A stretch of DNA of 64,000 nucleotides from the IMG/VR virus record IMGVR_UViG_3300047510_002037, positions 1-64,000 of that record; one strand, written 5' to 3'. The translations under genes were made by a program, and so were the position numbers. How positions within the stretch are numbered: the stretch's first letter is position 1; every line of letters starts with the position of its first letter. The DNA comes from a virus. This document shows, one piece after another, positions 1 through 64,000 of this stretch. Below the pieces are notes generated by a model. It searched no databases and was not told the origin of the DNA. It saw only the letters and a program-made list of their open reading frames with translations.

Positions 1-449
1 TCTTTATTATAATCATAATTTTGTTCACCAAAATACATTTCATCCTTATAGCTCATCATAGTTTTCTTATGAACTTTCTCTAATGATGAAATTATTCCTC
101 TTAAATCTCGAATAGTATAGATAATCTTTATGTCTGGGAATAGATTAAATAGAAAATCTAATTCATGAGACCAGCTTCTGCATTTATCAATGTAAATATC
201 CGTATCGCAAATAGTATCAATCCAAGAATTAACACCCGATCTACAAAAATTTTTAATTAAATCATAAGAAGTTTCAGCGTCATATTGAGATTCACGAACA
301 GCATCAGTGAATTGATTTTGTGCTGATTGAACTATCGATCCCAATATGGAATCTGGAGATATAGTAACATGTGGATTTTGATTTAATACATTCACTAATA
401 AAGTGGACCCCGTTCTAGGAAGTCCACACATACAAACAAATTTTCTCAT
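1..449 (-). CDS. Sulfotransferase family protein (partial, runs off window start; not in ORF track)
   Basis: ATG at 449 overlaps the gp46 stop (ATGA). Manual translation MRKFVCMCGLPRTGSTLLVNVLNQNP...KIIYTIRDLRGIISS shows the PAPS-binding GxPRxGST and RDxRxxxxS motifs. Confidence 0.8.
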   Translation of the reverse strand, partial: MRKFVCMCGLPRTGSTLLVNVLNQNPHVTISPDSILGSIVQSAQNQFTDAVRESQYDAETSYDLIKNFCRSGVNSWIDTICDTDIYIDKCRSWSHELDFLFNLFPDIKIIYTIRDLRGIISSLEKVHKKTMMSYKDEMYFGEQNYDYNK

Positions 450-2158
450 GATTTTTTATATGAAAAGTTCTTGATTTTTTCAAACTTTATTGTTGAGTTG
501 AATTTATCATGTAGAGATTCTTTATGAGATATAATAAAAACGTTAGCGTCTTTAATTACATATCTGATTATTTTTAAGAAGTCTTCTGTCCCAAATCCAT
601 CTAGAGATGAATCAAATACTTCATCTAAGATTAATAGGTTTGTATTTGTAGAATTTTTAAACTTAGCAACTTCTCTCCACGTAAATAAAAGTGCTAAGTC
701 AATTCTTTGCTTTTCACCTTCACTAAACGAAGAGTACGAAAAATCTTCATGAATTGGTGATTGGACGGTTTCGTTAAATTCTTCATCAAGAGTAAAATTA
801 ATATAAAAATCCATCATCTGAAGATAACGGTTAACTTGCTGATTTATCAGCGGCAAATACTTCTTAATGATTTTGGATTTAACTCCACCGTCTTTGAGTA
901 AACTATACGAAAAATCGCAATAGTTTATTGTATCTTTTTTAGAAGCGAGCTCGTCGTATGTAGTTCTTAAATTGTCTTTGAAGGATTCTAACTTCTCATG
1001 TTCAGAATTTCTGTTTGCAAGGTTCTCGGTAATTGTTTGAATTTCAGATTCAAGATTTCGGATTTGTCTCCGTAATCCATTAATCTTAATATTGTTTTGA
1101 GAAATACCATTCGTTAGTTTTGAAATCTCCTTCGTTAGAGTATTAAATTGACGCTCTCGCTCCTCTTCCTCTTTAATTGCCTCCTCCAGTTCTTTATAAC
1201 CAGATTGCAACTCTTTTGCTTTATCTTGAGCGTCCTTAATTCTATTTATTCTGAAGGTCTCCTCGATTGACTGAGTACATGTAGGGCATACCGTATTCTC
1301 AGTAAAAAACTTATGCTCTTGTGTAATAGTAGATACTTTTTGAGATATTTTACCTTTAAGGTTTCCTAACTTGCGAAGTTTCTCCGCGTATCCAGTAATA
1401 GCATCTTGCTCTCGAATGAGTTCTCTAAGTGGATCTTCTACAGATTCATTATCAGACATTAAATATCCAATCTCTTCCGTAAGAGACATAATGGAAATAT
1501 TTTTTTCTTCTATATTTTTCTTACCTAAGTTTTCAATTTCTTCGATAAAGTTTTTTTGCATTTCAACTTTATCTTTGATCGTCTCTTTCTTTAATTCAAG
1601 TGTTTTAATTTCTTCTTTAAGAGTGCGAATTTTTTCCTTAATGATAATGTTCATTGAAGAAAAAATTTTAATATCCAATAAATCTTCAATAACTTCCCTG
1701 CGACTTGGAGTTGGAAGTTGCATAAATGGAACAAAATTACTACTACCCAAAATTACAATCTGAGTAAAGGATTTGTAATTCATTTTCAAAATGGATTGTT
1801 CCAGATACTTCTGTTGATCTACTGCAGAAGAGTTTTGATCCAGTTTTGATCCGTTTCTATAGATCTCAAATACATTTGGTTTTATTCCTCTAACAACTTT
1901 CCAAGAAATAGATCCAATAGAGAATTCAATTTCAACTAGACAGTCTCTTTCATTAGTAGAATTTACCAGCTGAGGTTTATTAATCTTCCTAAAAGATTTT
2001 CCAAATAAACCAAAAGTAAGAGCATCAAGAATTGTACTCTTACCAGCACCATTAGATCCTATGATTAGTGTAGTATTATTTTCATTTAATGTTATTTCAG
2101 TAAATTGATTTCCCGTAGAAAGAAAATTTTTCCAACGAATTTTTTCAAATAGAATCAT
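446..2158 (-). CDS. gp46: Recombination endonuclease subunit, SbcC/Rad50-like ATPase
   Basis: Walker A GSNGAGKS, coiled coil with CPTC zinc hook, FSEGEK signature, LILDE Walker B; follows gp47. Confidence 0.95.
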   Translation of the reverse strand: MILFEKIRWKNFLSTGNQFTEITLNENNTTLIIGSNGAGKSTILDALTFGLFGKSFRKINKPQLVNSTNERDCLVEIEFSIGSISWKVVRGIKPNVFEIYRNGSKLDQNSSAVDQQKYLEQSILKMNYKSFTQIVILGSSNFVPFMQLPTPSRREVIEDLLDIKIFSSMNIIIKEKIRTLKEEIKTLELKKETIKDKVEMQKNFIEEIENLGKKNIEEKNISIMSLTEEIGYLMSDNESVEDPLRELIREQDAITGYAEKLRKLGNLKGKISQKVSTITQEHKFFTENTVCPTCTQSIEETFRINRIKDAQDKAKELQSGYKELEEAIKEEEERERQFNTLTKEISKLTNGISQNNIKINGLRRQIRNLESEIQTITENLANRNSEHEKLESFKDNLRTTYDELASKKDTINYCDFSYSLLKDGGVKSKIIKKYLPLINQQVNRYLQMMDFYINFTLDEEFNETVQSPIHEDFSYSSFSEGEKQRIDLALLFTWREVAKFKNSTNTNLLILDEVFDSSLDGFGTEDFLKIIRYVIKDANVFIISHKESLHDKFNSTIKFEKIKNFSYKKS

Positions 2159-2423
2159 TGCTTTTAGTCAATTTTGGTGGAATTACAAGATCATTTTTTG
2201 TTATTATAGCATACTCATATCCATGAATATCGCAGGTTTTTATTAAGACTTCATCATCTACTTCTATAACGTTCATTAGGGGATAATCCTCCTCCTCCAA
2301 CATTATAGAAAATCTCAACGCATCATCTTCTTCTTCAAAAATATAGAGTACACTATTTCCTTCTTCATTAACTACAGAATATGCACCTTCATCTTCTTTA
2401 CCATAAATTGTAAGTATAAACAT
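2145..2423 (-). CDS. Small acidic hypothetical protein between gp47 and gp46
   Basis: 92-aa ORF tightly coupled to both neighbours; position typical of cyanomyophages. Confidence 0.75.
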   Translation of the reverse strand: MFILTIYGKEDEGAYSVVNEEGNSVLYIFEEEDDALRFSIMLEEEDYPLMNVIEVDDEVLIKTCDIHGYEYAIITKNDLVIPPKLTKSNDSI

Positions 2424-2424
2424 A

Positions 2425-3465
2425 CTACACTAATTCGCAAGCTTCTTTATATACCTCCGAAATCATTTCTTGAATTTTTGCTTTATCAAGATTTATTTCA
2501 GACTCTAATATATATCTATTCAGTATGGATAGCGTGTCTTCCGATTCGAAGGCTTCAAATTCTTCATTTGCTTCGATCTGAAAGTTTTCTACTACCTTGA
2601 GTTCCGCAACATTTGAAGAATATAATTTATCAATAAACTTTTCAAACTTTTTAATATCCGTTTTCTTACGAACTATTACCCTAACAATCTTGTTCTCATA
2701 TTCACGAGAATCAAACGTTTGATAAGGAGTGTCTTCATAATAGATATTATAAAATAACCTATGAGGATTATTAATTGGTTCGTGATTTACAGAATCAGTA
2801 TCGAAGATATGAAACCCTCTAGTATCTCCAACATCTGTCCAGAACATTTCATATGGATTTCCTAGATAGAAGACCGTCCCGTTATCCGATCTAGTGTGAT
2901 AGTGTCCCGAGTAGACACGCTCGAACTTACCAAATAGTTTGCTTTCCAAACCATGCTCCATGAGGATTTGTCGATTAACTCTAAATCCCTGGAGTTCAAG
3001 GTGCCCCATCGCACACTTGCAAGTTGTATTTTTAATAAGTTTAAGAGTGCGTTCTTCATTTTCTTGATTAATCCAGGGTATAAAAAGTACGGGTAATTGA
3101 CCCAACATCACTTCAGTTGGATCTGAATAAACAGTTACGTTATCGTATTCGCGCAATAACAAATCAACTGCATTTACATCATTTGTATTTTTATAATATG
3201 CAGTATGATTACCAACAATTGTATGAACTTTTACTCCCATCTCTTGAAGACGGTCATAGTAATTATTCTTTGCCCACGATAAAGCAGAGAAATCAATTCC
3301 TTTACGACTATCAAAAGTATCTCCCATATCAACAACAGTAGTAATCCCTTGCTCTTCGAGTGTAGGGAAAAATACATCATTGTAAAACTTTAGGAAATAA
3401 TCGTGAAAGAGTTTTGAATTCTTTCTTGCTCCAAAGTGTTGGTCAGTAATAATTGCTACTTTCAT
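2425..3465 (-). CDS. gp47: Recombination endonuclease subunit, SbcD/Mre11-like nuclease
   Basis: Metallophosphoesterase motifs TDQHFG, GDTFD, GNH, SGHYH. Confidence 0.95.
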   Translation of the reverse strand: MKVAIITDQHFGARKNSKLFHDYFLKFYNDVFFPTLEEQGITTVVDMGDTFDSRKGIDFSALSWAKNNYYDRLQEMGVKVHTIVGNHTAYYKNTNDVNAVDLLLREYDNVTVYSDPTEVMLGQLPVLFIPWINQENEERTLKLIKNTTCKCAMGHLELQGFRVNRQILMEHGLESKLFGKFERVYSGHYHTRSDNGTVFYLGNPYEMFWTDVGDTRGFHIFDTDSVNHEPINNPHRLFYNIYYEDTPYQTFDSREYENKIVRVIVRKKTDIKKFEKFIDKLYSSNVAELKVVENFQIEANEEFEAFESEDTLSILNRYILESEINLDKAKIQEMISEVYKEACELV

Positions 3466-3960
3466 TCAATAACGAAGTTTTGAGTGTACAGCGTCTTTAA
3501 TGGAATTATAGTCGCTATAATTACTTCCGTCAAGTGAGTTGTCATCAAAAACTTGATCAAATCCTGTTCTTTCTAAGATTTTATTTTTGATCTCTAACTG
3601 CTTTTTCTCTTTCTGAATACGACGAAGGAAAGCATAGTGAATAATTTGAGTAAAGTAAGCAAAGGGATTTTGTGACTTCTCTGGATTGAAGTTATGAATA
3701 TATTGAACGCAGTTCTCAATTCCATCGGAAATCATGTCTTCCTTGAACATATAGTTCACAAAGTTTGGTTTGAAGGAAAGGTGATTAGCAATCTTCAGGA
3801 AACACTCTCCAATGTAGCGAGGAATAGGAGGTTTTGGTTTATCCTGGGCAAGTGCTAGATCGACACTCTCTCTATAGGAAATTAAAGCAGCTAGAAATTC
3901 CTTGTTGTTGACGTAATGTTCAGACCTCTTTCTTTTGGTCATATTTGTAGTGATAATCAT
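3466..3960 (-). CDS. gp55: Late-transcription sigma factor
   Basis: HYVNNKEF, YIGECFLKIA, NPFAYFTQIIHYAFLRRIQKEKKQ motifs; synteny. Confidence 0.95.
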   Translation of the reverse strand: MIITTNMTKRKRSEHYVNNKEFLAALISYRESVDLALAQDKPKPPIPRYIGECFLKIANHLSFKPNFVNYMFKEDMISDGIENCVQYIHNFNPEKSQNPFAYFTQIIHYAFLRRIQKEKKQLEIKNKILERTGFDQVFDDNSLDGSNYSDYNSIKDAVHSKLRY

Positions 3961-3984
3961 TTTGTATCTACCTTATATGTAGAT

Positions 3985-4013
3985 ATTATAACATTTCTCC
4001 TCAGAGTTGACAA
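3985..4013 (-). promoter_or_regulatory. sigma70-type promoter for gp55 (TTGTCA-17-TATAAT)
   Basis: Minus-strand -35 at 4013-4008 and -10 at 3990-3985, 17-nt spacer. Confidence 0.7.
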
Positions 4014-4035
4014 CTTTAAAAATAATAACTATAAT
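4007..4035 (+). promoter_or_regulatory. Perfect sigma70 consensus promoter on the antisense strand (TTGACA-17-TATAAT)
   Basis: TTGACA 4007-4012 and TATAAT 4030-4035; no plus-strand ORF follows. Confidence 0.6.
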
Positions 4036-4067
4036 ACCTTTGTTGGGTTTGAAGAAAAATAATAGCT

Positions 4068-4457
4068 TTAATTATTCTTAAATATCTTTTCTAATATTTC
4101 TTTAGCATCAGATATATTAGCTACGTATCCCATTTCTTTAGATATTTTATTCTTTCTGCTAGAAAATTTATCGTTATCTCTTACATAAGACTGATAGATT
4201 GATATTATTTGAATGTCTGATGATTCTGAGATTGTAATAACGTCAGACATTTTTATGATAAACATATCATCGGATGCTGTTTTTAGCCACGGTTCTACTT
4301 TATAACCAGATAACGAGCTTCTTATTACAATAGGAGATAATACTACTGGGTTTGTAATAAGAAGAAACGTTTCGTGATTTTCTTCCGAAACAGAAACTTT
4401 TGCAAATATTTCTTCTCCGGTTTTTAATTTAATAGTAGCATAAAAATCTTCTTCCAT
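4068..4457 (-). CDS. Conserved cyanophage protein downstream of uvsW (Sm-like fold suspected)
   Basis: ATIKLKTGEEIFAKV N-terminus; coupled to the uvsW stop. Confidence 0.75.
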   Translation of the reverse strand: MEEDFYATIKLKTGEEIFAKVSVSEENHETFLLITNPVVLSPIVIRSSLSGYKVEPWLKTASDDMFIIKMSDVITISESSDIQIISIYQSYVRDNDKFSSRKNKISKEMGYVANISDAKEILEKIFKNN

Positions 4458-5929
4458 TAGTTTTTAAAATTTAAAGTGATTATTTCATAATTAAATTTTT
4501 CTTCGTTATAAATTTTAATTCTTTCTATTAGATGATTTAACGTATAATTTTTTCTAGAGTTCACTGTGCAATCGTCAGATATATCATAAAGCATTGCCTT
4601 TGTTTTATTTTTTCCTTTTCTAAGGACTCTTCCTATTGATTGTAGATTTCTTATTCTGGATTTGCTGGGAGAAGCAAAGATAACATTATGCAAATTTCGA
4701 ATGTTAATTCCGGTAGAAAACGTTCCGTAAGATGCAACAATAATTGCGTTATTCTCTCTTTCAGTAATTTCTCTAACCAATTCTCTCTCTTCAGCATCAA
4801 CTCCACCATGTACAAAAAATACCTTACGGTCATCTTTCTTATTCTTATTTATCAAATTAAATAATGGTTCTCCATGAGTAGAAACTCTACTATACAAAAC
4901 TAATGTATTTCCCTTTAAATCTAAAGTTAAATTTTTAATAAAATTGTTTCTTTTATCATGAGAGATTAAATATTGAATCTCATCTTCATAAGTTTCAAAC
5001 TTTTGCGGATTATGCTTTAGAACCAAACATTGAATATCTAATTTAGATAGATGTCCCTGCTCCATCAATTCTGCGGTTCTAGTTACTTTATATGATGGTC
5101 CAAATAAACCCTCAAGAACCCATTTATGAGTTTGTGTTCCATCCAATGTTCCAGTAAATCCAAATCTATATTTTGCATGATGAGATTTGCTCATTATTGA
5201 TATAAGAGATTTGCTCTTGAACAAATGAGCTTCATCGCCTATAATTACATTGTATTTTTCGAAGAATGATCTTTCTAATTTGTAGATAGATTGCCAAGTA
5301 GAAACTGTAACAGGAAGATCACTATACTTCTCTCTACCCGAATATATTTGATGACAATATGAATCTGCGTCCCACCCGTAATCACGAAAATCCCCGACTA
5401 TCTGAGATACAAGAGATGTCGTTGGAACAACTAAAAGAATTTTTTGACCTTTATCCACATAATACCGCACGAGGGCGTAGATCATCAGACTTTTTCCTGA
5501 CGCAGTTGGACTTATCAATAACTTTCGATTGTGCCGTAAAGCATCATATACTCCCTCTATTTGATACTGTCTTGGGGAATGAGAACAAATAGAATTCATA
5601 TAGTCCTTCACTCCTTCAAATGAAATAGTTTCATTTACTTCATATGGAAGACCATAGAACTTATTATCTTTAAATTGATACTTATACCCGTAATTATCAC
5701 AAAAACTTATAACTTTATCTAATAAACCAACGTAAATTTGTTTTGATCTCATATCGAATAAATGGATCTCTCCATTCCAATTTCTTCCTCTATATTGAGG
5801 CATGAATTTTGCATTGGGTACTTCAAACTTAAAATAGTCTCTTAGTTCATATTCGATATGAGGTTCAGTTGTAATTTTTAGGAAAACCTCATTGGACTTT
5901 TCTATAATCAGATTTGCACTATCAACCAT
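4457..5929 (-). CDS. uvsW: SF2 DNA helicase
   Basis: PTASGKS, DEAH, GFTGT and QSIGRVLR motifs; follows uvsY. Confidence 0.95.
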   Translation of the reverse strand: MVDSANLIIEKSNEVFLKITTEPHIEYELRDYFKFEVPNAKFMPQYRGRNWNGEIHLFDMRSKQIYVGLLDKVISFCDNYGYKYQFKDNKFYGLPYEVNETISFEGVKDYMNSICSHSPRQYQIEGVYDALRHNRKLLISPTASGKSLMIYALVRYYVDKGQKILLVVPTTSLVSQIVGDFRDYGWDADSYCHQIYSGREKYSDLPVTVSTWQSIYKLERSFFEKYNVIIGDEAHLFKSKSLISIMSKSHHAKYRFGFTGTLDGTQTHKWVLEGLFGPSYKVTRTAELMEQGHLSKLDIQCLVLKHNPQKFETYEDEIQYLISHDKRNNFIKNLTLDLKGNTLVLYSRVSTHGEPLFNLINKNKKDDRKVFFVHGGVDAEERELVREITERENNAIIVASYGTFSTGINIRNLHNVIFASPSKSRIRNLQSIGRVLRKGKNKTKAMLYDISDDCTVNSRKNYTLNHLIERIKIYNEEKFNYEIITLNFKN

Positions 5930-6359
5930 ACCCAGCCTGAAACTTAATTACTTCGATTGCATTCTTAATTTGATACGTTCTGTTTTGTATCATTTTTAAA
6001 ATACTCTCAATATAATTTAGCATAGTTTCATAGTAGTCTATTTTCAAACAAATATTTGAAAGTGATTTGTCTGCATCCAGATACTTTTGTAGTGTTTCTT
6101 TATCTCTGATTTTCTTTGGGAATGGATTTTCTAGGTAAACGTCTGGATCTGCTTTACCTGTGTAATATTCATACCTTTCGTGTCGTATATTTCTTCTTTG
6201 CTGTTCTGCCTTCTTTTTTAGTAGAATAATATTATTATAAAGATCGAAATATTTTGCATGTAAAATTGGAATATTTAAGGATTCTGTATGTAGATTATCT
6301 GGATCAATTTTGGAATCTCTTTCCCACATGGTTTGGATCGATTCAAGATCAAATGTCAT
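5922..6359 (-). CDS. uvsY: Recombination mediator protein
   Basis: KYLDAD and NRTYQIKNAIE...FQAG C-terminus; gp3-uvsY-uvsW synteny. Confidence 0.9.
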   Translation of the reverse strand: MTFDLESIQTMWERDSKIDPDNLHTESLNIPILHAKYFDLYNNIILLKKKAEQQRRNIRHERYEYYTGKADPDVYLENPFPKKIRDKETLQKYLDADKSLSNICLKIDYYETMLNYIESILKMIQNRTYQIKNAIEVIKFQAGYG

Positions 6360-6925
6360 AGTCTCTTATCTTTTGCATCAAATAGGTTATATAAAGTATA
6401 CTTGAATGTTACTTCCGCTGTAAAGTATTCTACCCCAGTGTCTGTTGCATCAAATTCTAGTGCTGATAAATTTACTGGGAATAAATCATTAAACTGCACT
6501 TTAAATTGAGTTTTATATGAACTATTGAATACTAATAATGTACCATCCGAATATATATTCATTAATTTTGAATCTCTAGTATCGACATACTTATATTCTC
6601 TTTGCAAATCTCTGATCTCTTTTAGACTTTCTGGAAATCCCAAACCACGCATCCAATTTTGTATTTCCATATAATTCTCTAGATTTTCATCTACCAAAAA
6701 TCTTAGAGAAAAATCATCAAAAGATAACTTATCTCCAGGAATATCAATATCTTTTAAGTATGATGGTTGATTAGCAACTCCTAAAGAAATTCCAGGAATA
6801 TTTGATGTGTTACTGAAAAAAGCAACTTTTGGTGCTCTAGTCAGAGTAAATTTAAATCCTGTTGGAGCTAAAAAGTTTCTATTTTTTATTTGAGAATCTA
6901 AAAATCCTTTAGATATACCAGCCAT
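6356..6925 (-). CDS. gp3: Tail completion / tail tube terminator protein
   Basis: NRNFLAPTGFKF, PGDKL.F, FLVDENLENY motifs; position after gp23. Confidence 0.85.
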   Translation of the reverse strand: MAGISKGFLDSQIKNRNFLAPTGFKFTLTRAPKVAFFSNTSNIPGISLGVANQPSYLKDIDIPGDKLSFDDFSLRFLVDENLENYMEIQNWMRGLGFPESLKEIRDLQREYKYVDTRDSKLMNIYSDGTLLVFNSSYKTQFKVQFNDLFPVNLSALEFDATDTGVEYFTAEVTFKYTLYNLFDAKDKRL

Positions 6926-6941
6926 TTTTTCCTTTTCTAAG

Positions 6942-6947
6942 TATTTA
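6942..6947 (-). promoter_or_regulatory. T4-type late promoter core (TAAATA) for gp3
   Basis: CTAAATAC just downstream of the terminator and upstream of the gp3 ATG. Confidence 0.55.
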
Positions 6948-6950
6948 GAT

Positions 6951-6977
6951 AAAAAAAGAGGGCCCGAAGACCCTCTT
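6951..6977 (-). terminator. Rho-independent terminator with UUCG loop (copy 2)
   Basis: Minus strand AAGAGGGTC-TTCG-GGCCCTCTT followed by a T-run. Confidence 0.85.
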
Positions 6978-6979
6978 GT

Positions 6980-7249
6980 TTATTTTACTCGCTCACAGTA
7001 ATAACCATACTGTTTAGTTTCTTCACAAAATACCCGTTCAGATTTCCACTTAATTCCTTTTTGAGAAAGACCTTTTGGAAATCCTGGACGACCTTTATCA
7101 TTATCAAGATCTTCTTTTGATACTGCTTTAAAAAACCAACCACCAACTGGAGTACTATACCAGGGATAGTTTGCAGATTTACCTTTTCTGTTTGAAAGAG
7201 ATTTGAATTTATAATTATGTACTGGACCGCCAGTAATTATAGAAGACAT
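6980..7249 (-). CDS. Small basic hypothetical protein (moron-like cassette)
   Basis: 89-aa ORF with its own sigma70 promoter and terminator; YPW..TPVGGWFF motif. Confidence 0.75.
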   Translation of the reverse strand: MSSIITGGPVHNYKFKSLSNRKGKSANYPWYSTPVGGWFFKAVSKEDLDNDKGRPGFPKGLSQKGIKWKSERVFCEETKQYGYYCERVK

Positions 7250-7274
7250 ACTTTTAAACTGTGACTATGATCAG

Positions 7275-7303
7275 ATTATAAGATAAGATGTTTGTTTAGT
7301 CAA
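7275..7303 (-). promoter_or_regulatory. sigma70-type early promoter (TTGACT-17-TATAAT)
   Basis: -35 at 7303-7298 and -10 at 7280-7275, 17-nt spacer, ~25 nt upstream of ATG 7249. Confidence 0.8.
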
Positions 7304-7309
7304 CCCAAT

Positions 7310-7334
7310 AAAAAAGAGGGTCCGAAGACCCTCT
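7310..7334 (-). terminator. gp23 rho-independent terminator with UUCG loop (copy 1)
   Basis: Minus strand AGAGGGTC-TTCG-GACCCTCT-TTTTT directly after gp23. Confidence 0.9.
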
Positions 7335-7357
7335 GAACAGACCTTATGGATCTTAGA

Positions 7358-8743
7358 TCACATGAGGTTCTTAACTGCAACTCTTCTATAGTAACGGTTG
7401 CTGTTGGTGGTGAGAGCACCTTCGCCAACATCTGTACCCTGTGCGAATGGGTTAGCAACGATACCATAGCGAGTCTTAAAGCCGATCTTAGGCTGGAAGG
7501 TGTTCTCGCCAACTGCACGTACCATCTGGAGAGGAACGTAAGGGCAATAGAACAGACCTGCATCATAAGGGGAAGAACCCTTATAACCTACAACGTAGTA
7601 CTGGTTAGCAGCGTTGTTTGCAGCATATGGATCGATATAAACTCTCCACTTACCCATTAGAACACCAGCGAAGGTGTTACCAGTGTCGTCAACGTTGAGG
7701 TTTGCATTTAGAGCTGGGGTGTAATCAAGTACACCAGCCATGCTTAGTGCGGAAGCAACGTCTGCGGAACACATGATAACGTTGCCCTTTCCTCTACGAG
7801 TTCTTTGTGCGATCTGGTTAGCATCGCGCTCGATTTGGAAGAGTAGACCTTTGAACTTCTCAACTGACCAACGACCGTTGGAGTCGATATCTAGGTCAAA
7901 TACACCTGGAGTTGCTGTGTTTAGAGTAGCACCCTGCTCAGCAGTCTTGTAGATGGTTCTGATAACTTCGCGGTTGATCTCAGCAAGAATCTCTGTTGAG
8001 AGAATATTTGCGAGTTCTGCTTCAGCATTCAGACCATGGATTGCCTTGAGGTCTTGTGCTAGCTCTAGTGAGTACTCAGCCTTGAGTGCTCTGGACTTAG
8101 CAGTTACGGTGACTTTCTCGATTGAGAATGCCATCTCGTTGAACTGATCAGATACGCCAAGATTCTCAGCGTAATCTGTACGCATACCCTGACCAACATT
8201 GTAGTCGGTTTGAGTTGCTGTTGAAGTTGGGTTTAGAACAGCTGGGTTTGAACCTGCCTGAGCAGTAGTACCCATACCAACACCACCATTGGTCCAACCA
8301 TTGGTGTTGTCGTATCCTGTATCTTGACCAGAGAATGCAGTATCTGCTTCATTGAAGAATGCTTCAGTACCACTCTGGTTAACATACTTGGAGCGCATTG
8401 CGAAGATGAGTCCAGTAGGACCACTCATTGGCTGAACGCCTGCGAGATCGTATGCAACGAGGTTAGGCATTGCACGACGAATTAGGGAGATCAGAACAGG
8501 GTCGAAACCTGCAACTGTCTGACCGCCAGCTGAAGTGTAACCACCATTACCAACAGCGTTGGTTGGTGCTTCAGAAAGGAATGAACCAGACTGCTCGAAT
8601 GCAGACTGCTCTCTTAGAAATCTTTCTTGGTTTTCTAGCAGGGTTGCGGTTACCGCTCTACGATGGGAATCCTTGATTTGATCAAGACCCTCATAGTTGA
8701 GGATAGGTGCCCACTTTTCCTGCAGATGCTCGTTATTGAACAT
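7358..8743 (-). CDS. gp23: Major capsid protein
   Basis: KWAPIL, GVQPMSGPTGLIFAMR, SRALKAEYSLELAQDLKAIHG, FQPKIGFKTRYG. Confidence 0.98.
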   Translation of the reverse strand: MFNNEHLQEKWAPILNYEGLDQIKDSHRRAVTATLLENQERFLREQSAFEQSGSFLSEAPTNAVGNGGYTSAGGQTVAGFDPVLISLIRRAMPNLVAYDLAGVQPMSGPTGLIFAMRSKYVNQSGTEAFFNEADTAFSGQDTGYDNTNGWTNGGVGMGTTAQAGSNPAVLNPTSTATQTDYNVGQGMRTDYAENLGVSDQFNEMAFSIEKVTVTAKSRALKAEYSLELAQDLKAIHGLNAEAELANILSTEILAEINREVIRTIYKTAEQGATLNTATPGVFDLDIDSNGRWSVEKFKGLLFQIERDANQIAQRTRRGKGNVIMCSADVASALSMAGVLDYTPALNANLNVDDTGNTFAGVLMGKWRVYIDPYAANNAANQYYVVGYKGSSPYDAGLFYCPYVPLQMVRAVGENTFQPKIGFKTRYGIVANPFAQGTDVGEGALTTNSNRYYRRVAVKNLM

Positions 8744-8795
8744 TTGCGTTTACCTCTTAAAAAGTGTGTTTGTTTACGTTTGATTAATATTAAAT

Positions 8796-9962
8796 TCAGC
8801 CTTGGCGAAATGCTGAAAGTGTCTTTAGGTAAGCAGCCATGTTACCTGAATATGATTCAGGAGCTCTGTCTACACCCTCAGATAGGGTTTCAGATTTTGC
8901 TGTTTGAGAAACTGATCTTGATGAGAAATATGATTCTCTCAATGTTTCCAGTTTTTCACGATATTCTTCCTCACTTTCAAACTCAACACTTTCGGCAAGT
9001 GAAGCGAGCTTTTCTTTCTGAGTGTCTGCTAGACCCTCGGAAACCTGATCAAAGATTCCATCTGCAACCGCCTCTGCGAGACGCTTGTTTAGGGAAACGT
9101 TTTTCTCAATTTGCTCGTTGAGTTTTGTCTCCATTTCATCAAGTTTTTCTACCATGCTCTCTAGAACATTATATTTATCTTCAGGGATTGATACATAATG
9201 TGCTTCAAAAAGGTCCTTGAGACCAGTCATGAAGGATTCGGTTAACTCTTCCTTCAGACCATTTTCAACAGCGAGTTTATTTTCATCGATCCACTCGCCA
9301 GAAACATATTCAAGATAAGAATCAACTCTTTCAGTAAGAGCTGATCTAATTTCTTCAACTTCTTCTTGGAGAGCAATCGAATATTGCTCTTCCAATGAAG
9401 AGGTGATTTCAGAAACTTTAGAATTGATAGCTGACTCAAAGATTGTCTTTGCCTTTTCTTTGAACTCTTCTGAAAGTTCTACTTCGGTATCAATATTCAG
9501 TAGTGCATTGAGATCTTCTTCAATTTCATACTCAATGGTTTCTTCTACTTCTTCCTCTGCAGCAACTTCTTCCTCTTCTTCTGCTTCTGCTTCTTCTACC
9601 TCTGCGGTAACTTCCTCATCATCTTCTTCAGTAATAACTTCGTCATCAAGCTCCTCTTCTTCCTTCACAGCAGAAGACTTATTGAGGGTCTTCATTCCAT
9701 CAGCAGCACCAGCTCCTTTGTTTACTACATTCTTAACTTGCTTAAGAGTAGCACCAGGAGTTTTTAATTTTGATGAATCATCATCAGACTTATAATTTTC
9801 TGGTGTTGGGCCACCCAGATCTTCCCAACCGCCAGTTTGACCATCAGGGATTCCTGTTGTTAGTTTGCCCATTGGATCAGCAGCTGAAGCTCCACTGTTA
9901 ACAGCGGTTCTGGATTGCTTAGTGCCTGCTTCCATTTCTTGTAAATTGTTACCACGAGACAT
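8796..9962 (-). CDS. gp22: Prohead core scaffold protein
   Basis: Acidic coiled coil, ELSEEFKEKAKTIFE, VDSYLEYV..EW; lies between gp21 and gp23. Confidence 0.92.
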   Translation of the reverse strand: MSRGNNLQEMEAGTKQSRTAVNSGASAADPMGKLTTGIPDGQTGGWEDLGGPTPENYKSDDDSSKLKTPGATLKQVKNVVNKGAGAADGMKTLNKSSAVKEEEELDDEVITEEDDEEVTAEVEEAEAEEEEEVAAEEEVEETIEYEIEEDLNALLNIDTEVELSEEFKEKAKTIFESAINSKVSEITSSLEEQYSIALQEEVEEIRSALTERVDSYLEYVSGEWIDENKLAVENGLKEELTESFMTGLKDLFEAHYVSIPEDKYNVLESMVEKLDEMETKLNEQIEKNVSLNKRLAEAVADGIFDQVSEGLADTQKEKLASLAESVEFESEEEYREKLETLRESYFSSRSVSQTAKSETLSEGVDRAPESYSGNMAAYLKTLSAFRQG

Positions 9963-9996
9963 TTGAACTCTCCGATTAACCTTGAAATTTAATCTA

Positions 9997-10007
9997 TATT
10001 TATTTAT
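9997..10007 (-). promoter_or_regulatory. Late promoter (ATAAATA, tandem) for gp22/gp23
   Basis: Minus strand ATAAATAAATA upstream of gp22. Confidence 0.6.
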
Positions 10008-10019
10008 TAAAATATAATT

Positions 10020-10670
10020 TTAAAGACTATTTAGAAAATTATTGAATAAGTCTAACTTATGTTCTTCTAGTCTTTTTTGATCAACTAAAGTGTTGATTCT
10101 ACGCTTAGTTTGCTCTGCAAGTTTTTCACGAAGAATACCACCATCCCATACCCATTCTTTTCCTTCCATAATTCCTTCAACAAAAGCATCTGGAGCGGAA
10201 GGATCTGCTACAATATCTGCAGCAGTCGCAAGCATAAAGTCATCACCAACAACATTGAATCCTTCTCTTGTTGGTTTTAATGACCCAATACCACGAGAAG
10301 AAACGCCTAGTTTTACTCCTTCGCTAATAAGAGATTCTGCAATTTTACCCATTGGGGTTGAAAGAATCTTTGCTTTACCAATAAAATTATTTCCACTTTC
10401 TTTCAATGAAACAATTTTATGAGAAACTCTATCTAAATTAACAGTAGGACCATCAGGGTGTCCCAACTCACCAAGAGCTCTTCCTGCTTGAACATGTGCT
10501 TCATTATATCTACCAACTTCACGTCTAAGAGTTTCCATTGGATACATGCGACCATTTCGGTTCTTTATATTTCCCTGTAAGAAAACCCCTTCTATGTACA
10601 ATGATTTTTTTCCGTTATTTTCTTCAGTAATAAAATTTACTGATTCTATTTCTTCTCTGATTAGTTTCAT
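10020..10670 (-). CDS. gp21: Prohead protease
   Basis: NRNGRMYP, ALGELGHP, GVSSRG, DIVADPSAPDA. Confidence 0.96.
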   Translation of the reverse strand: MKLIREEIESVNFITEENNGKKSLYIEGVFLQGNIKNRNGRMYPMETLRREVGRYNEAHVQAGRALGELGHPDGPTVNLDRVSHKIVSLKESGNNFIGKAKILSTPMGKIAESLISEGVKLGVSSRGIGSLKPTREGFNVVGDDFMLATAADIVADPSAPDAFVEGIMEGKEWVWDGGILREKLAEQTKRRINTLVDQKRLEEHKLDLFNNFLNSL

Positions 10671-10675
10671 GGTTC

Positions 10676-10945
10676 TTAGTTGGTGAGTCCTACTTTAGCG
10701 GCTAATACTGTTCCAGCAGATGCAAAGATTACATCAGTTGAAGCCTTTTGAAGGAATTCAACTGACCCGGTTGCCAATGTAAATGTATTGGTAGTTGCAG
10801 CACCGACAGCAGTTGAGATGCTTACCGTAGCTGCTGCTCCTGAACCATTATATAATCTTACACAGGTTGCTTCACTAATACTAGAAGCGGCACCTGCAGT
10901 TGTAGGCATTGCAACTTCTGTTGCAATTATTTTTGTTCTTTGCAT
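10676..10945 (-). CDS. Small hypothetical virion-type protein
   Basis: 89-aa Ala/Thr-rich ORF preceded by ATAAATA at 10971-10977. Confidence 0.7.
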   Translation of the reverse strand: MQRTKIIATEVAMPTTAGAASSISEATCVRLYNGSGAAATVSISTAVGAATTNTFTLATGSVEFLQKASTDVIFASAGTVLAAKVGLTN

Positions 10946-10976
10946 TGTTATAATAAAGTCCTATAATAGTTATTTA

Positions 10977-11168
10977 TTATTCCGCGTCTTCTTCAGATTC
11001 ATCTTCTAACCCAAAAACTACAGATGCTACTGTAGGTCTTAGATCATCAATTTTTTCTGAAGATTTTGTATATAAAATATCTTTAATTTTATCACTAATT
11101 TCTGAAGGTGCTTCGTCAGACATAATCATGTTTATTAGATCTTCCATAAATTTTTGAATCAATTTCAA
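10977..11168 (-). CDS. Small acidic prohead-core-like protein (start may be the downstream Met, MEDL...)
   Basis: Position after portal; canonical TATAAATA at 11174-11181. Confidence 0.65.
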   Translation of the reverse strand: MKLIQKFMEDLINMIMSDEAPSEISDKIKDILYTKSSEKIDDLRPTVASVVFGLEDESEEDAE

Positions 11169-11173
11169 TTACT

Positions 11174-11181
11174 TATTTATA
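11174..11181 (-). promoter_or_regulatory. Canonical T4 late promoter TATAAATA
   Basis: Exact match overlapping the gp20 stop codon. Confidence 0.65.
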
Positions 11182-12823
11182 TCTCGGATGCTTCTACATC
11201 TGAGGCATCTATTTCTGGTTCAATGGGAACTTCTCCAGATGCACCATCGATAGAATCTCCAATTGGTTGTCCAGTTTCGGGATCAACAGGAGCATTTGGA
11301 TCTGGAATAATTCCAGCTTCAATTTCTTGTTGAATTAGAATATCCTGTTCGATAATTTCTTCATCAGTTTGGCGAAGAATTTTGCGACGAACGTAATCTT
11401 GAGAATAATATTTACCAATGTATGGTTCTGCAGTAGCAACCATATTCAATCGTTCAGTCATCAACTCAGCTTCTTTTAGTTCTGAGAAATGATTATCGTA
11501 TAGAAAATCATACTGAATATGCTGCTCCATGGTTTCCCAATCTTCTGGAGTAACAATGTTTTTTAAAATAAGTTGAGTCTTGAGCATATCATTGAACATA
11601 TTTGAGAATCTCTTTCTCAAACGTCCAACAAACTTGGTGAACTTCAATTCATCTCTCAAAATTTCTGAAGAACGACCTAAATTAAATCCACCTTCTCCGT
11701 CCATTCTTGATGGTGGTACATTGAGAGAGCGATATAATTTCTTTTTAAAATACTCAATATCTGTAATTTCTCCAAGATTTTGACCGCCTGGTAGTGTAGT
11801 GATTTCAGTTCCTCTACCACCTTCACGGCGAGGAAGCCAGAAGTCCTCAAGCATACTCATATATTTCTTATCATCACGAATTTCTCCAGTTGATGCATCA
11901 TATACAAGTTTATTGCGATAACGCATCATAACATCACGAAGATATTGTTCTGCTTTTACCTTAGGTAAATTGCCTACGTCGATATAGAAAATTCTACGTT
12001 CCGGAGCACGAGACAATCTATAGATAACAAGTGAGTCTTCAATCATACGAAGTTGATTTAGTGACTTAATTGCTTTGTGGAGATATGAGAGAACTGTCCC
12101 CTTATTTCTATCCACTAGACCAGAAGTGCAGTAGGTAATTGAATCTCTAGAAAATTTTACACCGGCACTTGATGATGAAGTATTGCTTGTTAATTGAGAT
12201 CCTGCATTATTACTTCCCTTTGAATTGTATATAAAATATTCATCTATTTCTGGAAATGTAAATGATTCTTCGTCAGAATTTCTTCTAACTAATCCATCAT
12301 TTTTCTTATCTTTTCTTTGCTGTCTAACATAACGCATTTTTAATGCGTCAATATATCTAAGTTCTTGAATTCCGTCTTGTGGATTTTTTAAATCTATTAC
12401 TTTATGATAATAAAGTCTTCCATCAATATACCAATTTCTATAGATCTCATGTGATTTTTTATCAAAATCTAATAAGTCTAATATGTGTTTAAATTCTTCT
12501 CTTATTTTCTTTTTTATACCATCACTAGCATTTAAATTTGATAATTCAATCTGAACGGGAACATCATTTGTATCGGAAACAATAGCTTCATTTACAATAT
12601 CTTCGATTGCACTATCCACCTCTGGGTGAAGTGCCATTTCCCTATATCTTTTAATTAGATCAAATTCTGTTCTATAAACACCTTCAATATCTACATAAGA
12701 ACCAAAAAATCCACTGGTTAAATAATGGTCAACCCCGTCCTCATTATTTTGAGGAACGGGGGAAACTGTAGATGGTGATTTTTTGTTATTATCTTCTATT
12801 GAAAAACCAAATAATTTAGCCAT
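11177..12823 (-). CDS. gp20: Portal vertex protein
   Basis: YRLSRAPERRIFYIDVGNLPK, EDFWLPRREGGRGTEI; late promoter at 12850-12856. Confidence 0.98.
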   Translation of the reverse strand: MAKLFGFSIEDNNKKSPSTVSPVPQNNEDGVDHYLTSGFFGSYVDIEGVYRTEFDLIKRYREMALHPEVDSAIEDIVNEAIVSDTNDVPVQIELSNLNASDGIKKKIREEFKHILDLLDFDKKSHEIYRNWYIDGRLYYHKVIDLKNPQDGIQELRYIDALKMRYVRQQRKDKKNDGLVRRNSDEESFTFPEIDEYFIYNSKGSNNAGSQLTSNTSSSSAGVKFSRDSITYCTSGLVDRNKGTVLSYLHKAIKSLNQLRMIEDSLVIYRLSRAPERRIFYIDVGNLPKVKAEQYLRDVMMRYRNKLVYDASTGEIRDDKKYMSMLEDFWLPRREGGRGTEITTLPGGQNLGEITDIEYFKKKLYRSLNVPPSRMDGEGGFNLGRSSEILRDELKFTKFVGRLRKRFSNMFNDMLKTQLILKNIVTPEDWETMEQHIQYDFLYDNHFSELKEAELMTERLNMVATAEPYIGKYYSQDYVRRKILRQTDEEIIEQDILIQQEIEAGIIPDPNAPVDPETGQPIGDSIDGASGEVPIEPEIDASDVEASEI

Positions 12824-12855
12824 TATTAAAGTGTAAACTAGATTAATACTATTTA

Positions 12856-13521
12856 TTAAACAATAGCAACTCCAGTTTGATCGGTAGCACCACCACTGGT
12901 TTGCTGAGATCCAGCAGTCCAGTATTGAACTTGGAACTCTACAGTGTATTCTTCGATGGTATCGGATGAATCATATGATAGATCAATCTGAGATACATTT
13001 GTTGGGAATACATCATAGAATAGATATGTTCTCAGTGGAGTAATACCAGAACCACCGACTAAATCATAGTTTTGGTTTGAATTGTCCATTCTGTTGCTAG
13101 CACCTCTACCGAGTTGATGAACAACAGCATTTGTCATATATGAAGTTGGATTTGTTGCACCAGTGTTATTATCTAACTTGCTGATGGAATTCATCCAAAG
13201 TTCGAACGCAGATCTCAGTTTGAAATCTTCGTCATTGATAATGGTAACAGTCCATGTATCGAAGGTTCTGTCTCCAGCAACCTTGAGGATTCTTCCTCTA
13301 AATGGAACATCAATTGGAGCAATGTTTGATGCTGGAAGAGCAGCTGCTTTGCATAAGAAATTGAAAGCTTCTGCTTCTCCATTAGCACCAGTTGCCCAAG
13401 TTGCACCAGAGTTTGTAGCAGCGGCTGGGAATGAAGGAATATTTACTTCAAATAGATTGGGTCTAGCGCCGCCACCTGCTAATTTTGATTTGAAATCTGT
13501 GATAGTTCTTAAAGTAGACAT
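12856..13521 (-). CDS. gp19: Tail tube protein
   Basis: GGARPNLFEV, VPFRGR.LKVAGDRTFDTWTVT. Confidence 0.95.
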   Translation of the reverse strand: MSTLRTITDFKSKLAGGGARPNLFEVNIPSFPAAATNSGATWATGANGEAEAFNFLCKAAALPASNIAPIDVPFRGRILKVAGDRTFDTWTVTIINDEDFKLRSAFELWMNSISKLDNNTGATNPTSYMTNAVVHQLGRGASNRMDNSNQNYDLVGGSGITPLRTYLFYDVFPTNVSQIDLSYDSSDTIEEYTVEFQVQYWTAGSQQTSGGATDQTGVAIV

Positions 13522-13556
13522 TTTAGTAGTCCTCCCTTTTTAAGTTAAAATAATAA

Positions 13557-15776
13557 TCAAACTCTTCCAGCCACTTCTTCGAAGCTTACACCTGTACGGG
13601 TTGCTACGAAAGTTAGTGTTACGAAGTTAATTGACTTGGCTGGTTTTAGGAAGATGTCTGCTCTAAATTCATTGTTATCAATAACATCGGGAGTGTTATT
13701 GGTTTCATCACAAATAACCAGGAAGTCATAGACTCCTCTCTTAGCTTGAATATCTCTAAGATAAGGTTCTACAATGTTAACGAAATTAGCTCTGGTGATT
13801 TGATCATTAAGTTCGAATAACTGAGCTTCTGCTGCTTTTTGTAATGCTTGCTCAACCGTCAGGAATAAACGACGAACGTTAATTCTGTCGAATGCTGAAG
13901 AATATCCAAGAGCAGTTTTATCACCAAAGAGAAGAATTCCAATTCCTGGTTGATTAACAATTGCGTTAATTCTTCTTGGATAGAGTTGATCTCTTTGTGC
14001 TTTATTTGGGTTGTATGCTAGTTTAATTGCATTGTTTAAAATTCCTCTTTGCTGACCAGCAGGTGAGAACCATGGATATGCAACTAAGTTTGTTCTAACC
14101 ATCATTCCGCCAACATCACCATTACATGGGATATATCTGAATTGATTATTAAATCTATCATACATGTACTTATAACCAGTATCAAATACTGCGTATGATG
14201 AAGAAGGAAGTGGACTAAAGAATCTAATTAAGTTGTCGGTTTGAGTATCGGAATTTGTGATACCAATAATACCCTTTCCATCTGCTCCTCTGTGTGGAGA
14301 AATGCAAGCAACGCAATCTTTTCTCTGATTTGCGATGGACATCACATAATTTGCTTTTGCTTGTGATTCTTCTAAAGTTCCAAAACCAGGACCATTTAGA
14401 ATGAAGTCAACTTCGATTTCATCCTTGTTTGAGAAGAGACTATATGCTGAAATTACATCACCCAATTCAACGGAATAACCATTATTAGCAGAATTGTAGT
14501 TGTTACCATTTGTTAGGGTATATGTAACATTTCCAATAGCACTGAATGTAACACCCTGAGTTTCTTGGTTCCAAATGCCATCAGCAATTGAAATTGGACT
14601 AAATGATTCTGATTTTACACCAGAATATGTTGTAAATCCAGTAGCAACAGGTGTAGTACCATTTTGAGAATCATATTCATCTGAAGGATTAGCGCCAGCA
14701 AAAATATAATCTGAGAAGTTAGCTAGATAATTCTTCCACCAGATCTTCTGTGGAGAATTGATTGCGGAAATTGAATCAGTTGCCTTCGAAAGATTTACAT
14801 GCTTTTCTAGAAGATTTCCTTGAATTCCTGTGATCTTTCCTTCATCATCAAAAATCGCAATATGTAGCGCGTCATTTTTTGAACTTCTATCTAACGAATA
14901 TCCATTAGAAATTGGTTTTGGTGCAATTGATTTCCAATAAATTGTGCTATTAACTAATCCAAGAGTTTGCGAATCATACCAATCAGCGACCGATGTTGCC
15001 TGCGATGTGTTTACGTTGGTTCCAGAGTTATTTACGAATGTTAAAGTATCAAGTCTAACTATGGAAGATAGTCTATCATTTTCAGAATATGTTATTGGTG
15101 TTTCCACCCCAGTGGTGCTAGCAAGGGAAACGATCTTAACGTCAACTTTACTTGCTCCGGTAGAAGCATCTGTTGTAACACCAGTAATTATTCCTTTAAG
15201 GTAACCATTAAATACTGAGGTGCTTCCTGATCCAGCTGAAACGCTGTTTATACCGACTGTAACACCATATCCAATTACTGCTCCAAGTGCAGATGGATTA
15301 GTTGTTGCAATTCCGATTATTTGATCTGCTTTATCATCAATTAAACAAACCTTTAGACCATTTGCCCAGACTCCTGGATTTTTTGCTGCATAGGCAAAAG
15401 TTACAGAATCATCGGAGTGATTATCATCATAATCATCGTAGTTGTAAATTTTTAGATCATTTGAGGCAGATACATCAAATCCTGCGTTAGCATTGTTTAG
15501 TTCATCACCAGCACATCTTACAACCTTAAGAACACCACCGTATGATAAGAATGAAGATGCTGTGAGCCAATACTCATACTGTCCATCTTCATTTTTTGGT
15601 TTTCCAAAAATATTAATTAATTCTTGTTCGGTGTTGATGTCTATTGGTACTTCAACTGGACCGATGGGAAAGGGGCCTGCAATAGCACCAATATTATCTA
15701 AAATATTTTCAGCTCTCCCAACTGTTAAATCAACTTCCCTAGTAAGTACACCGGGAGATAATTGAGGAGTCGCCAT
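13557..15776 (-). CDS. gp18: Tail sheath protein
   Basis: SPGVLTREVDLT, PWFSPAG, FDRINVRRLF, KPAKSINFV; late promoter at 15812-15818. Confidence 0.97.
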   Translation of the reverse strand: MATPQLSPGVLTREVDLTVGRAENILDNIGAIAGPFPIGPVEVPIDINTEQELINIFGKPKNEDGQYEYWLTASSFLSYGGVLKVVRCAGDELNNANAGFDVSASNDLKIYNYDDYDDNHSDDSVTFAYAAKNPGVWANGLKVCLIDDKADQIIGIATTNPSALGAVIGYGVTVGINSVSAGSGSTSVFNGYLKGIITGVTTDASTGASKVDVKIVSLASTTGVETPITYSENDRLSSIVRLDTLTFVNNSGTNVNTSQATSVADWYDSQTLGLVNSTIYWKSIAPKPISNGYSLDRSSKNDALHIAIFDDEGKITGIQGNLLEKHVNLSKATDSISAINSPQKIWWKNYLANFSDYIFAGANPSDEYDSQNGTTPVATGFTTYSGVKSESFSPISIADGIWNQETQGVTFSAIGNVTYTLTNGNNYNSANNGYSVELGDVISAYSLFSNKDEIEVDFILNGPGFGTLEESQAKANYVMSIANQRKDCVACISPHRGADGKGIIGITNSDTQTDNLIRFFSPLPSSSYAVFDTGYKYMYDRFNNQFRYIPCNGDVGGMMVRTNLVAYPWFSPAGQQRGILNNAIKLAYNPNKAQRDQLYPRRINAIVNQPGIGILLFGDKTALGYSSAFDRINVRRLFLTVEQALQKAAEAQLFELNDQITRANFVNIVEPYLRDIQAKRGVYDFLVICDETNNTPDVIDNNEFRADIFLKPAKSINFVTLTFVATRTGVSFEEVAGRV

Positions 15777-15859
15777 GTTTTTCTCCTGATAGTTTCAGAT
15801 TATCTAAAAAATATTTATTAAAAAATCACTTTACGCGGGGGAAAATGTGCGTAAACATA

Positions 15860-16090
15860 CTACCAATCAGGATATTCCCACATATATCCTAAATTAGATG
15901 TCTTTCTTTTTCTCAAAACTCTGTTTATTGTACAATCTTTACATTCGTAGGAAAATGATGATGCAACTGCTCCTCTATCTTTGCGTGTTCTATAGAAACA
16001 GTCTATAAGGTTTTTTATTTCTCCACATACCCTGCATTCTCTATCGTATAATAAAAGATGTCCAAACTTTACCTGATTATCTAAGTCCAT
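15860..16090 (-). CDS. Small zinc-finger protein (CxxC...CxxC)
   Basis: CRVC and CKDC pairs; likely start at ATG 16090 overlapping the gp17 stop (TAATG). Confidence 0.7.
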   Translation of the reverse strand: MDLDNQVKFGHLLLYDRECRVCGEIKNLIDCFYRTRKDRGAVASSFSYECKDCTINRVLRKRKTSNLGYMWEYPDW

Positions 16091-17736
16091 TATTTGTACT
16101 CCCACATATAAGACATATCTCCATATTCATCCGTAAACCATCTATCTCCACTAGAATCAACAAAACTCTCAGAATCTAACCCATCAACTATAAAACCAAA
16201 TGGAGACATATCTTGCTCTATCTGATTTTTTTGTTCTTCATACAAACGCTTTCTGATATCTTGATCTGTAAGTTCCTTAAAATACTCTTGTGCAACTAAC
16301 CAAGCATAGATGACTAGACACATCGCTAAGTCATCATTACAACCCTCTTCTGCTTCAAATGAATTATGCTTTGAAATGAAAGTCGTAAGTTCTGATATTA
16401 TTTCATAATCTTTAAAGAGTAACTTATCACTCTCAATCATTGCTTTAAGATTTAAAGCACCGACTTTTTTTACAGTTTTGGACATCTTTACTCCAAGTTG
16501 AGTCTTCTTCCCAGAGAAACCTTGTCCTACAATCTGCCCAGCACGCCCTCTCATAGAGCACATTAGTACATTTTGATACTCTAGATCGTAATGTAATAAT
16601 GACGCTACCTGATCGCCTATATCATTGACCTCACAGAGAATATACGCACTATTATAATTCTTTGCAACTTCCCAAATTATATTTGGGAATAACATAGGTT
16701 TAATTTCATTATTCCTGTATTTTGCTACAATTCTATGAGGAAATTGTGTTATATCTACAACTACAAATGCGGAGTAATCTTCACTAACTCCTCTAGCGAC
16801 ATCCACTGTAATTATATAATCGTGGTTTTCTATTACTGGTTCGTATACATCCAATCCCGCACTTTTTTTGATTGGATCTTCGTAAACAAAACTTTTTAAT
16901 TTACTTGGTGAAATAAGAGTATCGACGGATCCTAAAAATTCACACTCAAATTCGATTTTGAATTGTTGATCGGATGTGTTTGCAATGGTTTGTTTTTTCC
17001 ATTCCTCATCTCTTCCAGGAACTTCCGACCAATGAACATCAGTTGGTACATATTCATTTTTACCTTTTTCTGCATCATGCCACATTCGGTAGAAATGATT
17101 CATACCATGTGGAGTTGATACGATAATTACTTTCGTGTTTTTACCGGAAGTAATAGTAGGATAAACAGATGCAAAGAAGGAATCTGCGATATGGTTTGGA
17201 ACGAAAGCGAACTCATCGAGAAAGAGGATATTGAACGACATGCCTCGGACAGCACTTGCAGACGTAGAAGCAGCCAGAATCTTTGATCCATTTTCTAGTT
17301 CAATGTTTCCTTTATTCCATGCTATTATACCCTGTTGCATCCATTTTGGTAAGTTTTCGTAGGCAGTTGCTAACCTACTTAACAATTCTCTAGCAGTTGC
17401 CGCTTTGTTAGCAAGAATACCAATATTTACACTATCGTTGAAAATAAGATAATGTAAAAGATACGAAACAACAGTGGTAGATTTACCAGTCTGCCTAGGC
17501 ATTTTGCAGATGTTAAATCTATTTTTGTGGAAATTGTTGATTAATTTTTCTTGGAAATGATATGGCTCAAACTGTGTTAACCCCTCATCAAGGCTTACAA
17601 TCTTTACATAATTTTTAGCAAAATATACCGGATCTTCCTGACATTTTACGAACTCAAGAATTTGATCTTGAGTAAATTCAATTTGAGTATTTGCCTTCTT
17701 TAAATTTGGATTACCAAGATATACACTATCAGTCAT
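16090..17736 (-). CDS. gp17: Terminase large subunit
   Basis: YLGNPNLK, PRQTGKST, FLDEFAF, STPHG, NDDLAM; no intein. Confidence 0.97.
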   Translation of the reverse strand: MTDSVYLGNPNLKKANTQIEFTQDQILEFVKCQEDPVYFAKNYVKIVSLDEGLTQFEPYHFQEKLINNFHKNRFNICKMPRQTGKSTTVVSYLLHYLIFNDSVNIGILANKAATARELLSRLATAYENLPKWMQQGIIAWNKGNIELENGSKILAASTSASAVRGMSFNILFLDEFAFVPNHIADSFFASVYPTITSGKNTKVIIVSTPHGMNHFYRMWHDAEKGKNEYVPTDVHWSEVPGRDEEWKKQTIANTSDQQFKIEFECEFLGSVDTLISPSKLKSFVYEDPIKKSAGLDVYEPVIENHDYIITVDVARGVSEDYSAFVVVDITQFPHRIVAKYRNNEIKPMLFPNIIWEVAKNYNSAYILCEVNDIGDQVASLLHYDLEYQNVLMCSMRGRAGQIVGQGFSGKKTQLGVKMSKTVKKVGALNLKAMIESDKLLFKDYEIISELTTFISKHNSFEAEEGCNDDLAMCLVIYAWLVAQEYFKELTDQDIRKRLYEEQKNQIEQDMSPFGFIVDGLDSESFVDSSGDRWFTDEYGDMSYMWEYK

Positions 17737-17741
17737 AAAAA

Positions 17742-19016
17742 TTACCTTTGTTCAATCCAGTTCAATACCGCAAGTGCTTTTTTGTTGGTGTTTGGACTTG
17801 CACAAACAAGTGTATAAGTATCACTAATTGTTCCAATACCACTTCTACCTAACTGAAGTGCTGCTTTAATATCAAGATCAACTAACGCACCACTACCATT
17901 AATTACAAAACCACTCAAAAGATCACTTCCACCAGATACTGCGGTTTGAGTGATATTATACTGCATAAAGGAGTTTGGATCGGGATGATCCAACCAAGTT
18001 CCTCCAGTCAGTGTTGCATTTTGTAGAAGTTGCCAATAAACATTCGTATTATCATCAGTTGCTGCCTGTAATGATCTCAAAAGCATTACACCAGTTAGAT
18101 TATTAGATTTTAAACGAATGCTTATAATTGGATAATATGTATTTGCAGATGCCATCGTTGTCCCTGTGATGGGATTTGATATACTCAAAAGAGTTCCAAG
18201 TTTCTCTGGTTCTCCTTCCTGAATAAGAGAATTGGAACCTTGATAAAGATAATGAGTTCCTGCAACACCAGTTACATTTTCTATCTCAAGACGAATGGGA
18301 AGGAATGGAGTAGAACACCAAACTCTATCTTGAGTGTTTGAGTTATCAAAAGTATGACTTTTAATGGTTTCACCTTTCATTAACCATTCAAAATTTACCG
18401 TTCCAGCACCATACCACTCATAACTTATAGAAATCATCTGTTGTTTTGTTGGGTCTGCGACTACACCAGTCCAACCATTACCATCAAACTTTTCACCATT
18501 CCAATCATCTCTACCAACTCTTATTTCTGTGGTAATTCCAGTTGTAGATGTGCGAATTACATATGAATATGTTCCCCCATCATCCTCAAAATAAGCACCA
18601 TTATAATCATCAAACAATCCAAATCTTCTACGAATACCTACCTTTGGTTGTTCTAAACGAATTGCGAATGCAAGTGTTGCTGGTCTTCCAGGAATGTATC
18701 TCATTACATTCTTGGTCTGTCTGATGATTTTACTTCCAACAGTAGAACCAACTTCCATAATCACATTACTAGCAGAAACATTATGAGTTGCAGTTCCAAC
18801 TCCAACGATTCTCTCATCCCAAACATCGGTCTCTTTACCATACTGGAAGGTATTAAAGAAAACTGTTTGGAACGGAGCAACTTTTAATCTGTTGTTATTG
18901 GAAAACTGAGGTCTCCAGTCTGTCTGGTTTCCCCAGTGATCTGCGATATTAAAAGTTTCAAAAAGACTTCTTTCTTGGTCTAAAAAATCTTGTGTAGTTT
19001 TTTTCCAAATAGCCAT
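17742..19016 (-). CDS. Hypothetical beta-rich virion-type protein
   Basis: 424-aa ORF in the gp16-gp17 island, tightly packed between neighbours. Confidence 0.7.
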   Translation of the reverse strand: MAIWKKTTQDFLDQERSLFETFNIADHWGNQTDWRPQFSNNNRLKVAPFQTVFFNTFQYGKETDVWDERIVGVGTATHNVSASNVIMEVGSTVGSKIIRQTKNVMRYIPGRPATLAFAIRLEQPKVGIRRRFGLFDDYNGAYFEDDGGTYSYVIRTSTTGITTEIRVGRDDWNGEKFDGNGWTGVVADPTKQQMISISYEWYGAGTVNFEWLMKGETIKSHTFDNSNTQDRVWCSTPFLPIRLEIENVTGVAGTHYLYQGSNSLIQEGEPEKLGTLLSISNPITGTTMASANTYYPIISIRLKSNNLTGVMLLRSLQAATDDNTNVYWQLLQNATLTGGTWLDHPDPNSFMQYNITQTAVSGGSDLLSGFVINGSGALVDLDIKAALQLGRSGIGTISDTYTLVCASPNTNKKALAVLNWIEQR

Positions 19017-19019
19017 GAA

Positions 19020-19337
19020 TTAAATCCACTCTAATTTTGATGGGTGATATCTTTGTACGTTTTTAATGTTAAAGTTCTTTTCTTCTGCTGGATAAATTTG
19101 ATGAACAATTGATCCAGGATATTGTCTCTGAAGTTGCTCACCGAGTTCTTGTTTAGATGGTAAACCAGATTTAGTCACCAACTCTAATCTATAAAGATTT
19201 CCTTCCCATACAATATCAGCAACATAATTTTCTCCAACCTGTTGAGGTTGATCTGGTTGAGAATTTATATAAAGATTTCCGTTGAAATCTCCGGAGATAT
19301 TTACAGACTCAGATAAAAATTGATTGAAGCTTTTCAT
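19020..19337 (-). CDS. Putative internal head protein with capsid-targeting N-terminus
   Basis: Starts MKSFNQFLSE, resembling the T4 internal-protein targeting sequence (MKTYQEFIAE). Confidence 0.65.
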   Translation of the reverse strand: MKSFNQFLSESVNISGDFNGNLYINSQPDQPQQVGENYVADIVWEGNLYRLELVTKSGLPSKQELGEQLQRQYPGSIVHQIYPAEEKNFNIKNVQRYHPSKLEWI

Positions 19338-19338
19338 T

Positions 19339-20718
19339 TTAGTTACAGTTCCAACGACGAAGGGCTTTGTTGATTCTTGAATCTGGATCTCTTGAAGTTT
19401 TCGCAGAGGTCAATTTTGATTTCATACCTTTCATTCTACGGCAAAAGGATTTTCGACGATCAGCCCTTTTGCCAGTAGGCTTTTTTTCAGTTACTGCAGT
19501 TTGTAGTTTTGAACCTGGATTCTCCCTACGATATGCATTAACTGCCTTCTGGCTCAAACCATCAGTTTTATCATTACGATTTACAGATTGCCAGTCTTCG
19601 ATCTGTAAAAATGGTTCTCCCGGTTGCCTTTCAATAACCTTAAAGTGTGTTACTTTAGATCCTGGATATACTTTTTGGATCTGCTCTTCAACTTCTCTTC
19701 TATTTGGTATTTTTGATTGTGGGAAAAATACTCTGAGTGCATAAGTAGATCCTTTCCAAGTCAAAACAACCATTAAAAGATTGCCATTTTTTGTTGGTAT
19801 TCTTACCGCTTCTTCTAATCCAGATTCATCACCAGAAAGATAATCGGCAGCAGTATCAATGTAGTCTGCTGCTTTAGTGATCTTTGATTGTACCCAGGCT
19901 TCTAGATTTCCTTCACCTTTACCTACTTTTTGCTCAAGTCTTTTTAGTGCATTATGAATAGTATTTAGTTCTGAACGAGCCATTGAATACTCTTCATCCT
20001 TTACCGATACCTTATCCCATGCTTTTTCACCATATGAACATTCTGATCTACCTTCTCTTTTATCACATAGAGGGCAGTATCTCTTCTCTTCAGTTGATTC
20101 TACTTTTAGCTTGTTTGGCTTAATTAGATCAATTACCTCAACGAAAGAATTACCATTTAAATCTTCAATCGTAGTTGACTCCCCACGAAGTTGACGATAA
20201 TGCGCCTTCTTTTCGGCACCAGAAGAGTGCTTAAGCCATGGATCATCATGATCTATTTCTGAAGTTTTCTTTTCTGGTTGCTTTGGTTTTGCTGAAGACT
20301 TATAGGCTACTTTAGATGATTTATTTCTAGTGGAAACGTAAATGTTTCCACCACTACCAGTTTTGCCAATTACCTTACGACCCTTTACCTTATCAATTAA
20401 TTTTCCAACTAATCCCTCGTCAATATCTTCACCACTAGATGTTGATTCAAATGCAATTCTTTTTTTGCTATGTTTAATTTCACCCTTCTCCTTTTTCATA
20501 AGAATATTGGTCGATTTTTGTATGTGTTCTTTACCGGGAGATTCGTCTGGAACTTTCTTTTTTGGATTATCATAAACATCAACATCACCATCAGCATCAC
20601 GATCAACATACTGAACTGTTGCGTGATGAACTAATTGCTTTAGATCCAAATTGGGATCTAATTGATGTTTCTTTCCCTTTAAATGTGGAGTTTTATGAGT
20701 GAATTTTTGATAATCCAT
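19339..20718 (-). CDS. Mosaic charged protein with C-terminal DUF6321-like basic domain
   Basis: RRKSFCRRMKGMK...DSRINKALRRWNC C-terminus; late promoter at 20736-20742. Confidence 0.7.
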   Translation of the reverse strand: MDYQKFTHKTPHLKGKKHQLDPNLDLKQLVHHATVQYVDRDADGDVDVYDNPKKKVPDESPGKEHIQKSTNILMKKEKGEIKHSKKRIAFESTSSGEDIDEGLVGKLIDKVKGRKVIGKTGSGGNIYVSTRNKSSKVAYKSSAKPKQPEKKTSEIDHDDPWLKHSSGAEKKAHYRQLRGESTTIEDLNGNSFVEVIDLIKPNKLKVESTEEKRYCPLCDKREGRSECSYGEKAWDKVSVKDEEYSMARSELNTIHNALKRLEQKVGKGEGNLEAWVQSKITKAADYIDTAADYLSGDESGLEEAVRIPTKNGNLLMVVLTWKGSTYALRVFFPQSKIPNRREVEEQIQKVYPGSKVTHFKVIERQPGEPFLQIEDWQSVNRNDKTDGLSQKAVNAYRRENPGSKLQTAVTEKKPTGKRADRRKSFCRRMKGMKSKLTSAKTSRDPDSRINKALRRWNCN

Positions 20719-20742
20719 ATCTCTACTATTTTAAGTATTTAT

Positions 20743-22890
20743 TCAAATATTTAAATCTCTTATTGATTTAATTTGTAGTTTTAAATCATCAATTTGACCT
20801 TGCTGTTCTTTAATAGCTTCGATTAATACCGAAACTATATTTTGATATGCTACAGACTTAACTCCATCGTTTTCGTGGACAAGATCTGGAAGAACTTTTT
20901 CAACCTCTTGTGCGATTAATCCAATAGAATGTGTCTTATCACTCCTATAATCAAATTCAACTCCACGAAGATTTTGTACTTTTTCTAAAGCACCGTCTAT
21001 TGTTTTAATATTTTCTTTTAGAGATTCATCTGAGTTCGCAGTAACTGTTCCTCCACAAACCAAGTTAGTTCCATTGAAAGTTAGGTTTGCTGAACCAACT
21101 GCTTTGTTCAAACTGTTCTTATAAAGAACTTGGTTAGCGTTACCAATAGTATCAATATCTCTACCACCAGGAATATTAATTGTAGCAGTTGTACCAACTA
21201 AAGTTACACTACTTACACCAGCTCCTGTAAAATTGAGTACAGTTGCTCCAGATCCAACATAGACCCCTGCTGTAGCAACACCAACCCCTGCCTGCAATCC
21301 TGTTAGTCCAGTACCATTTCCACTTATAGTTCCAATGACGGTTAAGTTACCTTGTACTGTGACATTATTAGTCAAACCAACAATTTCTCTACCACCATCT
21401 CTAGTAACATCAATTTGATTTGGTGTGCCGTCAACAAATAAAACTGCTGCCCCACCCGCAGAAGTACTTGCTAAACCTACTGCTCCTGATGCAACAGTAA
21501 ATTCTGGAGTATTAAAAGATGCAATTCCCTTTACAGAAGATGTTGCTAGTGTATGAGTATTACTTGTTATAACTCCACTTACTCGTCCATATCCATCAAC
21601 GCTTAATCCACTAATGAATGATCCTGTACCAGATGTCAGATTGCTTCTTGACGTAGCTACTGTGGCTAAATCAATGCTATCAGGATTCATTACGATTCTG
21701 GAAGAACTAGCAGTTACTGCATCGATAACGTTTCCGGTTTTTACTAAACCATCACCTGCAATAATTTCTCCAGGACTACTGAATTGTGTGAATTCGATTG
21801 CAGATACACCGATAGAAACAGTTCCTTTTGTGATAAGAACGAAACCACCACCAGCATTGACTTCACCGCCAATAACGAACGAGAACGCACCAGCAGTAAT
21901 TTCTTCAGGTTCGTCGAAGTCAACTGCTCTTGTATATTCAAACGAAGTACTTACAGTACCAACTCTAGTTACTGTATAGTAACCATTTTCAAAGGTATTT
22001 CCAAATCCAAGAGGTCCACCCTGATCTTTGATTAGAATACGATCCCCAAGAATTGGGAAATAAGTATCGATAGATGTTATACCAACATTAACACCCCATA
22101 ACTTTGCTCCAACACCGCTTGGAGATGCTGACACGTTATTATAGTACGCATTTATTGATACTGTTGATGCAGCAGATACAGCTTTCTGAACTGTTAGACC
22201 AGCAACAGTAAAATTATCTACATATGATTTTGATGCTAGTTCTTCTGGGGCAATGGGAATAATAGTGTCTAAACTAACATATGATCTTTGAGAATAAAGA
22301 TAACTAGATATCCCAACATCTCCTACGATATCGAGAGTTCTATTCATTGATGATGTTCCAATACCAACTCTCAGTGTAGAGTCATTATAATAAAATGTTT
22401 GAGCTCCACCAAAGTCTCCATTATCATTATATTGAATTTGTCCATCAAAACCTGCTGCAGTTACTTGGTCAACAGTTATAGTAGCAATATTTCCAGATGC
22501 AGCTGCAGTTACTCCAGTACCAACAAAATTAACTGTCTTAATGCTTCCCGCAGCACCTACAATTGTGCCCTCATCTTGAACAGTAATTCCTTGGAAAGAT
22601 AAAATATCCTCAAGAGTTGTCCATTGAACCGAAGATCCGCCAACAGAAGTTAAAAGTTGGTTATTCTCCCCAGAATTCCCTTGGGAGTCATAAAGTTCTC
22701 TCCTAATTCGTATAGTTCTAGTATCAACATCGGCGGTCAAATCAAATCTACTAGTAGTTCCAATTCCAATGCTTCCACCAATGGCTACATTACCAATAAC
22801 ATTTAGTACAGTCTTACCTTCACTGTAATTGCTTATACCAATACCTAGGTCTCTCTGCTTTCCTGATAAAAATCTACCGTAGTTACTCAT
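20743..22890 (-). CDS. Tail fibre protein with C-terminal intramolecular chaperone (peptidase S74)
   Basis: NSDESLKENIKTIDGALEKV...GLIAQEVEKVLP...EAIKE; fibre motifs GDRILIKDQ and ENGYY. Confidence 0.85.
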   Translation of the reverse strand: MSNYGRFLSGKQRDLGIGISNYSEGKTVLNVIGNVAIGGSIGIGTTSRFDLTADVDTRTIRIRRELYDSQGNSGENNQLLTSVGGSSVQWTTLEDILSFQGITVQDEGTIVGAAGSIKTVNFVGTGVTAAASGNIATITVDQVTAAGFDGQIQYNDNGDFGGAQTFYYNDSTLRVGIGTSSMNRTLDIVGDVGISSYLYSQRSYVSLDTIIPIAPEELASKSYVDNFTVAGLTVQKAVSAASTVSINAYYNNVSASPSGVGAKLWGVNVGITSIDTYFPILGDRILIKDQGGPLGFGNTFENGYYTVTRVGTVSTSFEYTRAVDFDEPEEITAGAFSFVIGGEVNAGGGFVLITKGTVSIGVSAIEFTQFSSPGEIIAGDGLVKTGNVIDAVTASSSRIVMNPDSIDLATVATSRSNLTSGTGSFISGLSVDGYGRVSGVITSNTHTLATSSVKGIASFNTPEFTVASGAVGLASTSAGGAAVLFVDGTPNQIDVTRDGGREIVGLTNNVTVQGNLTVIGTISGNGTGLTGLQAGVGVATAGVYVGSGATVLNFTGAGVSSVTLVGTTATINIPGGRDIDTIGNANQVLYKNSLNKAVGSANLTFNGTNLVCGGTVTANSDESLKENIKTIDGALEKVQNLRGVEFDYRSDKTHSIGLIAQEVEKVLPDLVHENDGVKSVAYQNIVSVLIEAIKEQQGQIDDLKLQIKSIRDLNI

Positions 22891-22913
22891 TTTCTTATTA
22901 CCTTAAACTAAAA

Positions 22914-23252
22914 TTAGAAGTTGGATGTTTCAAGAATACTGACTAAGAATTTCAAGTCAGTTCCATTGCTACCAGATATTGAAATTTTATCCCCAGTTTC
23001 TAACACCAATTTACCTGGAAGAAGATTTACTGTATCTCCCGATGGAACAGGAAATGCCGTAACGATAGGAGTTGATGTTGCGCCTCTTTTATAATAAAAA
23101 GTAATCGTATGCGTTGTTGCTCCAGTATTTACGCATTGAGCTAATAAGAATACTGAAGTATATCCTGTTGGTGCAGTATATAGTTCTGTTTCAGATGTTG
23201 GAACTGTTTGTGTTACAGTTCTAAAATTATTAATTGCAATTTGTGCAGCCAT
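22914..23252 (-). CDS. Small virion-type beta protein
   Basis: LYTAPTG...KLVLETGDKI pattern; coupled to the upstream large gene. Confidence 0.7.
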   Translation of the reverse strand: MAAQIAINNFRTVTQTVPTSETELYTAPTGYTSVFLLAQCVNTGATTHTITFYYKRGATSTPIVTAFPVPSGDTVNLLPGKLVLETGDKISISGSNGTDLKFLVSILETSNF

Positions 23253-23256
23253 TTAA

Positions 23257-26200
23257 TTAATCTCCTAGTGCTAGAATGAATGGGGTTACATTATTAAATA
23301 AACTCTTCAGATATGCTCTACCAGAAACTGTTCCACTCGCTTGGTTAATAACAACGCCATCACCAATTCGGAAGTTTCCTGCTTGATCAGTGCTAGTATA
23401 TGTAGCCTCTCCACCATCTTCCTTAACAACCTCATTTTCTTGTATAGGAACTCCACCAACAGCAGGTCTTGCTGTAAAGATATTTGTTCCAGCACCAATG
23501 TATTCAAACGAGATTGTGGTTGCGATTTGTAGACTTTGGCGAGCCAAATAGACTGTATCTCCAATTGATACATTATTATTTAAACCTTGAACTGAAGTTA
23601 TAGTTGTGATTCCCGCATTTGGGAAAGTTGCAGCAGAAATCTTATAGTATAGTGGGTCAATCTTACTAACAACTGCAGAACCTGCGGATCCACCACCAGA
23701 CAATGGGGCAGAAACTGTTATAGAAGGTTCTGTTTCATATTGAGTTCCAGAGTTAATTAAAGTAATGTCTGTGATTCTTCCATCCAAAACTGTTGGAATT
23801 GCTTGTGCAGTAATTCCGTTAGGTCCGGTTGGAGCATCAATAGTTATATCGACATCGTTAGCGTTTTGGTATCCAGAACCACCATTGGTTACAGTAATTG
23901 AATTTAGTGAATAGTATAGTTTTCCAATATAGAAAACCTCACCATCATATGGTCTGTATGTACCAACACCACTTACAGTCAATTCAATATCACCAATAGA
24001 ACCAGCTATAGCAACGTTAGCACTCTTTCTATAAATTGATTTAGAATCAACTCCACTAATACCTCTAGATACTAGACCTTTATTTCCAAAAGAGGCATTA
24101 GAGTTTGTTAGGTCGCATTGTCCACCAGACTGAGTTACAATTGCTTCATTGCAGCAAATAGTAAAGATAGAAACTAACTGTGCATATGCTCCATTTGAAA
24201 TAGAAACTCCAATACCATTTTGATTATATTGAGTATATGAGTCAACACTCATCGATCCCTGTACACCAATATCATCTTCATCTCCTGGTTCTGCTGGGAA
24301 TCCATCAATTTTCATTCCAATACTATCTGGAATAAAGTTTGTGCAGTTTCTAATATATGGCCCTTTGAAAATTTGACCAGTTCCTGGTGAGAACGATGGA
24401 TCGTTCTCAATTTCACTACCAGCTCCGTTATTTCCTGGATAAGTTGTTTTTATTCCAGTTGGATTTTGTGCGGATCTAAAGACTGTTAAACCAGATCCAA
24501 CGATTGTAGTTACAATTCCAATGCATGACCTCATAGCAGAAACTACATTATAACATCCAGCTGGACTTTGGTTAGTTCCAACTAGTGGATCAATTTGAAT
24601 ACCAAGATCTTTTACTTGAGTATTGAATGTTTGGAATGGTCTAAACTTAAGGATTGATCCCCCACCATAGTATGTGTGTTGTATTTCAGTTCCACCGAGA
24701 GTAACTTCGAAGGTATTAACCCCAACAATTCTTTCTACTGGGAATATTTGTCCATGTGTATTATCTGGGAAAATAGTGGTTGTGATACCAGAATTTACTG
24801 TACCGCCACCAACATAAGTGTGATCTAATGTTGATATACCGACATTTACAGTAAATCTTCCTGATGTGAATAGTTGTGGATATGAATTTAGATTACCGTT
24901 AGTAACAGAAGTTGTTAATATTGAAATTAGATTATCAATGTTGGATTTAACATTAGCACAAGAATTTGGACTTGTATTAAATCCAGTTAGTGGATCTGCT
25001 GTAATTGTTAGATCCTTAAAGTTTAATTGATTTGTAATTGCTAGTTTTGAATAATCTCTAATAGAATTGAATGCAGTAACTGATGGTGCTTCCTCTCCGA
25101 TTAATCCATTTGTTAATGGATCTCCATTAGCATCAAAATACGCTCTTGTCGCTTCTCTAATATACTTGTTGGTTCCAAATCTAAGATCTTTTATAAGAGC
25201 ATCGACAACATATGCAATATCCCTTCTGCACTTACTTTCACCACTTAAGAATAAACCATAATTTATTTTAATAGCATTCAGGGTTAGTAAGTTCCCAGAA
25301 CCAATTGGTTCGGTGATAATAGATGTTAATGTATCTAGAGTTGACTGAACATCTGAACAAGCAATTGAACTTGTATTTGCTACGGAAATATTACCATCAC
25401 CATATACTGATGATCCGATGGAAACTCCAGTATCTTTTATTGTAAGTTGATTGGTTATTGCAGACTTCATCAAATCTCTTGCTGCTTGGAATGCTTCAAT
25501 CGAAGCTGATTCCTCTCCAACCAGTCCATTTGATATTGGAGCACCAGATCCATCAAAATACTGTTTAATAAATTCTATTGAATATCTATTCCCTCCAGTG
25601 AATATATCTGTAGAAACAGCATCTACAAAATATCCAAGATCTCTCTTGCATTTTGTTTCAGTTAAAATAACACCAGAGTTTGCTGGATTAGCAATCATAG
25701 TATCCCAAGCAGAAGTTACTATTTCTGCTTTATTTTGTTGGATGAGTCTATAAGCATCCTTATATCTTGAATATTGTGTTGTCTGATTATCATCTGGAAA
25801 ATAGAAATCAGAATGGGCAATCGCAATAGATGCTAAAGATTTATCAATAATTTCCAACCTATTACCAGATATTAAATTAGCAGCATCTGCGTATCTGTGA
25901 TCAATTGCTGTTGAAAGTATTGTAAAATCATATCCAAGATTACCACTTGGATATAATGCAGTGGATGGACCTCCTCCACTATTGCATTCAAATACTAAAT
26001 TCTCTAGTCTAACTTTTTCGCCTGGCTCTGCATAAAAACCTATAGCAGTTGTGGATGCAATACCAACAACTCTAATTGTTGATATACCAGTAATTCTGTC
26101 GTATGTTGCAGTAGAAACTCCAAACGTTGGAGTATATAATCTAGTTACCGTTCCCCCTCCAACATAACTATGGGAAATAGTTGATGGTCCAACATTAACA

Positions 26201-28308
26201 TTAAAACTCGTTCCAGAAAGAACATCTGATACGGTAAAATCATATCCAAGATTACCGCTTGGATATAATGCGGTGGATGGACCTCCACCAGAATCGCATT
26301 CATAGACTAGATTTTGAAGTCTTACTCTATTTCCGACTTTAAAGTTATTATTTGCTGAGGTTTCTATAGTGGTAATACCACTTATATTATCATATGTTGC
26401 GCTGATAACATTTATTGGTGTTCCTGGGGAACCTTCTGGACACGTAAATGCAAATCCATCTAATTTTACAGAATCATATTTTTGAAGACCATGATTTGGG
26501 ACTGTAACTGTAGATAATCCTGTTTTTTGATCATATATTATGTTTGTTGCTGGTATAGTTAATCCAATGGAAACTCCACCCCATGTAGAATTATTAATAA
26601 CGTTTCTAGCAATATTGAAAGAATAATCCAGTGTTTTTATTGTCTGTTCTCTTTCCAGTGGATTTTTTAGAGTATTGAGTGCAAATTCTCCAGTACTCTC
26701 ATCAAAATATGTTTTACCAGCCGCAACACATTTAGAATTACCACCTCTAGTAATATCATAACAAACTGCTTTCCAAATATTTCTAATATCCCTAGAGCAC
26801 TTAAATGTATCTAAGTTTATTCCAGTAACTGTTACTATTCCCGCAGTAGATCCAGTTCCTACAGCTGTTGTAACAATACCAGCAAGATATGAAATACTAT
26901 TAGCAACACCTACACACCAACCAGTTCCTCTAACGAACTTATTCCCAGACTGATCATATTCAACTCTTGTTTGAATACGAGTCGGGTCAAATGCTTGAGT
27001 ATAAGTTGATTGATAATTTGTATATTTCTCAACAGTTCCGCCAGTACTGTATGTGTGCGGAATAGATGATATTCCAACGTAGACTTTGAATGTATTTACG
27101 CCAACATATTCTTCTACTTTAAAGAAGTATCCATACTTACCATCTGGGAAAGTATTAGTTGTAATACCAGAACCACCAGGACACGTAAACTTAACTCCAT
27201 TTAGTTTGATGATATCACCAGTTGTTACTCCATGTCCAACTGCAGTAACTGTTGATAATCCAGTTAGATTATCATAGATAAATCCAGTAATATTTGTTGT
27301 TGATCCAGATGCAACACTACCATATGGCTTATTATTGATTACGTATGTTGCAATACCTACGGCATAATTAATTGTATCAACTGTCGCCGTAGAAATTCCA
27401 TATCCGTTTATATCTACTCCCGTAATATGGAGTAAAGCCCCACCAGATGAAAAATATGAAAGTGCTGCTCCAACAGACTTTTCGTTACCTGTCGCTTTTA
27501 AATCATATGCAATGGATTTGAAAATATCTTTAATATCATCCCTACAATCTTGGTCTGTTGTTGGAACTTCAAATACGGGATTTTTATAATCAGTACTAGT
27601 CAGGAATCCAACAGCCTCACCAGCAATAAAATCTAAGTTTGCTTCTAACAATACAGCAGCATCTTGTGCTACGTGAGTTCCAGCATATCCGCTATATCCA
27701 CTTGTTAAGAATCCAACTGCTTCTCTAGCAATAAAATCTGAATTATATCTAATTAATCTAGCAGCATCAAAATATCTGTCTGGAGATACTCCTTCTAAAG
27801 GTCTAAAAGCAATAACAGCAGCACCTTCTGTAGCTGGAGGTCCAACAAAACTTAAGTCGGTAACGTGAACACCATCATTTACATGAAATAAATCTTTATT
27901 TGAATTTTGTGGTGTTACTAAACAGTTTCTTAATTCTAATCCCTCTACCGATACATTCTTTTTAAGAAGAATTGGGTTATTTTCAATATATTGTCCAGCA
28001 TAAACTTTAATAGTATCAAATGAATTTGCTATTGCTGCAGCAGCTTTAATAGATGCTTTTGCATCTCGTTCATTTAAACCACTATTAGCATCATTTCCAT
28101 TTTTAGTTACAAATATTGTTTTACCTAATGATCCACCAGCACCAACTGCAATAACTCTGGTAGCAATTCCAACTCCACCAGTGTCTTGCTTCAAGAAGAC
28201 TTGACCATCAAATGCATTAACAGCTAATTCACCAATTAGAAGTTGAGCATTTGTTGGAACTTTGCCTTCTACTGAAGATCTTTTTAACCTAATTATTGGA
28301 TCAGACAT
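23257..28308 (-). CDS. Large virion/fibre protein with pectin-lyase-like beta-helix frame and four phycobiliprotein-like helical domains
   Basis: N-terminal IRLKRS...GELAVNAFDG attachment module; FVTKNGNDANSG...ASIKAAA; repeated (K)CxRDI motifs. Confidence 0.8.
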   Translation of the reverse strand: MSDPIIRLKRSSVEGKVPTNAQLLIGELAVNAFDGQVFLKQDTGGVGIATRVIAVGAGGSLGKTIFVTKNGNDANSGLNERDAKASIKAAAAIANSFDTIKVYAGQYIENNPILLKKNVSVEGLELRNCLVTPQNSNKDLFHVNDGVHVTDLSFVGPPATEGAAVIAFRPLEGVSPDRYFDAARLIRYNSDFIAREAVGFLTSGYSGYAGTHVAQDAAVLLEANLDFIAGEAVGFLTSTDYKNPVFEVPTTDQDCRDDIKDIFKSIAYDLKATGNEKSVGAALSYFSSGGALLHITGVDINGYGISTATVDTINYAVGIATYVINNKPYGSVASGSTTNITGFIYDNLTGLSTVTAVGHGVTTGDIIKLNGVKFTCPGGSGITTNTFPDGKYGYFFKVEEYVGVNTFKVYVGISSIPHTYSTGGTVEKYTNYQSTYTQAFDPTRIQTRVEYDQSGNKFVRGTGWCVGVANSISYLAGIVTTAVGTGSTAGIVTVTGINLDTFKCSRDIRNIWKAVCYDITRGGNSKCVAAGKTYFDESTGEFALNTLKNPLEREQTIKTLDYSFNIARNVINNSTWGGVSIGLTIPATNIIYDQKTGLSTVTVPNHGLQKYDSVKLDGFAFTCPEGSPGTPINVISATYDNISGITTIETSANNNFKVGNRVRLQNLVYECDSGGGPSTALYPSGNLGYDFTVSDVLSGTSFNVNVGPSTISHSYVGGGTVTRLYTPTFGVSTATYDRITGISTIRVVGIASTTAIGFYAEPGEKVRLENLVFECNSGGGPSTALYPSGNLGYDFTILSTAIDHRYADAANLISGNRLEIIDKSLASIAIAHSDFYFPDDNQTTQYSRYKDAYRLIQQNKAEIVTSAWDTMIANPANSGVILTETKCKRDLGYFVDAVSTDIFTGGNRYSIEFIKQYFDGSGAPISNGLVGEESASIEAFQAARDLMKSAITNQLTIKDTGVSIGSSVYGDGNISVANTSSIACSDVQSTLDTLTSIITEPIGSGNLLTLNAIKINYGLFLSGESKCRRDIAYVVDALIKDLRFGTNKYIREATRAYFDANGDPLTNGLIGEEAPSVTAFNSIRDYSKLAITNQLNFKDLTITADPLTGFNTSPNSCANVKSNIDNLISILTTSVTNGNLNSYPQLFTSGRFTVNVGISTLDHTYVGGGTVNSGITTTIFPDNTHGQIFPVERIVGVNTFEVTLGGTEIQHTYYGGGSILKFRPFQTFNTQVKDLGIQIDPLVGTNQSPAGCYNVVSAMRSCIGIVTTIVGSGLTVFRSAQNPTGIKTTYPGNNGAGSEIENDPSFSPGTGQIFKGPYIRNCTNFIPDSIGMKIDGFPAEPGDEDDIGVQGSMSVDSYTQYNQNGIGVSISNGAYAQLVSIFTICCNEAIVTQSGGQCDLTNSNASFGNKGLVSRGISGVDSKSIYRKSANVAIAGSIGDIELTVSGVGTYRPYDGEVFYIGKLYYSLNSITVTNGGSGYQNANDVDITIDAPTGPNGITAQAIPTVLDGRITDITLINSGTQYETEPSITVSAPLSGGGSAGSAVVSKIDPLYYKISAATFPNAGITTITSVQGLNNNVSIGDTVYLARQSLQIATTISFEYIGAGTNIFTARPAVGGVPIQENEVVKEDGGEATYTSTDQAGNFRIGDGVVINQASGTVSGRAYLKSLFNNVTPFILALGD
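25922..26289. repeat. Near-identical ~55-bp direct repeat (about 25922-25977 and 26233-26289) encoding GGGPSTALYPSGNLGYDFT
   Basis: gtaaaatcatatccaagattacc(a/g)cttggatataatgc(a/g)gtggatggacctcc occurs twice. Confidence 0.85.
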
Positions 28309-28364
28309 TTACTTACATTCTTGGTATATACCGTAAATCTTGATAGAAATCAAGATGCTTTATA

Positions 28365-28371
28365 TATTTAT
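28365..28371 (-). promoter_or_regulatory. Late promoter ATAAATA for the 1683-aa gene
   Basis: Intergenic match upstream of ATG 28308. Confidence 0.6.
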
Positions 28372-28382
28372 CAAAAAACTAA

Positions 28383-31316
28383 TTAATATTCTCCGCCATC
28401 TATAGTAAGATTAACCAAGTTTCTAGTAGATCCAGTACATGAAAGAATTTCGGATGAACCAGCACAATCATTTACAGTAATATTTCCAATATCAATAGAA
28501 GCATACTGAGATACTGTGAGAACATTAGATGACTCAGTTACTGTTGATGCAATTGCTACTTTAGATCTAGAATCATCCCAGAAAATAGCTGCTTTTCTAG
28601 AAGAACCATTATAATAATTCATTAACAAACCAACATCAATATTACTATCACTTGTTGGTTCAATTAAATCATTTGCATTAAGCGGATCTATTGCTAAACC
28701 AATATTAACTAAGTTATCACGTATTTTTACAATATTAGATCTAATTACCGTATCGGACCCTTTTACTATTAAATCATTATTTACTGTTAAATCAGATCTA
28801 ATACCAACAGATCCAGAAACTGGTGTTAGAGTTATTGCCTCAACATTATCAGAAGCTTCTATTCCATTACCTTGGATGTTAACTTTGCCGGCAAAAATAG
28901 TTCTAACAGCATCTTCAAGGGTTATATTAATAGCATTATTGGAAGCTCTTATATTATCACCATTTATTCTAATATCATCTTCAAATTGAACATAATTTGA
29001 TCCTAGTGTAATATTAAGTTGATCGCCAGAATCTAATATTTGATTGCTTTCAATTCTTAATTGTCCAGTAATACTAGTTTTTGTATTGCTAGTCATGGTA
29101 ATGTTAACATTACCATCAGATGCTTTTATATCATTACCATTAACTCTAATATCCCCCGCAAATATAGTTTCATTACCACCTTGCATAGTAATATTGGTCG
29201 TTCCGCCACCAGCAAGAATATTTTGACCATCAACTTGGATATTTCCTGCGAATCTTGTATTGTTTGAACTGAATAAAGTAATGTTTACTTGACCATCACT
29301 TGCTTGTATATCATCACCTAATATTCTTACATCTCCTCCAAATAAAGTTAATGGACTAGCAATAGATGTTACACCTGTGGGACCACCAAGAACAATATCA
29401 AATGCTTGATCAAAAGCATAAACATTAGTTACGTTTTCTCTTGCTAAATTTAGCTCAGAGTTTTTAACATCAATGATTGTACCGTTTAATGATAAATTTC
29501 CAGATAATTCTGTTAATGTATTTCCAGTAATTGTTATATTTTCTAAACCATTAGCACCTTTTATTGCTGCAGTTGTACCATTTCCAACAAGTCTTATATT
29601 TCCACTAAATTCAGTTTGAGTCGATCTTATTGTTGTATAACCAACAGTGCTTCCCATTGAAACTGAAAGTGCATCACCAAAAGCTCTGATTGAAGTTACA
29701 TCATTGTTAAAAAGTTGCAAATCTTCAGTATTTGTTATAGCTCCTAAAGAAGAACCATCCATCAATATATCACCATCAACAGCTAAAGTATTCGCTATTG
29801 GGGAATAATATAAACCACTATCTACATGTAAAGTTCTTTCTGGTTGAGAAATTGAGGAGTTTGTGAATGTTAAGTAATAATTAGTTTCCGTGTTAGCCAC
29901 TGATACATCAACTGCTGTGGCTCTAATTGCGGTTGTTGCTGTTCCTTGTATATCATTTATAAATGCCGCTACTCCTGTGGTTAACTGGTTGAAAAAAGTT
30001 GAATTGGAAGTAGCAGCGATACCCAATTCAAATGTTCCTTGAGCACCGGTTACGTCTATTCCATTAGTAAATAGTGCCGTTCCTCCAACTGCTACAGTAC
30101 CCAAAACAGTCAGATTAACATCTACAGATAAAGTATCATATGTTCCATTTGCTGCTCTAACATTTTCCCAACGTAGAGATTCTGATCCCAAATCATATGT
30201 ATCAGATGCATTTGGGATCAATCCAGAAACTAAAGTAGCCTGGACATTTAATAAACTTGATGAATCCAATCCCAAAACAATACTATTTGTATATACCTCA
30301 ATTTCCGCTGCACTAATACCAACATTATCAAAGATATTTACAGTACCAAAGAAAGTCGAAGCTCCACCAACATTTAATTTTTTAGTTACCGACAGACCAC
30401 CCTCAGTTACAATAGAACCTTCAGTTAAACTATTTGAGTCTTCATCTCCAGTTACTAATAATCTATTTTGAAAGGTTGATATTCCAGCTACATTAATTCC
30501 TTTGTTGAAGTTTACTGATTCAAAAGTTGCTTCATCTGTTGCTATTATTAATGTTGAAGTTGAAGGTAATCTAAGTAAACTGCTAACAAATAATTCAGGA
30601 GTTCTTACCTGACGAACATTCATTAAGGAAGATATACCAACAGTTCCATTAACAACAAATAAACCAGTACTAGTATCTGTAGAAGCAGTAGATACTGAAT
30701 GTGTTGGATTTATTATTAAGTTATTGGAAATAGTAGTAATACCTGTTAATGTATTATTTCCATATAAAATGCTATCAGATAAATTTATAAATCCTCTATT
30801 TGTTCCTCGTACTGTAGCAGCTATTCCGCTGATACGTGAAGTTGAACCTATCGTAATTTGTCCTGGAAGAAATAATGATCCCTCCTCTGGATTTCCAGAG
30901 TCTGGTTGTAAAATTACAAAATTTCCTAGTCTGGTAGTACCATGAACATATGCACGATCATAAAACTCTGCTGGTCCGCCTATATACGCTTCTGCTTTAG
31001 CTGATATTTTTCCATCTAAAAGTAATCCACCACCTGCTAAACCTACACCACCCCCTTCCGTACCTACAATTTTTCCGGATATTATTACATCAGTTAATCC
31101 AGCAGCAACATGAACCTTTGATCCTGGTAAAGATGTTCCTATTCCAATATTGGGAGAATGGAAGTTATCGTTCCAAAGAGTAGCACCTATTGATATAACA
31201 CCATCGTATGGATCAATACCTGTAGGAATAGTAATCGCACCATTATCGATCAGTTCAAAGTCATCGATATGCAGATAGGATGCAAATTGAGATAATTCTC
31301 TATTATTCCTAGACAT
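28383..31316 (-). CDS. Fibre-like virion protein with ~29-aa repeats (FxGDIRxxGxDIxASDGxxNITL)
   Basis: Repeats in the C-terminal half; YDLGSESLRW motif; ends IDGGEY; late promoter at 31340-31346. Confidence 0.75.
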   Translation of the reverse strand: MSRNNRELSQFASYLHIDDFELIDNGAITIPTGIDPYDGVISIGATLWNDNFHSPNIGIGTSLPGSKVHVAAGLTDVIISGKIVGTEGGGVGLAGGGLLLDGKISAKAEAYIGGPAEFYDRAYVHGTTRLGNFVILQPDSGNPEEGSLFLPGQITIGSTSRISGIAATVRGTNRGFINLSDSILYGNNTLTGITTISNNLIINPTHSVSTASTDTSTGLFVVNGTVGISSLMNVRQVRTPELFVSSLLRLPSTSTLIIATDEATFESVNFNKGINVAGISTFQNRLLVTGDEDSNSLTEGSIVTEGGLSVTKKLNVGGASTFFGTVNIFDNVGISAAEIEVYTNSIVLGLDSSSLLNVQATLVSGLIPNASDTYDLGSESLRWENVRAANGTYDTLSVDVNLTVLGTVAVGGTALFTNGIDVTGAQGTFELGIAATSNSTFFNQLTTGVAAFINDIQGTATTAIRATAVDVSVANTETNYYLTFTNSSISQPERTLHVDSGLYYSPIANTLAVDGDILMDGSSLGAITNTEDLQLFNNDVTSIRAFGDALSVSMGSTVGYTTIRSTQTEFSGNIRLVGNGTTAAIKGANGLENITITGNTLTELSGNLSLNGTIIDVKNSELNLARENVTNVYAFDQAFDIVLGGPTGVTSIASPLTLFGGDVRILGDDIQASDGQVNITLFSSNNTRFAGNIQVDGQNILAGGGTTNITMQGGNETIFAGDIRVNGNDIKASDGNVNITMTSNTKTSITGQLRIESNQILDSGDQLNITLGSNYVQFEDDIRINGDNIRASNNAINITLEDAVRTIFAGKVNIQGNGIEASDNVEAITLTPVSGSVGIRSDLTVNNDLIVKGSDTVIRSNIVKIRDNLVNIGLAIDPLNANDLIEPTSDSNIDVGLLMNYYNGSSRKAAIFWDDSRSKVAIASTVTESSNVLTVSQYASIDIGNITVNDCAGSSEILSCTGSTRNLVNLTIDGGEY

Positions 31317-31346
31317 TTTGGTAGTATCCCGTTATAAGTTATTTAT

Positions 31347-31646
31347 TTAAACAGTAACAGTACTTAAAGTTCCGCTATTATCTACAATTAAACGATATTG
31401 AGTTCCGTTTGGTGATGTTAAAACAAGTCCTACGGAAGTGTTAATTCCAACTTTCACATCTGCACTAAAAGTAGAAATTCCAGAAACACCTAGTTGGTTA
31501 GTTGTTACAATTCCAGATATGCTAAGATCGTTATTTATACTTACTTCTATAGCTTCAATATTTAAATTATTTGGGCTTGCTAAAGTTGGAGTACCAGAGG
31601 CACCAATCAAGTCAATTTGTTTTACTCCAAATTTCTTATCAGCCAT
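31347..31646 (-). CDS. Small virion/fibre-associated protein
   Basis: LTSPNGTQYRLIVDNSGTL C-terminus; late promoter at 31661-31667. Confidence 0.7.
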   Translation of the reverse strand: MADKKFGVKQIDLIGASGTPTLASPNNLNIEAIEVSINNDLSISGIVTTNQLGVSGISTFSADVKVGINTSVGLVLTSPNGTQYRLIVDNSGTLSTVTV

Positions 31647-31663
31647 TTTAGTTTTTTAATTAT

Positions 31664-33553
31664 TTATGATTGAGTGAAAACAACACCAGACATAAAAACT
31701 CCACTGATGGATGGTGATGTATTATTATCATATGGATTATAAGATATTCTTTTTTCTGCACCTCTCATATTAAAACTACCAGTCCAATATTCTGTTGTGG
31801 TATCATCAGAATAATCATCTCTATATGCAGTAATTACTTTTGATCCATATTTTTTTAACCAATTCTTTACTTCAATTGAAGATGCGGATGGTTTTGTTTG
31901 CAAGTATAATGCTACCAAACCAGAAATTACTGGGGCAGCTGCGCTAGTACCATTAAAATTTGTATCAAAAAATCTATTATCATCTACTCTAGTATAATTA
32001 GTATATCCAGATATACCATTTGTTCCTGCCGTTAAAGTTTCATCTGCTGGAGACCAAACATCAATTCCTGGTCCGTTATTAGAATAACTTGCTTTTAATT
32101 CTATACCACTAACTATAGTATCATCCATTGCACCGACACAAATTACTGGATGATAATCATTTGTAGAATTAAATCCTATTCCTTGGGGATTCATCCAATC
32201 CCTATGATTACATGGAACAGTATTTGATGCAAATTCAGCTCTTGGGTCAGTAGTACCGAACCAAGAATCTCTCATATAGTTAAGTCTATCTGGATCATCT
32301 GATCCCATACCCAGTCTTTGATTATTATTACCAGCTGCTGCAACGTATACTACTCCGGATTGCATTAATTCATTACCAGCCTCATCAGTAGAATTTGATC
32401 TTGATGATGTTGACCAAGATTTAAATGCACCACTAACTTGGTTATTCAATCCATTTTTCATCGCAGTGACCTGATTAACAGTTGATGAATTTCCAGTAAA
32501 AATTCCTGTTGTATTTCTAAATTTAAATGTTACTGATGTACCTGAAGAAAATGCAGCTTGATAACCCCAACTTCCATTTATAACAGTTGGATTTTTTATA
32601 CCAGTAGTTTGATTAATTGGTTTATATGTGTGAAAGATCTTCATTAAATCATAACTCTGCTCAATTCCCATACCAACGTTATCGGAAATTGCAGGCATAT
32701 TCCAAATATTTGCTTCAAATGCTAACCCAAAATTTTTTCCAGCAGATAATGCAGCACATGCAGTTCCATGTCCACTGATTAAATTATTGGAACCATTCAA
32801 ACCTGTCCCCATGGAACTATTTTCAGTATATGATGCTGAAATAGAAAATGTTCCTAATGATGAAAATTGTGGAGATCTATTTCCAGAAGTGCTCCACCAA
32901 CTAAGTGCAGATGCCGTAGTTATTCCAGTTCTACCATCTGATTTTATATAAGTTAAATTATTGGTAATAAAATAATCTGGATCAATATAATATGGACCGT
33001 CTAAAACAACATCTCTAACTCTAGACTTTCCATTTGAATCTAAAAATTCTGGGTGATATTGAAGAACTCCGGAATCATGGATAATAATATCAACATTTTT
33101 GCCTGTTAATGAATAATTAACGTCTCCATATTTTGCAGTTATATCATCGCTAGTCCAAAATTCTATATTTTCCTTCAATCCAATCCTCTTTATTGCCCAG
33201 TTTGTTCTATTAAGTTCTGTCTGTCCAGATCCAACACCACCAGTGGTTAAATCTCTATAGATTTTAGTATCTTTTTTAAATCTAGGAGTCGCTGGTTGTG
33301 GATCGGGATATGCATCTCTATGATCAGTTGGAGATAGTTCAATCCAATCTATATATGGGTGCTTGGATATTGAATCAGCTTCATACTTATGTAAGGAAAA
33401 GGTTCCTCTAGTTGGACTATGATTTTTATCATCTACACATATAATTTCTCTGTTGGGAATATGTTCACACGATGAAATACCACATAATGTGTTATGTATC
33501 TCATCCCAATATTCTGGTGATTTTACTTTTAACGTGTAGTTTTTTAATGTCAT
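31664..33553 (-). CDS. Subtilisin-like serine protease (peptidase S8)
   Basis: Catalytic motifs HDSG (Asp), GHGTACA (His), AAAGN (oxyanion Asn), FNGTSAAAP (Ser). Confidence 0.9.
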   Translation of the reverse strand: MTLKNYTLKVKSPEYWDEIHNTLCGISSCEHIPNREIICVDDKNHSPTRGTFSLHKYEADSISKHPYIDWIELSPTDHRDAYPDPQPATPRFKKDTKIYRDLTTGGVGSGQTELNRTNWAIKRIGLKENIEFWTSDDITAKYGDVNYSLTGKNVDIIIHDSGVLQYHPEFLDSNGKSRVRDVVLDGPYYIDPDYFITNNLTYIKSDGRTGITTASALSWWSTSGNRSPQFSSLGTFSISASYTENSSMGTGLNGSNNLISGHGTACAALSAGKNFGLAFEANIWNMPAISDNVGMGIEQSYDLMKIFHTYKPINQTTGIKNPTVINGSWGYQAAFSSGTSVTFKFRNTTGIFTGNSSTVNQVTAMKNGLNNQVSGAFKSWSTSSRSNSTDEAGNELMQSGVVYVAAAGNNNQRLGMGSDDPDRLNYMRDSWFGTTDPRAEFASNTVPCNHRDWMNPQGIGFNSTNDYHPVICVGAMDDTIVSGIELKASYSNNGPGIDVWSPADETLTAGTNGISGYTNYTRVDDNRFFDTNFNGTSAAAPVISGLVALYLQTKPSASSIEVKNWLKKYGSKVITAYRDDYSDDTTTEYWTGSFNMRGAEKRISYNPYDNNTSPSISGVFMSGVVFTQS

Positions 33554-33554
33554 A

Positions 33555-35420
33555 TTAGAGCATTGTCTGTCTTGTAAATCTATAAGTAGTCAATCCAGAA
33601 ACACCAACTTCTGGTGTTAATATTAATCTAAATTGACCACCAGTTACAGTAGAACCTACTGAAACAATCAGAGATGGGTCATACATGATCGCATATTCTT
33701 GAGAATATGCAGAAGAACCATTTTGCATCGCTAATATTTTTTGCGATTGAATGTAAGTTCCGTATCCAACATGAATTGTATATTCTATTGTTTTAAAATC
33801 ACTTGTGGATATTGTGAAAGAATCTATTGTATGTCCAATTCCGGCAGAAGAAATAAATGTTCCAATACCAGTCTTTACACCATAAATGTTTTCTAGTTGG
33901 AATGGAGTAACTGCAGTAGTATTTGATCCTACGTTGAGAGTTGATAAAACTGTTACGCCAGTTCCAGTTATAGACAAAGAGTTGGTAGTATTATCATTTC
34001 CAATAAAAACACTTCTTCCACTATCTGCTTGAATTTGAATATCATCTCCACCAACATTTACTATTTCACTAACATCGGATGAACTGTTCTGTCTGATGAC
34101 CAATCCATTTGGAGTACCACCAGAATATCCAAGCATAATTCTGCTAAGATTATCTAGTTTTACCTCACCGGAAGATAGAATCTCGGTTGCGCCACCAAAA
34201 GTAACTGTACCAGATAATGTAGAAACACCAGAAACATTTAAAGTTTCAAGAGAAGTATTACCTTTAACTGTAAGTTTACTTGTTGGATTTGTGGTTCCCA
34301 TTCCAACATTAGAGAGTGTATGAATTCCCGCTGCTGTTGATGCCCAGTAAGAATCTCCGCCACTACCAGACGCAGTAACTGTAACTATTCCCAATGATAT
34401 TGGAGATACTGTTATGTTGTTTCCAAAATCTATTGTTCCAGCGGTTCCAACCAATACACCAGAATCTCTTATTACAATACCTGATCCGGATCCAACAACA
34501 CCAATTAATCCAGATCCATCACCAATAAATTTAGTAGCAGTAACTATTCCAGATATTATTACATCAGAACTGGCTGTATTTCCCCTATCCAAAACATCTT
34601 GTAGAGTATCCGTTTCGTTATATGTTGTTAAATAACCTTGCGTAGCATGATTTCCCCAACCATATGCTGTATTCCAGTTTGAAATATTTGTAGTTGTTAT
34701 AGTGCTTGCAGCACCGGTAAAGGCAGTTCCTGCGGTCCCTTCAATATATACGGTAACTCCCGCTCCGCTTCCAACAGCAGTTACCGAAGCACCAACAAAA
34801 TTAATAGATGCTACTCCATTATCATTTCCAACAATTACACCTTCTTCTTGGATAGTAAACCCAAGAACACCATTACCACCAGCAGCTATAGCAGATGGAT
34901 TATATGCAACTAATTCTACAGTATCACCTTCAAAACAAGGTTCTGTTACAGTTACTGATGTTCCATTAGAAGCAGTATATTCTGTAATATCAGATACGCC
35001 GTTTCCTTTTAATTTTACACCATTAATATATACATCTAAAAATCCAACATTGTATGCATATGCAAATGTAGTTTGATCGTTTGTTGCAGTATATGTAAAT
35101 GTAGATCTTAAACTCGTTGGAAAACTAGCCCATTCAACTCCAGATCCAGTAGATCTTAAGTACTGCCCGGGAAGACCAGTTGTATCTCCAATAGAAATAC
35201 CATTACCAGTAAAATCCAATTCATTTGCTGTTAATATTCCACTTACTGTTGCGTTTCTAGTTACAGTTAAGTCAGTACAACCAATACTGCTTAATACATG
35301 CAGATCATAATCGGGAATACTTGTATTAATTCCTACCTGATCGGTTACTGCATCTGCATATAGAAGCAACTCGTTAACTTCTAAACCATTTTTAACTACG
35401 AAATTCTTTCCTACAGCCAT
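33555..35420 (-). CDS. Tail-fibre-like virion protein
   Basis: KNFVVKNGLEV N-terminus, DVYINGVKL module, VGMGTTNPTSKL; TATAAATA at 35450-35457. Confidence 0.75.
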   Translation of the reverse strand: MAVGKNFVVKNGLEVNELLLYADAVTDQVGINTSIPDYDLHVLSSIGCTDLTVTRNATVSGILTANELDFTGNGISIGDTTGLPGQYLRSTGSGVEWASFPTSLRSTFTYTATNDQTTFAYAYNVGFLDVYINGVKLKGNGVSDITEYTASNGTSVTVTEPCFEGDTVELVAYNPSAIAAGGNGVLGFTIQEEGVIVGNDNGVASINFVGASVTAVGSGAGVTVYIEGTAGTAFTGAASTITTTNISNWNTAYGWGNHATQGYLTTYNETDTLQDVLDRGNTASSDVIISGIVTATKFIGDGSGLIGVVGSGSGIVIRDSGVLVGTAGTIDFGNNITVSPISLGIVTVTASGSGGDSYWASTAAGIHTLSNVGMGTTNPTSKLTVKGNTSLETLNVSGVSTLSGTVTFGGATEILSSGEVKLDNLSRIMLGYSGGTPNGLVIRQNSSSDVSEIVNVGGDDIQIQADSGRSVFIGNDNTTNSLSITGTGVTVLSTLNVGSNTTAVTPFQLENIYGVKTGIGTFISSAGIGHTIDSFTISTSDFKTIEYTIHVGYGTYIQSQKILAMQNGSSAYSQEYAIMYDPSLIVSVGSTVTGGQFRLILTPEVGVSGLTTYRFTRQTML

Positions 35421-35463
35421 GGAGGTTCACTTTCCCCTCTAGTTTTTACTATTTATACTAAAA

Positions 35464-37905
35464 TTAATAGTATGGGTCCCAATCAGCAAATACACTATAA
35501 CTTCCAACAACATCCCTAATAATTTTTAATGTTACAATATCAAACGCTGGGTTTGACGTAGTAACTCCAACTGGTTGTGCTCCATTTCTCCAGAATTCAT
35601 TAGTTGGGGAACCACCATTAACGGTTATTGAAACATTACCAGTATCCCACCCTAAATTATCACCTTCGATGATTAAGGTTAATGTAGCCATATACGTTCC
35701 AGTAGTCGGAACATTAGTTAATGCTATTTCGCCAATTTGACCACTCGTATCTCCTGCTATTACAGTAGGCAATCCACTTTGAGAAAGATCAATAGTTAAT
35801 GTATTTGTAATAAGATTATATGTTACTCCTGTTGGGAATGCTCCATTATTTGCAACTTCTCCACCTACCTTTTGATAAATTAATCCGCCATGTGATACAG
35901 ATCCTGTTAATGTTGAAACACCAGAAACGGTTAATGAATTTAGATTACCTAAAGTTGTTAACGAAGAAACAGTAACTCCAGATCCGAGTGTTGTTGACGA
36001 TAACACTGAAGATGAATTTATTGCAAAATTATTTCCAGTTGTTAAATTAACAGTGCCTGAGAAAGTAGATGCACCAGAAACCAAAGTAGTTGCACTAATA
36101 TGAGAGATCGTTCCAACACCAGTATATTCTAGACTAGATCCTCTAATATGAGTTACCGTGCTTAATCCCGAGTATGATAAATTAGTTCCATTTAAGCTTG
36201 CTATAGTAGAAATCCCAGTATAACTTAGAGTCGTTCCTCTAATATTAGCAACAGTAGAAATTCCGGAATAATCTAGAGTCGTTCCTCTTGCATGAGTGAC
36301 TGTAGAAAGACCAGTATAATTTAATCTCTCTCCAGAAGAATTGGTGATAATTCCTGTTCTACATAGAACTGATTGATAGTCTAGTATAGTTCCAGTTACT
36401 GTGGTAATAGTAGAAAATCCAGCACTTAAACCACCAGCTGTAATTCCCCCAGAAACTGATAAAGATCCTAATGTTCCAACGGATGTTAATGATGAATTAA
36501 CGACACTAGAACCAAGAGTAGTTGAACTTAAAACTCCAGTTCCGTTAATTTCATATTGCTTACCAGAAACAAGATTCCAATCCTCGCTTGATGTTAAAGC
36601 ACTAGCGGAATTGTTCCAGGTTATAGTCTTACGAACTCCAGTTGAACCAATACCAATACCAGCACCATCAAGAAGTGCATTAGTTGCTACTGTTGTAGCA
36701 ATACCAACATTAAAGTCTGCTAGTTCAATAGCAGTTGAATTTATATAAGTTTGCTCACCATCAACATAAAGATCACCTGCAATTCTTACTCGTCCTGTAG
36801 ATCCTGTTGATGCTGGATCTATTATTATTTCAGATGGTCCTGTAATTCTATCATATAGAATTCTAATAGAAGTTGCAGCAGATCCAGTATGGAATTCTGT
36901 AGATGTTATAACTCCTACACTTGAAACATTTCTTGTATTTACGTTTGTTGCGTTCAGAGTTGTTGGGTTAAATACAGTAGCAGTTCCGATTGCAATTGTT
37001 GCTGACTGTGTTCCAAAAGAGGTAGAAGTTAGGTTTGTGATAGTTGCTGCTAATCCAACAATACTATCACCATCTAATGTAGTTGCTGCTATGGAAACTG
37101 CATTTACCGTTTGAGCATTTGATGTTGTAGTTATTGCTGTATTTACTGTTAATGTTGTAATATTTGCACTAGTTGTTGTTAATGCAGTTCCAACTATATT
37201 TGTTGCGCTTATATTTGAAATAGTTGCGTTAGTTGCAGTTAACCCTGTCGAAGTTAATGCCGTTGAAACTACATTACTACTATTCAGATTTGTTAGGGTA
37301 GATATTCCAGAGTAGTTTAAATTAATACCCTGTAGGTATGATACAGTAGATACTCCAGTGGAATTTAATGTGGTTGATCTTAAATTAACTACAGTTCCTA
37401 TTCCAGTATAATATAAATTTGCTCCGTCCAAAAGTAAAGCTGTGCTTATACCAGAATAATAGTATGATAATCCACTTAAATATTGAGCTGTAGATAATCC
37501 AGAATAGTATAGTCTTTGTCCAGATAAAGTTGTTAGTGTTGATAAACCAGATACACTAATATTTTGCAACTCTGCATATTTTGATATTGATAACCCAGTT
37601 CCTGCAAGAGAATCTACAACATTCAGTTGAATTATAGTTCCTATTCCAGTTACATTTAAACTATTAAAATTGTTTGGAGCAATTTCTAAAGCAGATTCAA
37701 AAGTTGCTAATGTTGTTGAATCTAAAGATAATATATTTTTAAGTTGAAATGATGAATCAACAACCGTAGTTGATCCAATACCAACACTGTCTCCTCCAAG
37801 AGATCCAGTTGCTGTGATAACGCCACTAATAACAATACCCCTATCAAATTCGGGAGCACCATTACCGTCTTTGTTTCTTATTAGGTCTACGTATAATGAT
37901 GACAT
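35464..37905 (-). CDS. Tail-fibre-like protein with 16-aa repeats (xxLxYSGISTVxxxxG)
   Basis: Two repeat blocks; LGSSVVNSSLTSVGTL motif twice; late promoter at 37934-37940. Confidence 0.75.
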   Translation of the reverse strand: MSSLYVDLIRNKDGNGAPEFDRGIVISGVITATGSLGGDSVGIGSTTVVDSSFQLKNILSLDSTTLATFESALEIAPNNFNSLNVTGIGTIIQLNVVDSLAGTGLSISKYAELQNISVSGLSTLTTLSGQRLYYSGLSTAQYLSGLSYYYSGISTALLLDGANLYYTGIGTVVNLRSTTLNSTGVSTVSYLQGINLNYSGISTLTNLNSSNVVSTALTSTGLTATNATISNISATNIVGTALTTTSANITTLTVNTAITTTSNAQTVNAVSIAATTLDGDSIVGLAATITNLTSTSFGTQSATIAIGTATVFNPTTLNATNVNTRNVSSVGVITSTEFHTGSAATSIRILYDRITGPSEIIIDPASTGSTGRVRIAGDLYVDGEQTYINSTAIELADFNVGIATTVATNALLDGAGIGIGSTGVRKTITWNNSASALTSSEDWNLVSGKQYEINGTGVLSSTTLGSSVVNSSLTSVGTLGSLSVSGGITAGGLSAGFSTITTVTGTILDYQSVLCRTGIITNSSGERLNYTGLSTVTHARGTTLDYSGISTVANIRGTTLSYTGISTIASLNGTNLSYSGLSTVTHIRGSSLEYTGVGTISHISATTLVSGASTFSGTVNLTTGNNFAINSSSVLSSTTLGSGVTVSSLTTLGNLNSLTVSGVSTLTGSVSHGGLIYQKVGGEVANNGAFPTGVTYNLITNTLTIDLSQSGLPTVIAGDTSGQIGEIALTNVPTTGTYMATLTLIIEGDNLGWDTGNVSITVNGGSPTNEFWRNGAQPVGVTTSNPAFDIVTLKIIRDVVGSYSVFADWDPYY

Positions 37906-37939
37906 TACTTAAACGGATATTTTAACTATATCTTATTTA

Positions 37940-38413
37940 TTAAATTGTTGGAGCTTCTGGCCATAGAATATTCCATGGAAATCCTTTTTGCGTGGTTATG
38001 TTCCTCAATTGATCTCTATAGACTCTCCATTCTTTGATAAATTCTTTTGAATTTATCTCTTCCGATTCTGGTAATTGGGTCCAATCACACATATACAATT
38101 TCATATTCCTTTCATTTCTAACTTCTGCTGCTTTTTCAGCAGTAACAGCTTTTTTTTCACTTTCAGTCATAGAAATAAACTTCCATGTTTGTCTATAAAT
38201 TCCATCATTGCCCTTTACCGGGGAATCTTCAACTACTTTTGTAAATTTCTTTGGATGAGGTTGTGCGGTAAATTCATATACGCCAAATCCAAAAGGTTCT
38301 ACCACTTCCGGACTAAGAACTTCCGGAAATGATGTATTTCTAAATAACATCCGAAAATTTTTTTCATCAACTGGATGTCCAAATGGTACGCCATTGTCTA
38401 GTTGTATTAGCAT
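37940..38413 (-). CDS. Phage tail fibre assembly chaperone-like protein
   Basis: VRNERNMKLYMCDWTQLP...WRVYRDQLRNIT.Q.GFP..I.WPEAP. Confidence 0.8.
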   Translation of the reverse strand: MLIQLDNGVPFGHPVDEKNFRMLFRNTSFPEVLSPEVVEPFGFGVYEFTAQPHPKKFTKVVEDSPVKGNDGIYRQTWKFISMTESEKKAVTAEKAAEVRNERNMKLYMCDWTQLPESEEINSKEFIKEWRVYRDQLRNITTQKGFPWNILWPEAPTI

Positions 38414-38446
38414 TCTAAGAATTCTCCGTACAGTGATAATTCATGT

Positions 38447-39352
38447 TTATTGAGTATTTATTGAAGGAAATGCTCTGGAATTTCCAGGCCAAATTATTCT
38501 AACTGCTCCTCTTCCACCAGCACCTCCAGATAAGAATAGAGTTGGTACTCCAACACCAAATCTGATAAATCCAGATCTTCCTCCACCACCATAAAGTCCA
38601 CCATCTAAGTCTCCATTTTGACCACTACTTCCACCTCCAGATGGAGTAGCATTTCCTATTTGACTTGAAGATGATGCTCCTGTTCCACCAAATCCATCTG
38701 ATCCTTGACCATATAGACCAACACCTCCACCTGAAGAAGATCTAGCTGGTTGAGATGCGGTTGAAAAATATAGTGTCTGCCAGGAACCTCCACCACCTCC
38801 GCCAGCACCGCCTAGTCCAGGAGAACCATTAGATCCAATAGATGAAGAACCTCCTGATCCTCCATTTCCACCATCTCCGGTATATCCACCTGCACCTCCG
38901 CCACCAGATCCTTGCTGTCCTGCCGATCCACCGTTTCCTCCACCATTTCCATTTGCATAATTACCTCCTGTTCCATCTGATAATCCTCCATATGCTATTA
39001 CTGTTTCTTCATCATAAGTAAAACTGGAATATCCGCCATTACTCCCTAAAATTGGTGAAGCACTAGATCCAGAAGATTGACCACCTGCCCCGACTTCTAC
39101 AATGTAAGAAGAACCTGGATTTACTTGTATATTATTTTTATATACTAAACCGCCACCGCCACCGCCAACAACTGCACTCGAAAATACTGTTGGAGATGCT
39201 CCTCCACCAACAGCAACTACACTAACACTCCTTACTTTTGGTGGTGCAATCCAAGTATATACTCCTGGAGTATCGTATATTTGCTCGTCATCTGCAGGAG
39301 AAGCTGAGATTATTGCTGTTGAAAACAGCATCATTTGAGATATAAAATGCAT
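38447..39352 (-). CDS. Glycine-rich adhesin-like protein
   Basis: PGVYTWIAP..V.SVSVVAVGGG, many GGG runs, GGRGAVRIIW C-terminus. Confidence 0.75.
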   Translation of the reverse strand: MHFISQMMLFSTAIISASPADDEQIYDTPGVYTWIAPPKVRSVSVVAVGGGASPTVFSSAVVGGGGGGLVYKNNIQVNPGSSYIVEVGAGGQSSGSSASPILGSNGGYSSFTYDEETVIAYGGLSDGTGGNYANGNGGGNGGSAGQQGSGGGGAGGYTGDGGNGGSGGSSSIGSNGSPGLGGAGGGGGGSWQTLYFSTASQPARSSSGGGVGLYGQGSDGFGGTGASSSSQIGNATPSGGGSSGQNGDLDGGLYGGGGRSGFIRFGVGVPTLFLSGGAGGRGAVRIIWPGNSRAFPSINTQ

Positions 39353-39356
39353 TTTA

Positions 39357-39686
39357 TTATACTGATACTGTATCGTAAACTAAAATAGAACCTTCAACGA
39401 CTTTCATTAATTTATCTGTTGAATTTGTTTCGATAATAATATCAAAATAATTTCTTCCATTATCTAAATCTGATGTGATTGAACTCGCCATTGAAATGAG
39501 AACACTATTATCATCTTCATTAATATAGGTATCGAAAGTCTTGTAATTTTCTGAAGCTGGATGCTTCCTAATCTTAGCAAGTGCTGTTTGACTTGAAGAA
39601 TCTAAAGTTGTGACAGCGATAGATACTTTCTTTTCAAAATCGGTTCCTTTATATATTGTTATTGATGTTACTGAAGGAACGCTCAT
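39357..39686 (-). CDS. Small virion structural protein
   Basis: ITIYKGTDF...AKIRKH...GRNYFDIII...VVEGSILV; late promoter at 39712-39718. Confidence 0.7.
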   Translation of the reverse strand: MSVPSVTSITIYKGTDFEKKVSIAVTTLDSSSQTALAKIRKHPASENYKTFDTYINEDDNSVLISMASSITSDLDNGRNYFDIIIETNSTDKLMKVVEGSILVYDTVSV

Positions 39687-39710
39687 TTTAGTAAAAATAT
39701 CTTATCTAAC

Positions 39711-40142
39711 TTATTTATTATCCAGTTTAGTAGACTTTAAAAGTTTGGATAACTCTGAAGTGGATCCAACAAATAAAGCATTAGTAACATTTGTTGGATT
39801 TTTGGATTTTGAATCCTCTTCTACTTCTTTGAGTTTTTTTTGCAGTTCCATTAATTTATCTGTTGCATCTGCAACATTTTTAATCAATTGACCTGCTACT
39901 TCATATGCCCTAGGCATTTCGCTTTCTTGAGCTAGTTCTAATATCCCATTGATAGCTTCCTGACCTTTTTCTATTAACGAATATAAATTTCCCCTAGTAT
40001 ATTCATAATCTTTTTTAATATCATCATTGGTACTTTTTGGTTTAGTATCTATGGACATATCTTTTATTTCTTCTATTTTTTTAGATACTATCTCTCCAGT
40101 CACATCAAAAGCAGCATCTAAATCATCGAAATTTTGTTTCAT
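39711..40142 (-). CDS. gp16: Terminase small subunit
   Basis: DYEYTRGNLYSLIEKGQEA, PRAYEV, NALFVGSTSEL; likely start ATG 40142 just after the gp15 stop. Confidence 0.9.
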   Translation of the reverse strand: MKQNFDDLDAAFDVTGEIVSKKIEEIKDMSIDTKPKSTNDDIKKDYEYTRGNLYSLIEKGQEAINGILELAQESEMPRAYEVAGQLIKNVADATDKLMELQKKLKEVEEDSKSKNPTNVTNALFVGSTSELSKLLKSTKLDNK

Positions 40143-40143
40143 C

Positions 40144-41148
40144 TTACACAAAGTCTCCATCAAAACCAAAATTATCTCCAAATTCTATTAAATCATTGTC
40201 TTCATCAGTAATTAGTTTTACTCCAGAACCAGATACATGCTCTGATGGAGATGTCCCATAAACACCTCTAGTAACTTTCAGTAAATTTGAATCTTTTGAT
40301 GTTACTTTTAAAGTTTCTTCACCTATAGTTATGTAAGACCCTTCTGTTATCAAGCTAGAATCAGAAACTTCTATGCGTGTATCACTTACAGTTACGTCTT
40401 TTGCTGTTGTAGTAGTATCATTTTCTGAATAACTTTTTGTTGCTGTTGGAGTAACAACATAAGAAACTTCTCTTCTCCTCTGAAGAGTCTCTGCTCCAGA
40501 TACAAGTCCGATAGAAACTTTTTTGATAATATCCTGAGAGGCAGAAGTAGATGTAGGTCCAAAGATGTAAGTTTTTGCTGTAAATGATAGAGTATAAATC
40601 AACGCTCTTCTTTTAGTAAAATCTCCTTCATATTCATCACTCATTGAAATATTATCTAGAATAACTGGTATATCTCTAGTTTCTCCTATCTGATCCACTA
40701 AATCGACGGTCACACTGTATTGTGGTTGAAAATATGGTAATATTTGCTCAATAATTTGAAGCATATCATCATTTATTTTTGTGTAAATTGAAAGTTCAAA
40801 TGTAACATTATATGGAACAGGCATGTATAATTTTCTTATATCCTTACCATCAGACTTACTCTGAGCTAAGAATGATTGTGCAGTAGTAACTTTTCTTCCA
40901 GGATCATAAGATATACCAGTCATTTCAAAAGACATTCTGGGTAAAGTCAATTGAACTGGTTTATTTAAATCTGGAGACTGCTCCAATCTAGCAAGAAATT
41001 TTTGCATAGGTCCATAAGCCAAAGGAACTTTGGTTATAGACTTTGTATTATTAGATTCATCTACTTTTGCTATTTTAATCTCATTAAATAATGATCCAAA
41101 AGCAATTATAGTCTTCCTTAGTATCTCGTTATAAAAATATTCAAACAT
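40144..41148 (-). CDS. gp15: Tail sheath stabilizer / completion protein
   Basis: YFYNEILRKTIIAFGSLFN, VPLAYGP, LPRMSFE, QIIEQILPYFQP. Confidence 0.93.
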   Translation of the reverse strand: MFEYFYNEILRKTIIAFGSLFNEIKIAKVDESNNTKSITKVPLAYGPMQKFLARLEQSPDLNKPVQLTLPRMSFEMTGISYDPGRKVTTAQSFLAQSKSDGKDIRKLYMPVPYNVTFELSIYTKINDDMLQIIEQILPYFQPQYSVTVDLVDQIGETRDIPVILDNISMSDEYEGDFTKRRALIYTLSFTAKTYIFGPTSTSASQDIIKKVSIGLVSGAETLQRRREVSYVVTPTATKSYSENDTTTTAKDVTVSDTRIEVSDSSLITEGSYITIGEETLKVTSKDSNLLKVTRGVYGTSPSEHVSGSGVKLITDEDNDLIEFGDNFGFDGDFV

Positions 41149-41187
41149 ATTTTTAAATTTTATTTTAATATCTACTATTTAACACTT

Positions 41188-42582
41188 TTATGGATTTCCA
41201 AATGGATTTCTTTCAGAAAAGTCGATAATAGCATCACCTTCTATCTCTATATTTTTGTTATCTGCAAAAGGATCTGAAAAATCTAGTAAATCATATTTTG
41301 TTTGTGGTCTTATCATGTAAGATGCTGATGATGCAGAACCGACAATAACATCATTATTTAAAAATTCTCCAGTAAGTTGATACACTTTTAATGTATTTGT
41401 TAAAGAGTCCCAAGACTTTACTTTAGCAGTTGTGCCGCTAACTGACCCAGTTATAATTTCATTAAGTTTGTAGTTGCCAGATCCAGTCATATATGGATTT
41501 GATATTGTAATAGTTGGTGCGACAGTATATCCAATACCAGCATCAGTTATTAGAAGTTCAGTTATTGTTCCTGCAGTACTAACCACAGCTCTACCAACCG
41601 CTGTTCCAAATCCAGCTGGTGGTGCGCTAAAGGTCACTATCGGATCAACTACATATCCAGATCCAGCATTAGTTATAGTGATAATACCAACTATTCCGTC
41701 TGCAATTTCTGCGATACCTGATGCGCCACTTCCTTCTCCACCAGTAAAAGAAACTAATGGTGCTTTACTGTATCCATAACCAGTTTTAGTAAGTTCTACT
41801 CCTTGAACTCTTAATAAGCTGGAGTCGGTCTCGCAAAAATCTGTAATACCACTTATCATAGTGGCTATTCCAGCAGATGTTCCTCCAAAAGATGGAGATT
41901 TTGAGAAATTTACTATAGGTGCTGAAGTATAACCAGTTCCTCTGTTAGTTATAATAACTTTTCTAACACCGCCATTAACTATATTGGCGATAGCAGTTGC
42001 AGTTGATCCTGCACCAGACATAACATAAGTTCTAGTGTATCCCTCATTTACTACGTTATCATCAATCTCATCAACTCCAGTATCTAAAATTTCATTTCCA
42101 TATCTAAACAATTCGCATCTTAACTCATATACGTAATTTTTTTGTAGTTGGTAGAATGGTTTTTCGTGCTCTACAAATTTTATTTCAAATAACCTATCGC
42201 CCAATGGAAAATAAACCAAATCACCTTCTTTTGGTCTATTTGAAAGTTTTATATTTTCTTTATTCTCGATTAAAGGTTTTATATAGCTTTCATATCTTTC
42301 TTTTGATATAATTAAATTTAGATCATCTCTTGCTTCGACTCCAAATTTACTCATTAATACTCCAGCACCTTCATAACCTTCGTAAGTCTGCACATATGCT
42401 TCTATTGGATATGCATCAACAAACTCGGATTCTATTACCTCTCTTATTACAGTTTTTTCAGTAACATACATTCTTGGAATATAATAAACATCAACACCAT
42501 ACATCCTCAAATGCTCATTTATCAAATCTTGCAATAGATTTTGTTCTGATTTTGAACCTTGAAGGAAAAATGGATTTAACAT
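41188..42582 (-). CDS. gp14: Neck protein (extended)
   Basis: EQNLLQDLINE, RPKEGDLVYFP, DFSERNPFG; internal ITxxGxGY repeat insertion. Confidence 0.92.
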   Translation of the reverse strand: MLNPFFLQGSKSEQNLLQDLINEHLRMYGVDVYYIPRMYVTEKTVIREVIESEFVDAYPIEAYVQTYEGYEGAGVLMSKFGVEARDDLNLIISKERYESYIKPLIENKENIKLSNRPKEGDLVYFPLGDRLFEIKFVEHEKPFYQLQKNYVYELRCELFRYGNEILDTGVDEIDDNVVNEGYTRTYVMSGAGSTATAIANIVNGGVRKVIITNRGTGYTSAPIVNFSKSPSFGGTSAGIATMISGITDFCETDSSLLRVQGVELTKTGYGYSKAPLVSFTGGEGSGASGIAEIADGIVGIITITNAGSGYVVDPIVTFSAPPAGFGTAVGRAVVSTAGTITELLITDAGIGYTVAPTITISNPYMTGSGNYKLNEIITGSVSGTTAKVKSWDSLTNTLKVYQLTGEFLNNDVIVGSASSASYMIRPQTKYDLLDFSDPFADNKNIEIEGDAIIDFSERNPFGNP

Positions 42583-42586
42583 TTGA

Positions 42587-43405
42587 TTATCCTATCATAT
42601 CGAATGGTGGAAGTTCATAATCAGAAGACATTTTTTCCATTAGAGAATCTATTTCTCTTTGAGCATCATCGTATATTTGTCTCCCATTTAACTCTACTCC
42701 CCCAGGAAGTTTTACTCCCTGGAATTTGATTAGATTCTGTCCCCATTGACGTTTTATGAGTGAAGTTAAATATAATTTTAAAAATCTATCATTCCATATT
42801 CTTGAAGAATTTGCCGGATCAGATACAACATAACAATCTATAACTAAGTATTTTCCTGGAGTTACTGAAGCCCAATCGATGTCCATATACAATTTTCCAA
42901 GTCTTTTATTAAATCTTATTTGCTTTTGCGTTGTTAATAGAAAGTCAATATCTTCTAAGTATGTTTTAGTCATTGCATAGGTTAGCAATTCAACTGCTCC
43001 CCAATAGTAAATATCATTTAAAAATAATTGATATTTTAAACTGAACATTCCACTAGAAACTGTATTCGATCCCTCAAAGTGAAATATTTTATTAATTCCT
43101 ATTACTGATTCTGGTATAGGTAGAAAATTGGAATTTTCTTCATAATCATAATTGATAGAGTTTTGAGTAACAGTTGTAGTTGTTATTCCAGAAGTACCTC
43201 TTGCCCTATCAATATCTTGTTGGGTTATTTCATATTTTAAAAAGGTTTGTGTTACACCATCAAAGTGTCTATCCTGGAAATATTGAATAGCATCATCAAC
43301 AAGATCATCTATTTGCTCATCTGCAACGTTTATTTCCAGTACAGGAGCACCAAGTTTTCTCAAACAATAATCTATTAGTTCTTGTCTAGTTGATGGTTTT
43401 GCCAT
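42587..43405 (-). CDS. gp13: Neck protein
   Basis: YCLRKLGAPVLEINV, KRQWGQNLIKF.GVKLPGGV. Confidence 0.95.
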   Translation of the reverse strand: MAKPSTRQELIDYCLRKLGAPVLEINVADEQIDDLVDDAIQYFQDRHFDGVTQTFLKYEITQQDIDRARGTSGITTTTVTQNSINYDYEENSNFLPIPESVIGINKIFHFEGSNTVSSGMFSLKYQLFLNDIYYWGAVELLTYAMTKTYLEDIDFLLTTQKQIRFNKRLGKLYMDIDWASVTPGKYLVIDCYVVSDPANSSRIWNDRFLKLYLTSLIKRQWGQNLIKFQGVKLPGGVELNGRQIYDDAQREIDSLMEKMSSDYELPPFDMIG

Positions 43406-43575
43406 TATAGGTCTGAAATAACTTCTTGTTGTTTAAAGTATAATTTAATATAACACTTTGCAATATTTCTCAAAGTTTCAATATCATCTATACTATCTAT
43501 ATCTCTAGAAAGTTTTTCGTATTCAAATGATTTAGAAAGTTTATCTAGATCAATTTTGCTTGGATCGAATTTCAT
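43405..43575 (-). CDS. 56-aa two-helix protein, NblA-like (not in ORF track)
   Basis: Manual translation MKFDPSKIDLDKLSKSFEYEKLSRDIDSIDDIETLRNIAKCYIKLYFKQQEVISDL; stop overlaps the gp13 ATG; AGAGGA upstream. Confidence 0.6.
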   Translation of the reverse strand: MKFDPSKIDLDKLSKSFEYEKLSRDIDSIDDIETLRNIAKCYIKLYFKQQEVISDL

Positions 43576-43789
43576 TTAATAATCCTCTTAGTGTATCTTT
43601 CAATTCAATTATTTCTCTTTTTAAGAAGTCAACTTCACTTTGCAAATTATTCATTATAAATGTTTCATTTTCTTTTTGTCTTTTTAGTGTAATATAATTG
43701 TTATATTCAACAGAATTTGTATTTAATATTGCATTTGATGATGTATCTCTTATAAGAGATACATGACCCTCTACTTTAGCTATTTCCAT
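43550..43789 (-). CDS. Small coiled-coil hypothetical protein
   Basis: KVEGH.SLIRD.SSNAILN pattern, typical downstream of the VrlC-like gene. Confidence 0.75.
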   Translation of the reverse strand: MEIAKVEGHVSLIRDTSSNAILNTNSVEYNNYITLKRQKENETFIMNNLQSEVDFLKREIIELKDTLRGLLNEIRSKQN

Positions 43790-43794
43790 AGTAA

Positions 43795-46305
43795 TTATGC
43801 AAGTGCAATAACTCTAAGATCTCTTATTCTTATTGGGTATGTTTGATTTCTGGATGATCCAGTTAATTTTATACCAAAAGATCTAAATGATGGTAAATTA
43901 TTAATAGTAAATTCATAATCTCTAAATGCAAGTTCATTACTTAGGAATCCAAACACATCAGTTTTTGGAACCAAAGTATCAGAATTTCCATTACTCAATG
44001 AATCATTGATAACACTACCATTTTGTGCAATATTTGAGTATCCTGGGAATGGATAATAGATAAACTGCTCTCCAGCATTATTTGATATTCCGTAGAAAGC
44101 TCTTAGATCGCTATCTATGTTCACATATGCAGAAACAATAATTTTAATTGAGGTAGCTGGGGATTCTAGAGTTATTGGTTTTGTAGCATAAACAAATGAA
44201 TGTGGATCATCTTTTAGTGATGCAGTTCTTTCATCTGTTGCATAATTTTCAATAGGTCTATTAATTCTATTAGTAGTCAAAATAGCTGAAACTCTATCGA
44301 GGTCAATTACTGGAGAAACAAAATTACTAGTCGATGATAAATTTAAGGACATATTTAATGATTTATTTCCCTCAATACCATCCTCTGGAAGTCTATCAAG
44401 TTCGTTTATTCTAGAAGCTACAATTCTAGGTGACTTTAGATAATTTGTATCAGTCAATGAAATTTGATCAAATCCTTGATCAACAAAGGAAATTTCAGAT
44501 CCACCAACACTTCTACCAGAATATGTTCTAAGTGCTGCACTGATTGACGTTCCATTCAAAGTCATGGTTTGAACCAACGGCCTAATAATTTCAAAATTGA
44601 TATTTTGAGTTGCTTTTATGAAAGGACCGCCACAAGACTTTGTTTGTTTAAAATGTAATTCTGGTAATGTAAGTGGAGAATTATTTCTATCAAGTCCAGA
44701 TGTATTTGTATCAATTCTTACATGATAGTAATCCAAGTCAATAGGATTGGTAACAGTAGCATCTTGCAAAGTATGAACTTTGTTAATTCTTCGAAGTGAT
44801 ATTCCATTCAATTCGTACTTATAGACAACAGAACCAGCTGGATATTGATATGCTGGTGTTCCATCAATACCTCTTATGATGCCTGTTAATGTATTTCCCG
44901 AAACACCTTCATATGATAAGATTTCATCACCTATTTTAATATATCCTGGATTTGTTGAACTGACTCCAATATTTTCGAATGATGAAAATATACTAAATCC
45001 TGTATCTGGATCTGTTGCAATTCCTGTTAAAGGTATATTTTGTACTGTATCACTAGCATATCCGTTAACAAGTCTGGCGAAGGGTAAATCTGAAGTTACA
45101 TCGGATATTCTCACCAAATTTTCTGGAGCGTGCATTCCATGATTTGGATGATTTACTTTTATATGAAGTCCATCGGATTCAATATCAATATCAGATACTC
45201 TAACGTCAGATCCGGAGTTATAATTTATAGTAGTAGTAATACCTGAGTTATTTACATACTGTAAGGTATTTCCTGCACCAACTCTAAATGTTCCTTGTAC
45301 CTGATCCACTATTAACTGATTAATTCCTGATATATTAGATACGGATAATCTCAGATTTCTTCCTAAGATAGTGCTTCCCAAAGCATTTACTGTTACTACA
45401 TCTCCAACAGTATATCCAGACCCACCATTAACAATAGTCGCTCCAACAGCAACACCTTCTTGAATAGTTATGTTTGCGGTTGCATTTTTTCCATTCCCAG
45501 TTTCTGTTACTAATGGAACATCAAAGTACGTTAATCCGCCCAAAGATGGTGTATACCCAATACCCGAATTAACAATAGTTAAATTTCCAGAAGATGCACC
45601 AGCTGATCCAACTAAATTTGCTGTTGCATCGGAATCTTGCTGTAATATTGTATTTCCAACCTTGATATCAGGATCAGTTACAATCCTATTTAAATTTAAT
45701 CTTAATTTCTTGGAAGTAGTCTCTAAAGAATTTTTTGATAATTGCGCTATTTGATTATTCCCAAGCGCCAACTCTGGATTATAAAAATTAACATTACCAT
45801 CATTTGTGGTAAAATTAGCTCTGTATAAATTAAACTTTAAATCTTCATATTGATTTGCCGTCCAAGTCTGACCATTTTGTGATAAAAATAGAGAACCAGA
45901 ACTTGGTTGAGTACTTATTATGACCTGTTTAGATTCTTGTTGATTGATAAAGGTAACATCTGGTTCTCCAATATGTGATATCCAAACAGTATATTCGCTA
46001 GAATTTGAAGTTAAAACCAAAGCATGAAACTTATCTCCCTCAAGATATACTGGAGATGGAAAATTAACTCTTGTTGGTGCGGACGCATCTGGAGATGGAA
46101 GACATTTAGTTGGTTCTAAAACAACTTCGCTGAATGGGTAAATTTCTGGGGTTGGAAATCCAAGCTTCATAGGACGAAGTTGAACCGTAACGGGAACTTG
46201 TTTATCTATAGAATAAAAGAATATATCTACAGATGTTACGAAAATACCTGCCGGGTTTTCAACATAAAATGATTGCGCTAATGGATCTTGTATTTTTGTT
46301 GCCAT
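43795..46305 (-). CDS. C-terminal part of the VrlC/DUF4815-like virion protein, expressed as a separate gene
   Basis: Begins at DPLAQSF, has GSLFLSQNGQTW..Q.EDLKF.LYRA.F, ends IRDLRVIALA; own late promoter at 46350-46356. Confidence 0.8.
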   Translation of the reverse strand: MATKIQDPLAQSFYVENPAGIFVTSVDIFFYSIDKQVPVTVQLRPMKLGFPTPEIYPFSEVVLEPTKCLPSPDASAPTRVNFPSPVYLEGDKFHALVLTSNSSEYTVWISHIGEPDVTFINQQESKQVIISTQPSSGSLFLSQNGQTWTANQYEDLKFNLYRANFTTNDGNVNFYNPELALGNNQIAQLSKNSLETTSKKLRLNLNRIVTDPDIKVGNTILQQDSDATANLVGSAGASSGNLTIVNSGIGYTPSLGGLTYFDVPLVTETGNGKNATANITIQEGVAVGATIVNGGSGYTVGDVVTVNALGSTILGRNLRLSVSNISGINQLIVDQVQGTFRVGAGNTLQYVNNSGITTTINYNSGSDVRVSDIDIESDGLHIKVNHPNHGMHAPENLVRISDVTSDLPFARLVNGYASDTVQNIPLTGIATDPDTGFSIFSSFENIGVSSTNPGYIKIGDEILSYEGVSGNTLTGIIRGIDGTPAYQYPAGSVVYKYELNGISLRRINKVHTLQDATVTNPIDLDYYHVRIDTNTSGLDRNNSPLTLPELHFKQTKSCGGPFIKATQNINFEIIRPLVQTMTLNGTSISAALRTYSGRSVGGSEISFVDQGFDQISLTDTNYLKSPRIVASRINELDRLPEDGIEGNKSLNMSLNLSSTSNFVSPVIDLDRVSAILTTNRINRPIENYATDERTASLKDDPHSFVYATKPITLESPATSIKIIVSAYVNIDSDLRAFYGISNNAGEQFIYYPFPGYSNIAQNGSVINDSLSNGNSDTLVPKTDVFGFLSNELAFRDYEFTINNLPSFRSFGIKLTGSSRNQTYPIRIRDLRVIALA

Positions 46306-46379
46306 TTCTAGTAATTACCCTTTCTCAAGAAAACTAAATCTTATCTTATTATTTATTTTTCAATTCTTTTATTGTTTAT

Positions 46380-46790
46380 TTATCGGAGATTCTCAAAGTG
46401 GGATACATTTTCCTCCCCATAGTTTAAGGTTAGCTCATTATCAATATTAATATCATGAATAGCATAATGCCTCATAACCTCATTTACCTTATCAATTTCA
46501 TATTCAACATTTGGATTAAAGCTGTGATTGTACATTCCACAAAATCCCATACCGATAACATGATAATCGTCGTCAAATTTATAACTGTAATCTAAACATA
46601 TTTGAGTGTTGGTAATTTCATCCATAGGAACTTTAAAGTATGGAAATTCTTCTATAATTTCATACTTTTTTATCGGTTCTCTAGCAAAAACTCCCCACCT
46701 ATGAATTTCAGATCTTTTAATTATTAATTTATTAGCAAATAAAAGATTGTCTAAGTACAAAGATCTTGAAGATTCTAAACCCGTTCTCAT
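46380..46790 (-). CDS. SET-domain protein-lysine methyltransferase
   Basis: SEIHRWGVFA, YNHSFNPN and ELTLNYG signatures. Confidence 0.88.
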   Translation of the reverse strand: MRTGLESSRSLYLDNLLFANKLIIKRSEIHRWGVFAREPIKKYEIIEEFPYFKVPMDEITNTQICLDYSYKFDDDYHVIGMGFCGMYNHSFNPNVEYEIDKVNEVMRHYAIHDINIDNELTLNYGEENVSHFENLR

Positions 46791-46809
46791 ATAAACAACC
46801 TCACTACTC

Positions 46810-47067
46810 TCATTTTTTAGTTTTCAAGTAATCCACTTCTTGTTTCAATTCTTTTATAGCTTCAATCATAACAGGAATTAACTGTTTATAATCAACCGCC
46901 AAATAACCATTTTCTTGTTCTTCAACCATCTCAGGAAATTCTTTTTGAACTTCCTGAGCGATCACACCATATGCGTTTCCAGTTACTCCTGTTATATCTT
47001 TCATTTTATCGTTCCATTCATAATATTTCCCATTTAATTTTGCAATTTTATCAAGATAAAACCCCAT
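46810..47067 (-). CDS. Stand-alone C-terminal half of a peptidase S74 chaperone domain
   Basis: LDKIAKLNGKYYEWN...GVIAQEVQKEFPEMV...VDYKQLIPVMIEAIKEL; lacks the catalytic SD..LK. Confidence 0.8.
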   Translation of the reverse strand: MGFYLDKIAKLNGKYYEWNDKMKDITGVTGNAYGVIAQEVQKEFPEMVEEQENGYLAVDYKQLIPVMIEAIKELKQEVDYLKTKK

Positions 47068-50000
47068 TATTTAAATTAATACTAAACAATCTATTTAGTG
47101 CATTGTCGATGGGTTGAATGTTACTCTTGAGGTTGATATCACTCATACCCATTCCACCAGAAGGTGCGGGCGATGGACGTGGTGATGGACGTGGTGATGG
47201 ACGTGGCGCTGGCGCAGGCGCTGGACGTGGTGATGGACGTGGCGCTGGCGCAGGCGCTGGACGTGGTGATGGACGTGGCGCTGGTGCTGGTTGTGGTCTT
47301 GGTGATGGACGTGGTGCTGGTGGTGGGGATGGTCTTGGTGATGGTCTTGGTTCTGGTCTTGGTTGAGGTCTTGGTTGGACAACTGGGAATCCTCTTTGTT
47401 CAAACTTAACTTCACCTCTATCAGTAACTCTCTTAGCAGCTTTTGGTGTTTGTGTAATTACAAGAGAATTTTCCTTTTTACCTGAAATTTTTCCATCGTC
47501 ATTAACGTCAAATTTATCAAATTTAGGTGTTCCTGGTTTTAAAGTCTTGAGAACCTTTCCACCTGGAACTGATGAATCTTTAATTCTAAGATTACCATTT
47601 TTATCTTGAACTGTTACAACATTTGAAGTTTTCTTATCTCCACCAGTTGGTTTTGCTGGTTTGCCCCTTCCAGGAGCATTTTTTGGTGGAATTGGAACTC
47701 CTGCATCTTTGTATGCCTCTCTTGCTGCCGCTGCACCTTCTCTCTTTTTAATTTGTCTAAAATTATATTCTCTCGTTTTACCATTCTTGGTTGTAAATGG
47801 AACATAAGTAACTGCAGTAACTCCTCCTCTACTTCTTGTAACGTTCTTAACTTTAAATGTCTTTGGAGTTTCTTGTACAGGAGTTTTGTTGTGAGAGAGT
47901 AAACCTTCACAAATATAAGTGTGTGCATCATCAACTGTAATCTTAACTACATCACCATCATCAACTTGTTCAATTTCTAATAGTTTTTGTTCAGAAACTA
48001 CATCTCCAATTTGCATGTTTTTGCATTCTTTCCACAATCCATCAACATAGAATTTGTGAGAATCTGAGCAAATAATTTCACTAGTTTCAAACTTCAACTT
48101 AAATTTGGTAACATTATTCACTATTTCAACATAAGTAACCTGATAATCACCATATTCAAAAGTATTTTCATGGTAAGTTTTTACAAAATCACCAATTTGA
48201 AGTTCTCCTGCCTTCTTCTGTGTGCCGTCAGCAAGTAGAATTAGGCAATTTGGATCTGGACATGGCGGTGGTGGATCTCTCTTTGGATCATTAGGACTCA
48301 CTGGAGTTGCGGTTGACCCGCGAGGTGTCGGATCCGATGGTGATGGTTCTCTAGTTGGATAAACTGCAGGTGGTGGTGCAGGTTCTGGATCATTAATAAT
48401 AGTATTAATAATTTCATCAATTTCATCAGGATCAACTTCACCACCATCATAAGGAGCTGGTATAAAAATTGGAACGACTTGAGGAGGTGGTGGTTTTATG
48501 TTTCCAACAACTGTACTTGCTACAACCTCTGGTGGTCCAACAGAAACATCAGTTCTAGTATCAACAATTGTTGCGGTTTCAGTCTGTACATTTCTAACAG
48601 ACAAAACACTTTCTTGAACTACTTTTACTGTTCCTTCAGCATAGAATTTTTCTTCTGCACCAGTTACTGGAACTCCAATAACAGTAACATTTTTCTCTTG
48701 ACTAGTTATTCTAAAAAGTTTTGTTCCAGTTTCGAAAGTTGGATTAGATGGTACGTTTGGATTTGGAATAAAGAATGAACCAATAAGAGTACCGTTTCTA
48801 TCAGTAACCATTCTAATTCTAGAAACAGTAGCTACCGCTTTACTAGTTTCTCCTACTAAAGTCATTCCAACAGTAACATATCCATAATAATCACCTTGAG
48901 TTTTATTTGATAAACTGAATGTATCTACGTTTAATATTGTTGAAGATGAAGAATATGTATCAGGAACCAGTGTAGATGTATTATATGGATTTGTTATAAA
49001 AATATCTTCCGGGACATTATATGGACCATATTTGTGTGCAGCTGCTGCAACTCTAAATCTAATAAATTTATCTTCAAGCGGAGTAATACCATTTCCACTT
49101 TGAATTGGTGATGTGTTTAATGTCTTAACATTTTCTCCAACTTGGAACACTCCACTAACCATTTGAATTTCTAATAACTTTGGTACAATGTAACGATTAA
49201 CATCTACCTTATCAAAAAATGCATATACTTCAGTAAGTGGTTTTAATCTCTTAGCAGTAAATTCTATATTTCTTGATCTCATTGCTGGGATAAGATCTGA
49301 ACTTACAGTCACTTCTCCTACTTTGATACTTTCAAAGCTCTCTCTTTCTTTATATGCAACTCCAGTTTTTGTTGAAGTTCCGGTCTTTTGTGTTACTGCT
49401 AAATCTTCTCTGATTAAATCATAACCATTAACTACTGTTCTTGAACCAGCTGGAATTTTTGTGGATCCAGTCCATACAGTCTCCCATGCTCCCCAAGTCA
49501 CGGGACCAAATCCAGTTTGTTGATTGAATTGTGACGCTGTTAGCTGAGACTGAGTTTTTGTATATTTTCCTTGAACATCAATTACTCTAGGAGTTAATTT
49601 AACTTGATCTGCCCAAACATCAGAAGATGGAACTAATTGTATACTTCCCGCATAATACGCATTTCTAAATGATGTTACTGGAGCAACTCTACTTGCATAT
49701 CCTTGAGTTATATAAGCAACTTCTTCATACTGCAAAGTTACTAATTGTCCAGTTCTCTTAACACCTCTACCAATTAGATTTTGATCAAAACGTAAATCTG
49801 AAGTTTGTGCTGGAGAAGTGCTAATTCCTAGTGTATTTTCAGTACCAAGAACTAAATCTATCTGGGTAGTGAATGGTGCTGGTCTTAACTCTCCAAGTTT
49901 TGTATCTATACTATTTTTTACATCAGTCACTTTTAATTGTGGTTCAGCTGATGAAAAGTCATCAACAAAGAAACCAGACTTAAAGCGATTTAATCCATTT

Positions 50001-53000
50001 GCATCTCCAATAAACAAATTAGCAGTATCGCTTTCTAATAGTGAAAGTGATGTATAAAACTCTAAGTTTTTTATTCTATTCTCTAAGTCACGGATATCTT
50101 TCATTTGATATCTCTTATATTCAGCTAAATTAATATTAGCTTGAGATACGTCGCAGAGATATGCTGGTAATGATATTGTAGCAATTTCCAGTGATTCTGG
50201 TTTTCCTAAAGGAATTCTTGGATTTTCGGATGCTTCACCCTGAACTAAATGAAATTGTCCGGTTCTATCTAAAAATATTCTATCTATTCTTGGAAGATAA
50301 TATGAATAATTTAGAACAATAGATTCATCAGATGTAGCTATCGGATTTGTTGCTGAATTGTTATAATCAGCATCAATCCTTCTTCCAAAAAATTCAAATG
50401 AAGAGAATGCGTTTTCCTGTACTATGTACTCATTAACTCTTGGCCTGATATCGATTATATCAGAATGTCGGATACCATTAGTTGATGGTATATCACAATA
50501 ATCATAATCAGAATAAGAATTTACTGTTGTAATATCACCATCATCAGATGTATTATAAGTTGCGTGCTCAAAATATATTTTTAATTTTCTAGTTGGCTCT
50601 TTTGCATTTGGTTTTCTAACTAATCTCGAATAATCATATAGTGTTGATCTATAACCCGAATCTAAAGTAAAATCGGAAGTTATATCATTATCAGAACCTG
50701 TTAGTGTTACAATTGTTCCCTGAACATTGCTATTCTTAAAGGTTACTCTTTCCCCTTCAGTAAAGGATATTGTATTTAAATATATAAATCCTATTCTGGA
50801 ATCTGATATCCTTTCAGCATATATTGCTAAAGCACCACTTGTGCTTCCTAAAAATTCTTCTCCAATAAGAAGATCGGTTGTTTTTGCTGTATTTCCACTA
50901 AGGTTTGTTATAACCATTTTACGAATATCTGGTTCAGCAGTATCATCCGATTGATACACACCGTATATTTTTGTAACATCTGGCCAATTTAATGATATTT
51001 CCTCATCCTGAACTCTAGATCCATATGGGAAATTACCAAACTGAAGTCCATCATTACTTGTAGTTGTTCCTATACCAGAATAGGAATACTTTGATTTATC
51101 TATTATAATAGATTTTATTTTATTTTTTATTTTTTTCTTAGATTTTACCTTTGTTTTCGTTAATGTTGCTAATAAGGTTCCCGTAACATTCGTACCTAAT
51201 CCAACAATTGTTACTTCCCTATTTCCATCAGAAAATGCAAACTTATCTGAACTAAGTGGTTCTATAGTTCCATCATCTCTTGTTAAAACATATCTTTCTT
51301 CATCAAAAGGAAGAAAAATTCCATTACTTCCAGCTGAAATTGTATTAGTTTGATTATTTGTTATAGAAACGTCAAAAGATTTCTTTACAGTCAGAGAACC
51401 ATCGAGAACATCTACATTTGAAACGAATCTCTTTGGTAATGTTGTGTATAAAGTGCTATCGAGAGAATTTTGCAGAGAAGATTTTAGTACTCTAAAATCT
51501 GATGGTGTTATTTGTGATGCGGGTAGAATTCCATTGCATAGTCCAGTAACAGTTTGAACCGAACTAATTGTTATTGTATTTGTAGAAACACTTACTACTT
51601 TAGAGTATGTTATATCCTGATAGGATGGATTTGAATAGGCAACAATATTTCCTTCAAAAACATTATTAGTAAATGAATAATTAGAAGATCTTACTGTGGA
51701 TATACCTCCACTAGATGGAGTAATCGTTACTTGCCCAACATTTAGTGCAGGAGACTGCAATACATCAGCTGTAAATGGATATCCATTATCATTTAGTGCA
51801 TATATGGATTTTACATCAGATACAGAATACTGTTTTGTCGAAGTTGTTACTCTAGTATCCTCTATACCATCATATATCAATTTTTCTCCAATAGAAAATT
51901 TACCCCTTACATTGTAAGCAGTGATAATACCTGAATTTGTTACTGAATATCTTAGGAAAGCGGTTGCCCCACTTGCTTTTCCTTTGATATGAGTTGGTAC
52001 TTGTAAAGATAATGGCTCATTAATTGTAATATCAACATATGGATGGATGTCATATAATGATACATCCCATTGATTTAAGTCTGGGAATGCCGCATTGTAA
52101 CTTCCGGATTCTAATGCATAATCATATATTCTACATATACCAATTTCTTTACCTGGAGCAGTTGACTGAGATGCTCCCACTCTTTCATCTCTAAGAGATA
52201 AGAAGAACGATGTTGATAAACCTAATGTTGGACTACCATATACTCTATTTACAGTAAATGTTGGCCCAGTGTAATTAATTACACCTTGATTGTTTAATGT
52301 TCTAATGGTTCTTGGTTTTTCAAAATCTAATAAAACCGGAGAAATTACATCAACTTCATATCCCTTTATATAAGCTTTTAACGGAGATATTTTGTATATT
52401 CCCTTATTATCTGATGGTTTGAAACCCATATCAGTGGATTCTGTTTCAAAATATAAACCATCATTACCTTTTCTATTATTTAAGGAATGTCTCACAAATA
52501 ATGAAGGTGCTTTTACATAAAAATCACCTGATTGGTCATAGGTTCTTCTGGCTAGTTCATCTGCAATTTTGGTATATTCTGTATCTCTATTCTGAGTTAT
52601 TAGCACTCCATTCCTAACTTCCATTATTTGGACAAATTTTTCCAAATTGGTGGAATTAAGTGGTAATTTTATTAGTTCTGCCGTTATTGAAAATCTATCT
52701 GCTCCAGGTGCAGAAAAATTTGTAAATCCTTGGGCGTTGTCTACTAGGTTATCGTCATCATTATATGTTACAATTTCTTCACTTATTTCAAAACCAATTT
52801 TATATGATGGTTGATTTGTATATTGATCTAGAAGTAAGAATTCACTATCTACACTAACAAAATGCCCTCTAAGATAATATACGCCATCTTCAATTTTAAC
52901 ACCAGATCCAATTCCATTTGGATTTCCTTCAACAGTTAGAGCAACTCTAGATCCAGGTTGAAATACTATTGGATTTTCCAAATCAGGATCAATTCCATCA

Positions 53001-53512
53001 TCCTCATTTTCTGCTGTTGAATCATCAGTAGTGTCTGATGTATCAACTAGTTCTTCCACAATAATTGCTTCATTTGGAGCAAAACCAGTGAAAGATGATG
53101 ATCTGCTATCAGAACTTAAAAATGATATGTATAGTGTATTAATATTCCTAGTTGAATCATCTTCGGGAAGTATTCCCATTACAACTGCTCTTATTCCACT
53201 CTTAGCTCCTCGTATTGTTTTATTCAATAAAGAATACATGTAGGAATCAATGGGAGTTCCAAGATAACTTGCCTGAAGTAATACGCAAGGTAAATCTTGA
53301 ATATAAGTCGCTCCGCCACCAGTAACTAATGACCCTTCCTTGAAGAAATGATTTCCAAACTCTTCAATCTGACTTTGCAGCATAGACTGCAAAGTAGTTA
53401 ATTCTCTAGCTTGAACTGGATATCCAGGTTTGAATAAAACTTTATGATAATTATTGTCTCTTTTGAAATCGTCAAAATATGGAGAGATATTTAAGTCTAG
53501 TTCTTGTGGCAT
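47051..53512 (-). CDS. VrlC/DUF4815-like virion protein N-terminal part fused to Hint domain, basic cargo, Pro repeats and N-half S74
   Basis: SPYFDDF...KVLFKPGYPVQARELTTLQS, APGADR, RFKSGFFVDDF; follows gp8. Confidence 0.85.
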   Translation of the reverse strand: MPQELDLNISPYFDDFKRDNNYHKVLFKPGYPVQARELTTLQSMLQSQIEEFGNHFFKEGSLVTGGGATYIQDLPCVLLQASYLGTPIDSYMYSLLNKTIRGAKSGIRAVVMGILPEDDSTRNINTLYISFLSSDSRSSSFTGFAPNEAIIVEELVDTSDTTDDSTAENEDDGIDPDLENPIVFQPGSRVALTVEGNPNGIGSGVKIEDGVYYLRGHFVSVDSEFLLLDQYTNQPSYKIGFEISEEIVTYNDDDNLVDNAQGFTNFSAPGADRFSITAELIKLPLNSTNLEKFVQIMEVRNGVLITQNRDTEYTKIADELARRTYDQSGDFYVKAPSLFVRHSLNNRKGNDGLYFETESTDMGFKPSDNKGIYKISPLKAYIKGYEVDVISPVLLDFEKPRTIRTLNNQGVINYTGPTFTVNRVYGSPTLGLSTSFFLSLRDERVGASQSTAPGKEIGICRIYDYALESGSYNAAFPDLNQWDVSLYDIHPYVDITINEPLSLQVPTHIKGKASGATAFLRYSVTNSGIITAYNVRGKFSIGEKLIYDGIEDTRVTTSTKQYSVSDVKSIYALNDNGYPFTADVLQSPALNVGQVTITPSSGGISTVRSSNYSFTNNVFEGNIVAYSNPSYQDITYSKVVSVSTNTITISSVQTVTGLCNGILPASQITPSDFRVLKSSLQNSLDSTLYTTLPKRFVSNVDVLDGSLTVKKSFDVSITNNQTNTISAGSNGIFLPFDEERYVLTRDDGTIEPLSSDKFAFSDGNREVTIVGLGTNVTGTLLATLTKTKVKSKKKIKNKIKSIIIDKSKYSYSGIGTTTSNDGLQFGNFPYGSRVQDEEISLNWPDVTKIYGVYQSDDTAEPDIRKMVITNLSGNTAKTTDLLIGEEFLGSTSGALAIYAERISDSRIGFIYLNTISFTEGERVTFKNSNVQGTIVTLTGSDNDITSDFTLDSGYRSTLYDYSRLVRKPNAKEPTRKLKIYFEHATYNTSDDGDITTVNSYSDYDYCDIPSTNGIRHSDIIDIRPRVNEYIVQENAFSSFEFFGRRIDADYNNSATNPIATSDESIVLNYSYYLPRIDRIFLDRTGQFHLVQGEASENPRIPLGKPESLEIATISLPAYLCDVSQANINLAEYKRYQMKDIRDLENRIKNLEFYTSLSLLESDTANLFIGDANGLNRFKSGFFVDDFSSAEPQLKVTDVKNSIDTKLGELRPAPFTTQIDLVLGTENTLGISTSPAQTSDLRFDQNLIGRGVKRTGQLVTLQYEEVAYITQGYASRVAPVTSFRNAYYAGSIQLVPSSDVWADQVKLTPRVIDVQGKYTKTQSQLTASQFNQQTGFGPVTWGAWETVWTGSTKIPAGSRTVVNGYDLIREDLAVTQKTGTSTKTGVAYKERESFESIKVGEVTVSSDLIPAMRSRNIEFTAKRLKPLTEVYAFFDKVDVNRYIVPKLLEIQMVSGVFQVGENVKTLNTSPIQSGNGITPLEDKFIRFRVAAAAHKYGPYNVPEDIFITNPYNTSTLVPDTYSSSSTILNVDTFSLSNKTQGDYYGYVTVGMTLVGETSKAVATVSRIRMVTDRNGTLIGSFFIPNPNVPSNPTFETGTKLFRITSQEKNVTVIGVPVTGAEEKFYAEGTVKVVQESVLSVRNVQTETATIVDTRTDVSVGPPEVVASTVVGNIKPPPPQVVPIFIPAPYDGGEVDPDEIDEIINTIINDPEPAPPPAVYPTREPSPSDPTPRGSTATPVSPNDPKRDPPPPCPDPNCLILLADGTQKKAGELQIGDFVKTYHENTFEYGDYQVTYVEIVNNVTKFKLKFETSEIICSDSHKFYVDGLWKECKNMQIGDVVSEQKLLEIEQVDDGDVVKITVDDAHTYICEGLLSHNKTPVQETPKTFKVKNVTRSRGGVTAVTYVPFTTKNGKTREYNFRQIKKREGAAAAREAYKDAGVPIPPKNAPGRGKPAKPTGGDKKTSNVVTVQDKNGNLRIKDSSVPGGKVLKTLKPGTPKFDKFDVNDDGKISGKKENSLVITQTPKAAKRVTDRGEVKFEQRGFPVVQPRPQPRPEPRPSPRPSPPPAPRPSPRPQPAPAPRPSPRPAPAPAPRPSPRPAPAPAPRPSPRPSPRPSPAPSGGMGMSDINLKSNIQPIDNALNRLFSINLNNGVLS
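47161..47380. repeat. GC-rich tandem repeats encoding (PRPS/PAPA)n
   Basis: 12-bp units ggacgtggtgat and ggcgctggcgca with 36-bp higher-order duplication. Confidence 0.9.
47888..48262 (-). other. Hint (intein-like) domain, 125 aa, no homing endonuclease
   Basis: C1-PDPNCLILLADG block A, IICSDSHKFY block B, HTYICEGLLSHN block G; +1 residue is Lys. Confidence 0.88.
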
Positions 53513-53523
53513 GGTGTTTTAAC

Positions 53524-55080
53524 TTAGAATTGCAAAATAACCTTAATGTCTTCTTTTTGGCTTTTTGATCTTGTGATCGAAGGTCTGTTATCTACATAAA
53601 TTATTTCACCTGAGTATTTCTTAACTTCTGGTTGAGAAATTCCCTCTTCAAAAAACTGGCCAAGGTTGTATGTCTTATTATTTATCGTGGTAGTTATCCC
53701 AGTAAAATCAACATCTATTGATAGATTACTTGATCCACCCTTAACAATTATCTCTCCCCCATCATCAGGAACGTCAGTAAATCTATTTAAGTTATATCCA
53801 TAAGTAGGGATTTTTTGACTACCATCACTATTAAATCCAACTAAGGATTTATCCTGCCAGTATTTTAAAACTCCAGTTGCATCATCATAAGAAACAACCC
53901 TACCAACAGCAGTACTTCCGACACCAATAGTCTGTGTTACAAAAGAATCTGGAGAAAAAGTAGTAAAGCTATATGCAATTCCTGTTAATTTTAATGCATA
54001 TAGAGCACTGACCTTATCAAGATTTAATAAAGTTTCAGAAGAACCAGATACTAATGGATTTCTAACGATTCCAACACGAGAAATTTGATTTCCTACTATA
54101 AAATCTGGATTTTCAGTATCATTTTCAATCCTAGTATACATTAGAACATTGGTTGCTCCCAATTCTCTATAGATGTCGTAACCATGTCCTCCAGTTGGTG
54201 GTATAATAACATCAAACTCTGGTGTAGTAATTCCTGGTGGAAATGTAGTTGCAGTTAAATCAACTCTTCCATGTGTATATCCATATCCACCATCAGAGAT
54301 AAAAATATCTTCAACTTTTGCATCATTGTTTACTATAATTGTTGCTTTAGCACCAAATCCATCACCTTTTACTGGAATATTTGTATAAGTAATACCTCCT
54401 GTTCCAAGTCCAACACCTCTATTTTTAATTGTAATTATTTTTAATTGTCCACTAGATTGTGCGTTCTGTCTTATTGGATCATTAACAATATCAGTTTCCC
54501 AATTTTTTGGAACTGGTATGAAATTAACAGAATCGAATTTTACAATATCTGATGGTTTAATAGTATAAAGATATTTCCAAATATACCCATCTCCACTATC
54601 CCCAGCAGACTTTGGTTCCAAATCAGTAAATAATGGTTCATCTAGAGATGGTTTTCCTTCAGGTGTTTCTGGAGTTGTACCATTTTGCAAGCAAATATAA
54701 ACTCTATAATCACTATTCATCACATAAAAATTGGATGAATACAAATTTGTTGCGTTTGATGGTTTTGCTAAGTTATTCCTACTGATATCATGCCTATACA
54801 TGTCGTAAGTAGTACCAGAATTCCAAGTTATTTTCCTTATAACCTGTCTGATATCATCAGCATTTATCTTTTTCAAGGCAATCATAGTATCCCATATATC
54901 AGACTCCTGTTCAAAAGAGTCTCTAGGGGATGGTGGATTTGAGTCCCAACTGGAGGAATAATCAGTTGGATTAGCTAATCCCAAAAAAGCATAAAATTTA
55001 TTATTTTCTGAGTCCTCGGCAAGGGACACGAAATTTTTTGCATTTAATATTCTAATTTGATCAGTTATTATTGCAGCCAT
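53524..55080 (-). CDS. gp8: Baseplate wedge subunit
   Basis: YRVYICLQNG, GDGYIWKYLYTI, YSGEIIYVDNR...EDIKVILQF; late promoter at 55101-55107. Confidence 0.9.
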   Translation of the reverse strand: MAAIITDQIRILNAKNFVSLAEDSENNKFYAFLGLANPTDYSSSWDSNPPSPRDSFEQESDIWDTMIALKKINADDIRQVIRKITWNSGTTYDMYRHDISRNNLAKPSNATNLYSSNFYVMNSDYRVYICLQNGTTPETPEGKPSLDEPLFTDLEPKSAGDSGDGYIWKYLYTIKPSDIVKFDSVNFIPVPKNWETDIVNDPIRQNAQSSGQLKIITIKNRGVGLGTGGITYTNIPVKGDGFGAKATIIVNNDAKVEDIFISDGGYGYTHGRVDLTATTFPPGITTPEFDVIIPPTGGHGYDIYRELGATNVLMYTRIENDTENPDFIVGNQISRVGIVRNPLVSGSSETLLNLDKVSALYALKLTGIAYSFTTFSPDSFVTQTIGVGSTAVGRVVSYDDATGVLKYWQDKSLVGFNSDGSQKIPTYGYNLNRFTDVPDDGGEIIVKGGSSNLSIDVDFTGITTTINNKTYNLGQFFEEGISQPEVKKYSGEIIYVDNRPSITRSKSQKEDIKVILQF

Positions 55081-55103
55081 TTCTAGTAATTTTTGTTAAT
55101 TAT

Positions 55104-58100
55104 TTATGATAGGTAATTTATAGATTTTAGAGCATTAGTTCTTCTTACTATTGGGGAAGTTGAAATTCCCAATAATCCATTGTCTTTATATATTGAATAT
55201 TCTTCTGGATTTGGTCTAATTAAATTAGATACCTTACCCCAAGTATATTCTCCAAAAAATTCTCTTGATAAGAACTCATTAATTACTAATCCATTTAGAT
55301 CTTCTATAGGAGCAATAACTTTTATCCTATCAACAACTATTAAAGTTCCTTCTTCGGTAACAGTTACGGAAGAACCACTTCCTATAGCAAATGATGCATA
55401 TCTAGCAGTATCGGAAATTATCTCAGAAACATTTACTTGATATGGTTCAAGATCAATACCAGCAACTTGATATACATTATCAATGAATTGATTTCCTGTA
55501 ACCAATGCATTCCCACTAATATCTAAGGAAGTAACTCCAAAACCAATATTAGTTGAGTTGATTACAAAATAATCACCAATTTGAATAGTACTTTGATCAT
55601 ATATCTCACCAACAACACTAGCATCTCTAAGTGGAGAATTTTCATCAATGAATAATTCAAATACCAGTGCAGTTGATCCCACCCCTATAGATGTTGTACC
55701 AATTCCACTAATAAATCCAAAATCTCCAGAATATTCTACTTGATATGCAACTTCACTCTTAGATAGTGGTGGTGATATTAAAACTAATGGTGGATTATTA
55801 TCATCATATCCACTACCACCATCATTAATTGATATAAAATCGACCTTACCATCAACAATTACAGCTGTTGCCGAAGCGGTATTTATACCACTCTTTGGAG
55901 AATGTATTGATACTGTTGGTATGGTTGTATATCCAAATCCTTTATCTTGTATATTAATACTAGTAACTATTCCAGAAGTAACTGATGCTAAAGCATATGC
56001 AGATTTAGTATCATCTTGTGTTACTATATCTACAACATTAGTATATGTTTCTGGCGCATTTTCTTTTTTATCGTCAAAGAAAGTTTTTAAACTTTCTACA
56101 TAAACAAAAGTGCTACCAATACTTATATCAGAAATAATATTTGTAAATGGATTTATTTGAGCTTCATATAAGTCTCTTGATTTGGGAATAATTTGACCAT
56201 CTACGATAAGATCATTCTTTTGTCTACACCAGTTAACTGGTCTCTCTAAGAATGGATTCTGAATTATACCCTCTCCACCATATGGGAATGTCTCCACAGA
56301 ATCTGTAGCTGTAATATCTTTAACAGACCGTTCGGATTGATTTTCTTCAATGAAATCACTATGCAATCTTAATCTATCCCCAGGTTTTACTGTTTCTAGA
56401 ATATCTACATCCCTAACATCAATCGACCCCGTTCCTCTATAGAACAGTATCTTCGCAGTGTTTCCTGGTTTTGGTGGTTCTGGGAAACGTATAATACTTC
56501 CTCCCTTAAATATGTAACCAATTCCAGGAACTTGTAATATATCATTGATGAATACCAATAGAGTTGACTGAACATCAATCAGAGAACCAGTTTTTGATTT
56601 AATAGACTTTTGTATTCCATTGATTTTTATTGGGAATCTTGTTCTAAATCCATTAAATAGAGGACTTATATCATCCAAAACTGCAATATCACCTATTGTC
56701 CATCCAGTAAATTCGTCAGTATCTGTATCTGCTACAGTTACTTCAAAATTTTCAAAATTCTGTGTTGTTGGTAATGATAAAGTTGGATTTGAGTATGGAG
56801 ACTGTATCGTTGGTGCATATGCTGTTCCAAGTCCAATAATTGTAGTTATTATACCAACATAATTTCCTATGGTATACCAAACATCCGAGCAACAATTTTC
56901 GTCATATAATGAAGGACTGCATGATTCATCAAAATCAATGGATAAATCTTTAATCTGAGAAATAGATGATATACCAGATTGATATGATACTGGAACCGTT
57001 ACGTTGTTTATGATATATTGTGATATATTGGTAATATAATTATAACCTGCTATTGTTTCAGTCTTTTCACCATCAATATATGATGTACCACCAGCTCCGA
57101 TGTAGTATGCAAATCCAGCTTGAACGCTATAATAGTTACCACCAAAGGCTAAGTCATTTGAAATTGCATCTACAACATAACCAATATCTCTCTTACAAAT
57201 ACTTTCATCATAATCAGTGCTGGTCAAAATTCCTGGATAGGTATTTGTGATGAATCCTACCACTTCATTCTTAATAAATTCTTTGTTTACTGATAGTAGA
57301 TTTGCACCATCAAGTAATCTACCTCTATACTCTCTTGGTATACCAGTAGTTCCACCAACAGCAACTGTTAATATATTATTGATTTCATATCCAAAACCTG
57401 GATCTATTATTTCAAAATCAATAACACTAGAACCTTGTCCTACAACAACATTAACTCTAGCATTTTGACCCGTTGTTTTTCCAATTGAAGTTGTGGAATA
57501 TTCTAAATCAATATTTGAGTATGATAATGGGTCATCAAAGACGACTTCTGGTGGATTTGATGATGTGTATCCAGATCCTGGATTTGTAATTGCTACACTT
57601 ACAATTCTTCCATAACTTATTGACGCAATACCAATCTTATTATAACCATCAGAATAGTTAGTTGAAGTTCTTACTCCAACATTTACAGTTTGTATTCCAG
57701 AACGATAACCAGATCCAACATTGGTGATATAAATTGATTGAATAGTTCCCGAAGCAGATACAACAGCAGTACCAGCAGCTGCTACAAGAGTTTGATATCC
57801 AAATCCACCTACAGATCCAACTGCAGTAATTTTTCCGGATACTGGTAGTCCTGTTACTGAGATGTCCAAACCATCAGAATAAGAATTACCATCAAAATAA
57901 ATTGTAGTTGAATCATTTTCTTCACCAAGATAATAGTTTCCAGTAACACTAACCACACCGGTGCGTATAGGTGATTGGAATATATCTTTAACAGTAATCA
58001 GTGCATTACTTTGTTCTATTCCAGTTATATTTTCACCATCTACAGTCAATGTAAACGCTGTTGTTATTCCATTAAATTGATCTTGTATTCCATCAAAAAC

Positions 58101-61100
58101 ATAATTTCTTGAATATGGTTCTTCTGTCCCATCAACTATTCCAGATCTCATAAATGTTCTTCCGCTAAAAGTGGAATTTGTTGTAATTCCTGTCCAATCT
58201 CTAGAGTCTGGTCTATTTTCAGGAGATCCTAATGGATACTTACCATAAGGAGCCGATGCAAAGTTAATTACATTATCTACAATATTATAGTTTCCGACAA
58301 CTTTTATTATTAAATCACCGGCAGAATGATTTTGTAATGATGTTCCAAGCCATGGTCTATTAACGTATATTTGAGTGGAAGTTGTTCCATATCCAACTAT
58401 AGCAACTCTCATTAACTCATCATTTATTTTTATGAAATCGCCAGATTTGAAAAATTCTACGTTATTTGATACGTTAATAATATCATCTGTAGTAAGAATA
58501 TTGTACGCAAGGGTTGTTGTTGTTGCAGTAGATACAATTGGAGATTGTATCATATTGTCAATAGAGATTAATGCCTTTGCATTTTGCTTTTCGGCAGTAA
58601 TATAATGCTCAGAACCAAAACCAACAGAAGTTATTGTTAAAACTTCCGGTACTAACTTTAATGCATTTTGAGCAGAGGATGCAAATTTAACATTAAGATC
58701 AGTTTCTTTTACAATATAAAGATCTTCTGGTAATTTATCAGTCAATCCAATACCAGAAATAGTAGTAGTTGCTATTCCTATGGGCTCATTAAAGATCTCA
58801 TATGAATATTTTACTTTTTCTCCAGTAACAAAGAAATGTTGTGGAAGTTGTACTAAATTATTTGCAACGTCAATTATGTCTGAAGATTCTCCATTAAATT
58901 TCTTTTGGAATATTGGATTCCCTTTGTGGAATAACTCAAAAGATTTTCTAATTGCACTCTCAGTTCCTTCATATTCGCCATATCCAGTAGATACTCGTGC
59001 ATTATTCAAATCTATCTCATTATTCAAGTTAAATGTATCAACTATTCCTATAGTGTTTACATATACCCTAACCTCACAGTCTATTTCAGAATCTGCAGTG
59101 AAATAAATTTCTGTTGTAGATCCATTTAGAAAAGAAGTAATAATACCAATTTCACCATTAGTGGTTAATACTCCAAATTCAGAGTTATATGCTGAATTAT
59201 CATCAGATGCAACTACACATTCTGAAATTTGATATCTTTCATTAGTTAAGTCTTCAATACTTACAATTAAATATGCTCCATTATAATCATAGAATCCAGC
59301 ATCAAACTCCGCAATCTTAGTTGGTGAAGTGCTAGAAGTTGTAGATATACCAACATATTCGGAATTTAACTGAGAGGTGTTTAATGTTATTGATCCCTCT
59401 TCAATAAATCCTGATGCAGAGCTTGCTATAGACACTTGTAACGTGTTTACATCAGCATCTAACAATATATTTGGTATCAAATCGACTACTAAGTTTCCTG
59501 AACTTATATAAGCATTATATGTCCCAATACCCGAAACAGATTCTTCTGAGAATGATTCGGTTGTAATTTGACCATAATCTATAATCTCAACATTAGTTCC
59601 ATCATGAATAACAGTAATTTCGTCGAATTCAAATATATTTGACGAATCTTCAATCTGAACTAGAATTTTAGTTGCTCTGTAATCTAGAGGTATTGATGCT
59701 ATTGTTGTGGTTATACCTGCATTTAATGGAGTAAAAGTACTATTAACCTTAACAATATTACCAATCGAGGTGTTTCCTACTCCAGAAATGTAATCTTTAA
59801 CGTCATAACTTACAAAACTAAGATCATAATTATTAACTCTAAACTTGACTGGATAGAAAAGTAATCTAGCTTCATCGCCAAAAATATCAAAATCGAAAGA
59901 TCCTAATATTGGACCAGTTTCAACTCTACCATATTGGTTTATGTATGTTTGACCTCCATCATGAATAAAAGTAACAAGGTATACTTGTCTTTCTGAAGTA
60001 AATCTTTTATCCCTAGCGAAAATTAAGAACTTTCTTGATCTTATCTGTTCTAGTTTAAATGTTGTTACAACACTGTATGGATTTGGTCTTGGTCTATCAT
60101 TAAAATATTCACTAACATCATCAATTACTAATACTCTATTTCCAATAGATTCCTCATAATCCTGAAGATCTCTACTATTAAATATCATTCCATTAGATAT
60201 TAATTTTGCTCCGATTGTTTCTGTTTCATCAATAGCAATATCGAAATCATATACACAATCTAAATCTACTACTTCTGATATGAAAGCAATTGATAAGAAA
60301 TCGCCACTGTCTTGAGATGTTGATATTCCTGAGAAAGATAAATCAGAGGTTTCAATTACTAAATCACTAAACTTTTTAAATCCAGATAGATGGTTTAATG
60401 AATTAACAGTAGTGTCCCAATTTTGGAGTGGAATTCTTGATTTAATTGAATATGAGAAATTCTGATAATAATCTCCATCTTGAATTTTTTGGAAAGAATT
60501 ATTTAAAAATCCAGTTTCATCTTTCCATCCAGAGACTACAACAGAGGTTGCATCAACATTATATACCAGTTCATTGGTTGCTATCTCAGTAATTTCTGCA
60601 ACTGATCCACTCTTTGATCCTACAACACGTTCTCCTAGTAAATATGAATCTATAGTAGTAACTTTCAATAATTCATTAATTTTATCCCATCTAGAAACTC
60701 TTCCTACAACCTTACTCGTCAAACCAGTTATCTCTTCACCTTCAATAAAATCATTCTGCTTTATTGTTGCTGTAAAAATTGGAAAATGCTTTTCTAAAAC
60801 AACTATTCCACTGGAAGTTACCAAATCATATTGGCCTAAAATTTCATCACTAGAAACATAGTCTTGCATACTATAAGTTATAGTTGCATTTGAACCTCCA
60901 ATATTTGGATCAATACTCAGGATCTTGAATAAATTATAGTTAAATTCTGATGAATTAAATCCTCTACCCAAACTTCCTAAAGTACTTGTTTTACATCCTT
61001 CTATCAGGATGTTATCATTTACTTGGAATGGAAAATCATTTAAAGAGCTAAAACTAGTCCTAAAAGTAACCGTTACAATTTTAGTACTAAAGTTAAAAAC

Positions 61101-64000
61101 TATATTTTTGATAGAAAAACCATTAGAGTTATTAATAGGAATGAATTTTGGAGTATTATTTGATAAGCTATTTGTATTTTTGATGATAGTTACGCCAGAT
61201 TCTGTATTAGATAATATTAAATCAGTGAAAACTTCATTTGTTGCAGAATCTTTTACTATCAAATCCGGAGGAACAACATATCCTTTTCCATTTACAGATA
61301 ATTTTATTTGATCAAATGAATACTTTTGATTCAGAACTAATATATCTGGCAGTTTCGCTGTGGGTCTTAATGTTAGGTCTGATGGATAGTCAAATCCAAT
61401 ATCTTGTATTTTAAATCTATTATCCTTTCCTATACTATCACTTTTTGGTTTTATTTTCGCATCTTTTCCTGTTGAAGAGAAAACTTTAGCGAGTCCAACC
61501 AATCTTTGATAATTGTCTCCACCAGATTCCGTTACTATTTCTTGAATTTTTCCAGTAGTTGTTCTTGAACTGGTCACATAAGAAATAGATGCTGTTGTTT
61601 TATCATAGAAACTCTTTTCTGGAGTTATACCCATCTCCATAGAAAAGAATGTTGCTCCTGCAGAAACAACATTTGACCTTTGCGAATATCCACTAAGAGA
61701 AAAAACTAAACTATTTTTGAAATCAACATTTAAATTATCTGAGAATATTTGTCTCTTTGTGAGTGGTATATTTGTATTTTTTAATGGTACTAGATTGTAG
61801 TATATGGTATATGGTGTTTTATCTGTTACAACTAACTCAGCATATGCGTTCTCGCTGATCCCAATAGATCCATTATATGTTATCTGAAAATTTGTTTCTC
61901 CATCAGAAAGGTATTCATGTTTAAATTGATCGTCTTTATATAATTTAAATTCAAATGCAGAAAATCTTGATACTCCATCAATATACGACAAAGATGGGTC
62001 GTTTAAAAGAAATCTAACTTTCGAATTTCTTACTATTTCTATTGATGGATTTATTTTAAATAATTTACCTGAAGAAGTAGCAGAAGTTATGTTTATTACG
62101 TTAATATCATCTTTATCTACAATTATTGAATTGTAATATGAATTTGCAAGTTGAATTGTGTCTTTAGTAATGTATATAACATAATATATCTCATCATTAA
62201 CTAATCCACCAAGAGCATTGTTATCATCAGAAACATATATTACCTTATCTCCAGCAGCAAATCCATGGTTTTGTATACTAATAGTATTTTTATCTAAATT
62301 TATATCCGAGACATTGAATGATTTTGGATTTACCACCAATCTTCTATGTTTATCATTATATCTAATATCAATTTCTGTTGTTTCTACTGAAGTTAAACTT
62401 AATGATACAGAATCTCCAATAGTTAATCCATTATCCTCATCAGTATATGCTGTAAGTATATTATGATAAAGCTCGCTATTAATTATATTTTTATAAGTAG
62501 TTTTAAAGCTATGCTTATATCCAGTACCAACACCAACGTAAAATAATGTATCGGCACCAATATCAGTTGTTAGTCCAACAAATGAAGAATCAGTTGATAT
62601 TCCCAATTTAACAGTAGATAATCCAATAATGTTATTATCAATTTTCGCAACGAAAAGTGCTCCATCAATTTCATTTGATGCATATTGTAAAGATGTAGTT
62701 ATTCCATTAATATAAACGTTTATATCAGATCCATCATATGAGTTGTATATAACTTTATCACCAGTCTCTAAACCATGTTCTGGAATATAAATTGTTTTGG
62801 AAGATATAGTGATCTGTGTTAGTCCAATGCCAGGATTGACTAATGTTGCAGTATATCCAATTCCGGATATTGTACCCAAACCAACTGAATCCTGAGGGAC
62901 AAAATATATCTCTCTATTTAAACTTACATTATTAAGAGTGCTTCTTATTTGTGAATTTTTAACATAAAATTTTCTAGGAATTTCAATGAGTTTGCTATTA
63001 GCAGAATGAGCTGTACCAACAGTTTGATCATATTCTCTTTCAACCAATATTCTCAAATCTCTAGACTGGCGATTATCCAATCTTAATACTCTAATCTTTT
63101 CGGAATTGATTTGAAATATATCATTCTCACATAGATACGGAAATCTCAATTTTCCCGATACATTGAAATATGTTACTATTCCAGTAACTGAAGACGGTCC
63201 AACATTTGAATTTAATGTTATTTCTCTTGCATCTATTGTTAAAGATTCAAATGTATTAACAATTGCTTCGGATTGAGTCGAAAATCCAACCAATCTTACC
63301 TTATCTCTATTTTGTAACCCATGTGGAGTTGTGCAGAATCCAATTAGTCCATTAACTTCTGGTGATTGAGATACTTCAACATTACTAAAGTATTTTAGGG
63401 TATTTTGTACGCGATTAACATTCTTACCAACTAATTCAGAAACTACAGCTGAAGCTCCAACTCCACCAGTAAACGTATTATCGAAGAGTACCTGATCTCC
63501 CACTCTATAGTCGGTTCCGGGAGATAATATATCTACACCATCAATTCTTCCTTTGCTAGAAGCTTCAATTATAGAATAATTTTTTTCTAATTTAGTTGGA
63601 TCTAATAAGTATTCATAACCACTTTCTTGCTTATTTAAATTATAAGGAGTTATATTTCTACGCCACTTTGTAGCATTAATTCCATATTCATCCTGATTTG
63701 CTGTCCTTTCTGAATTAAAAGATATGTACTTGCTGAAATATGAATCTCCAATAATATATGGAAAAGCTGGTAGCTTACTCAATGCAAATGGACCTTCTTT
63801 TTGTAAGGTTGCTTCTAATGTTAAAAAGTATGCATAGGTTCCATTTGGAAATTCTGGAGTTATGCAAAATCTTCCATTTTTTTCATCTAAATCTCCTCTC
63901 CCAGTATATGAAAAATCCTCGATAAAAAATCCAAGAGGATAATTTGGTCTACTTCCAGTATCAATTTTTTCATAACCAGAAACCATTTGTCTAATTCTTC
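55104..64000 (-). CDS. gp7: Baseplate wedge initiator, giant cyanophage type (partial; frame open to window end)
   Basis: DLDEKNGRFCITPEFPNGTYAYF, QDGDYYQNFSYSIKS, NHLSGFKKFSD; directly upstream of gp8. Confidence 0.8.
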   Translation of the reverse strand, partial: RIRQMVSGYEKIDTGSRPNYPLGFFIEDFSYTGRGDLDEKNGRFCITPEFPNGTYAYFLTLEATLQKEGPFALSKLPAFPYIIGDSYFSKYISFNSERTANQDEYGINATKWRRNITPYNLNKQESGYEYLLDPTKLEKNYSIIEASSKGRIDGVDILSPGTDYRVGDQVLFDNTFTGGVGASAVVSELVGKNVNRVQNTLKYFSNVEVSQSPEVNGLIGFCTTPHGLQNRDKVRLVGFSTQSEAIVNTFESLTIDAREITLNSNVGPSSVTGIVTYFNVSGKLRFPYLCENDIFQINSEKIRVLRLDNRQSRDLRILVEREYDQTVGTAHSANSKLIEIPRKFYVKNSQIRSTLNNVSLNREIYFVPQDSVGLGTISGIGYTATLVNPGIGLTQITISSKTIYIPEHGLETGDKVIYNSYDGSDINVYINGITTSLQYASNEIDGALFVAKIDNNIIGLSTVKLGISTDSSFVGLTTDIGADTLFYVGVGTGYKHSFKTTYKNIINSELYHNILTAYTDEDNGLTIGDSVSLSLTSVETTEIDIRYNDKHRRLVVNPKSFNVSDINLDKNTISIQNHGFAAGDKVIYVSDDNNALGGLVNDEIYYVIYITKDTIQLANSYYNSIIVDKDDINVINITSATSSGKLFKINPSIEIVRNSKVRFLLNDPSLSYIDGVSRFSAFEFKLYKDDQFKHEYLSDGETNFQITYNGSIGISENAYAELVVTDKTPYTIYYNLVPLKNTNIPLTKRQIFSDNLNVDFKNSLVFSLSGYSQRSNVVSAGATFFSMEMGITPEKSFYDKTTASISYVTSSRTTTGKIQEIVTESGGDNYQRLVGLAKVFSSTGKDAKIKPKSDSIGKDNRFKIQDIGFDYPSDLTLRPTAKLPDILVLNQKYSFDQIKLSVNGKGYVVPPDLIVKDSATNEVFTDLILSNTESGVTIIKNTNSLSNNTPKFIPINNSNGFSIKNIVFNFSTKIVTVTFRTSFSSLNDFPFQVNDNILIEGCKTSTLGSLGRGFNSSEFNYNLFKILSIDPNIGGSNATITYSMQDYVSSDEILGQYDLVTSSGIVVLEKHFPIFTATIKQNDFIEGEEITGLTSKVVGRVSRWDKINELLKVTTIDSYLLGERVVGSKSGSVAEITEIATNELVYNVDATSVVVSGWKDETGFLNNSFQKIQDGDYYQNFSYSIKSRIPLQNWDTTVNSLNHLSGFKKFSDLVIETSDLSFSGISTSQDSGDFLSIAFISEVVDLDCVYDFDIAIDETETIGAKLISNGMIFNSRDLQDYEESIGNRVLVIDDVSEYFNDRPRPNPYSVVTTFKLEQIRSRKFLIFARDKRFTSERQVYLVTFIHDGGQTYINQYGRVETGPILGSFDFDIFGDEARLLFYPVKFRVNNYDLSFVSYDVKDYISGVGNTSIGNIVKVNSTFTPLNAGITTTIASIPLDYRATKILVQIEDSSNIFEFDEITVIHDGTNVEIIDYGQITTESFSEESVSGIGTYNAYISSGNLVVDLIPNILLDADVNTLQVSIASSASGFIEEGSITLNTSQLNSEYVGISTTSSTSPTKIAEFDAGFYDYNGAYLIVSIEDLTNERYQISECVVASDDNSAYNSEFGVLTTNGEIGIITSFLNGSTTEIYFTADSEIDCEVRVYVNTIGIVDTFNLNNEIDLNNARVSTGYGEYEGTESAIRKSFELFHKGNPIFQKKFNGESSDIIDVANNLVQLPQHFFVTGEKVKYSYEIFNEPIGIATTTISGIGLTDKLPEDLYIVKETDLNVKFASSAQNALKLVPEVLTITSVGFGSEHYITAEKQNAKALISIDNMIQSPIVSTATTTTLAYNILTTDDIINVSNNVEFFKSGDFIKINDELMRVAIVGYGTTSTQIYVNRPWLGTSLQNHSAGDLIIKVVGNYNIVDNVINFASAPYGKYPLGSPENRPDSRDWTGITTNSTFSGRTFMRSGIVDGTEEPYSRNYVFDGIQDQFNGITTAFTLTVDGENITGIEQSNALITVKDIFQSPIRTGVVSVTGNYYLGEENDSTTIYFDGNSYSDGLDISVTGLPVSGKITAVGSVGGFGYQTLVAAAGTAVVSASGTIQSIYITNVGSGYRSGIQTVNVGVRTSTNYSDGYNKIGIASISYGRIVSVAITNPGSGYTSSNPPEVVFDDPLSYSNIDLEYSTTSIGKTTGQNARVNVVVGQGSSVIDFEIIDPGFGYEINNILTVAVGGTTGIPREYRGRLLDGANLLSVNKEFIKNEVVGFITNTYPGILTSTDYDESICKRDIGYVVDAISNDLAFGGNYYSVQAGFAYYIGAGGTSYIDGEKTETIAGYNYITNISQYIINNVTVPVSYQSGISSISQIKDLSIDFDESCSPSLYDENCCSDVWYTIGNYVGIITTIIGLGTAYAPTIQSPYSNPTLSLPTTQNFENFEVTVADTDTDEFTGWTIGDIAVLDDISPLFNGFRTRFPIKINGIQKSIKSKTGSLIDVQSTLLVFINDILQVPGIGYIFKGGSIIRFPEPPKPGNTAKILFYRGTGSIDVRDVDILETVKPGDRLRLHSDFIEENQSERSVKDITATDSVETFPYGGEGIIQNPFLERPVNWCRQKNDLIVDGQIIPKSRDLYEAQINPFTNIISDISIGSTFVYVESLKTFFDDKKENAPETYTNVVDIVTQDDTKSAYALASVTSGIVTSINIQDKGFGYTTIPTVSIHSPKSGINTASATAVIVDGKVDFISINDGGSGYDDNNPPLVLISPPLSKSEVAYQVEYSGDFGFISGIGTTSIGVGSTALVFELFIDENSPLRDASVVGEIYDQSTIQIGDYFVINSTNIGFGVTSLDISGNALVTGNQFIDNVYQVAGIDLEPYQVNVSEIISDTARYASFAIGSGSSVTVTEEGTLIVVDRIKVIAPIEDLNGLVINEFLSREFFGEYTWGKVSNLIRPNPEEYSIYKDNGLLGISTSPIVRRTNALKSINYLS

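Follow-up and report, generated by a model that had tools for sequence, protein, structure and literature searches.

The alpha and beta subunits of the phycobiliproteins (PBPs; PF00502; CpcA/B, CpeA/B and ApcA/B) are free subunits of 160-180 aa with a globin-like order of helices. The same fold occurs within a large multidomain protein in ApcE, a cellular component of the phycobilisome, whose single, un-nested phycobiliprotein-like domain carries a large insertion in the loop that joins helices B and E and attaches its bilin without a lyase, at a cysteine located elsewhere than the one considered below. The BBAGs, or photoglobins, which we have compared by their published description, are PBP relatives with CXRD or CXQD motifs that are not antennae; CXRD is the bilin motif of the PBPs, and BBAGs bearing it bind bilins without lyases, with no function yet assigned to them (Rockwell et al. 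2023, PMC10151467). BBAGs are bacterial, occur as free-standing proteins or fused to B12 domains, and are clustered with bilin synthesis genes. On the viral side, the T4-type baseplate and fibre proteins of cyanomyoviruses (gp7-like giants and 'tail fiber-like' proteins) belong to the same PHROG families as the proteins described here, and their annotations are silent on helical domains. We found no description of PBP-like domains in phage particles in the literature, where our coverage of subscription journals was thin.

The window that we analysed is a stretch of 64,000 nt (positions 1 to 64,000 of IMG/VR virus record IMGVR_UViG_3300047510_002037), and its gene of interest, P0001, is listed with its parts in Table 1. 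P0001 matched the tail fibre families PHROG 17885 ('tail fiber protein', E 1e-264), 4527 and 5342, and also phrog_3442, and its gene neighbours encode tail fibre, terminase and sheath proteins. Judged from the genes alone, these matches and the location in a structural gene block identify P0001 as a predicted tail-fibre-like virion protein of a T4-like marine cyanomyovirus, in agreement with a preliminary description of this DNA that had called it a virion protein. The C-terminal part of P0001 was 44-60% identical to 'tail fiber' proteins of P-SSM2 and S-B3, and in P-SSM2 ORFs the equivalents of residues 6-170 continue directly into equivalents of residues 1314-1420. The array of about 1130 residues that lies between these parts in P0001 is an insertion in a conserved scaffold, which P-SSM2 possesses without the array. 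The position of the array on the same scaffold differs between phages.

The array contains four helical modules, which are true homologues of the PBPs and have a globin-like fold without the X and Y helices. This had been proposed from the order of motifs, and is borne out by profile matches, by AlphaFold and Foldseek, and by the presence of a Cys84-type motif at the homologous position. When a 42-sequence module profile was searched against the PDB, 149 sequences were matched and the best 60 of the 149 were all PBPs; the top match was CpcA (E 1e-7), with KCkRDigY of the modules aligned on KC84-x-R86-D87-IGYY. Alignment of 540 modules with 50 CpcA sequences by hhalign gave a probability of 95% (E 4e-8). 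Five homologous phage proteins scored 25-36 bits against PF00502, for which the cut-off is 22.2, and two many-repeat proteins scored 30-37 bits, with matches that extended to profile position 141 of 155. In the reverse search, the phage profile picked only PBP genes of 166-212 aa from whole cyanobacterial genomes. The sequence similarity, detectable only in helix B, the B-E loop and helix E (about 60 columns), includes the helix B motif DA..L..N...I and the helix E motif K-C-x-R-D-I-G-Y, which the modules share with PBP subunits.

The predicted structures extended this relationship to the full length of the domain. AlphaFold2 models had a pLDDT of 89.7 for module 4 and 85.5 for a nested model of 351 residues that also covers module 3. 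The best 50 Foldseek matches of the module 4 model were all phycobiliproteins, and with VIA this model matched phycoerythrin beta at Z 15.6; the outer domain of the nested model matched 7lix_B at Z 16.8, with 145 residues aligned across model positions 1..341, and PBPs were superposed on positions 46..208 for the inner domain. By both aligners PBPs came first (Z 15.6-16.8, 133-156 residues aligned, rmsd 2.0-3.1), whereas non-PBP globins reached Z 11.4 at most; photocobilin globin domains were among the fold matches at Z of about 10 (VIA). The best sequence match of the modules was to CpcA and their best structural matches were to phycoerythrin and phycocyanin beta chains, while the closest superposition for module 4 was with ApcE (4xxi_A; Z 14.1, rmsd 2.0). 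A search of the ESM Atlas gave no usable match. The X and Y helices were not found, as the PBP superpositions begin at chain residues 25-33, and the inner modules have no sequence ahead of helix A/B. One helix of an outer module does overlay the position of the Y helix in some superpositions (model 22..208 on chain 7..177). Since the X and Y helices are missing, the modules lack the alpha-beta pairing surface, and because in addition the domains are embedded in virion proteins of 1,100-7,900 aa, their assembly into (alpha-beta)3 discs in the phycobilisome is unlikely. The modules also differ from the PBPs in their own near-invariant residues, D901, N907 and Y917, none of which is a PBP residue, and in a B-E loop that is about 9 residues shorter than in the PBPs, where this loop helps to enclose the bilin. 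In the modules the loop doubles as an insertion site for other domains.

The four modules are nested, not arranged in tandem. A BLASTP comparison of whole P0001 with itself returns only the identity alignment, and internal repeats were obtained from tiled searches: residues 255-353 matched 504-600 (E 7e-17), 870-959 matched 1009-1099 (E 5e-26), 495-538 matched 878-921 (E 3e-6) and 402-488 matched 1195-1275 (E 6e-11). This repetition is far beyond chance. HMMs for individual parts of the module gave the order NNEHENNEHEHH (N N E H E N N E H E H H), from which the array is resolved as four globin domains derived from phycobiliproteins, with intervening beta-domains. The B-E loop of module 1 holds module 2 and that of module 3 holds module 4, while the module 3/4 pair, together with beta-domains, occupies the G-H loop of module 1. 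In module 2 the G-H loop carries a beta-rich insertion, which is repeated at residues 587-627, 650-723, 736-797 and 1152-1234. The helix pair that opens module 3 corresponds to helices 7-36 of the 351-residue model and lies inside the phycobiliprotein superposition of the outer domain. Neither the nesting nor the insertion into a scaffold had figured in the preliminary description.

Table 1. Positions in the window of the P0001 gene, its parts in order from the N terminus, and a related module
Feature	Residues	Coordinates	Strand	Basis
Tail-fibre-like virion protein gene (P0001; predicted)	1683 aa	23257..28308	-	ORF list and translation
Scaffold N-terminal domain	1-171	27796..28308	-	Matches P-SSM2 ORFs
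Module 1 (outermost), N-terminal helix pair, RYFDAARLI...	177-208	27685..27780	-	N-only profile positions 8-39, E 5e-7; N-part HMM E 5e-5
Module 2, helices N to G, C255	210-336	27301..27681	-	Profile positions 6-119, E 2e-30; part HMMs N at 215, E at 253
Beta-rich insertion in module 2 G-H loop	~340-460	26929..27291	-	Matches phrog_1276
Module 2, last helix, WCVGV, C465	465-486	26851..26916	-	H-part HMM E 0.003
Module 1, helices E to G, C504 in K-C-S-R-D	498-596	26521..26817	-	Profile positions 42-129, E 2e-23
Beta-domain repeats in module 1 G-H loop	~600-800	25909..26511	-	634-693 ~ 731-797, E 5e-22
Module 3, N-terminal helix pair, RYADAANLI...	801-839	25792..25908	-	N-only profile E 1e-5
Module 4 (innermost, contiguous), C887	840-1010	25279..25791	-	AlphaFold2, Foldseek, VIA
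Module 3, helices E to H, C1027	1009-1142	24883..25284	-	Profile positions 28-163, E 2e-49
Beta-domain preceding module 1 closing helix	~1150-1230	24619..24861	-	1173-1234 ~ 380-441, E 8e-16
Module 1, closing helix, GCYNV, C1252	1231-1275	24484..24618	-	H-only profile positions 117-161, E 7e-6; H-part HMM E 5e-6
Scaffold C-terminal part	1300-1683	23257..24411	-	P-SSM2 and S-B3 fibre proteins; PHROG 17885 positions 628-1002
Fifth module of the same family, in a neighbouring giant ORF		56823..57332	-	Profile match E 4e-48; module HMM E 5e-41

The giant ORF that carries the fifth module is 4225 aa long and continues past the edge of the window. A search of viral contigs for relatives of P0140 found none.

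Each of the four P0001 domains retains the bilin-attachment motif of helix E, with equivalents of Cys84, Arg86 and Asp87. The preliminary description had located its motifs by the first base of each Cys codon, and all of them were present: DCRDDIKD in module 2 (C255, codon 27544-27546), KCSRDIRN..AVCYDITRGGN in module 1 (C504, 26797-26799), KCKRDLGYFVDAVSTDIFTGGN in module 4 (C887 in K-C-K-R-D, 25648-25650) and KCRRDIAYVVDAL in module 3 (C1027 in K-C-R-R-D, 25228-25230). The C-x-R-D arrangement is canonical at C504, C887 and C1027; in module 2 it reads C-R-D-D, so that the Asp87 equivalent is retained and the Arg is displaced by one position. A second Cys-bearing helix, also reported to occur four times, was found as WCVGV (C465), ACSDV (C984, codon 25357-25359), SCANV (C1117, 24958-24960) and GCYNV (C1252, 24553-24555), the last of these slightly beyond the range 24900-27800 first given for the repeats. 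The phycocyanin strings that had been given for comparison were correct, since in a Thermosynechococcus cpcBA locus CpcA has the Cys84-site string and CpcB contains RLDAVNRITSNAS and GDCSAL. The second Cys of each domain lies, as had been suggested, at the N-cap position of the last helix, which in the PBPs is the site of beta-Cys153/155; the C-terminal half of the modules could not be aligned to CpcB by hhalign, and the equivalence with beta-155 is thus one of topology. The RYxDAAxLIxxN helices, thought at first to precede two of the modules, exist as four N-terminal helix pairs (residues 178, 215, 804 and 847), which the nesting of the domains brings together as two tandem pairs.

The module was restricted to cyanophages among 50,697 phage records and, unlike the PBPs, did not turn up in the 301 cyanobacterial genomes that were sampled. 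The number of copies per protein ranged from 1 to 34, the context of the metagenomic proteins with 20-34 repeats being inferred from their PHROG and Pfam content only. In S-PM2, P-HM2, Syn9 and others, the proteins that bear modules are annotated as gp7 baseplate wedge, tail fiber, short tail fiber or virion structural protein. The arrangement seen for BBAGs was not encountered, as the modules are internal to fibre proteins. For conservation we used 540 contiguous modules, no two of which share 70% identity or more (mean 27%). The first Cys was present in 98% of these modules and C-x-R-D in 506 of 540 (94%), whereas the second Cys was present in only 22% and no further conserved Cys column was found. 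An obligate disulfide between the two cysteines of a module, an outcome that the preliminary description had named as counting against its proposal, is rejected on this conservation, and such a bond is unlikely as a general rule. Among the modules that lack the first Cys, Asp was retained in 7 of 13 as against 526 of the 527 that have the Cys (p 4e-10), and Arg in 8 of 13 as against 507 of 527 (p 1e-4), while the fold-specific residues D896, D901 and N907 were unaffected by loss of the Cys. Since Arg and Asp are lost together with Cys and the fold residues stay, the three residues behave as a separable functional site.

Our preferred reading, to which we assign somewhat less than an even chance (about 0.45), is that binding of pigment accounts for the persistence of the motif, each domain still attaching a linear tetrapyrrole at its Cys. 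The bilin, made by the host or by the phage, would be loaded in the infected cell, either autocatalytically, as in ApcE and the BBAGs, or with the aid of CpeT, a phage homologue of the T-type lyases. A finished particle would then have tens to hundreds of bilins on its baseplate and fibres. One step further, the nested array would serve both as a rigid extension of the fibre and as the element that responds to light in those cyanomyoviruses whose light-dependent adsorption is unexplained. Of 15 genomes with modules, 12 also had CpeT, which was in none of the 4 without modules (one-sided Fisher p 0.009), an association that is phylogenetically clustered on a gp17 tree, with few independent contrasts, and that is circumstantial as support for bilin attachment. 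Genes for CpeT, bilin reductase (FDBR) and HO were not found in the 84.7-kb record, which is a fragment, about 40% complete, in which their absence is uninformative. We found no reports of pigmented cyanophage particles in the literature.

The strongest competitor, which we regard as a serious if tentative possibility, is that a captured phycobiliprotein gene supplied a compact brick of helices that was multiplied and nested to make long and stiff extensions of fibre or baseplate and that carries no pigment, C-x-R-D surviving by its role in holding the fold or an interface together. Much of the architecture is consistent with such a use: the wide range of copy number, the balanced nested orders of the parts, an array that behaves as a cassette at different sites of one scaffold which also exists without it, and a B-E loop that is shortened and used for insertion. 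Two further observations point in this direction: similarity to PBPs is confined to some 60 columns, and bilin reductase genes did not track the modules across 19 genomes. Against it, a lone Cys in 98% of copies at 27% identity is unusual for a packing residue, Arg and Asp vanish with the Cys while fold residues remain, and it is precisely by these three residues that PBPs and BBAGs hold their bilin.

We consider it rather improbable that the Cys serves some other chemistry, such as an inter-subunit disulfide or other cross-link by which the fibre would be hardened in sea water, a redox switch, or, in combination with the Asp/Asn/Tyr cluster, a site for a metal or other ligand. The extracellular location of P0001 would suit these roles, as would the invariant polar residues around the motif (D896, D901, N907, Y917 and E932) and the conservation of both Cys positions in P0001 and its close relatives. 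However, with the second Cys in so few of the non-redundant modules the first has no general partner within the domain, and no other Cys column could provide one; in PBP beta chains, the cysteines at these two positions each have a bilin of their own, the two being about 35 Å apart. A chance or convergent likeness of an unrelated helical repeat to the phycobiliproteins, which might be suspected from P0001 alone, where no Pfam families were found and ApcD5 was matched at no better than E 0.21, is scarcely credible in view of the profile-level E values of 1e-7 to 4e-8, the homologous proteins that exceed the Pfam gathering cut-off, and a full-length fold that is closer to the PBPs (Z 15-17) than to any other globin.

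Two puzzles of cyanophage biology are of long standing. Some cyanomyoviruses adsorb only in light: S-PM2, P-HM1 and P-HM2 do so by a mechanism independent of host photosynthesis, whereas P-SSM2 and P-SSP7 adsorb in the dark (PMC6628666). We observed 6-13 profile matches in each of the first three phages and none in the other two, a comparison of five phages of which two are near-identical, and we treat the agreement as circumstantial support for bilin attachment. The second puzzle is the restriction to myoviruses of a phycobiliprotein-lyase homologue and bilin synthesis genes (PMC10452541), which they possess even when the host is nearly without a phycobilisome. In the boldest reading, covalently bound bilins on the nested domains of baseplate and fibre proteins would be the photoreceptor that gates adsorption by light, and CpeT would load the virion and not the host antenna; from the sequences we judge this further step unlikely. 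A pigment-protein fold with an intact attachment site on what is probably the adsorption apparatus of these viruses makes both puzzles accessible at the bench, and, with four nested copies of the host's fold that retain the attachment residues, pigment carriage and light sensing by virions can now be tested. Should pigment be bound, this would be the first photoreceptive virus particle; should none be bound, a host light-harvesting gene would have been turned into a self-nesting structural brick, which is still striking, and the family of bilin-binding globins would gain a new branch. The nested architecture is itself of interest for protein design.

We observed that the fibre protein, when searched alone against Pfam, matched no family, and that its sole sequence match in the PDB was ApcD5 (E 0.21), located exactly at the KCKRD helix. 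A precomputed match to Pfam profile PF00502 occurs in most of 120 homologues among the matches listed; it was verified in 5 homologues (25-36 bits, cut-off 22.2, profile positions 26-110 of 155), and 2 many-repeat proteins scored 30-37 bits on the same profile, with matches that reached position 141. The profile A1, built from 42 module sequences of the window and of IMG/VR loci, matched 149 distinct PDB sequences, of which the best 60 are all phycobiliproteins, with CpcA (6y3d) at the top (E 1e-7). When A1 is aligned with CpcA, module helix 1 falls on helix B, and K-C-x-R-D-I-G-Y on K83-C84-x-R86-D87-I-G-Y. An hhalign comparison of 540 non-redundant, contiguous modules (<70% identity, mean pairwise identity 27%) with 50 CpcA sequences gave a probability of 95% (E 4e-8, 60 columns aligned), and with CpcB E 5e-4. 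Conversely, a search of 3 whole cyanobacterial genomes with the phage profile found only ORFs of 166-212 aa, which are phycobiliprotein genes (E 5e-7 to 1e-3). By the PDB profile matches, the PF00502 matches of homologues and hhalign, the homology to phycobiliproteins claimed in the preliminary description is established at the computational level.

The fold was examined for module 4, the innermost and contiguous one (residues 840-1010), and structure prediction followed by Foldseek returned phycobiliproteins first. The model, made from A1, contains 6 helices (pLDDT 89.7, pTM 0.88), and its best 50 Foldseek matches are all phycobiliproteins (TM 0.54-0.63, probability 1.00). A structure search against representatives likewise placed phycobiliproteins in the first 8 entries; among them are phycoerythrin beta (Z 15.6 over 143 aligned residues) and, both at Z 14.1, far-red allophycocyanin and the ApcE bilin domain (rmsd 2.0), ahead of other globin-like sensors (Z <=11.4). 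Superpositions start at chain residues 25-33, and therefore the X and Y helices are missing from the module, as had been proposed from the motif order.

Tiled self-comparison of the fibre protein aligned residues 255-353 with 504-600 (E 7e-17), 870-959 with 1009-1099 (E 5e-26) and 495-538 with 878-921 (E 3e-6); as judged from these alignments, the helical modules are homologous to one another. The beta-rich segments between them are likewise repeated. The beta-rich domain, of ~60-90 aa and present in 4 to 5 copies, has a motif resembling L-x-F-x-C-x-x-G-G-G...Y-P-S-G and matches phrog_1276.

Each module was divided into an N-terminal pair of helices (N), a core of helices E to G (E) and a last helix (H); HMMs built separately for these parts found them in the order N178, N215, E253, H465, E502, N804, N847, E884, H981, E1024, H1113, H1248, which is a balanced bracket word that resolves into 4 modules. 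A profile search of the whole record recovered the same N-only and H-only fragments, and a model of residues 796-1146 (pLDDT 85.5) superposes on phycobiliproteins in 2 ways: an outer domain over model residues 1..341, with only 134-145 residues aligned (7lix_B, Z 16.8; 2uul_D, Z 16.1, rmsd 2.2), and an inner domain over model residues 46..208 (Z about 16). By part order and model, the 4 modules are nested, not tandem. The part HMMs showed this grammar in relatives too, with <=10 N parts in succession, and plain tandem arrays in some other relatives. A second architecture of plain tandem N E N E ... with 20-34 modules occurs in the metagenomic proteins P0126, P0128, P0129, P0130, P0135 and P0142; in these the marine-type H model does not detect the last helix, and a second Cys is lacking.

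Features of the fibre locus and its surroundings (part numbers are residues of the fibre protein)
Feature	Location	Strand	Remarks
Fibre protein gene	23257..28308	minus	ORF of 1683 aa
Module 1	N178 + E502 + H1248		outermost
Module 2	N215 + E253 + H465		inside B-E loop of module 1
Module 3	N804 + E1024 + H1113		with beta-domains, inside G-H loop of module 1
Module 4	N847 + E884 + H981		inside B-E loop of module 3
Beta-rich domains	26929-27291, 25909-26511, 24619-24861		between helical modules
112-aa ORF	22914-23252	minus	just downstream of fibre gene; free-standing phrog_1276 copy
977-aa ORF	28383-31316	minus	directly upstream of fibre gene; no PHROG match at E <=1e-8
Terminase	16090-17736	minus	86% identical to terminase of S-SM2 (NC_015279)
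Giant ORF	55104-64000	minus	neighbouring; 4225 aa in full record, extends beyond window
Further module	56823-57332		same family as modules 1-4, in giant ORF

All the motifs listed in the preliminary description are found in the fibre protein; its 4 positions (27546, 26799, 25650 and 25230) are the first bases of the codons for C255, C504, C887 and C1027, and its 4 second-Cys helices carry C465, C984, C1117 and C1252. Over 2366 module instances in 264 proteins, the C887 column is 99% Cys, and R889 (96%), D890 (99%), D901 (98%), N907 (87%) and Y917 (99%) are also conserved. Among the 540 non-redundant modules, 98% keep the first Cys and 506 keep the C-x-R-D triad. A structural disulfide between the 2 Cys residues had been named as a finding that would tell against bilin attachment; both positions are conserved in the fibre protein and its close relatives, and the second Cys is present in just 22% of the 540, so that an obligate disulfide is unlikely. 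The 13 modules without the first Cys keep Asp in 7 cases (vs 526/527, p 4e-10) and Arg in 8 (vs 507/527, p 1e-4), and D896, D901 and N907 are unaffected. Asp and Arg thus tend to go with Cys while the other positions stay, and the triad behaves as one separable functional site. The conserved attachment motif is established at the computational level. CXRD is the phycobiliprotein bilin motif, and bilin biosynthesis-associated globins that bear it bind bilins without lyases (Rockwell et al., PMC10151467).

Pigment binding by the modules is the best single explanation of this conservation pattern, and we would give it a probability of roughly 0.45. A purely structural role of the modules is a serious competitor, to which we assign a somewhat lower standing.

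The virion-fibre context that had been proposed is likewise established at the computational level: the protein matches the tail-fibre families PHROG 17885 (E 1e-264), 4527 and 5342 as well as phrog_3442, and adjoining ORFs match tail fibre, virion structural, large terminase and tail sheath proteins. Nearly all long ORFs of the window (G+C 30-42%) lie on the minus strand. The source virus, represented by a contig of 84.7 kb (estimated completeness about 40%), is a T4-like marine cyanomyovirus, and is the sister of S-SM2 in the gp17 (terminase) tree (support 100/99). Stretches of the fibre gene DNA match tail-fibre genes in P-SSM2 and in the Synechococcus phages B3 and B23. Comparison with 2 P-SSM2 loci (NC_006883 214886-216718 and 16338-17960) and one of S-B3 (MN695334 206714-211186) showed that in a 617-aa P-SSM2 protein the equivalents of residues 6-170 join directly to those of 1314-1420 and 1449-1682, with the same join in a 1128-aa P-SSM2 protein, and that S-B3 has the same scaffold with its module array placed elsewhere, behind the counterpart of residue 1420. 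Residues about 175-1300 are therefore an insertion in a conserved fibre scaffold of ~600 aa. What is new for this locus is that the modules are nested and that their array is a cassette, and our literature search found no publication describing phycobiliprotein-like domains in cyanophage fibre proteins.

Module 4 matched 635 cluster representatives at E <=0.001, and the 150 listed are for the most part very long, a single protein holding as many as 34 copies. By tblastn, matches were present in 312/50,697 phage records, all from Synechococcus, Prochlorococcus, cyano- or marine phages, in genes annotated as tail protein, short tail fiber, baseplate wedge or virion structural protein; a divergent many-repeat protein used as query gave the same distribution. 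Modules lie in putative fibre gp101 of Syn9 (6076 aa); S-PM2 has them in its tail fibre protein p091 and in another open frame, 3792 aa long, and P-HM2 in gp7 and a tail fibre protein. None of 301 sampled cyanobacterial genomes had a module match at E <=1e-8; the best match per module-bearing phage genome was E 1e-24 to 1e-71. S-SM2 has no module match at all, and since sister phages differ in this way, arrays are gained or lost between close relatives.

We scored 19 complete genomes for modules, the T-type bilin lyase homologue CpeT (PF06206) and bilin reductase (PF05996). Modules were found in 15 (S-PM2, P-HM1, P-HM2, P-SSM4, P-RSM4, P-SSM7, S-SM1, S-ShM2, S-SSM5, Syn1, Syn19, Syn33, S-RSM4, S-B3 and Syn9) and not in P-SSM2, S-SM2, S-SSM7 and podovirus P-SSP7; P-SSM2 was negative also by a broad HMM without filters. 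CpeT is present in 12/15 module-positive vs 0/4 module-negative genomes (one-sided Fisher p = 35/3876 = 0.009), a comparison with few independent contrasts because CpeT is restricted to 2 clades of the gp17 tree. Bilin reductase does not follow module presence. According to a review, HO, PcyA, PebS and CpeT are essentially confined to myoviruses among phages (PMC10452541).

Liu et al. (PMC6628666) report that P-HM1, P-HM2 and S-PM2 need light for adsorption, and that darkness does not prevent it in P-SSM2 and P-SSP7; the light dependence is independent of host photosynthesis and was ascribed to host receptors and/or tail fibres. The first 3 have 6-13 profile matches each and the other 2 have none, a parallel that is suggestive but comes from a sample of 5 phages. 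Light-gated adsorption through the modules goes one step further than pigment binding, and we regard it as unlikely.

The terminase match of S-ShM2 (NC_015281 108585-110220) is split by in-frame stops, one TAA and one TAG, and that of S-B3 (MN695334 153663-156242) lies in 2 pieces in a 900-aa frame; a frameshift or an inserted element, for example an intein or intron, may account for this.

Follow-up and report, generated by a model that had tools for sequence, protein, structure and literature searches.

VrlC is a DUF4815 baseplate protein of cyano- and pelagimyophages (phrog_358; pdb entry 9euf) and is encoded by a single gene in the cultured cyanophages S-SM2, S-SCSM1 and P-TIM68. Its gene lies between gp8 upstream and gp13–gp16 downstream, in those phages as well as in the virus described here. 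Peptidase_S74 domains are usually found after a trimeric fibre or a β-helix. Among the A-type BIL domains, structures exist for C. thermocellum (pdb entry 2lwy) and for BIL2 of Tetrahymena BUBL1 (pdb entry 6y75), and the Tetrahymena BIL2 makes a Lys isopeptide (PMC8616854).

The window, i.e. the whole stretch of 64,000 nucleotides that was analysed, comes from an uncultured marine cyanophage-like virus. Here, VrlC is encoded by two cistrons, and the added modules amount to about 2.2 kb. A Hint domain, a basic tail, a split S74 domain and a SET gene lie between the halves, and all genes of the locus are on the minus strand (Table 1). As the earlier note had described, the 2153-aa protein runs from a Pro-rich linker through the Hint domain, a Lys/Arg-rich region and Pro repeats into half an S74 domain (ORFs, Pfam), and is followed by the second S74 half, the SET gene and the VrlC C-part as ORFs of 85, 136 and 836 aa. 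That note had also considered misassembly. The layout and the S74 junction are unchanged in a second assembly, which has 99.2% identity and differs by 86 substitutions elsewhere; this argues against misassembly or read error.

Table 1. Features of the split VrlC locus, with positions in the window.
Feature	Position	Strand	Description or evidence
Large ORF	47051..53512	-	2153 aa; VrlC N-part, Pro linker, Hint, basic region, PRP repeat, first 30 residues of S74
VrlC N-part, residues 1–1669 of the 2153-aa ORF	48506..53512	-	phrog_358 (positions 1–1410), blastp, Pfam DUF4815, PDB 9euf (DUF4815 chain)
Acidic Pro-rich linker, residues 1670–1750	48263..48505	-	25 Pro in 81 residues, pI 4.1
Mini Hint domain, predicted BIL type, residues 1751–1875	47888..48262	-	alignment, AF2 model, Foldseek, sub-threshold Pfam PT-HINT
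Basic tail domain, residues 1876–2043	47384..47887	-	27 K, 11 R, pI 10.4
Pro-Arg-Pro/Pro-Ala repeat spacer, residues 2044–2123	47144..47383	-	37 Pro and 13 Arg in 80 residues
S74 N-part, residues 2124–2153 plus stop	47051..47143	-	Pfam S74 positions 1–25
S74 C-part, separate 85-aa ORF	46810..47067	-	Pfam S74 positions 17–57; 38.1 bits alone (cut-off 22)
Predicted SET lysine methyltransferase gene, 136 aa	46380..46790	-	Pfam SET, 46.8 bits (threshold 22.4)
Two NATAAATA late-promoter-like motifs	46350..46384	-	motif evidence only
VrlC C-part, 836 aa, own cistron	43795..46305	-	phrog_358 positions 1421–2055

The two long ORFs are halves of one VrlC/DUF4815 baseplate protein, broken at a flexible inter-domain linker. 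Together they match the phrog_358 profile collinearly across its full length, and Pfam DUF4815 is found in the 2153-aa ORF (E 8.4e-56). Residues 1–1669 of the large ORF align with residues 1–1686 of S-SM2 VrlC in blastp. Homology to the orthologues stops at about residue 1669, and the Pro-rich linker has no counterpart in unsplit orthologues; in S-SM2 VrlC just 12 residues separate the matches to the N-part and the C-part. The 836-aa ORF begins M-A-T-K-I-Q-DPLAQSF, its start lying six residues ahead of the conserved DPLAQSF, and shares 40–50% identity with the C-termini of the single-gene VrlC of S-SCSM1, S-SM2 and P-TIM68. Both halves are covered by one PHROG profile and by three cultured cyanophage genes. 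The comparison with VrlC/DUF4815 orthologues that the earlier note had suggested thus yields collinear halves, by phrog_358 and by blastp to S-SM2.

The phylogeny of the split was inspected in a tree of 85 VrlC C-parts (FastTree, local support only), the surveyed loci being the 80 closest of at least 584. All 25 split forms group together as a clade (SH-like support 98), and a single change on this tree suffices to explain the trait. The tree indicates a single origin of the split, in the ancestor of a T4-like (cyanophage-type) clade of uncultured marine viruses. VrlC is a single gene in 57 of the 85 surveyed relatives, including the three cultured phages, and the statement in the earlier note that the DPLAQSF region is the contiguous C-terminus in cyanomyophages is correct. 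Two-gene orthologues, which that note named as evidence against its reading, are routine within one clade (25/25), but not among the 57 single-gene relatives. The split is old and not a recent single landing. Accordingly, of the proposed ~2-kb cassette that landed in the variable linker, the extra DNA in the linker stands, but the clade-wide occurrence of the split leaves no room for a single landing in this genome.

The gap between the halves is a hot spot in which small modules have been gained, lost and exchanged since the split. Split relatives carry varying tails and 0–2 Hint domains, and S74 and SET are each present or absent. Hint, basic tail and S74 occur together in loci L011–L016, and L017 has two Hint domains. 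Loci L018–L021 have the basic tail found here and no Hint, other tails are present in L023–L054, and SET is present in L039 and L049. An in-frame Hint is carried by an unsplit VrlC (L022). The search for other cargos among relatives proposed in the earlier note thus reveals different tails at the site; its single cassette dissolves into Hint, basic tail, split S74 and SET modules that turn over independently. All modules are under purifying selection, with dN/dS (0.05–0.30) in the same range as the VrlC C-part: 0.10–0.30 for the basic tail, 0.05–0.14 for the S74 C-part and 0.18–0.22 for SET. The Hint domain looks recently exchanged, because its synonymous divergence (0.12–0.17) is far below that of the flanking DNA (~0.58).

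The Hint domain contains Cys1751, Ser1816-x-x-His1819 and the terminal pair His1874-Asn1875, and has no endonuclease. Cys1751, Ser1816 and His1819 are invariant in the Hint alignment and provide the N-terminal nucleophile and the block B (Thr/Ser)-x-x-His motif. Among 174 surveyed copies Cys1 is nearly invariant, and 144 of the approximately 155 ends that were read close with Ser-His-Asn. The Cys, Ser or Thr of canonical inteins at position +1 is replaced here by Lys1876; Lys occupies this position in 128 of 154 copies (83%), Ser or Thr in three and Cys in none. Two to four copies are present in 19 of 150 Hint proteins, and the copies examined individually sit in low-complexity linkers. The AF2 model (pLDDT 85.8) has a Hint fold, with Foldseek matches to BIL domains, inteins and hedgehog (E 1e-10 to 1e-6, TM 0.75–0.86). 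Tetrahymena BIL2 and C. thermocellum BIL align with a TM of 0.84–0.86, and gp41-1 is also among the closest solved relatives. Pfam PT-HINT (PF07591) remains below its gathering threshold (23.0–25.7 bits vs 27.7). Judged by these motifs, the domain belongs to a large phage subfamily with the signature C-P-x-P at the start and S-H-N-K at the end. It is classified as BIL type on the A-type sequence features: Cys1, His-Asn, no +1 nucleophile, location in variable regions and tandem copies.

The basic tail that follows has a conserved core of about 70 residues, common to the tails of other split relatives in the alignment, and is 38–42% identical in L011–L021 (tblastn). The model of this domain is poor (pLDDT 56.5) and no fold, family or Atlas cluster match was obtained, so its role is a guess. 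The adjoining PRP array consists of about four copies of a 36-nt repeat, and the spacer ends G-G-M-G-M directly ahead of the S74 serine.

The earlier note likened this architecture to polymorphic effector systems. The VrlC N-part would be the anchor of a toxin-like cassette, the Hint domain would free the basic cargo, S74 would trim it, and the effector would be delivered to the host with the small genes as accessories. This is rather unlikely, even though the tails are polymorphic among relatives, the Hint precedes the cargo, matches PT-HINT weakly and lacks Cys, Ser or Thr at +1, and two self-cutting motifs bracket the cargo. However, a toxin or enzyme domain is found in no tail, and family, fold and Atlas searches of the tail and inspection of the downstream genes gave neither a C-terminal toxin domain nor a cognate immunity gene; the downstream genes are the other S74 half and SET. 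Thus, the likeness stays an analogy. In the close relatives L018–L021 this tail is present although a Hint is missing, so it does not have to be released. Furthermore, VrlC belongs to the baseplate and is not on the route by which DNA is ejected (PMC7029224), and the nearest solved folds are ligating BIL domains.

The 85-aa ORF lies in the +1 frame and shares 17 nt with the end of the large ORF. The S74 N-part contains Ser2124 and Lys2129 of the dyad motif S-D-x-x-L-K-x-N-I, and the S-D-x-x-L-K dyad (Ser-x4-Lys) is kept in all relatives seen. The first helix of the domain occurs in both parts. S74 spans two ORFs here, in the second assembly and in relatives, whereas an intact cis S74 elsewhere in the window serves as a control. 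A truncated S74 that ends as here is also present in L011–L021, L029, L037, L039 and L112, and the two-gene module occurs directly after a non-VrlC protein as well. Stand-alone homologues of the C-half (at least 139 clusters, 82–93 aa) are well separated from cis S74 domains, and the identical 85-aa protein is found on 11 contigs. These comparisons indicate a genuine split of S74, which is found repeatedly as a pair of genes and is not confined to VrlC.

A programmed +1 frameshift at a G-G-G-G run might instead bridge the break and give a normal cis S74. If one base is skipped at the junction, the profile is matched at positions 1–57 of 58 (E 5.6e-15, 55.8 bits, cut-off 22), and no clear ribosome-binding site is evident upstream of the 85-aa ORF. 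Nevertheless, frameshifting is improbable. In relatives the parts are separated by a stop followed by ATG about 9 nt on, or by an ATGA overlap, in differing frames and with no shared slippery site. Moreover, with the first helix encoded twice, the read-through product would gain a 16-residue insert.

The SET gene contains the motif N-H-S-F-N-P-N (consensus N-H-S/C-x-x-P-N), and its best PDB match is PBCV-1 vSET (E 1.2e-11). Profile and motif identify the product as a minimal lysine methyltransferase, an add-on between the VrlC halves; its relatives in other viral contigs do not adjoin VrlC. The 74-nt spacer ahead of the 836-aa ORF has two NATAAATA motifs, 79 and 52 nt upstream of the VrlC C-part start. 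The first, GATAAATA, overlies the SET stop and the second is AATAAATA. A late promoter of its own had been attributed to this ORF; the two motifs agree with it, but the exact TATAAATA is absent from the spacer. Over the whole window, there are 23 copies of ATAAATA on the minus strand and none on the plus strand.

That the region is decaying debris of illegitimate recombination, with a frameshifted S74 pseudogene, a dead Hint and only the VrlC halves of importance, is the least credible reading: the interrupted S74 with its first helix copied resembles an out-of-register recombination scar and low-complexity repeat covers much of the region, but selection on Hint, basic domain, S74 C-part and SET (dN/dS 0.05–0.30 at synonymous divergence of up to 0.7) largely refutes it already, Hint and S74 catalytic residues are kept over hundreds of copies, and the S74 C-half family is uniform in length.

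With moderate confidence, we therefore prefer a VrlC split of single origin, with a module hot spot between the halves and a self-processing tail on the N-half. The location of S74 after a Pro-rich spacer and the lack of an evident ribosome-binding site for the 85-aa ORF count against this explanation. Motifs and homology are the basis on which autoprocessing, all cleavage sites and the assembly of S74 in trans are predicted. The Hint domain would excise itself post-translationally by forming a thioester at Cys1751 and cyclising Asn1875. By analogy to BIL domains, re-joining of the flanks through Lys1876 is slightly favoured, and the basic tail would remain on the N-half; the probability of plain double cleavage, with liberation of a basic polypeptide of 26.5 kDa, is only a little lower. 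Release of cargo is not assured and the tail may stay attached, because the BIL domains with the closest solved folds join their flanking sequences without needing a nucleophile at +1, and the conserved Lys at this position agrees with that. The S74 N-part would assemble in trans with the free C-part to the usual trimeric chaperone, which would first bring the tail into a trimer and afterwards cleave at Ser2124. The tail would be a polymorphic, positively charged baseplate appendage, and either its lysines or a host protein may be the substrate of SET.

More tentatively, the C-P-x-P...S-H-N-K subfamily could be a natural ATP-free, lysine-dependent ligase or splicing element. The conserved Lys at +1 would resolve the thioester at Cys1, either re-joining the flanks (peptide or isopeptide) or attaching the VrlC N-part covalently to another lysine-rich virion component. 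If true, phage particles would be built with novel self-processing chemistry, made up of the Lys-dependent Hint and a two-gene S74 that works in trans.

The modules resemble known systems to different degrees. The phage SET has its size and SET motifs in common with PBCV-1 vSET, but is encoded within a baseplate-neck operon. PT-HINT toxin systems likewise have a large anchor and a Hint before a variable C-terminal tail that differs between relatives, whereas at this locus toxin fold and immunity gene are absent, PT-HINT is sub-threshold and the Hint is optional in close relatives. In fractured genes with split inteins (Dassa et al. 2009, PMC2677866; cyanophage-like gp41-1), a phage gene is also divided into two ORFs by foreign genes, with a Hint-family domain at the break. 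The VrlC C-part, however, starts directly at the DPLAQSF region without a C-terminal intein half, and there is no endonuclease gene, so trans-splicing of the halves is not expected and this class was rejected.

A-type BIL domains share the fold, Cys1 and the terminal His-Asn, the absence of an endonuclease and of Cys/Ser/Thr at +1, and tandem copies in variable, non-conserved protein parts. The phage subfamily differs in its own signature with Lys at +1, in its location in virion proteins (baseplate VrlC, tape-measure-like, Gly-rich) and in scores that reach neither the PT-HINT nor the Intein_splicing threshold of Pfam; its activity is predicted from sequence and fold. With the S74 chaperones of endosialidases and tail fibres (K1F, T5 pb1, GA-1 gp12), the split S74 has in common the sequence family, the S-D-x-x-x-K dyad motif and the position at the end of a virion protein. 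In contrast to these, 30 residues of it are encoded in cis and 85 by a second gene in trans; it also repeats the first helix, follows a Pro- or Gly-rich spacer instead of a β-helix and forms a subfamily of its own. Its architecture lies between cis S74 chaperones and trans tail-fibre chaperones like Pam3 gp25 (PMC9608196).

The most notable features of the locus are a Hint subfamily with Lys at position +1 in virion proteins, a naturally split S74 domain and a VrlC split of single origin with a polymorphic gap. All genes of the region are on the minus strand, and reading-frame and Pfam analysis confirmed the layout described in the earlier note in all points (see table). The window belongs to an IMG/VR record of 84.7 kb. 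Over 11.4 kb, a contig from a separate record (L005) shares 99.2% identity with the window (86 substitutions), and it has the same ORF layout and an unaltered S74 junction. Furthermore, the exact 85-aa protein is recorded from 11 contigs. These matches speak against an assembly artefact as the source of the layout, and the second assembly and divergent relatives rule out that a simple sequencing error of one base made the S74 junction. The locus gave no megablast match to cultured phages.

Coordinates of the VrlC region, of related features in the window and of surveyed loci
Feature	Position	Strand	Remark
Large ORF, 2153 aa	47051..53512	-	Pfam DUF4815 + PT-HINT (sub-threshold)
S74 C-part ORF, 85 aa	46810..47067	-	Pfam Peptidase_S74
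SET ORF, 136 aa	46380..46790	-	Pfam SET
VrlC C-half ORF, 836 aa	43795..46305	-	Starts six residues before DPLAQSF
ATAAATA copies, examples	53679-53686, 46377-46384, 46350-46357	-	
Fibre-like ORF, 715 aa	20743-22890	-	C-terminal intact cis S74 (positions 1-58, 65 bits)
VrlC of S-SCSM1	L001:2658-10469		Unsplit
VrlC of L022	L022:942-9608		Unsplit, 2888 aa
Region of L021	L021:2836-11896		Frames broken
Region of L099	L099:2201-6442		Otherwise unsplit

In cyano- and pelagimyophages, VrlC is regarded as a component of the double-layered baseplate (PMC7029224). In the Synechococcus phages S-SCSM1 and S-SM2 and the Prochlorococcus phage P-TIM68 it is a single gene of 2519–2624 aa, flanked by baseplate gp8 and neck gp13 as in the window. 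The profile of PHROG family 358 (2056 positions) spans both ORFs: positions 1–1410 match residues 1–1657 of the large ORF and positions 1421–2055 match the 836-aa ORF. Compared to S-SM2 VrlC, residues 1–1669 of the large ORF align to 1–1686 and the 836-aa ORF to 1699–2519. Thus, both halves are collinear with VrlC/DUF4815 orthologues, and the DPLAQSF region is normally the contiguous C-terminus of VrlC, as stated in the earlier note. Since only 12 residues lie between the two alignments in S-SM2, the extra DNA of the window extends from about 48505 to 46288 (2.2 kb). PDB entry 9euf, a solved DUF4815 chain of 1152 aa, matches both halves; a literature search on this entry found no paper. Trans-splicing of the two halves was rejected, as a C-terminal intein half is absent. 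In S-SCSM1, a Pro-Arg-Pro / Pro-Gln-Pro repeat of ~130 residues is present in the same linker directly before DPLAQSF. Hence, the linker expands even in unsplit genes.

Viral contigs matching the tail or the beginning of the C-half were collected by sequence search, and every module was then mapped on the loci. All 25 split forms belong to one clade (support 98) in a tree built from 85 C-halves, and one change suffices for the split/unsplit trait. The window is sister to the L011–L021 group (support 99). Judging from these sequences, the split is best read as old, with a gap that was repeatedly remodelled, and not as a cassette landing in this genome. Of the earlier proposal that a ~2-kb cassette landed in the linker, the 2.2 kb of additional linker DNA stands, whereas the single clade of 25 split forms speaks against a recent single landing. 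According to the tree and the module mapping, two-gene VrlC is routine in this clade and the intervening modules are variable, whereas the cultured phages have a single gene. Orthologues that are routinely two genes had been named in the earlier note as evidence against its proposal, and the clade counts partly in that sense.

Loci L011–L016 comprise the N-half, Hint, a homologous basic domain, the PRP repeat and the S74 N-part, with a separate S74 C-part and the C-half, and are devoid of SET. L017 has the same order with two Hints, while L018–L021 have no Hint. Split loci among L023–L054 (~15 loci) have different tails, composed of a small domain and low-complexity sequence with frequently a Lys/Arg run at the end. 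In L029, L037 and L039 the S74 N-part closes the tail and the S74 C-part comes next as a separate unit, and in L039 and L049 SET is located ahead of the C-half. The site is thus a hot spot with tails that differ among relatives, and with the VrlC linker a polymorphic site not described before is present in the baseplate of abundant marine myoviruses. A toxin-like released effector, as envisaged in the earlier note, is unsupported. Two loci are irregular. In L021 both VrlC halves and the S74 C-part are broken across several frames, which corresponds to a decaying copy or a poor assembly. In L099 the frame upstream of DPLAQSF stops after 606 residues, inside the N-part, which marks either a second point of breakage or an error in the assembly.

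Pairwise dN/dS values are 0.16–0.30 for Hint, 0.10–0.30 for the basic domain, 0.05–0.14 for the S74 C-part, 0.18–0.22 for SET and 0.14–0.31 for the VrlC C-half. By these values, the modules between the VrlC halves can be regarded as functional genes. Between L011 and L012 or L016, synonymous divergence is 0.12–0.17 in Hint, compared to ~0.58 in the flanking sequences (basic domain and C-half). The lower value of Hint points to a recent exchange of Hint alone.

SET motifs are present in the 136-aa protein, whose closest match is PBCV-1 vSET; a Shine-Dalgarno-like G-A-G-G is present at its gene. L039 and L049 have relatives at the same site, and further relatives lie elsewhere, in other viral contigs. 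In the contigs L107–L110, VrlC is not adjacent to the SET homologues (40–52% identity). The small SET gene thus changes its genomic context, and we read it as a probable mobile add-on gene. That SET is tied to the adjoining Lys-rich tail is a suggestion only.

On the minus strand of the 64-kb window the heptamer ATAAATA is found 23 times, compared to none on the plus strand. This distribution agrees with a late-promoter core that serves the structural genes of the minus strand. Two of the copies, GATAAATA and AATAAATA, lie 79 and 52 nt ahead of the C-half ORF, which follows the SET ORF after a spacer of 74 nt. The C-half had been assigned its own late promoter. Upstream of the C-half, the T4 late promoter has no exact copy (TATAAATA) and is represented by the relaxed NATAAATA form only. 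As motif evidence, this fits a separate late promoter for the C-half.

Residues 1876–2043 of the large ORF are basic (27 K, 11 R, pI 10.4). Residues 2044–2123 form a Pro-Arg/Pro-Ala repeat, encoded by a 36-nt array of ~4 copies. The AF2 model of the basic domain is poor (pLDDT 56.5) and a Foldseek search with it against the PDB gave no match at E ≤ 0.001. For the same domain, the ESM Atlas search gave no usable match and the NCBIfam search nothing relevant. An EF-hand-like loop in this region is sub-threshold (E 0.078), is not kept in relatives and was taken as chance. As the linker site adjoins the known host-recognition region, the variable tails may bear on host range.

The large ORF ends with 30 residues that match S74 positions 1–25, and the 85-aa ORF matches positions 17–57. 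Skipping one base at a G-G-G-G run results in a single S74 match (positions 1–57, 55.8 bits). The sequence S-D-x-x-L-K-x-N-I of the N-part is kept in all relatives. In the window, the 85-aa ORF overlaps the large ORF by 17 nt in the +1 frame. In L011–L016 a stop is followed by ATG ~9 nt on, and L029, L037 and L112 have an ATGA overlap. Because the junctions differ, the two parts are likely to be translated separately (coupled), and a programmed frameshift common to these loci is unlikely. Compared to the intact S74 of the 715-aa fibre, the first helix is duplicated with one copy in each part, suggesting that the split arose by out-of-register recombination. This intact domain is a useful internal control for the split S74.

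The two-gene module is also located downstream of a non-VrlC protein (L112). Stand-alone C-parts of 82–93 aa form at least 139 clusters with 57–100% identity; the best cis S74 domains of long proteins have at most 58% identity (74 bits). A phmmer search of the joined reading against PDB sequences gave no match. Trans chaperones of similar architecture are known, e.g. Pam3 gp25 (PMC9608196); no description of an S74 domain shared between two genes was found in the literature. The natural split connects intramolecular tail-fibre chaperones with separately encoded ones and can show which part of the domain holds catalysis and which trimerisation. VrlC halves and 85-aa "hypothetical proteins" can now be named.

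A Hint search of 1.84 billion representative proteins gave 767 relatives at E ≤ 0.001. In the best 150 proteins there are 174 Hint copies (2–4 each in 19 proteins), and 144 of about 155 ends read are Ser-His-Asn. At +1, 128 of 154 copies have Lys and 3 have Ser or Thr, and Cys does not occur. Residue 1 is the nearly invariant Cys of C-P-x-P, five residues ahead of the Cys first picked by eye. Among the carriers are VrlC, fibre-like proteins rich in Gly, a tape-measure-like protein and proteins very rich in Arg/Lys; the copies that were examined are located in low-complexity linkers. A tblastn search with Hint and the basic region against 50,697 phage records gave one weak Hint match and nothing else.

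In L022, one in-frame Hint is present inside the Arg-rich linker of an unsplit VrlC that is sister to that of P-TIM68. It is positioned between an Asn/Thr repeat and a long Arg-Gly-Gly-type stretch and again ends with S-H-N-K. The tape-measure-like metagenomic protein P0018 (1304 aa) has a Pro-rich linker with two tandem Hint copies of this subfamily. The metagenomic proteins P0013–P0016 (475–612 aa) consist nearly entirely of Arg/Lys-rich stretches parted by two such copies and resemble polyproteins composed of basic peptides. No genomic context was obtained from a locus search with P0014, an Arg-rich member.

Three points would lean towards ligation as the outcome of Hint activity: the conserved Lys at +1, presence or absence of Hint in otherwise equal proteins and its presence in unsplit VrlC. 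Two would lean towards cleavage, namely the siting in linkers only and a host gene that tolerates a split at the same site. The subfamily is large and cohesive, and a conserved Lys takes the place of the nucleophile that inteins require. It offers a ready test of whether splicing or ligation can proceed with no nucleophilic side chain and is a possible origin for small protein-engineering tools.

The AF2 model of Hint (pLDDT 85.8) has its best structure matches with Tetrahymena BUBL1 BIL2 (TM 0.86), the C. thermocellum BIL (TM 0.84) and the cyanophage-like intein gp41-1. Based on these matches, Cys1, the Ser-His-Asn end and Lys at +1, the domain is of the bacterial intein-like (BIL) type and not a canonical intein. 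Ligation by the C. thermocellum BIL reportedly needs no nucleophilic side chains (Aranko et al. 2013). BIL2 attaches its N-flank to a lysine side chain (PMC8616854).

Follow-up and report, generated by a model that had tools for sequence, protein, structure and literature searches.

The gp7 locus and its inserted module

The window, by which we mean the whole 64,000-nucleotide stretch analysed, comes from the virus record IMGVR_UViG_3300047510_002037 and closes with an open reading frame on the minus strand (55104..63986) encoding a giant gp7-like baseplate wedge protein. Within the window 2960 amino acids of this protein are encoded, its N-terminus being missing since the frame continues beyond the window. 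The PHROG 2885 family, 'baseplate wedge subunit', matches residues 3-2109 with an E-value of 0, and the orthologues of the ORF in B23, S-CAM9 and DSL-LC03 are annotated 'baseplate wedge initiator (T4-like gp7)'. Directly downstream, also on the minus strand, lies the gene for the baseplate wedge subunit gp8 (53524..55080; PHROG 438, E 3e-163), and the same gp7-gp8 order is found in P-HM2. The window ORF thereby satisfies both criteria for a T4-like gp7, namely homology and position upstream of gp8.

Read on the minus strand, the 2960-residue ORF contains GGTTGIP / REYRGRLLDGANLL...ICKRDIGYVVDAISNDLAFGGN...CCSDVWYTIGNYVGII... / ...PTTQNFENFEVTV. The inserted segment covers positions 56757..57329 (residues about 2220-2410); inside it the helical block extends over 56847-57320 (residues 2223-2380) and the phycobiliprotein-family globin domain proper, taken as the HMM envelope, over 56802..57320 (residues 2223-2395). 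The domain proper comprises helices A, B, E, F', G and H, without helix X and most of helix Y. Its C-K-R-D motif (57186..57197, residues 2264-2267), aligned both by hmmsearch against the PDB and by hhalign, starts with Cys2264 (codon 57195-57197) and is the equivalent of Cys84-x-Arg86-Asp87, the bilin attachment and binding triad of phycobiliproteins (PBPs). Asp2278 and Tyr2294 are two further near-invariant residues of the gp7 copy. A second cysteine, Cys2366 (56889..56891), caps the N-terminus of the last helix and possibly corresponds to the beta-155 bilin site. It is invariant in a 17-sequence alignment, yet only 62-67% of complete copies have Cys there, and an hhalign comparison restricted to beta subunits places it on the GDC cysteine of CpcB/CpeB with low confidence (Prob 28%). 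The gp7 copy also has extra cysteines in its G-H loop.

A tblastn search of the window with the block gave four further copies (E 2e-12 to 3e-6), all in a minus-strand ORF (23257..28308) for a tail-fibre-like protein of 1683 residues matched by the PHROGs 'tail fiber protein' and 'short tail fiber protein'. With the gp7 copy this makes the five that an initial sequence-only reading had counted. As delimited by tblastn and HMM domains, the four lie on the minus strand at about 27220-27666, 26575-26826, 25270-25767 and 24871-25278, with their motif cysteines at residues 255, 504, 887 and 1027; nested insertions push the closing helices out of place in copies 1 and 2. The C and D of C-x-x-D are invariant across the aligned window copies.

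Relationship to phycobiliproteins

The gp7 block is a diverged but genuine PBP-family (globin-fold) domain. A profile built from 17 module sequences and searched against the PDB matched 26 distinct sequences, C-phycocyanin alpha only (best E 0.011), with the invariant module Cys falling on the bilin-attachment residue Cys84. Profile-profile comparison with ten host PBPs using hhalign gave probabilities of 89-90% and E-values of 1.4-2.3e-6 over 96-111 columns, and by both routes C2264/R2266/D2267 are in register with C84/R86/D87. Multi-copy relatives of the module score 42, 32, 26 and 45 bits against PF00502 (proteins P0004, P0006, P0014 and P0079, respectively), figures that may be compared to the curated gathering cut-off of 22.2 bits, and these matches fall on the same residues as the module copies. 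When the module profile was run against a 2.6-Mb Synechococcus chromosome, cpcA was the sole match.

Single sequences were less informative. Pfam scanning of the gp7 module and of the 1683-residue protein produced no match even at E 10, and an ESM Atlas feature search returned only scores of up to 0.79 to unrelated families, which we regard as noise. The two proteins that single-sequence phmmer picked out of the PDB, one SusD-like (E 0.012) and the other CasPhi (E 2.3), were judged to be chance matches.

The predicted structure points to the same family. A template-free AlphaFold2 model of the block has seven helices (pLDDT 83, pTM 0.84), bearing out its earlier description as all-helical. The best VIA-align match is phycoerythrin 5aqd_M, residues 26-184, with a Z-score of 15.6 and an RMSD of 2.3 Å over 150 residues; the top eight matches are all PBPs (Z 12.2-15.6), with sensor globins next at Z no more than 11.7. 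The top 50 Foldseek matches in the PDB are likewise all PBPs (TM 0.52-0.65), and cyanophage tail proteins modelled independently in BFVD match the module with TM 0.7-0.78. As far as a model can establish it, the criterion of a globin-like PBP fold is therefore met. The resemblance to phycobiliproteins, closest to phycocyanin alpha, that had been read from the sequence alone consequently stands on PDB profile matches, hhalign, the PF00502 scores of relatives and the best structural matches together. Its claim of an exact CxRDIGY match is also correct, phycocyanin alpha of a Synechococcus genome reading KCARDIGYY; its pairing of a YP in the module with FP in phycocyanin is not reproduced by the profile alignments.

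The criterion of an X-Y hairpin with D13/R93/Y97 is not met by the module. Structural and profile alignments alike begin only at PBP residue 26-29, and the equivalents of R93 and Y97, both invariant in the ten host PBPs, are Asp and Asn. The N-terminal X/Y hairpin and the alpha-beta pairing residues R93 and Y97 have hence been lost, and we infer that assembly into discs, lacking the hairpin, is unlikely.

Conservation across the module family

Measured over about 1734 to 1783 copies, the triad is conserved to 97.7% (C), 95.1% (R) and 99.3% (D), and over 1783 copies D64 and Y80 each reach 99.1%; the rest of the module is only about 30-40% identical. Poor conservation of the Cys, which would have counted against the initial reading, is plainly not what is seen over the 1783 copies. 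That reading had further argued for a selected function: the residue conservation supports selection, but the nature of the function remains a matter of inference.

Insertion and mobility

The junction was analysed through MAFFT alignment and blastp comparison with gp7 of B23, S-CAM9 and DSL-LC03. In B23, residues 6-418 correspond to window residues 1794-2219 and residues 395-838 to 2386-2813; in S-CAM9, residues 5-347 correspond to 1843-2222 and 350-639 to 2411-2696; in DSL-LC03, residues 391-893 correspond to 1682-2219 and 901-1184 to 2414-2696. All three proteins are thus continuous across the junction and have no module at that point, so that the alignment of orthologues which had been suggested as a check yields a clean presence/absence insertion. 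B23 and S-CAM9 gp7 were compared at the junction only, the rest of both proteins not being scanned. DSL-LC03 gp7 contains a 58% identical copy at another site, about 900 residues earlier, and the next closest copies (60%) are located in a beta-helix fibre-type protein. P-HM2 gp7 contains two modules, whose sites cannot be placed relative to the window protein since the sequences are too diverged, with only 25-30% identical HSPs and repeated flanks.

The module is, then, a discrete mobile domain, inserted in this T4-like cyanophage into gp7 of the baseplate wedge. The earlier suggestion of a mobile element present on two virion components is sustained by the three junctions without it, the copy at another site in DSL-LC03 and the 60% identical copies in the fibre-type protein. 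More widely, tail-fibre-like and giant virion proteins of picocyanobacterial phages, 1000-6000 residues long, contain repeats of this domain family, with up to 34 copies per protein. The context of a module flanked by gp7 sequence is common to only three sequences.

Distribution among phages

Among 50,697 phage records searched, counts of 331 and 356 records with the module were obtained, and all are cyanophages, the siphovirus S-SKS1 included; named carriers are without exception phages of Synechococcus or Prochlorococcus. No phage of a non-photosynthetic host in the 50,697 records has it, which disposes of the possibility, named beforehand as one that would refute the initial reading, that the module is equally common there. 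It is likewise absent from T4, the pelagiphage HTVC008M, Ma-LMM01 and S-TIM5. Confinement to phages of phycobilisome-bearing hosts, which was to be tested, does not hold: because carriers include phages of Prochlorococcus MED4, which has no phycobilisomes, the range is better given as phages of picocyanobacteria.

The one locus that a single-protein search of genome contigs yielded is a phage contig of 194 kb assigned by binning to a Synechococcus MAG. A module-bearing MAG protein labelled 'Nanopelagicaceae' was rejected as evidence of a non-cyanobacterial host; since it is 65% identical to the short tail fibre of S-RSM4, it is a misbinned phage fragment. A second such protein is labelled 'Minisyncoccia', a label that was not checked.

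Light-dependent adsorption and bilin genes

Cyanophages differ in their need for light during adsorption: darkness prevents adsorption of P-HM1 and P-HM2 but not that of P-SSM2 and P-SSP7, and S-PM2 needs light, though not photosynthesis, to adsorb (PMC6628666). Module matches number 5 in P-HM2, 5 in P-HM1 and 9 in S-PM2, with 0 in both P-SSM2 and P-SSP7. The agreement rests on five phages and few independent lineages, P-HM1 and P-HM2 being one species and P-SSP7 an unrelated podovirus.

In S-PM2, a giant gene with modules has cpeT 1.4 kb upstream. Overall, bilin genes do not track the module, as P-SSM2 has a bilin reductase without a module and DSL-LC03 has modules with neither cpeT nor bilin reductase. 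Neither a canonical PF00502 gene nor cpeT nor a bilin reductase was found in the window's own record, an absence that is uninformative because the record is an 84.7-kb fragment with an estimated completeness of 40%.

Possible functions of the module

The reading that we favour, at roughly even chances, is that Cys2264 carries a bilin, Cys2366 perhaps a second, and that baseplate and fibres are pigmented. This is inferred, without any data on pigment attachment. Late in infection, a bilin made by host or phage would be joined by a thioether to Cys2264, and possibly another to Cys2366, through a host S- or T-type lyase or a phage lyase (cpeT/cpcV), and baseplate and fibres would be pigmented once assembled. 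A more far-reaching inference, which we hold to be rather unlikely, is that of a virion-borne bilin photoreceptor that renders gp7 and the fibres light-responsive, causes light-dependent adsorption and gives the reason for phage cpeT and bilin-synthesis genes. Bilin photochemistry would here change the conformation of the domain, so that the protein nucleating the baseplate wedge would bear a light-responsive element, and the pigmented domain would underlie the light-dependent adsorption known for some cyanophages. Canonical PBPs are light harvesters, not photoswitches, and the presence of up to 34 copies per protein resembles a structural bead more than a sensor. No report of coloured or fluorescent cyanophage particles was found in the literature.

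Pigment need not be involved at all. A captured fragment of a host PBP gene may have been exapted without pigment, as a structural bead or a domain that binds the host surface, with C-x-R-D binding another ligand or stabilising the fold, and this we consider a serious if somewhat less probable possibility. It would fit multiplication to as many as 34 copies in one protein and shuffling among structural proteins, the disappearance of the PBP oligomerisation elements (helix X, most of Y, R93 and Y97), the occurrence of modules in phages such as DSL-LC03 that lack a lyase or bilin reductase of their own, and the silence on virion pigment of the literature found. In PBP structures, the Cys/Arg/Asp triad contacts the bilin. 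A pigment-free domain leaves it unexplained that conservation of 95-99% should hit exactly these three bilin-contacting residues while the rest drifts to 30-40% identity, that all carriers infect bilin-producing hosts, and that HTVC008M, a heterotroph phage of the same virus family, is without the module. A structural disulfide, or a metal or redox site stabilising an extracellular virion protein, could alternatively account for the conserved cysteines, two of which are invariant in the close 17-sequence alignment and which in the gp7 copy are joined by those of the G-H loop; virions, moreover, exist in oxidising water. The second Cys is, however, far less conserved than the first (62-67% of complete copies, against 97.7% for the first over all copies), so that the two are not an obligate pair, and a disulfide was rejected on this ground as the main reading of the conserved Cys. 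Furthermore, the N-termini of helices E and H should, judging from the globin fold, lie at opposite ends, and the Arg and Asp beside the first Cys are equally conserved, leaving such a site improbable.

We find it very improbable that the module is not a bilin protein but a sensor globin binding heme or another tetrapyrrole. The next-best structural matches are indeed globin-coupled sensor domains and photocobilins (Z up to 11.7), but PBPs rank above globins structurally, sequence profiles match PBPs only, and no column among 1783 copies has more than 20% His; there is therefore no proximal His, and the heme-globin criterion is not met. The possibility that an unrelated helical bundle has come to share a short motif, by chance or convergence, can draw on the weakness of individual searches (no Pfam match, best PDB E 0.011, Foldseek E 8e-3) and on VIA-align's own note that helical models often reach Z-scores of about 13-14 by chance. 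It is hardly credible given that four independent routes agree on family and register, that 96-111 columns align, which is more than a motif, and that relatives exceed the PF00502 curated cut-off.

Implications and comparison with known systems

To our knowledge, the only phycobiliproteins described so far are the soluble subunits with which cyanobacteria, red algae and cryptophytes harvest light, and we found no paper describing a PBP-family module in a phage virion. That most sequenced T4-like cyanophages should have the family, shuffled and multiplied, in the apparatus with which they infect was unexpected, the more so as selection acts strongly on the chromophore triad. Since a virion relative of PBPs has kept the residues of pigment attachment, virion pigment and light sensing are now testable, as is the purpose of the widespread phage lyase cpeT and of phage bilin-synthesis genes. 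Equally opened to test is why some cyanophages need light to adsorb, independently of host photosynthesis (PMC6628666). Were pigment bound, these would be the first virus particles known with a photopigment in their host-recognition machinery, with consequences for how viral infection in the ocean varies over the day; were none bound, the module would still show clearly that a photosynthesis protein of the host has been turned into a building block of the virion.

Among known systems, the PBPs (PF00502) are nearest, with phycocyanin alpha best by sequence and phycoerythrin beta, allophycocyanin and the ApcE bilin domain best by structure. The module shares with them the globin-type fold of helices A-H, the Cys84/Arg86/Asp87 register, a length of about 165 residues, a Gly-Gly turn after helix E in register and, possibly, a beta-155-type second Cys before helix H. 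It differs in lacking helix X, most of helix Y, R93 and Y97, in its long G-H loop, in having a near-invariant Asp and Tyr of its own and in being phage-encoded; pigment binding has not been shown. Furthermore, it is inserted or in tandem in virion proteins of 1000-6000 residues, whereas a PBP is a free subunit of 17-20 kDa. In this last respect the module is more like ApcE, the core-membrane linker (structural Z 12.2-13.3), in which a PBP domain also lies within a much larger multidomain protein and binds bilin, reportedly without a separate lyase. Unlike the module, ApcE is cellular, keeps the N-terminal hairpin, assembles into the allophycocyanin core and has one copy of the domain per protein. 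Globin-coupled sensors and the N-domains of stressosome RsbR proteins share the globin fold, there a sensory input domain (Z up to 11.7), but have heme or no cofactor, no C-x-R-D and no profile similarity to the module. The carrier protein itself belongs to the same family as gp7 of T4 and of cyanophages (PHROG 2885, gp7-gp8 synteny), within which T4 is without a module, DSL-LC03 has one at a different site and P-HM2 gp7 contains two.

Location and copies

The phycobiliprotein (PBP)-like block occupies positions 56847-57320 on the minus strand, corresponding to residues 2223-2380 of a gp7-like ORF of 2960 codons (55104..63986, minus strand). The Cys of its C-K-R-D sequence is residue 2264 (codon 57195-57197). 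This is where the sequence-only reading had put it, and the flanks then proposed, GGTTGIP and FENFEVTV, are both found in the translation. The ORF matches PHROG 2885 'baseplate wedge subunit' with an E-value of 0, gp8 (PHROG 438) comes next after it, and the orthologous proteins of isolates bear the annotation 'baseplate wedge initiator (T4-like gp7)'. It is the last minus-strand gene of the window. Because its reading frame runs past the window end, and the match to the PHROG begins only at profile position 1260, perhaps more than 1000 gp7 residues lie upstream of the window. The visible N-terminal end bears a YHYH (PF14240) match (E 1e-11; 63807-63944, aa 15-60).

A tblastn search with the gp7 block gives four more copies, making up the five anticipated, all of them in the 1683-aa ORF at 23257..28308 (minus strand), a tail-fibre-like protein. 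These share only 31-36% identity with the gp7 copy, and C-x-x-D is invariant across the alignment of the five. Within the same ORF the module's last helix alone is matched at 24481-24623 and 26836-27020 (aa 1229-1276 and 430-491), well downstream of the first two copies, an arrangement that fits nested domain insertions splitting these copies.

Relationship to phycobiliproteins

A Pfam search with the module's single sequence gave no match, and relatives were therefore collected from IMG/VR; from the 505 confirmed stretches an alignment of 17 sequences (A2) was built. Against all 177,635 distinct PDB sequences its profile yields 26 matches, all 26 to C-phycocyanin alpha (best E 0.011), with the module's invariant Cys on Cys84, the bilin-attachment residue. 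Comparison by hhalign with ten canonical PBPs from one Synechococcus genome gives Prob 89% and E 2.3e-6 over 96 columns, C/R/D falling on C84/R86/D87 and a Gly-Gly turn on G102; a more permissive alignment spans 111 columns (Prob 90%). Several relatives, recovered by the profile from a collection of representative proteins, exceed the curated cut-off of 22.2 bits for PF00502 'Phycobilisome protein' (42.2, 32.3, 25.8 and 44.8 bits), the matched residues lying in module copies in both relatives checked, and PF00502 is the existing precomputed label of two others. Reciprocally, when the A2 profile was run against a whole Synechococcus MAG, every strong match lay on a 194-kb phage contig, and the sole match on the 2.6-Mb Synechococcus chromosome was the Cys84 region of cpcA. 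These results uphold the earlier suggestion of a phycobiliprotein-like domain nearest to phycocyanin alpha.

The template-free AlphaFold2 model of the module is all-helical (pLDDT 83, pTM 0.84), and phycobiliproteins account for every one of its best 50 Foldseek matches to PDB entries (TM 0.52-0.65). An aligner independent of Foldseek places phycoerythrin top (Z 15.6, rmsd 2.3 Å, 150 residues), followed by allophycocyanin, the ApcE bilin domain and other PBPs. The four independent routes, namely PDB sequences, host PBPs, Pfam through relatives and predicted fold, agree on one family and one register.

Residue conservation

Among 1.84 billion representative proteins the profile matches 1247, most of them giant proteins that are matched repeatedly, in up to 35 stretches each. 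A census of 1783 module copies, drawn from 166 representative proteins with a median of 9 and at most 34 copies each, finds the five most conserved positions to be, in A2 numbering, Asp53 (99.3%), Tyr80 (99.1%), Asp64 (99.1%), Cys50 (97.7%) and Arg52 (95.1%); elsewhere the copies are some 30-40% identical.

Cys50 might have been kept merely as half of a disulfide, its partner being a second Cys that caps the N-terminus of the last helix and is invariant in the close relatives of A2. Across complete copies, however, this position is Cys in just 62-67%, which rules that explanation out. A hhalign comparison restricted to beta subunits sets the second Cys on the GDC cysteine of the beta-153/155 bilin site, but the match is weak (Prob 28%) and the equivalence no more than a lead. 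Heme sensor globins do appear in the structural ranking, although only later (Z no higher than 11.7), and a heme globin is unlikely since no histidine is conserved across the module copies.

Insertion and mobility

In gp7 of the cyanophages B23, S-CAM9 and DSL-LC03 both flanks of the block align, with ...TGIP joined to the ...F..F.V segment and nothing between. DSL-LC03 gp7 instead carries its module some 900 residues earlier, following the position that corresponds to window residue 1295; this copy and the one in the window are 58% identical. The window's own insertion site is common to two metagenomic relatives (70% identity), and the next nearest modules (60%) occur in a different, beta-helix fibre-type protein resembling the 1683-aa ORF. 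By this orthologue alignment, the check proposed with the sequence-only reading, the gp7 block is a true presence/absence insertion, and the domain moves between sites, proteins and phages, a mobility inferred before the orthologues were aligned.

In the IMG/VR loci L004 and L007 (~2716-3843) the 60% module, the nearest to the gp7 copy outside orthologues, directly precedes the beta-helix of a fibre/spike-type protein, which suggests that the domain was transferred recently between different virion proteins. Where DSL-LC03 has its module, the window has some 390 residues of other, unidentified sequence (58941-60101, gp7 aa 1296-1681), possibly a second place where insertions vary.

Distribution among phages

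Searches by tblastn of 50,697 phage records with the module and with a relative matched 331 and 356 records respectively, all named Synechococcus phage, Prochlorococcus phage, 'Cyanophage' or 'Marine'; for the surrounding gp7 segment (window aa 2000-2620) the figure is 439. Among the carriers is the siphovirus S-SKS1, which the module profile matches as well (E 3e-54), and in BFVD every named significant structural match is a Synechococcus phage tail or structural protein. The profile has no match in T4, Microcystis phage Ma-LMM01, S-TIM5 or pelagiphage HTVC008M, the last a member of the same virus family with a heterotrophic host. A restriction to phages of phycobilisome-bearing hosts, put forward for testing, does not hold: P-HM1, P-HM2 and MED4-213, isolated on Prochlorococcus MED4, which lacks phycobilisomes but still makes bilins, are also carriers. 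The limit is therefore phages of picocyanobacteria.

A 193,981-bp contig filed under a Synechococcus MAG (JBJBBP010000001.1), has at least 15 module matches, spread over three giant ORFs of 3346-4904 aa; probably it is the complete genome of a cyanophage that was binned together with its host. NCBI labels assign two module-bearing protein fragments, P0079 and P0122, to MAGs of Nanopelagicaceae and Minisyncoccia; these short contigs seem to be cyanophage DNA that was misbinned, because P0079 (the Nanopelagicaceae one) shares 65% identity with the short tail fibre of S-RSM4.

Pigment and light

In PBPs the bilin is held by Cys, Arg and Asp. Since these are the most strongly constrained residues here, a bilin would be attached at gp7 Cys2264, an inference without binding data. 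Homology, predicted fold, insertion, residue conservation and host restriction are established for the module; pigment binding, which we rate an even chance, and light sensing, which we think improbable, are untested, and both are cheap to test.

P-HM1 and P-HM2 fail to adsorb without light and P-SSM2 and P-SSP7 adsorb in the dark, the cause being left open between light-sensitive host receptors and phage tail fibres (PMC6628666); S-PM2 adsorption is light-dependent and photosynthesis-independent, according to Jia et al. 2010 as cited there. The module profile matches P-HM2 five times (two of these modules in gp7), P-HM1 five times and S-PM2 nine times, with none in P-SSM2 or P-SSP7. Module presence and light-needing adsorption thus agree in 5/5 phages, but the carriers amount to about two independent lineages and the non-carriers to two phages, one of them a podovirus. 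A light-related role is suggested, as a lead and not as evidence of cause.

S-PM2 encodes the lyase gene cpeT 1.4 kb upstream of a giant gene that bears the module. The order there (AJ630128.1, 160000-178000) is cpeT (S-PM2p215), a 2OG-Fe(II) oxygenase and the module-bearing 3779-aa S-PM2p218, with gp12 directly next; the 16 tRNA features that the record also places within the coding region of S-PM2p218 look like a fault in the annotated coordinates. Bilin genes do not follow the module: a bilin reductase is present in P-SSM2, which lacks the module, and neither cpeT nor bilin reductase was found in module-bearing DSL-LC03.

Comparison with canonical phycobiliproteins

The full-text literature, a 2023 paper on PBP origins included, yielded no account of phage virions with PBP-family domains, subscription journals being outside this coverage. 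Particular to the present finding are the position in the baseplate protein gp7, the precise insertion junction and the orthologues without a module there, the other site used in DSL-LC03, the conservation census and the agreement with published adsorption behaviour. The observation of the block in gp7 is confirmed, and its earlier interpretation supported.

Compared with canonical PBPs, the module lacks helix X and most of helix Y, as inferred from all alignments starting at PBP residue 26-29, and has a long G-H loop. R93 and Y97, which contribute to the alpha-beta interface and are invariant in the ten host PBPs, are replaced by Asp and Asn. With these differences the module is a stand-alone PBP core and not a disc-building subunit: a known family in an unprecedented setting.
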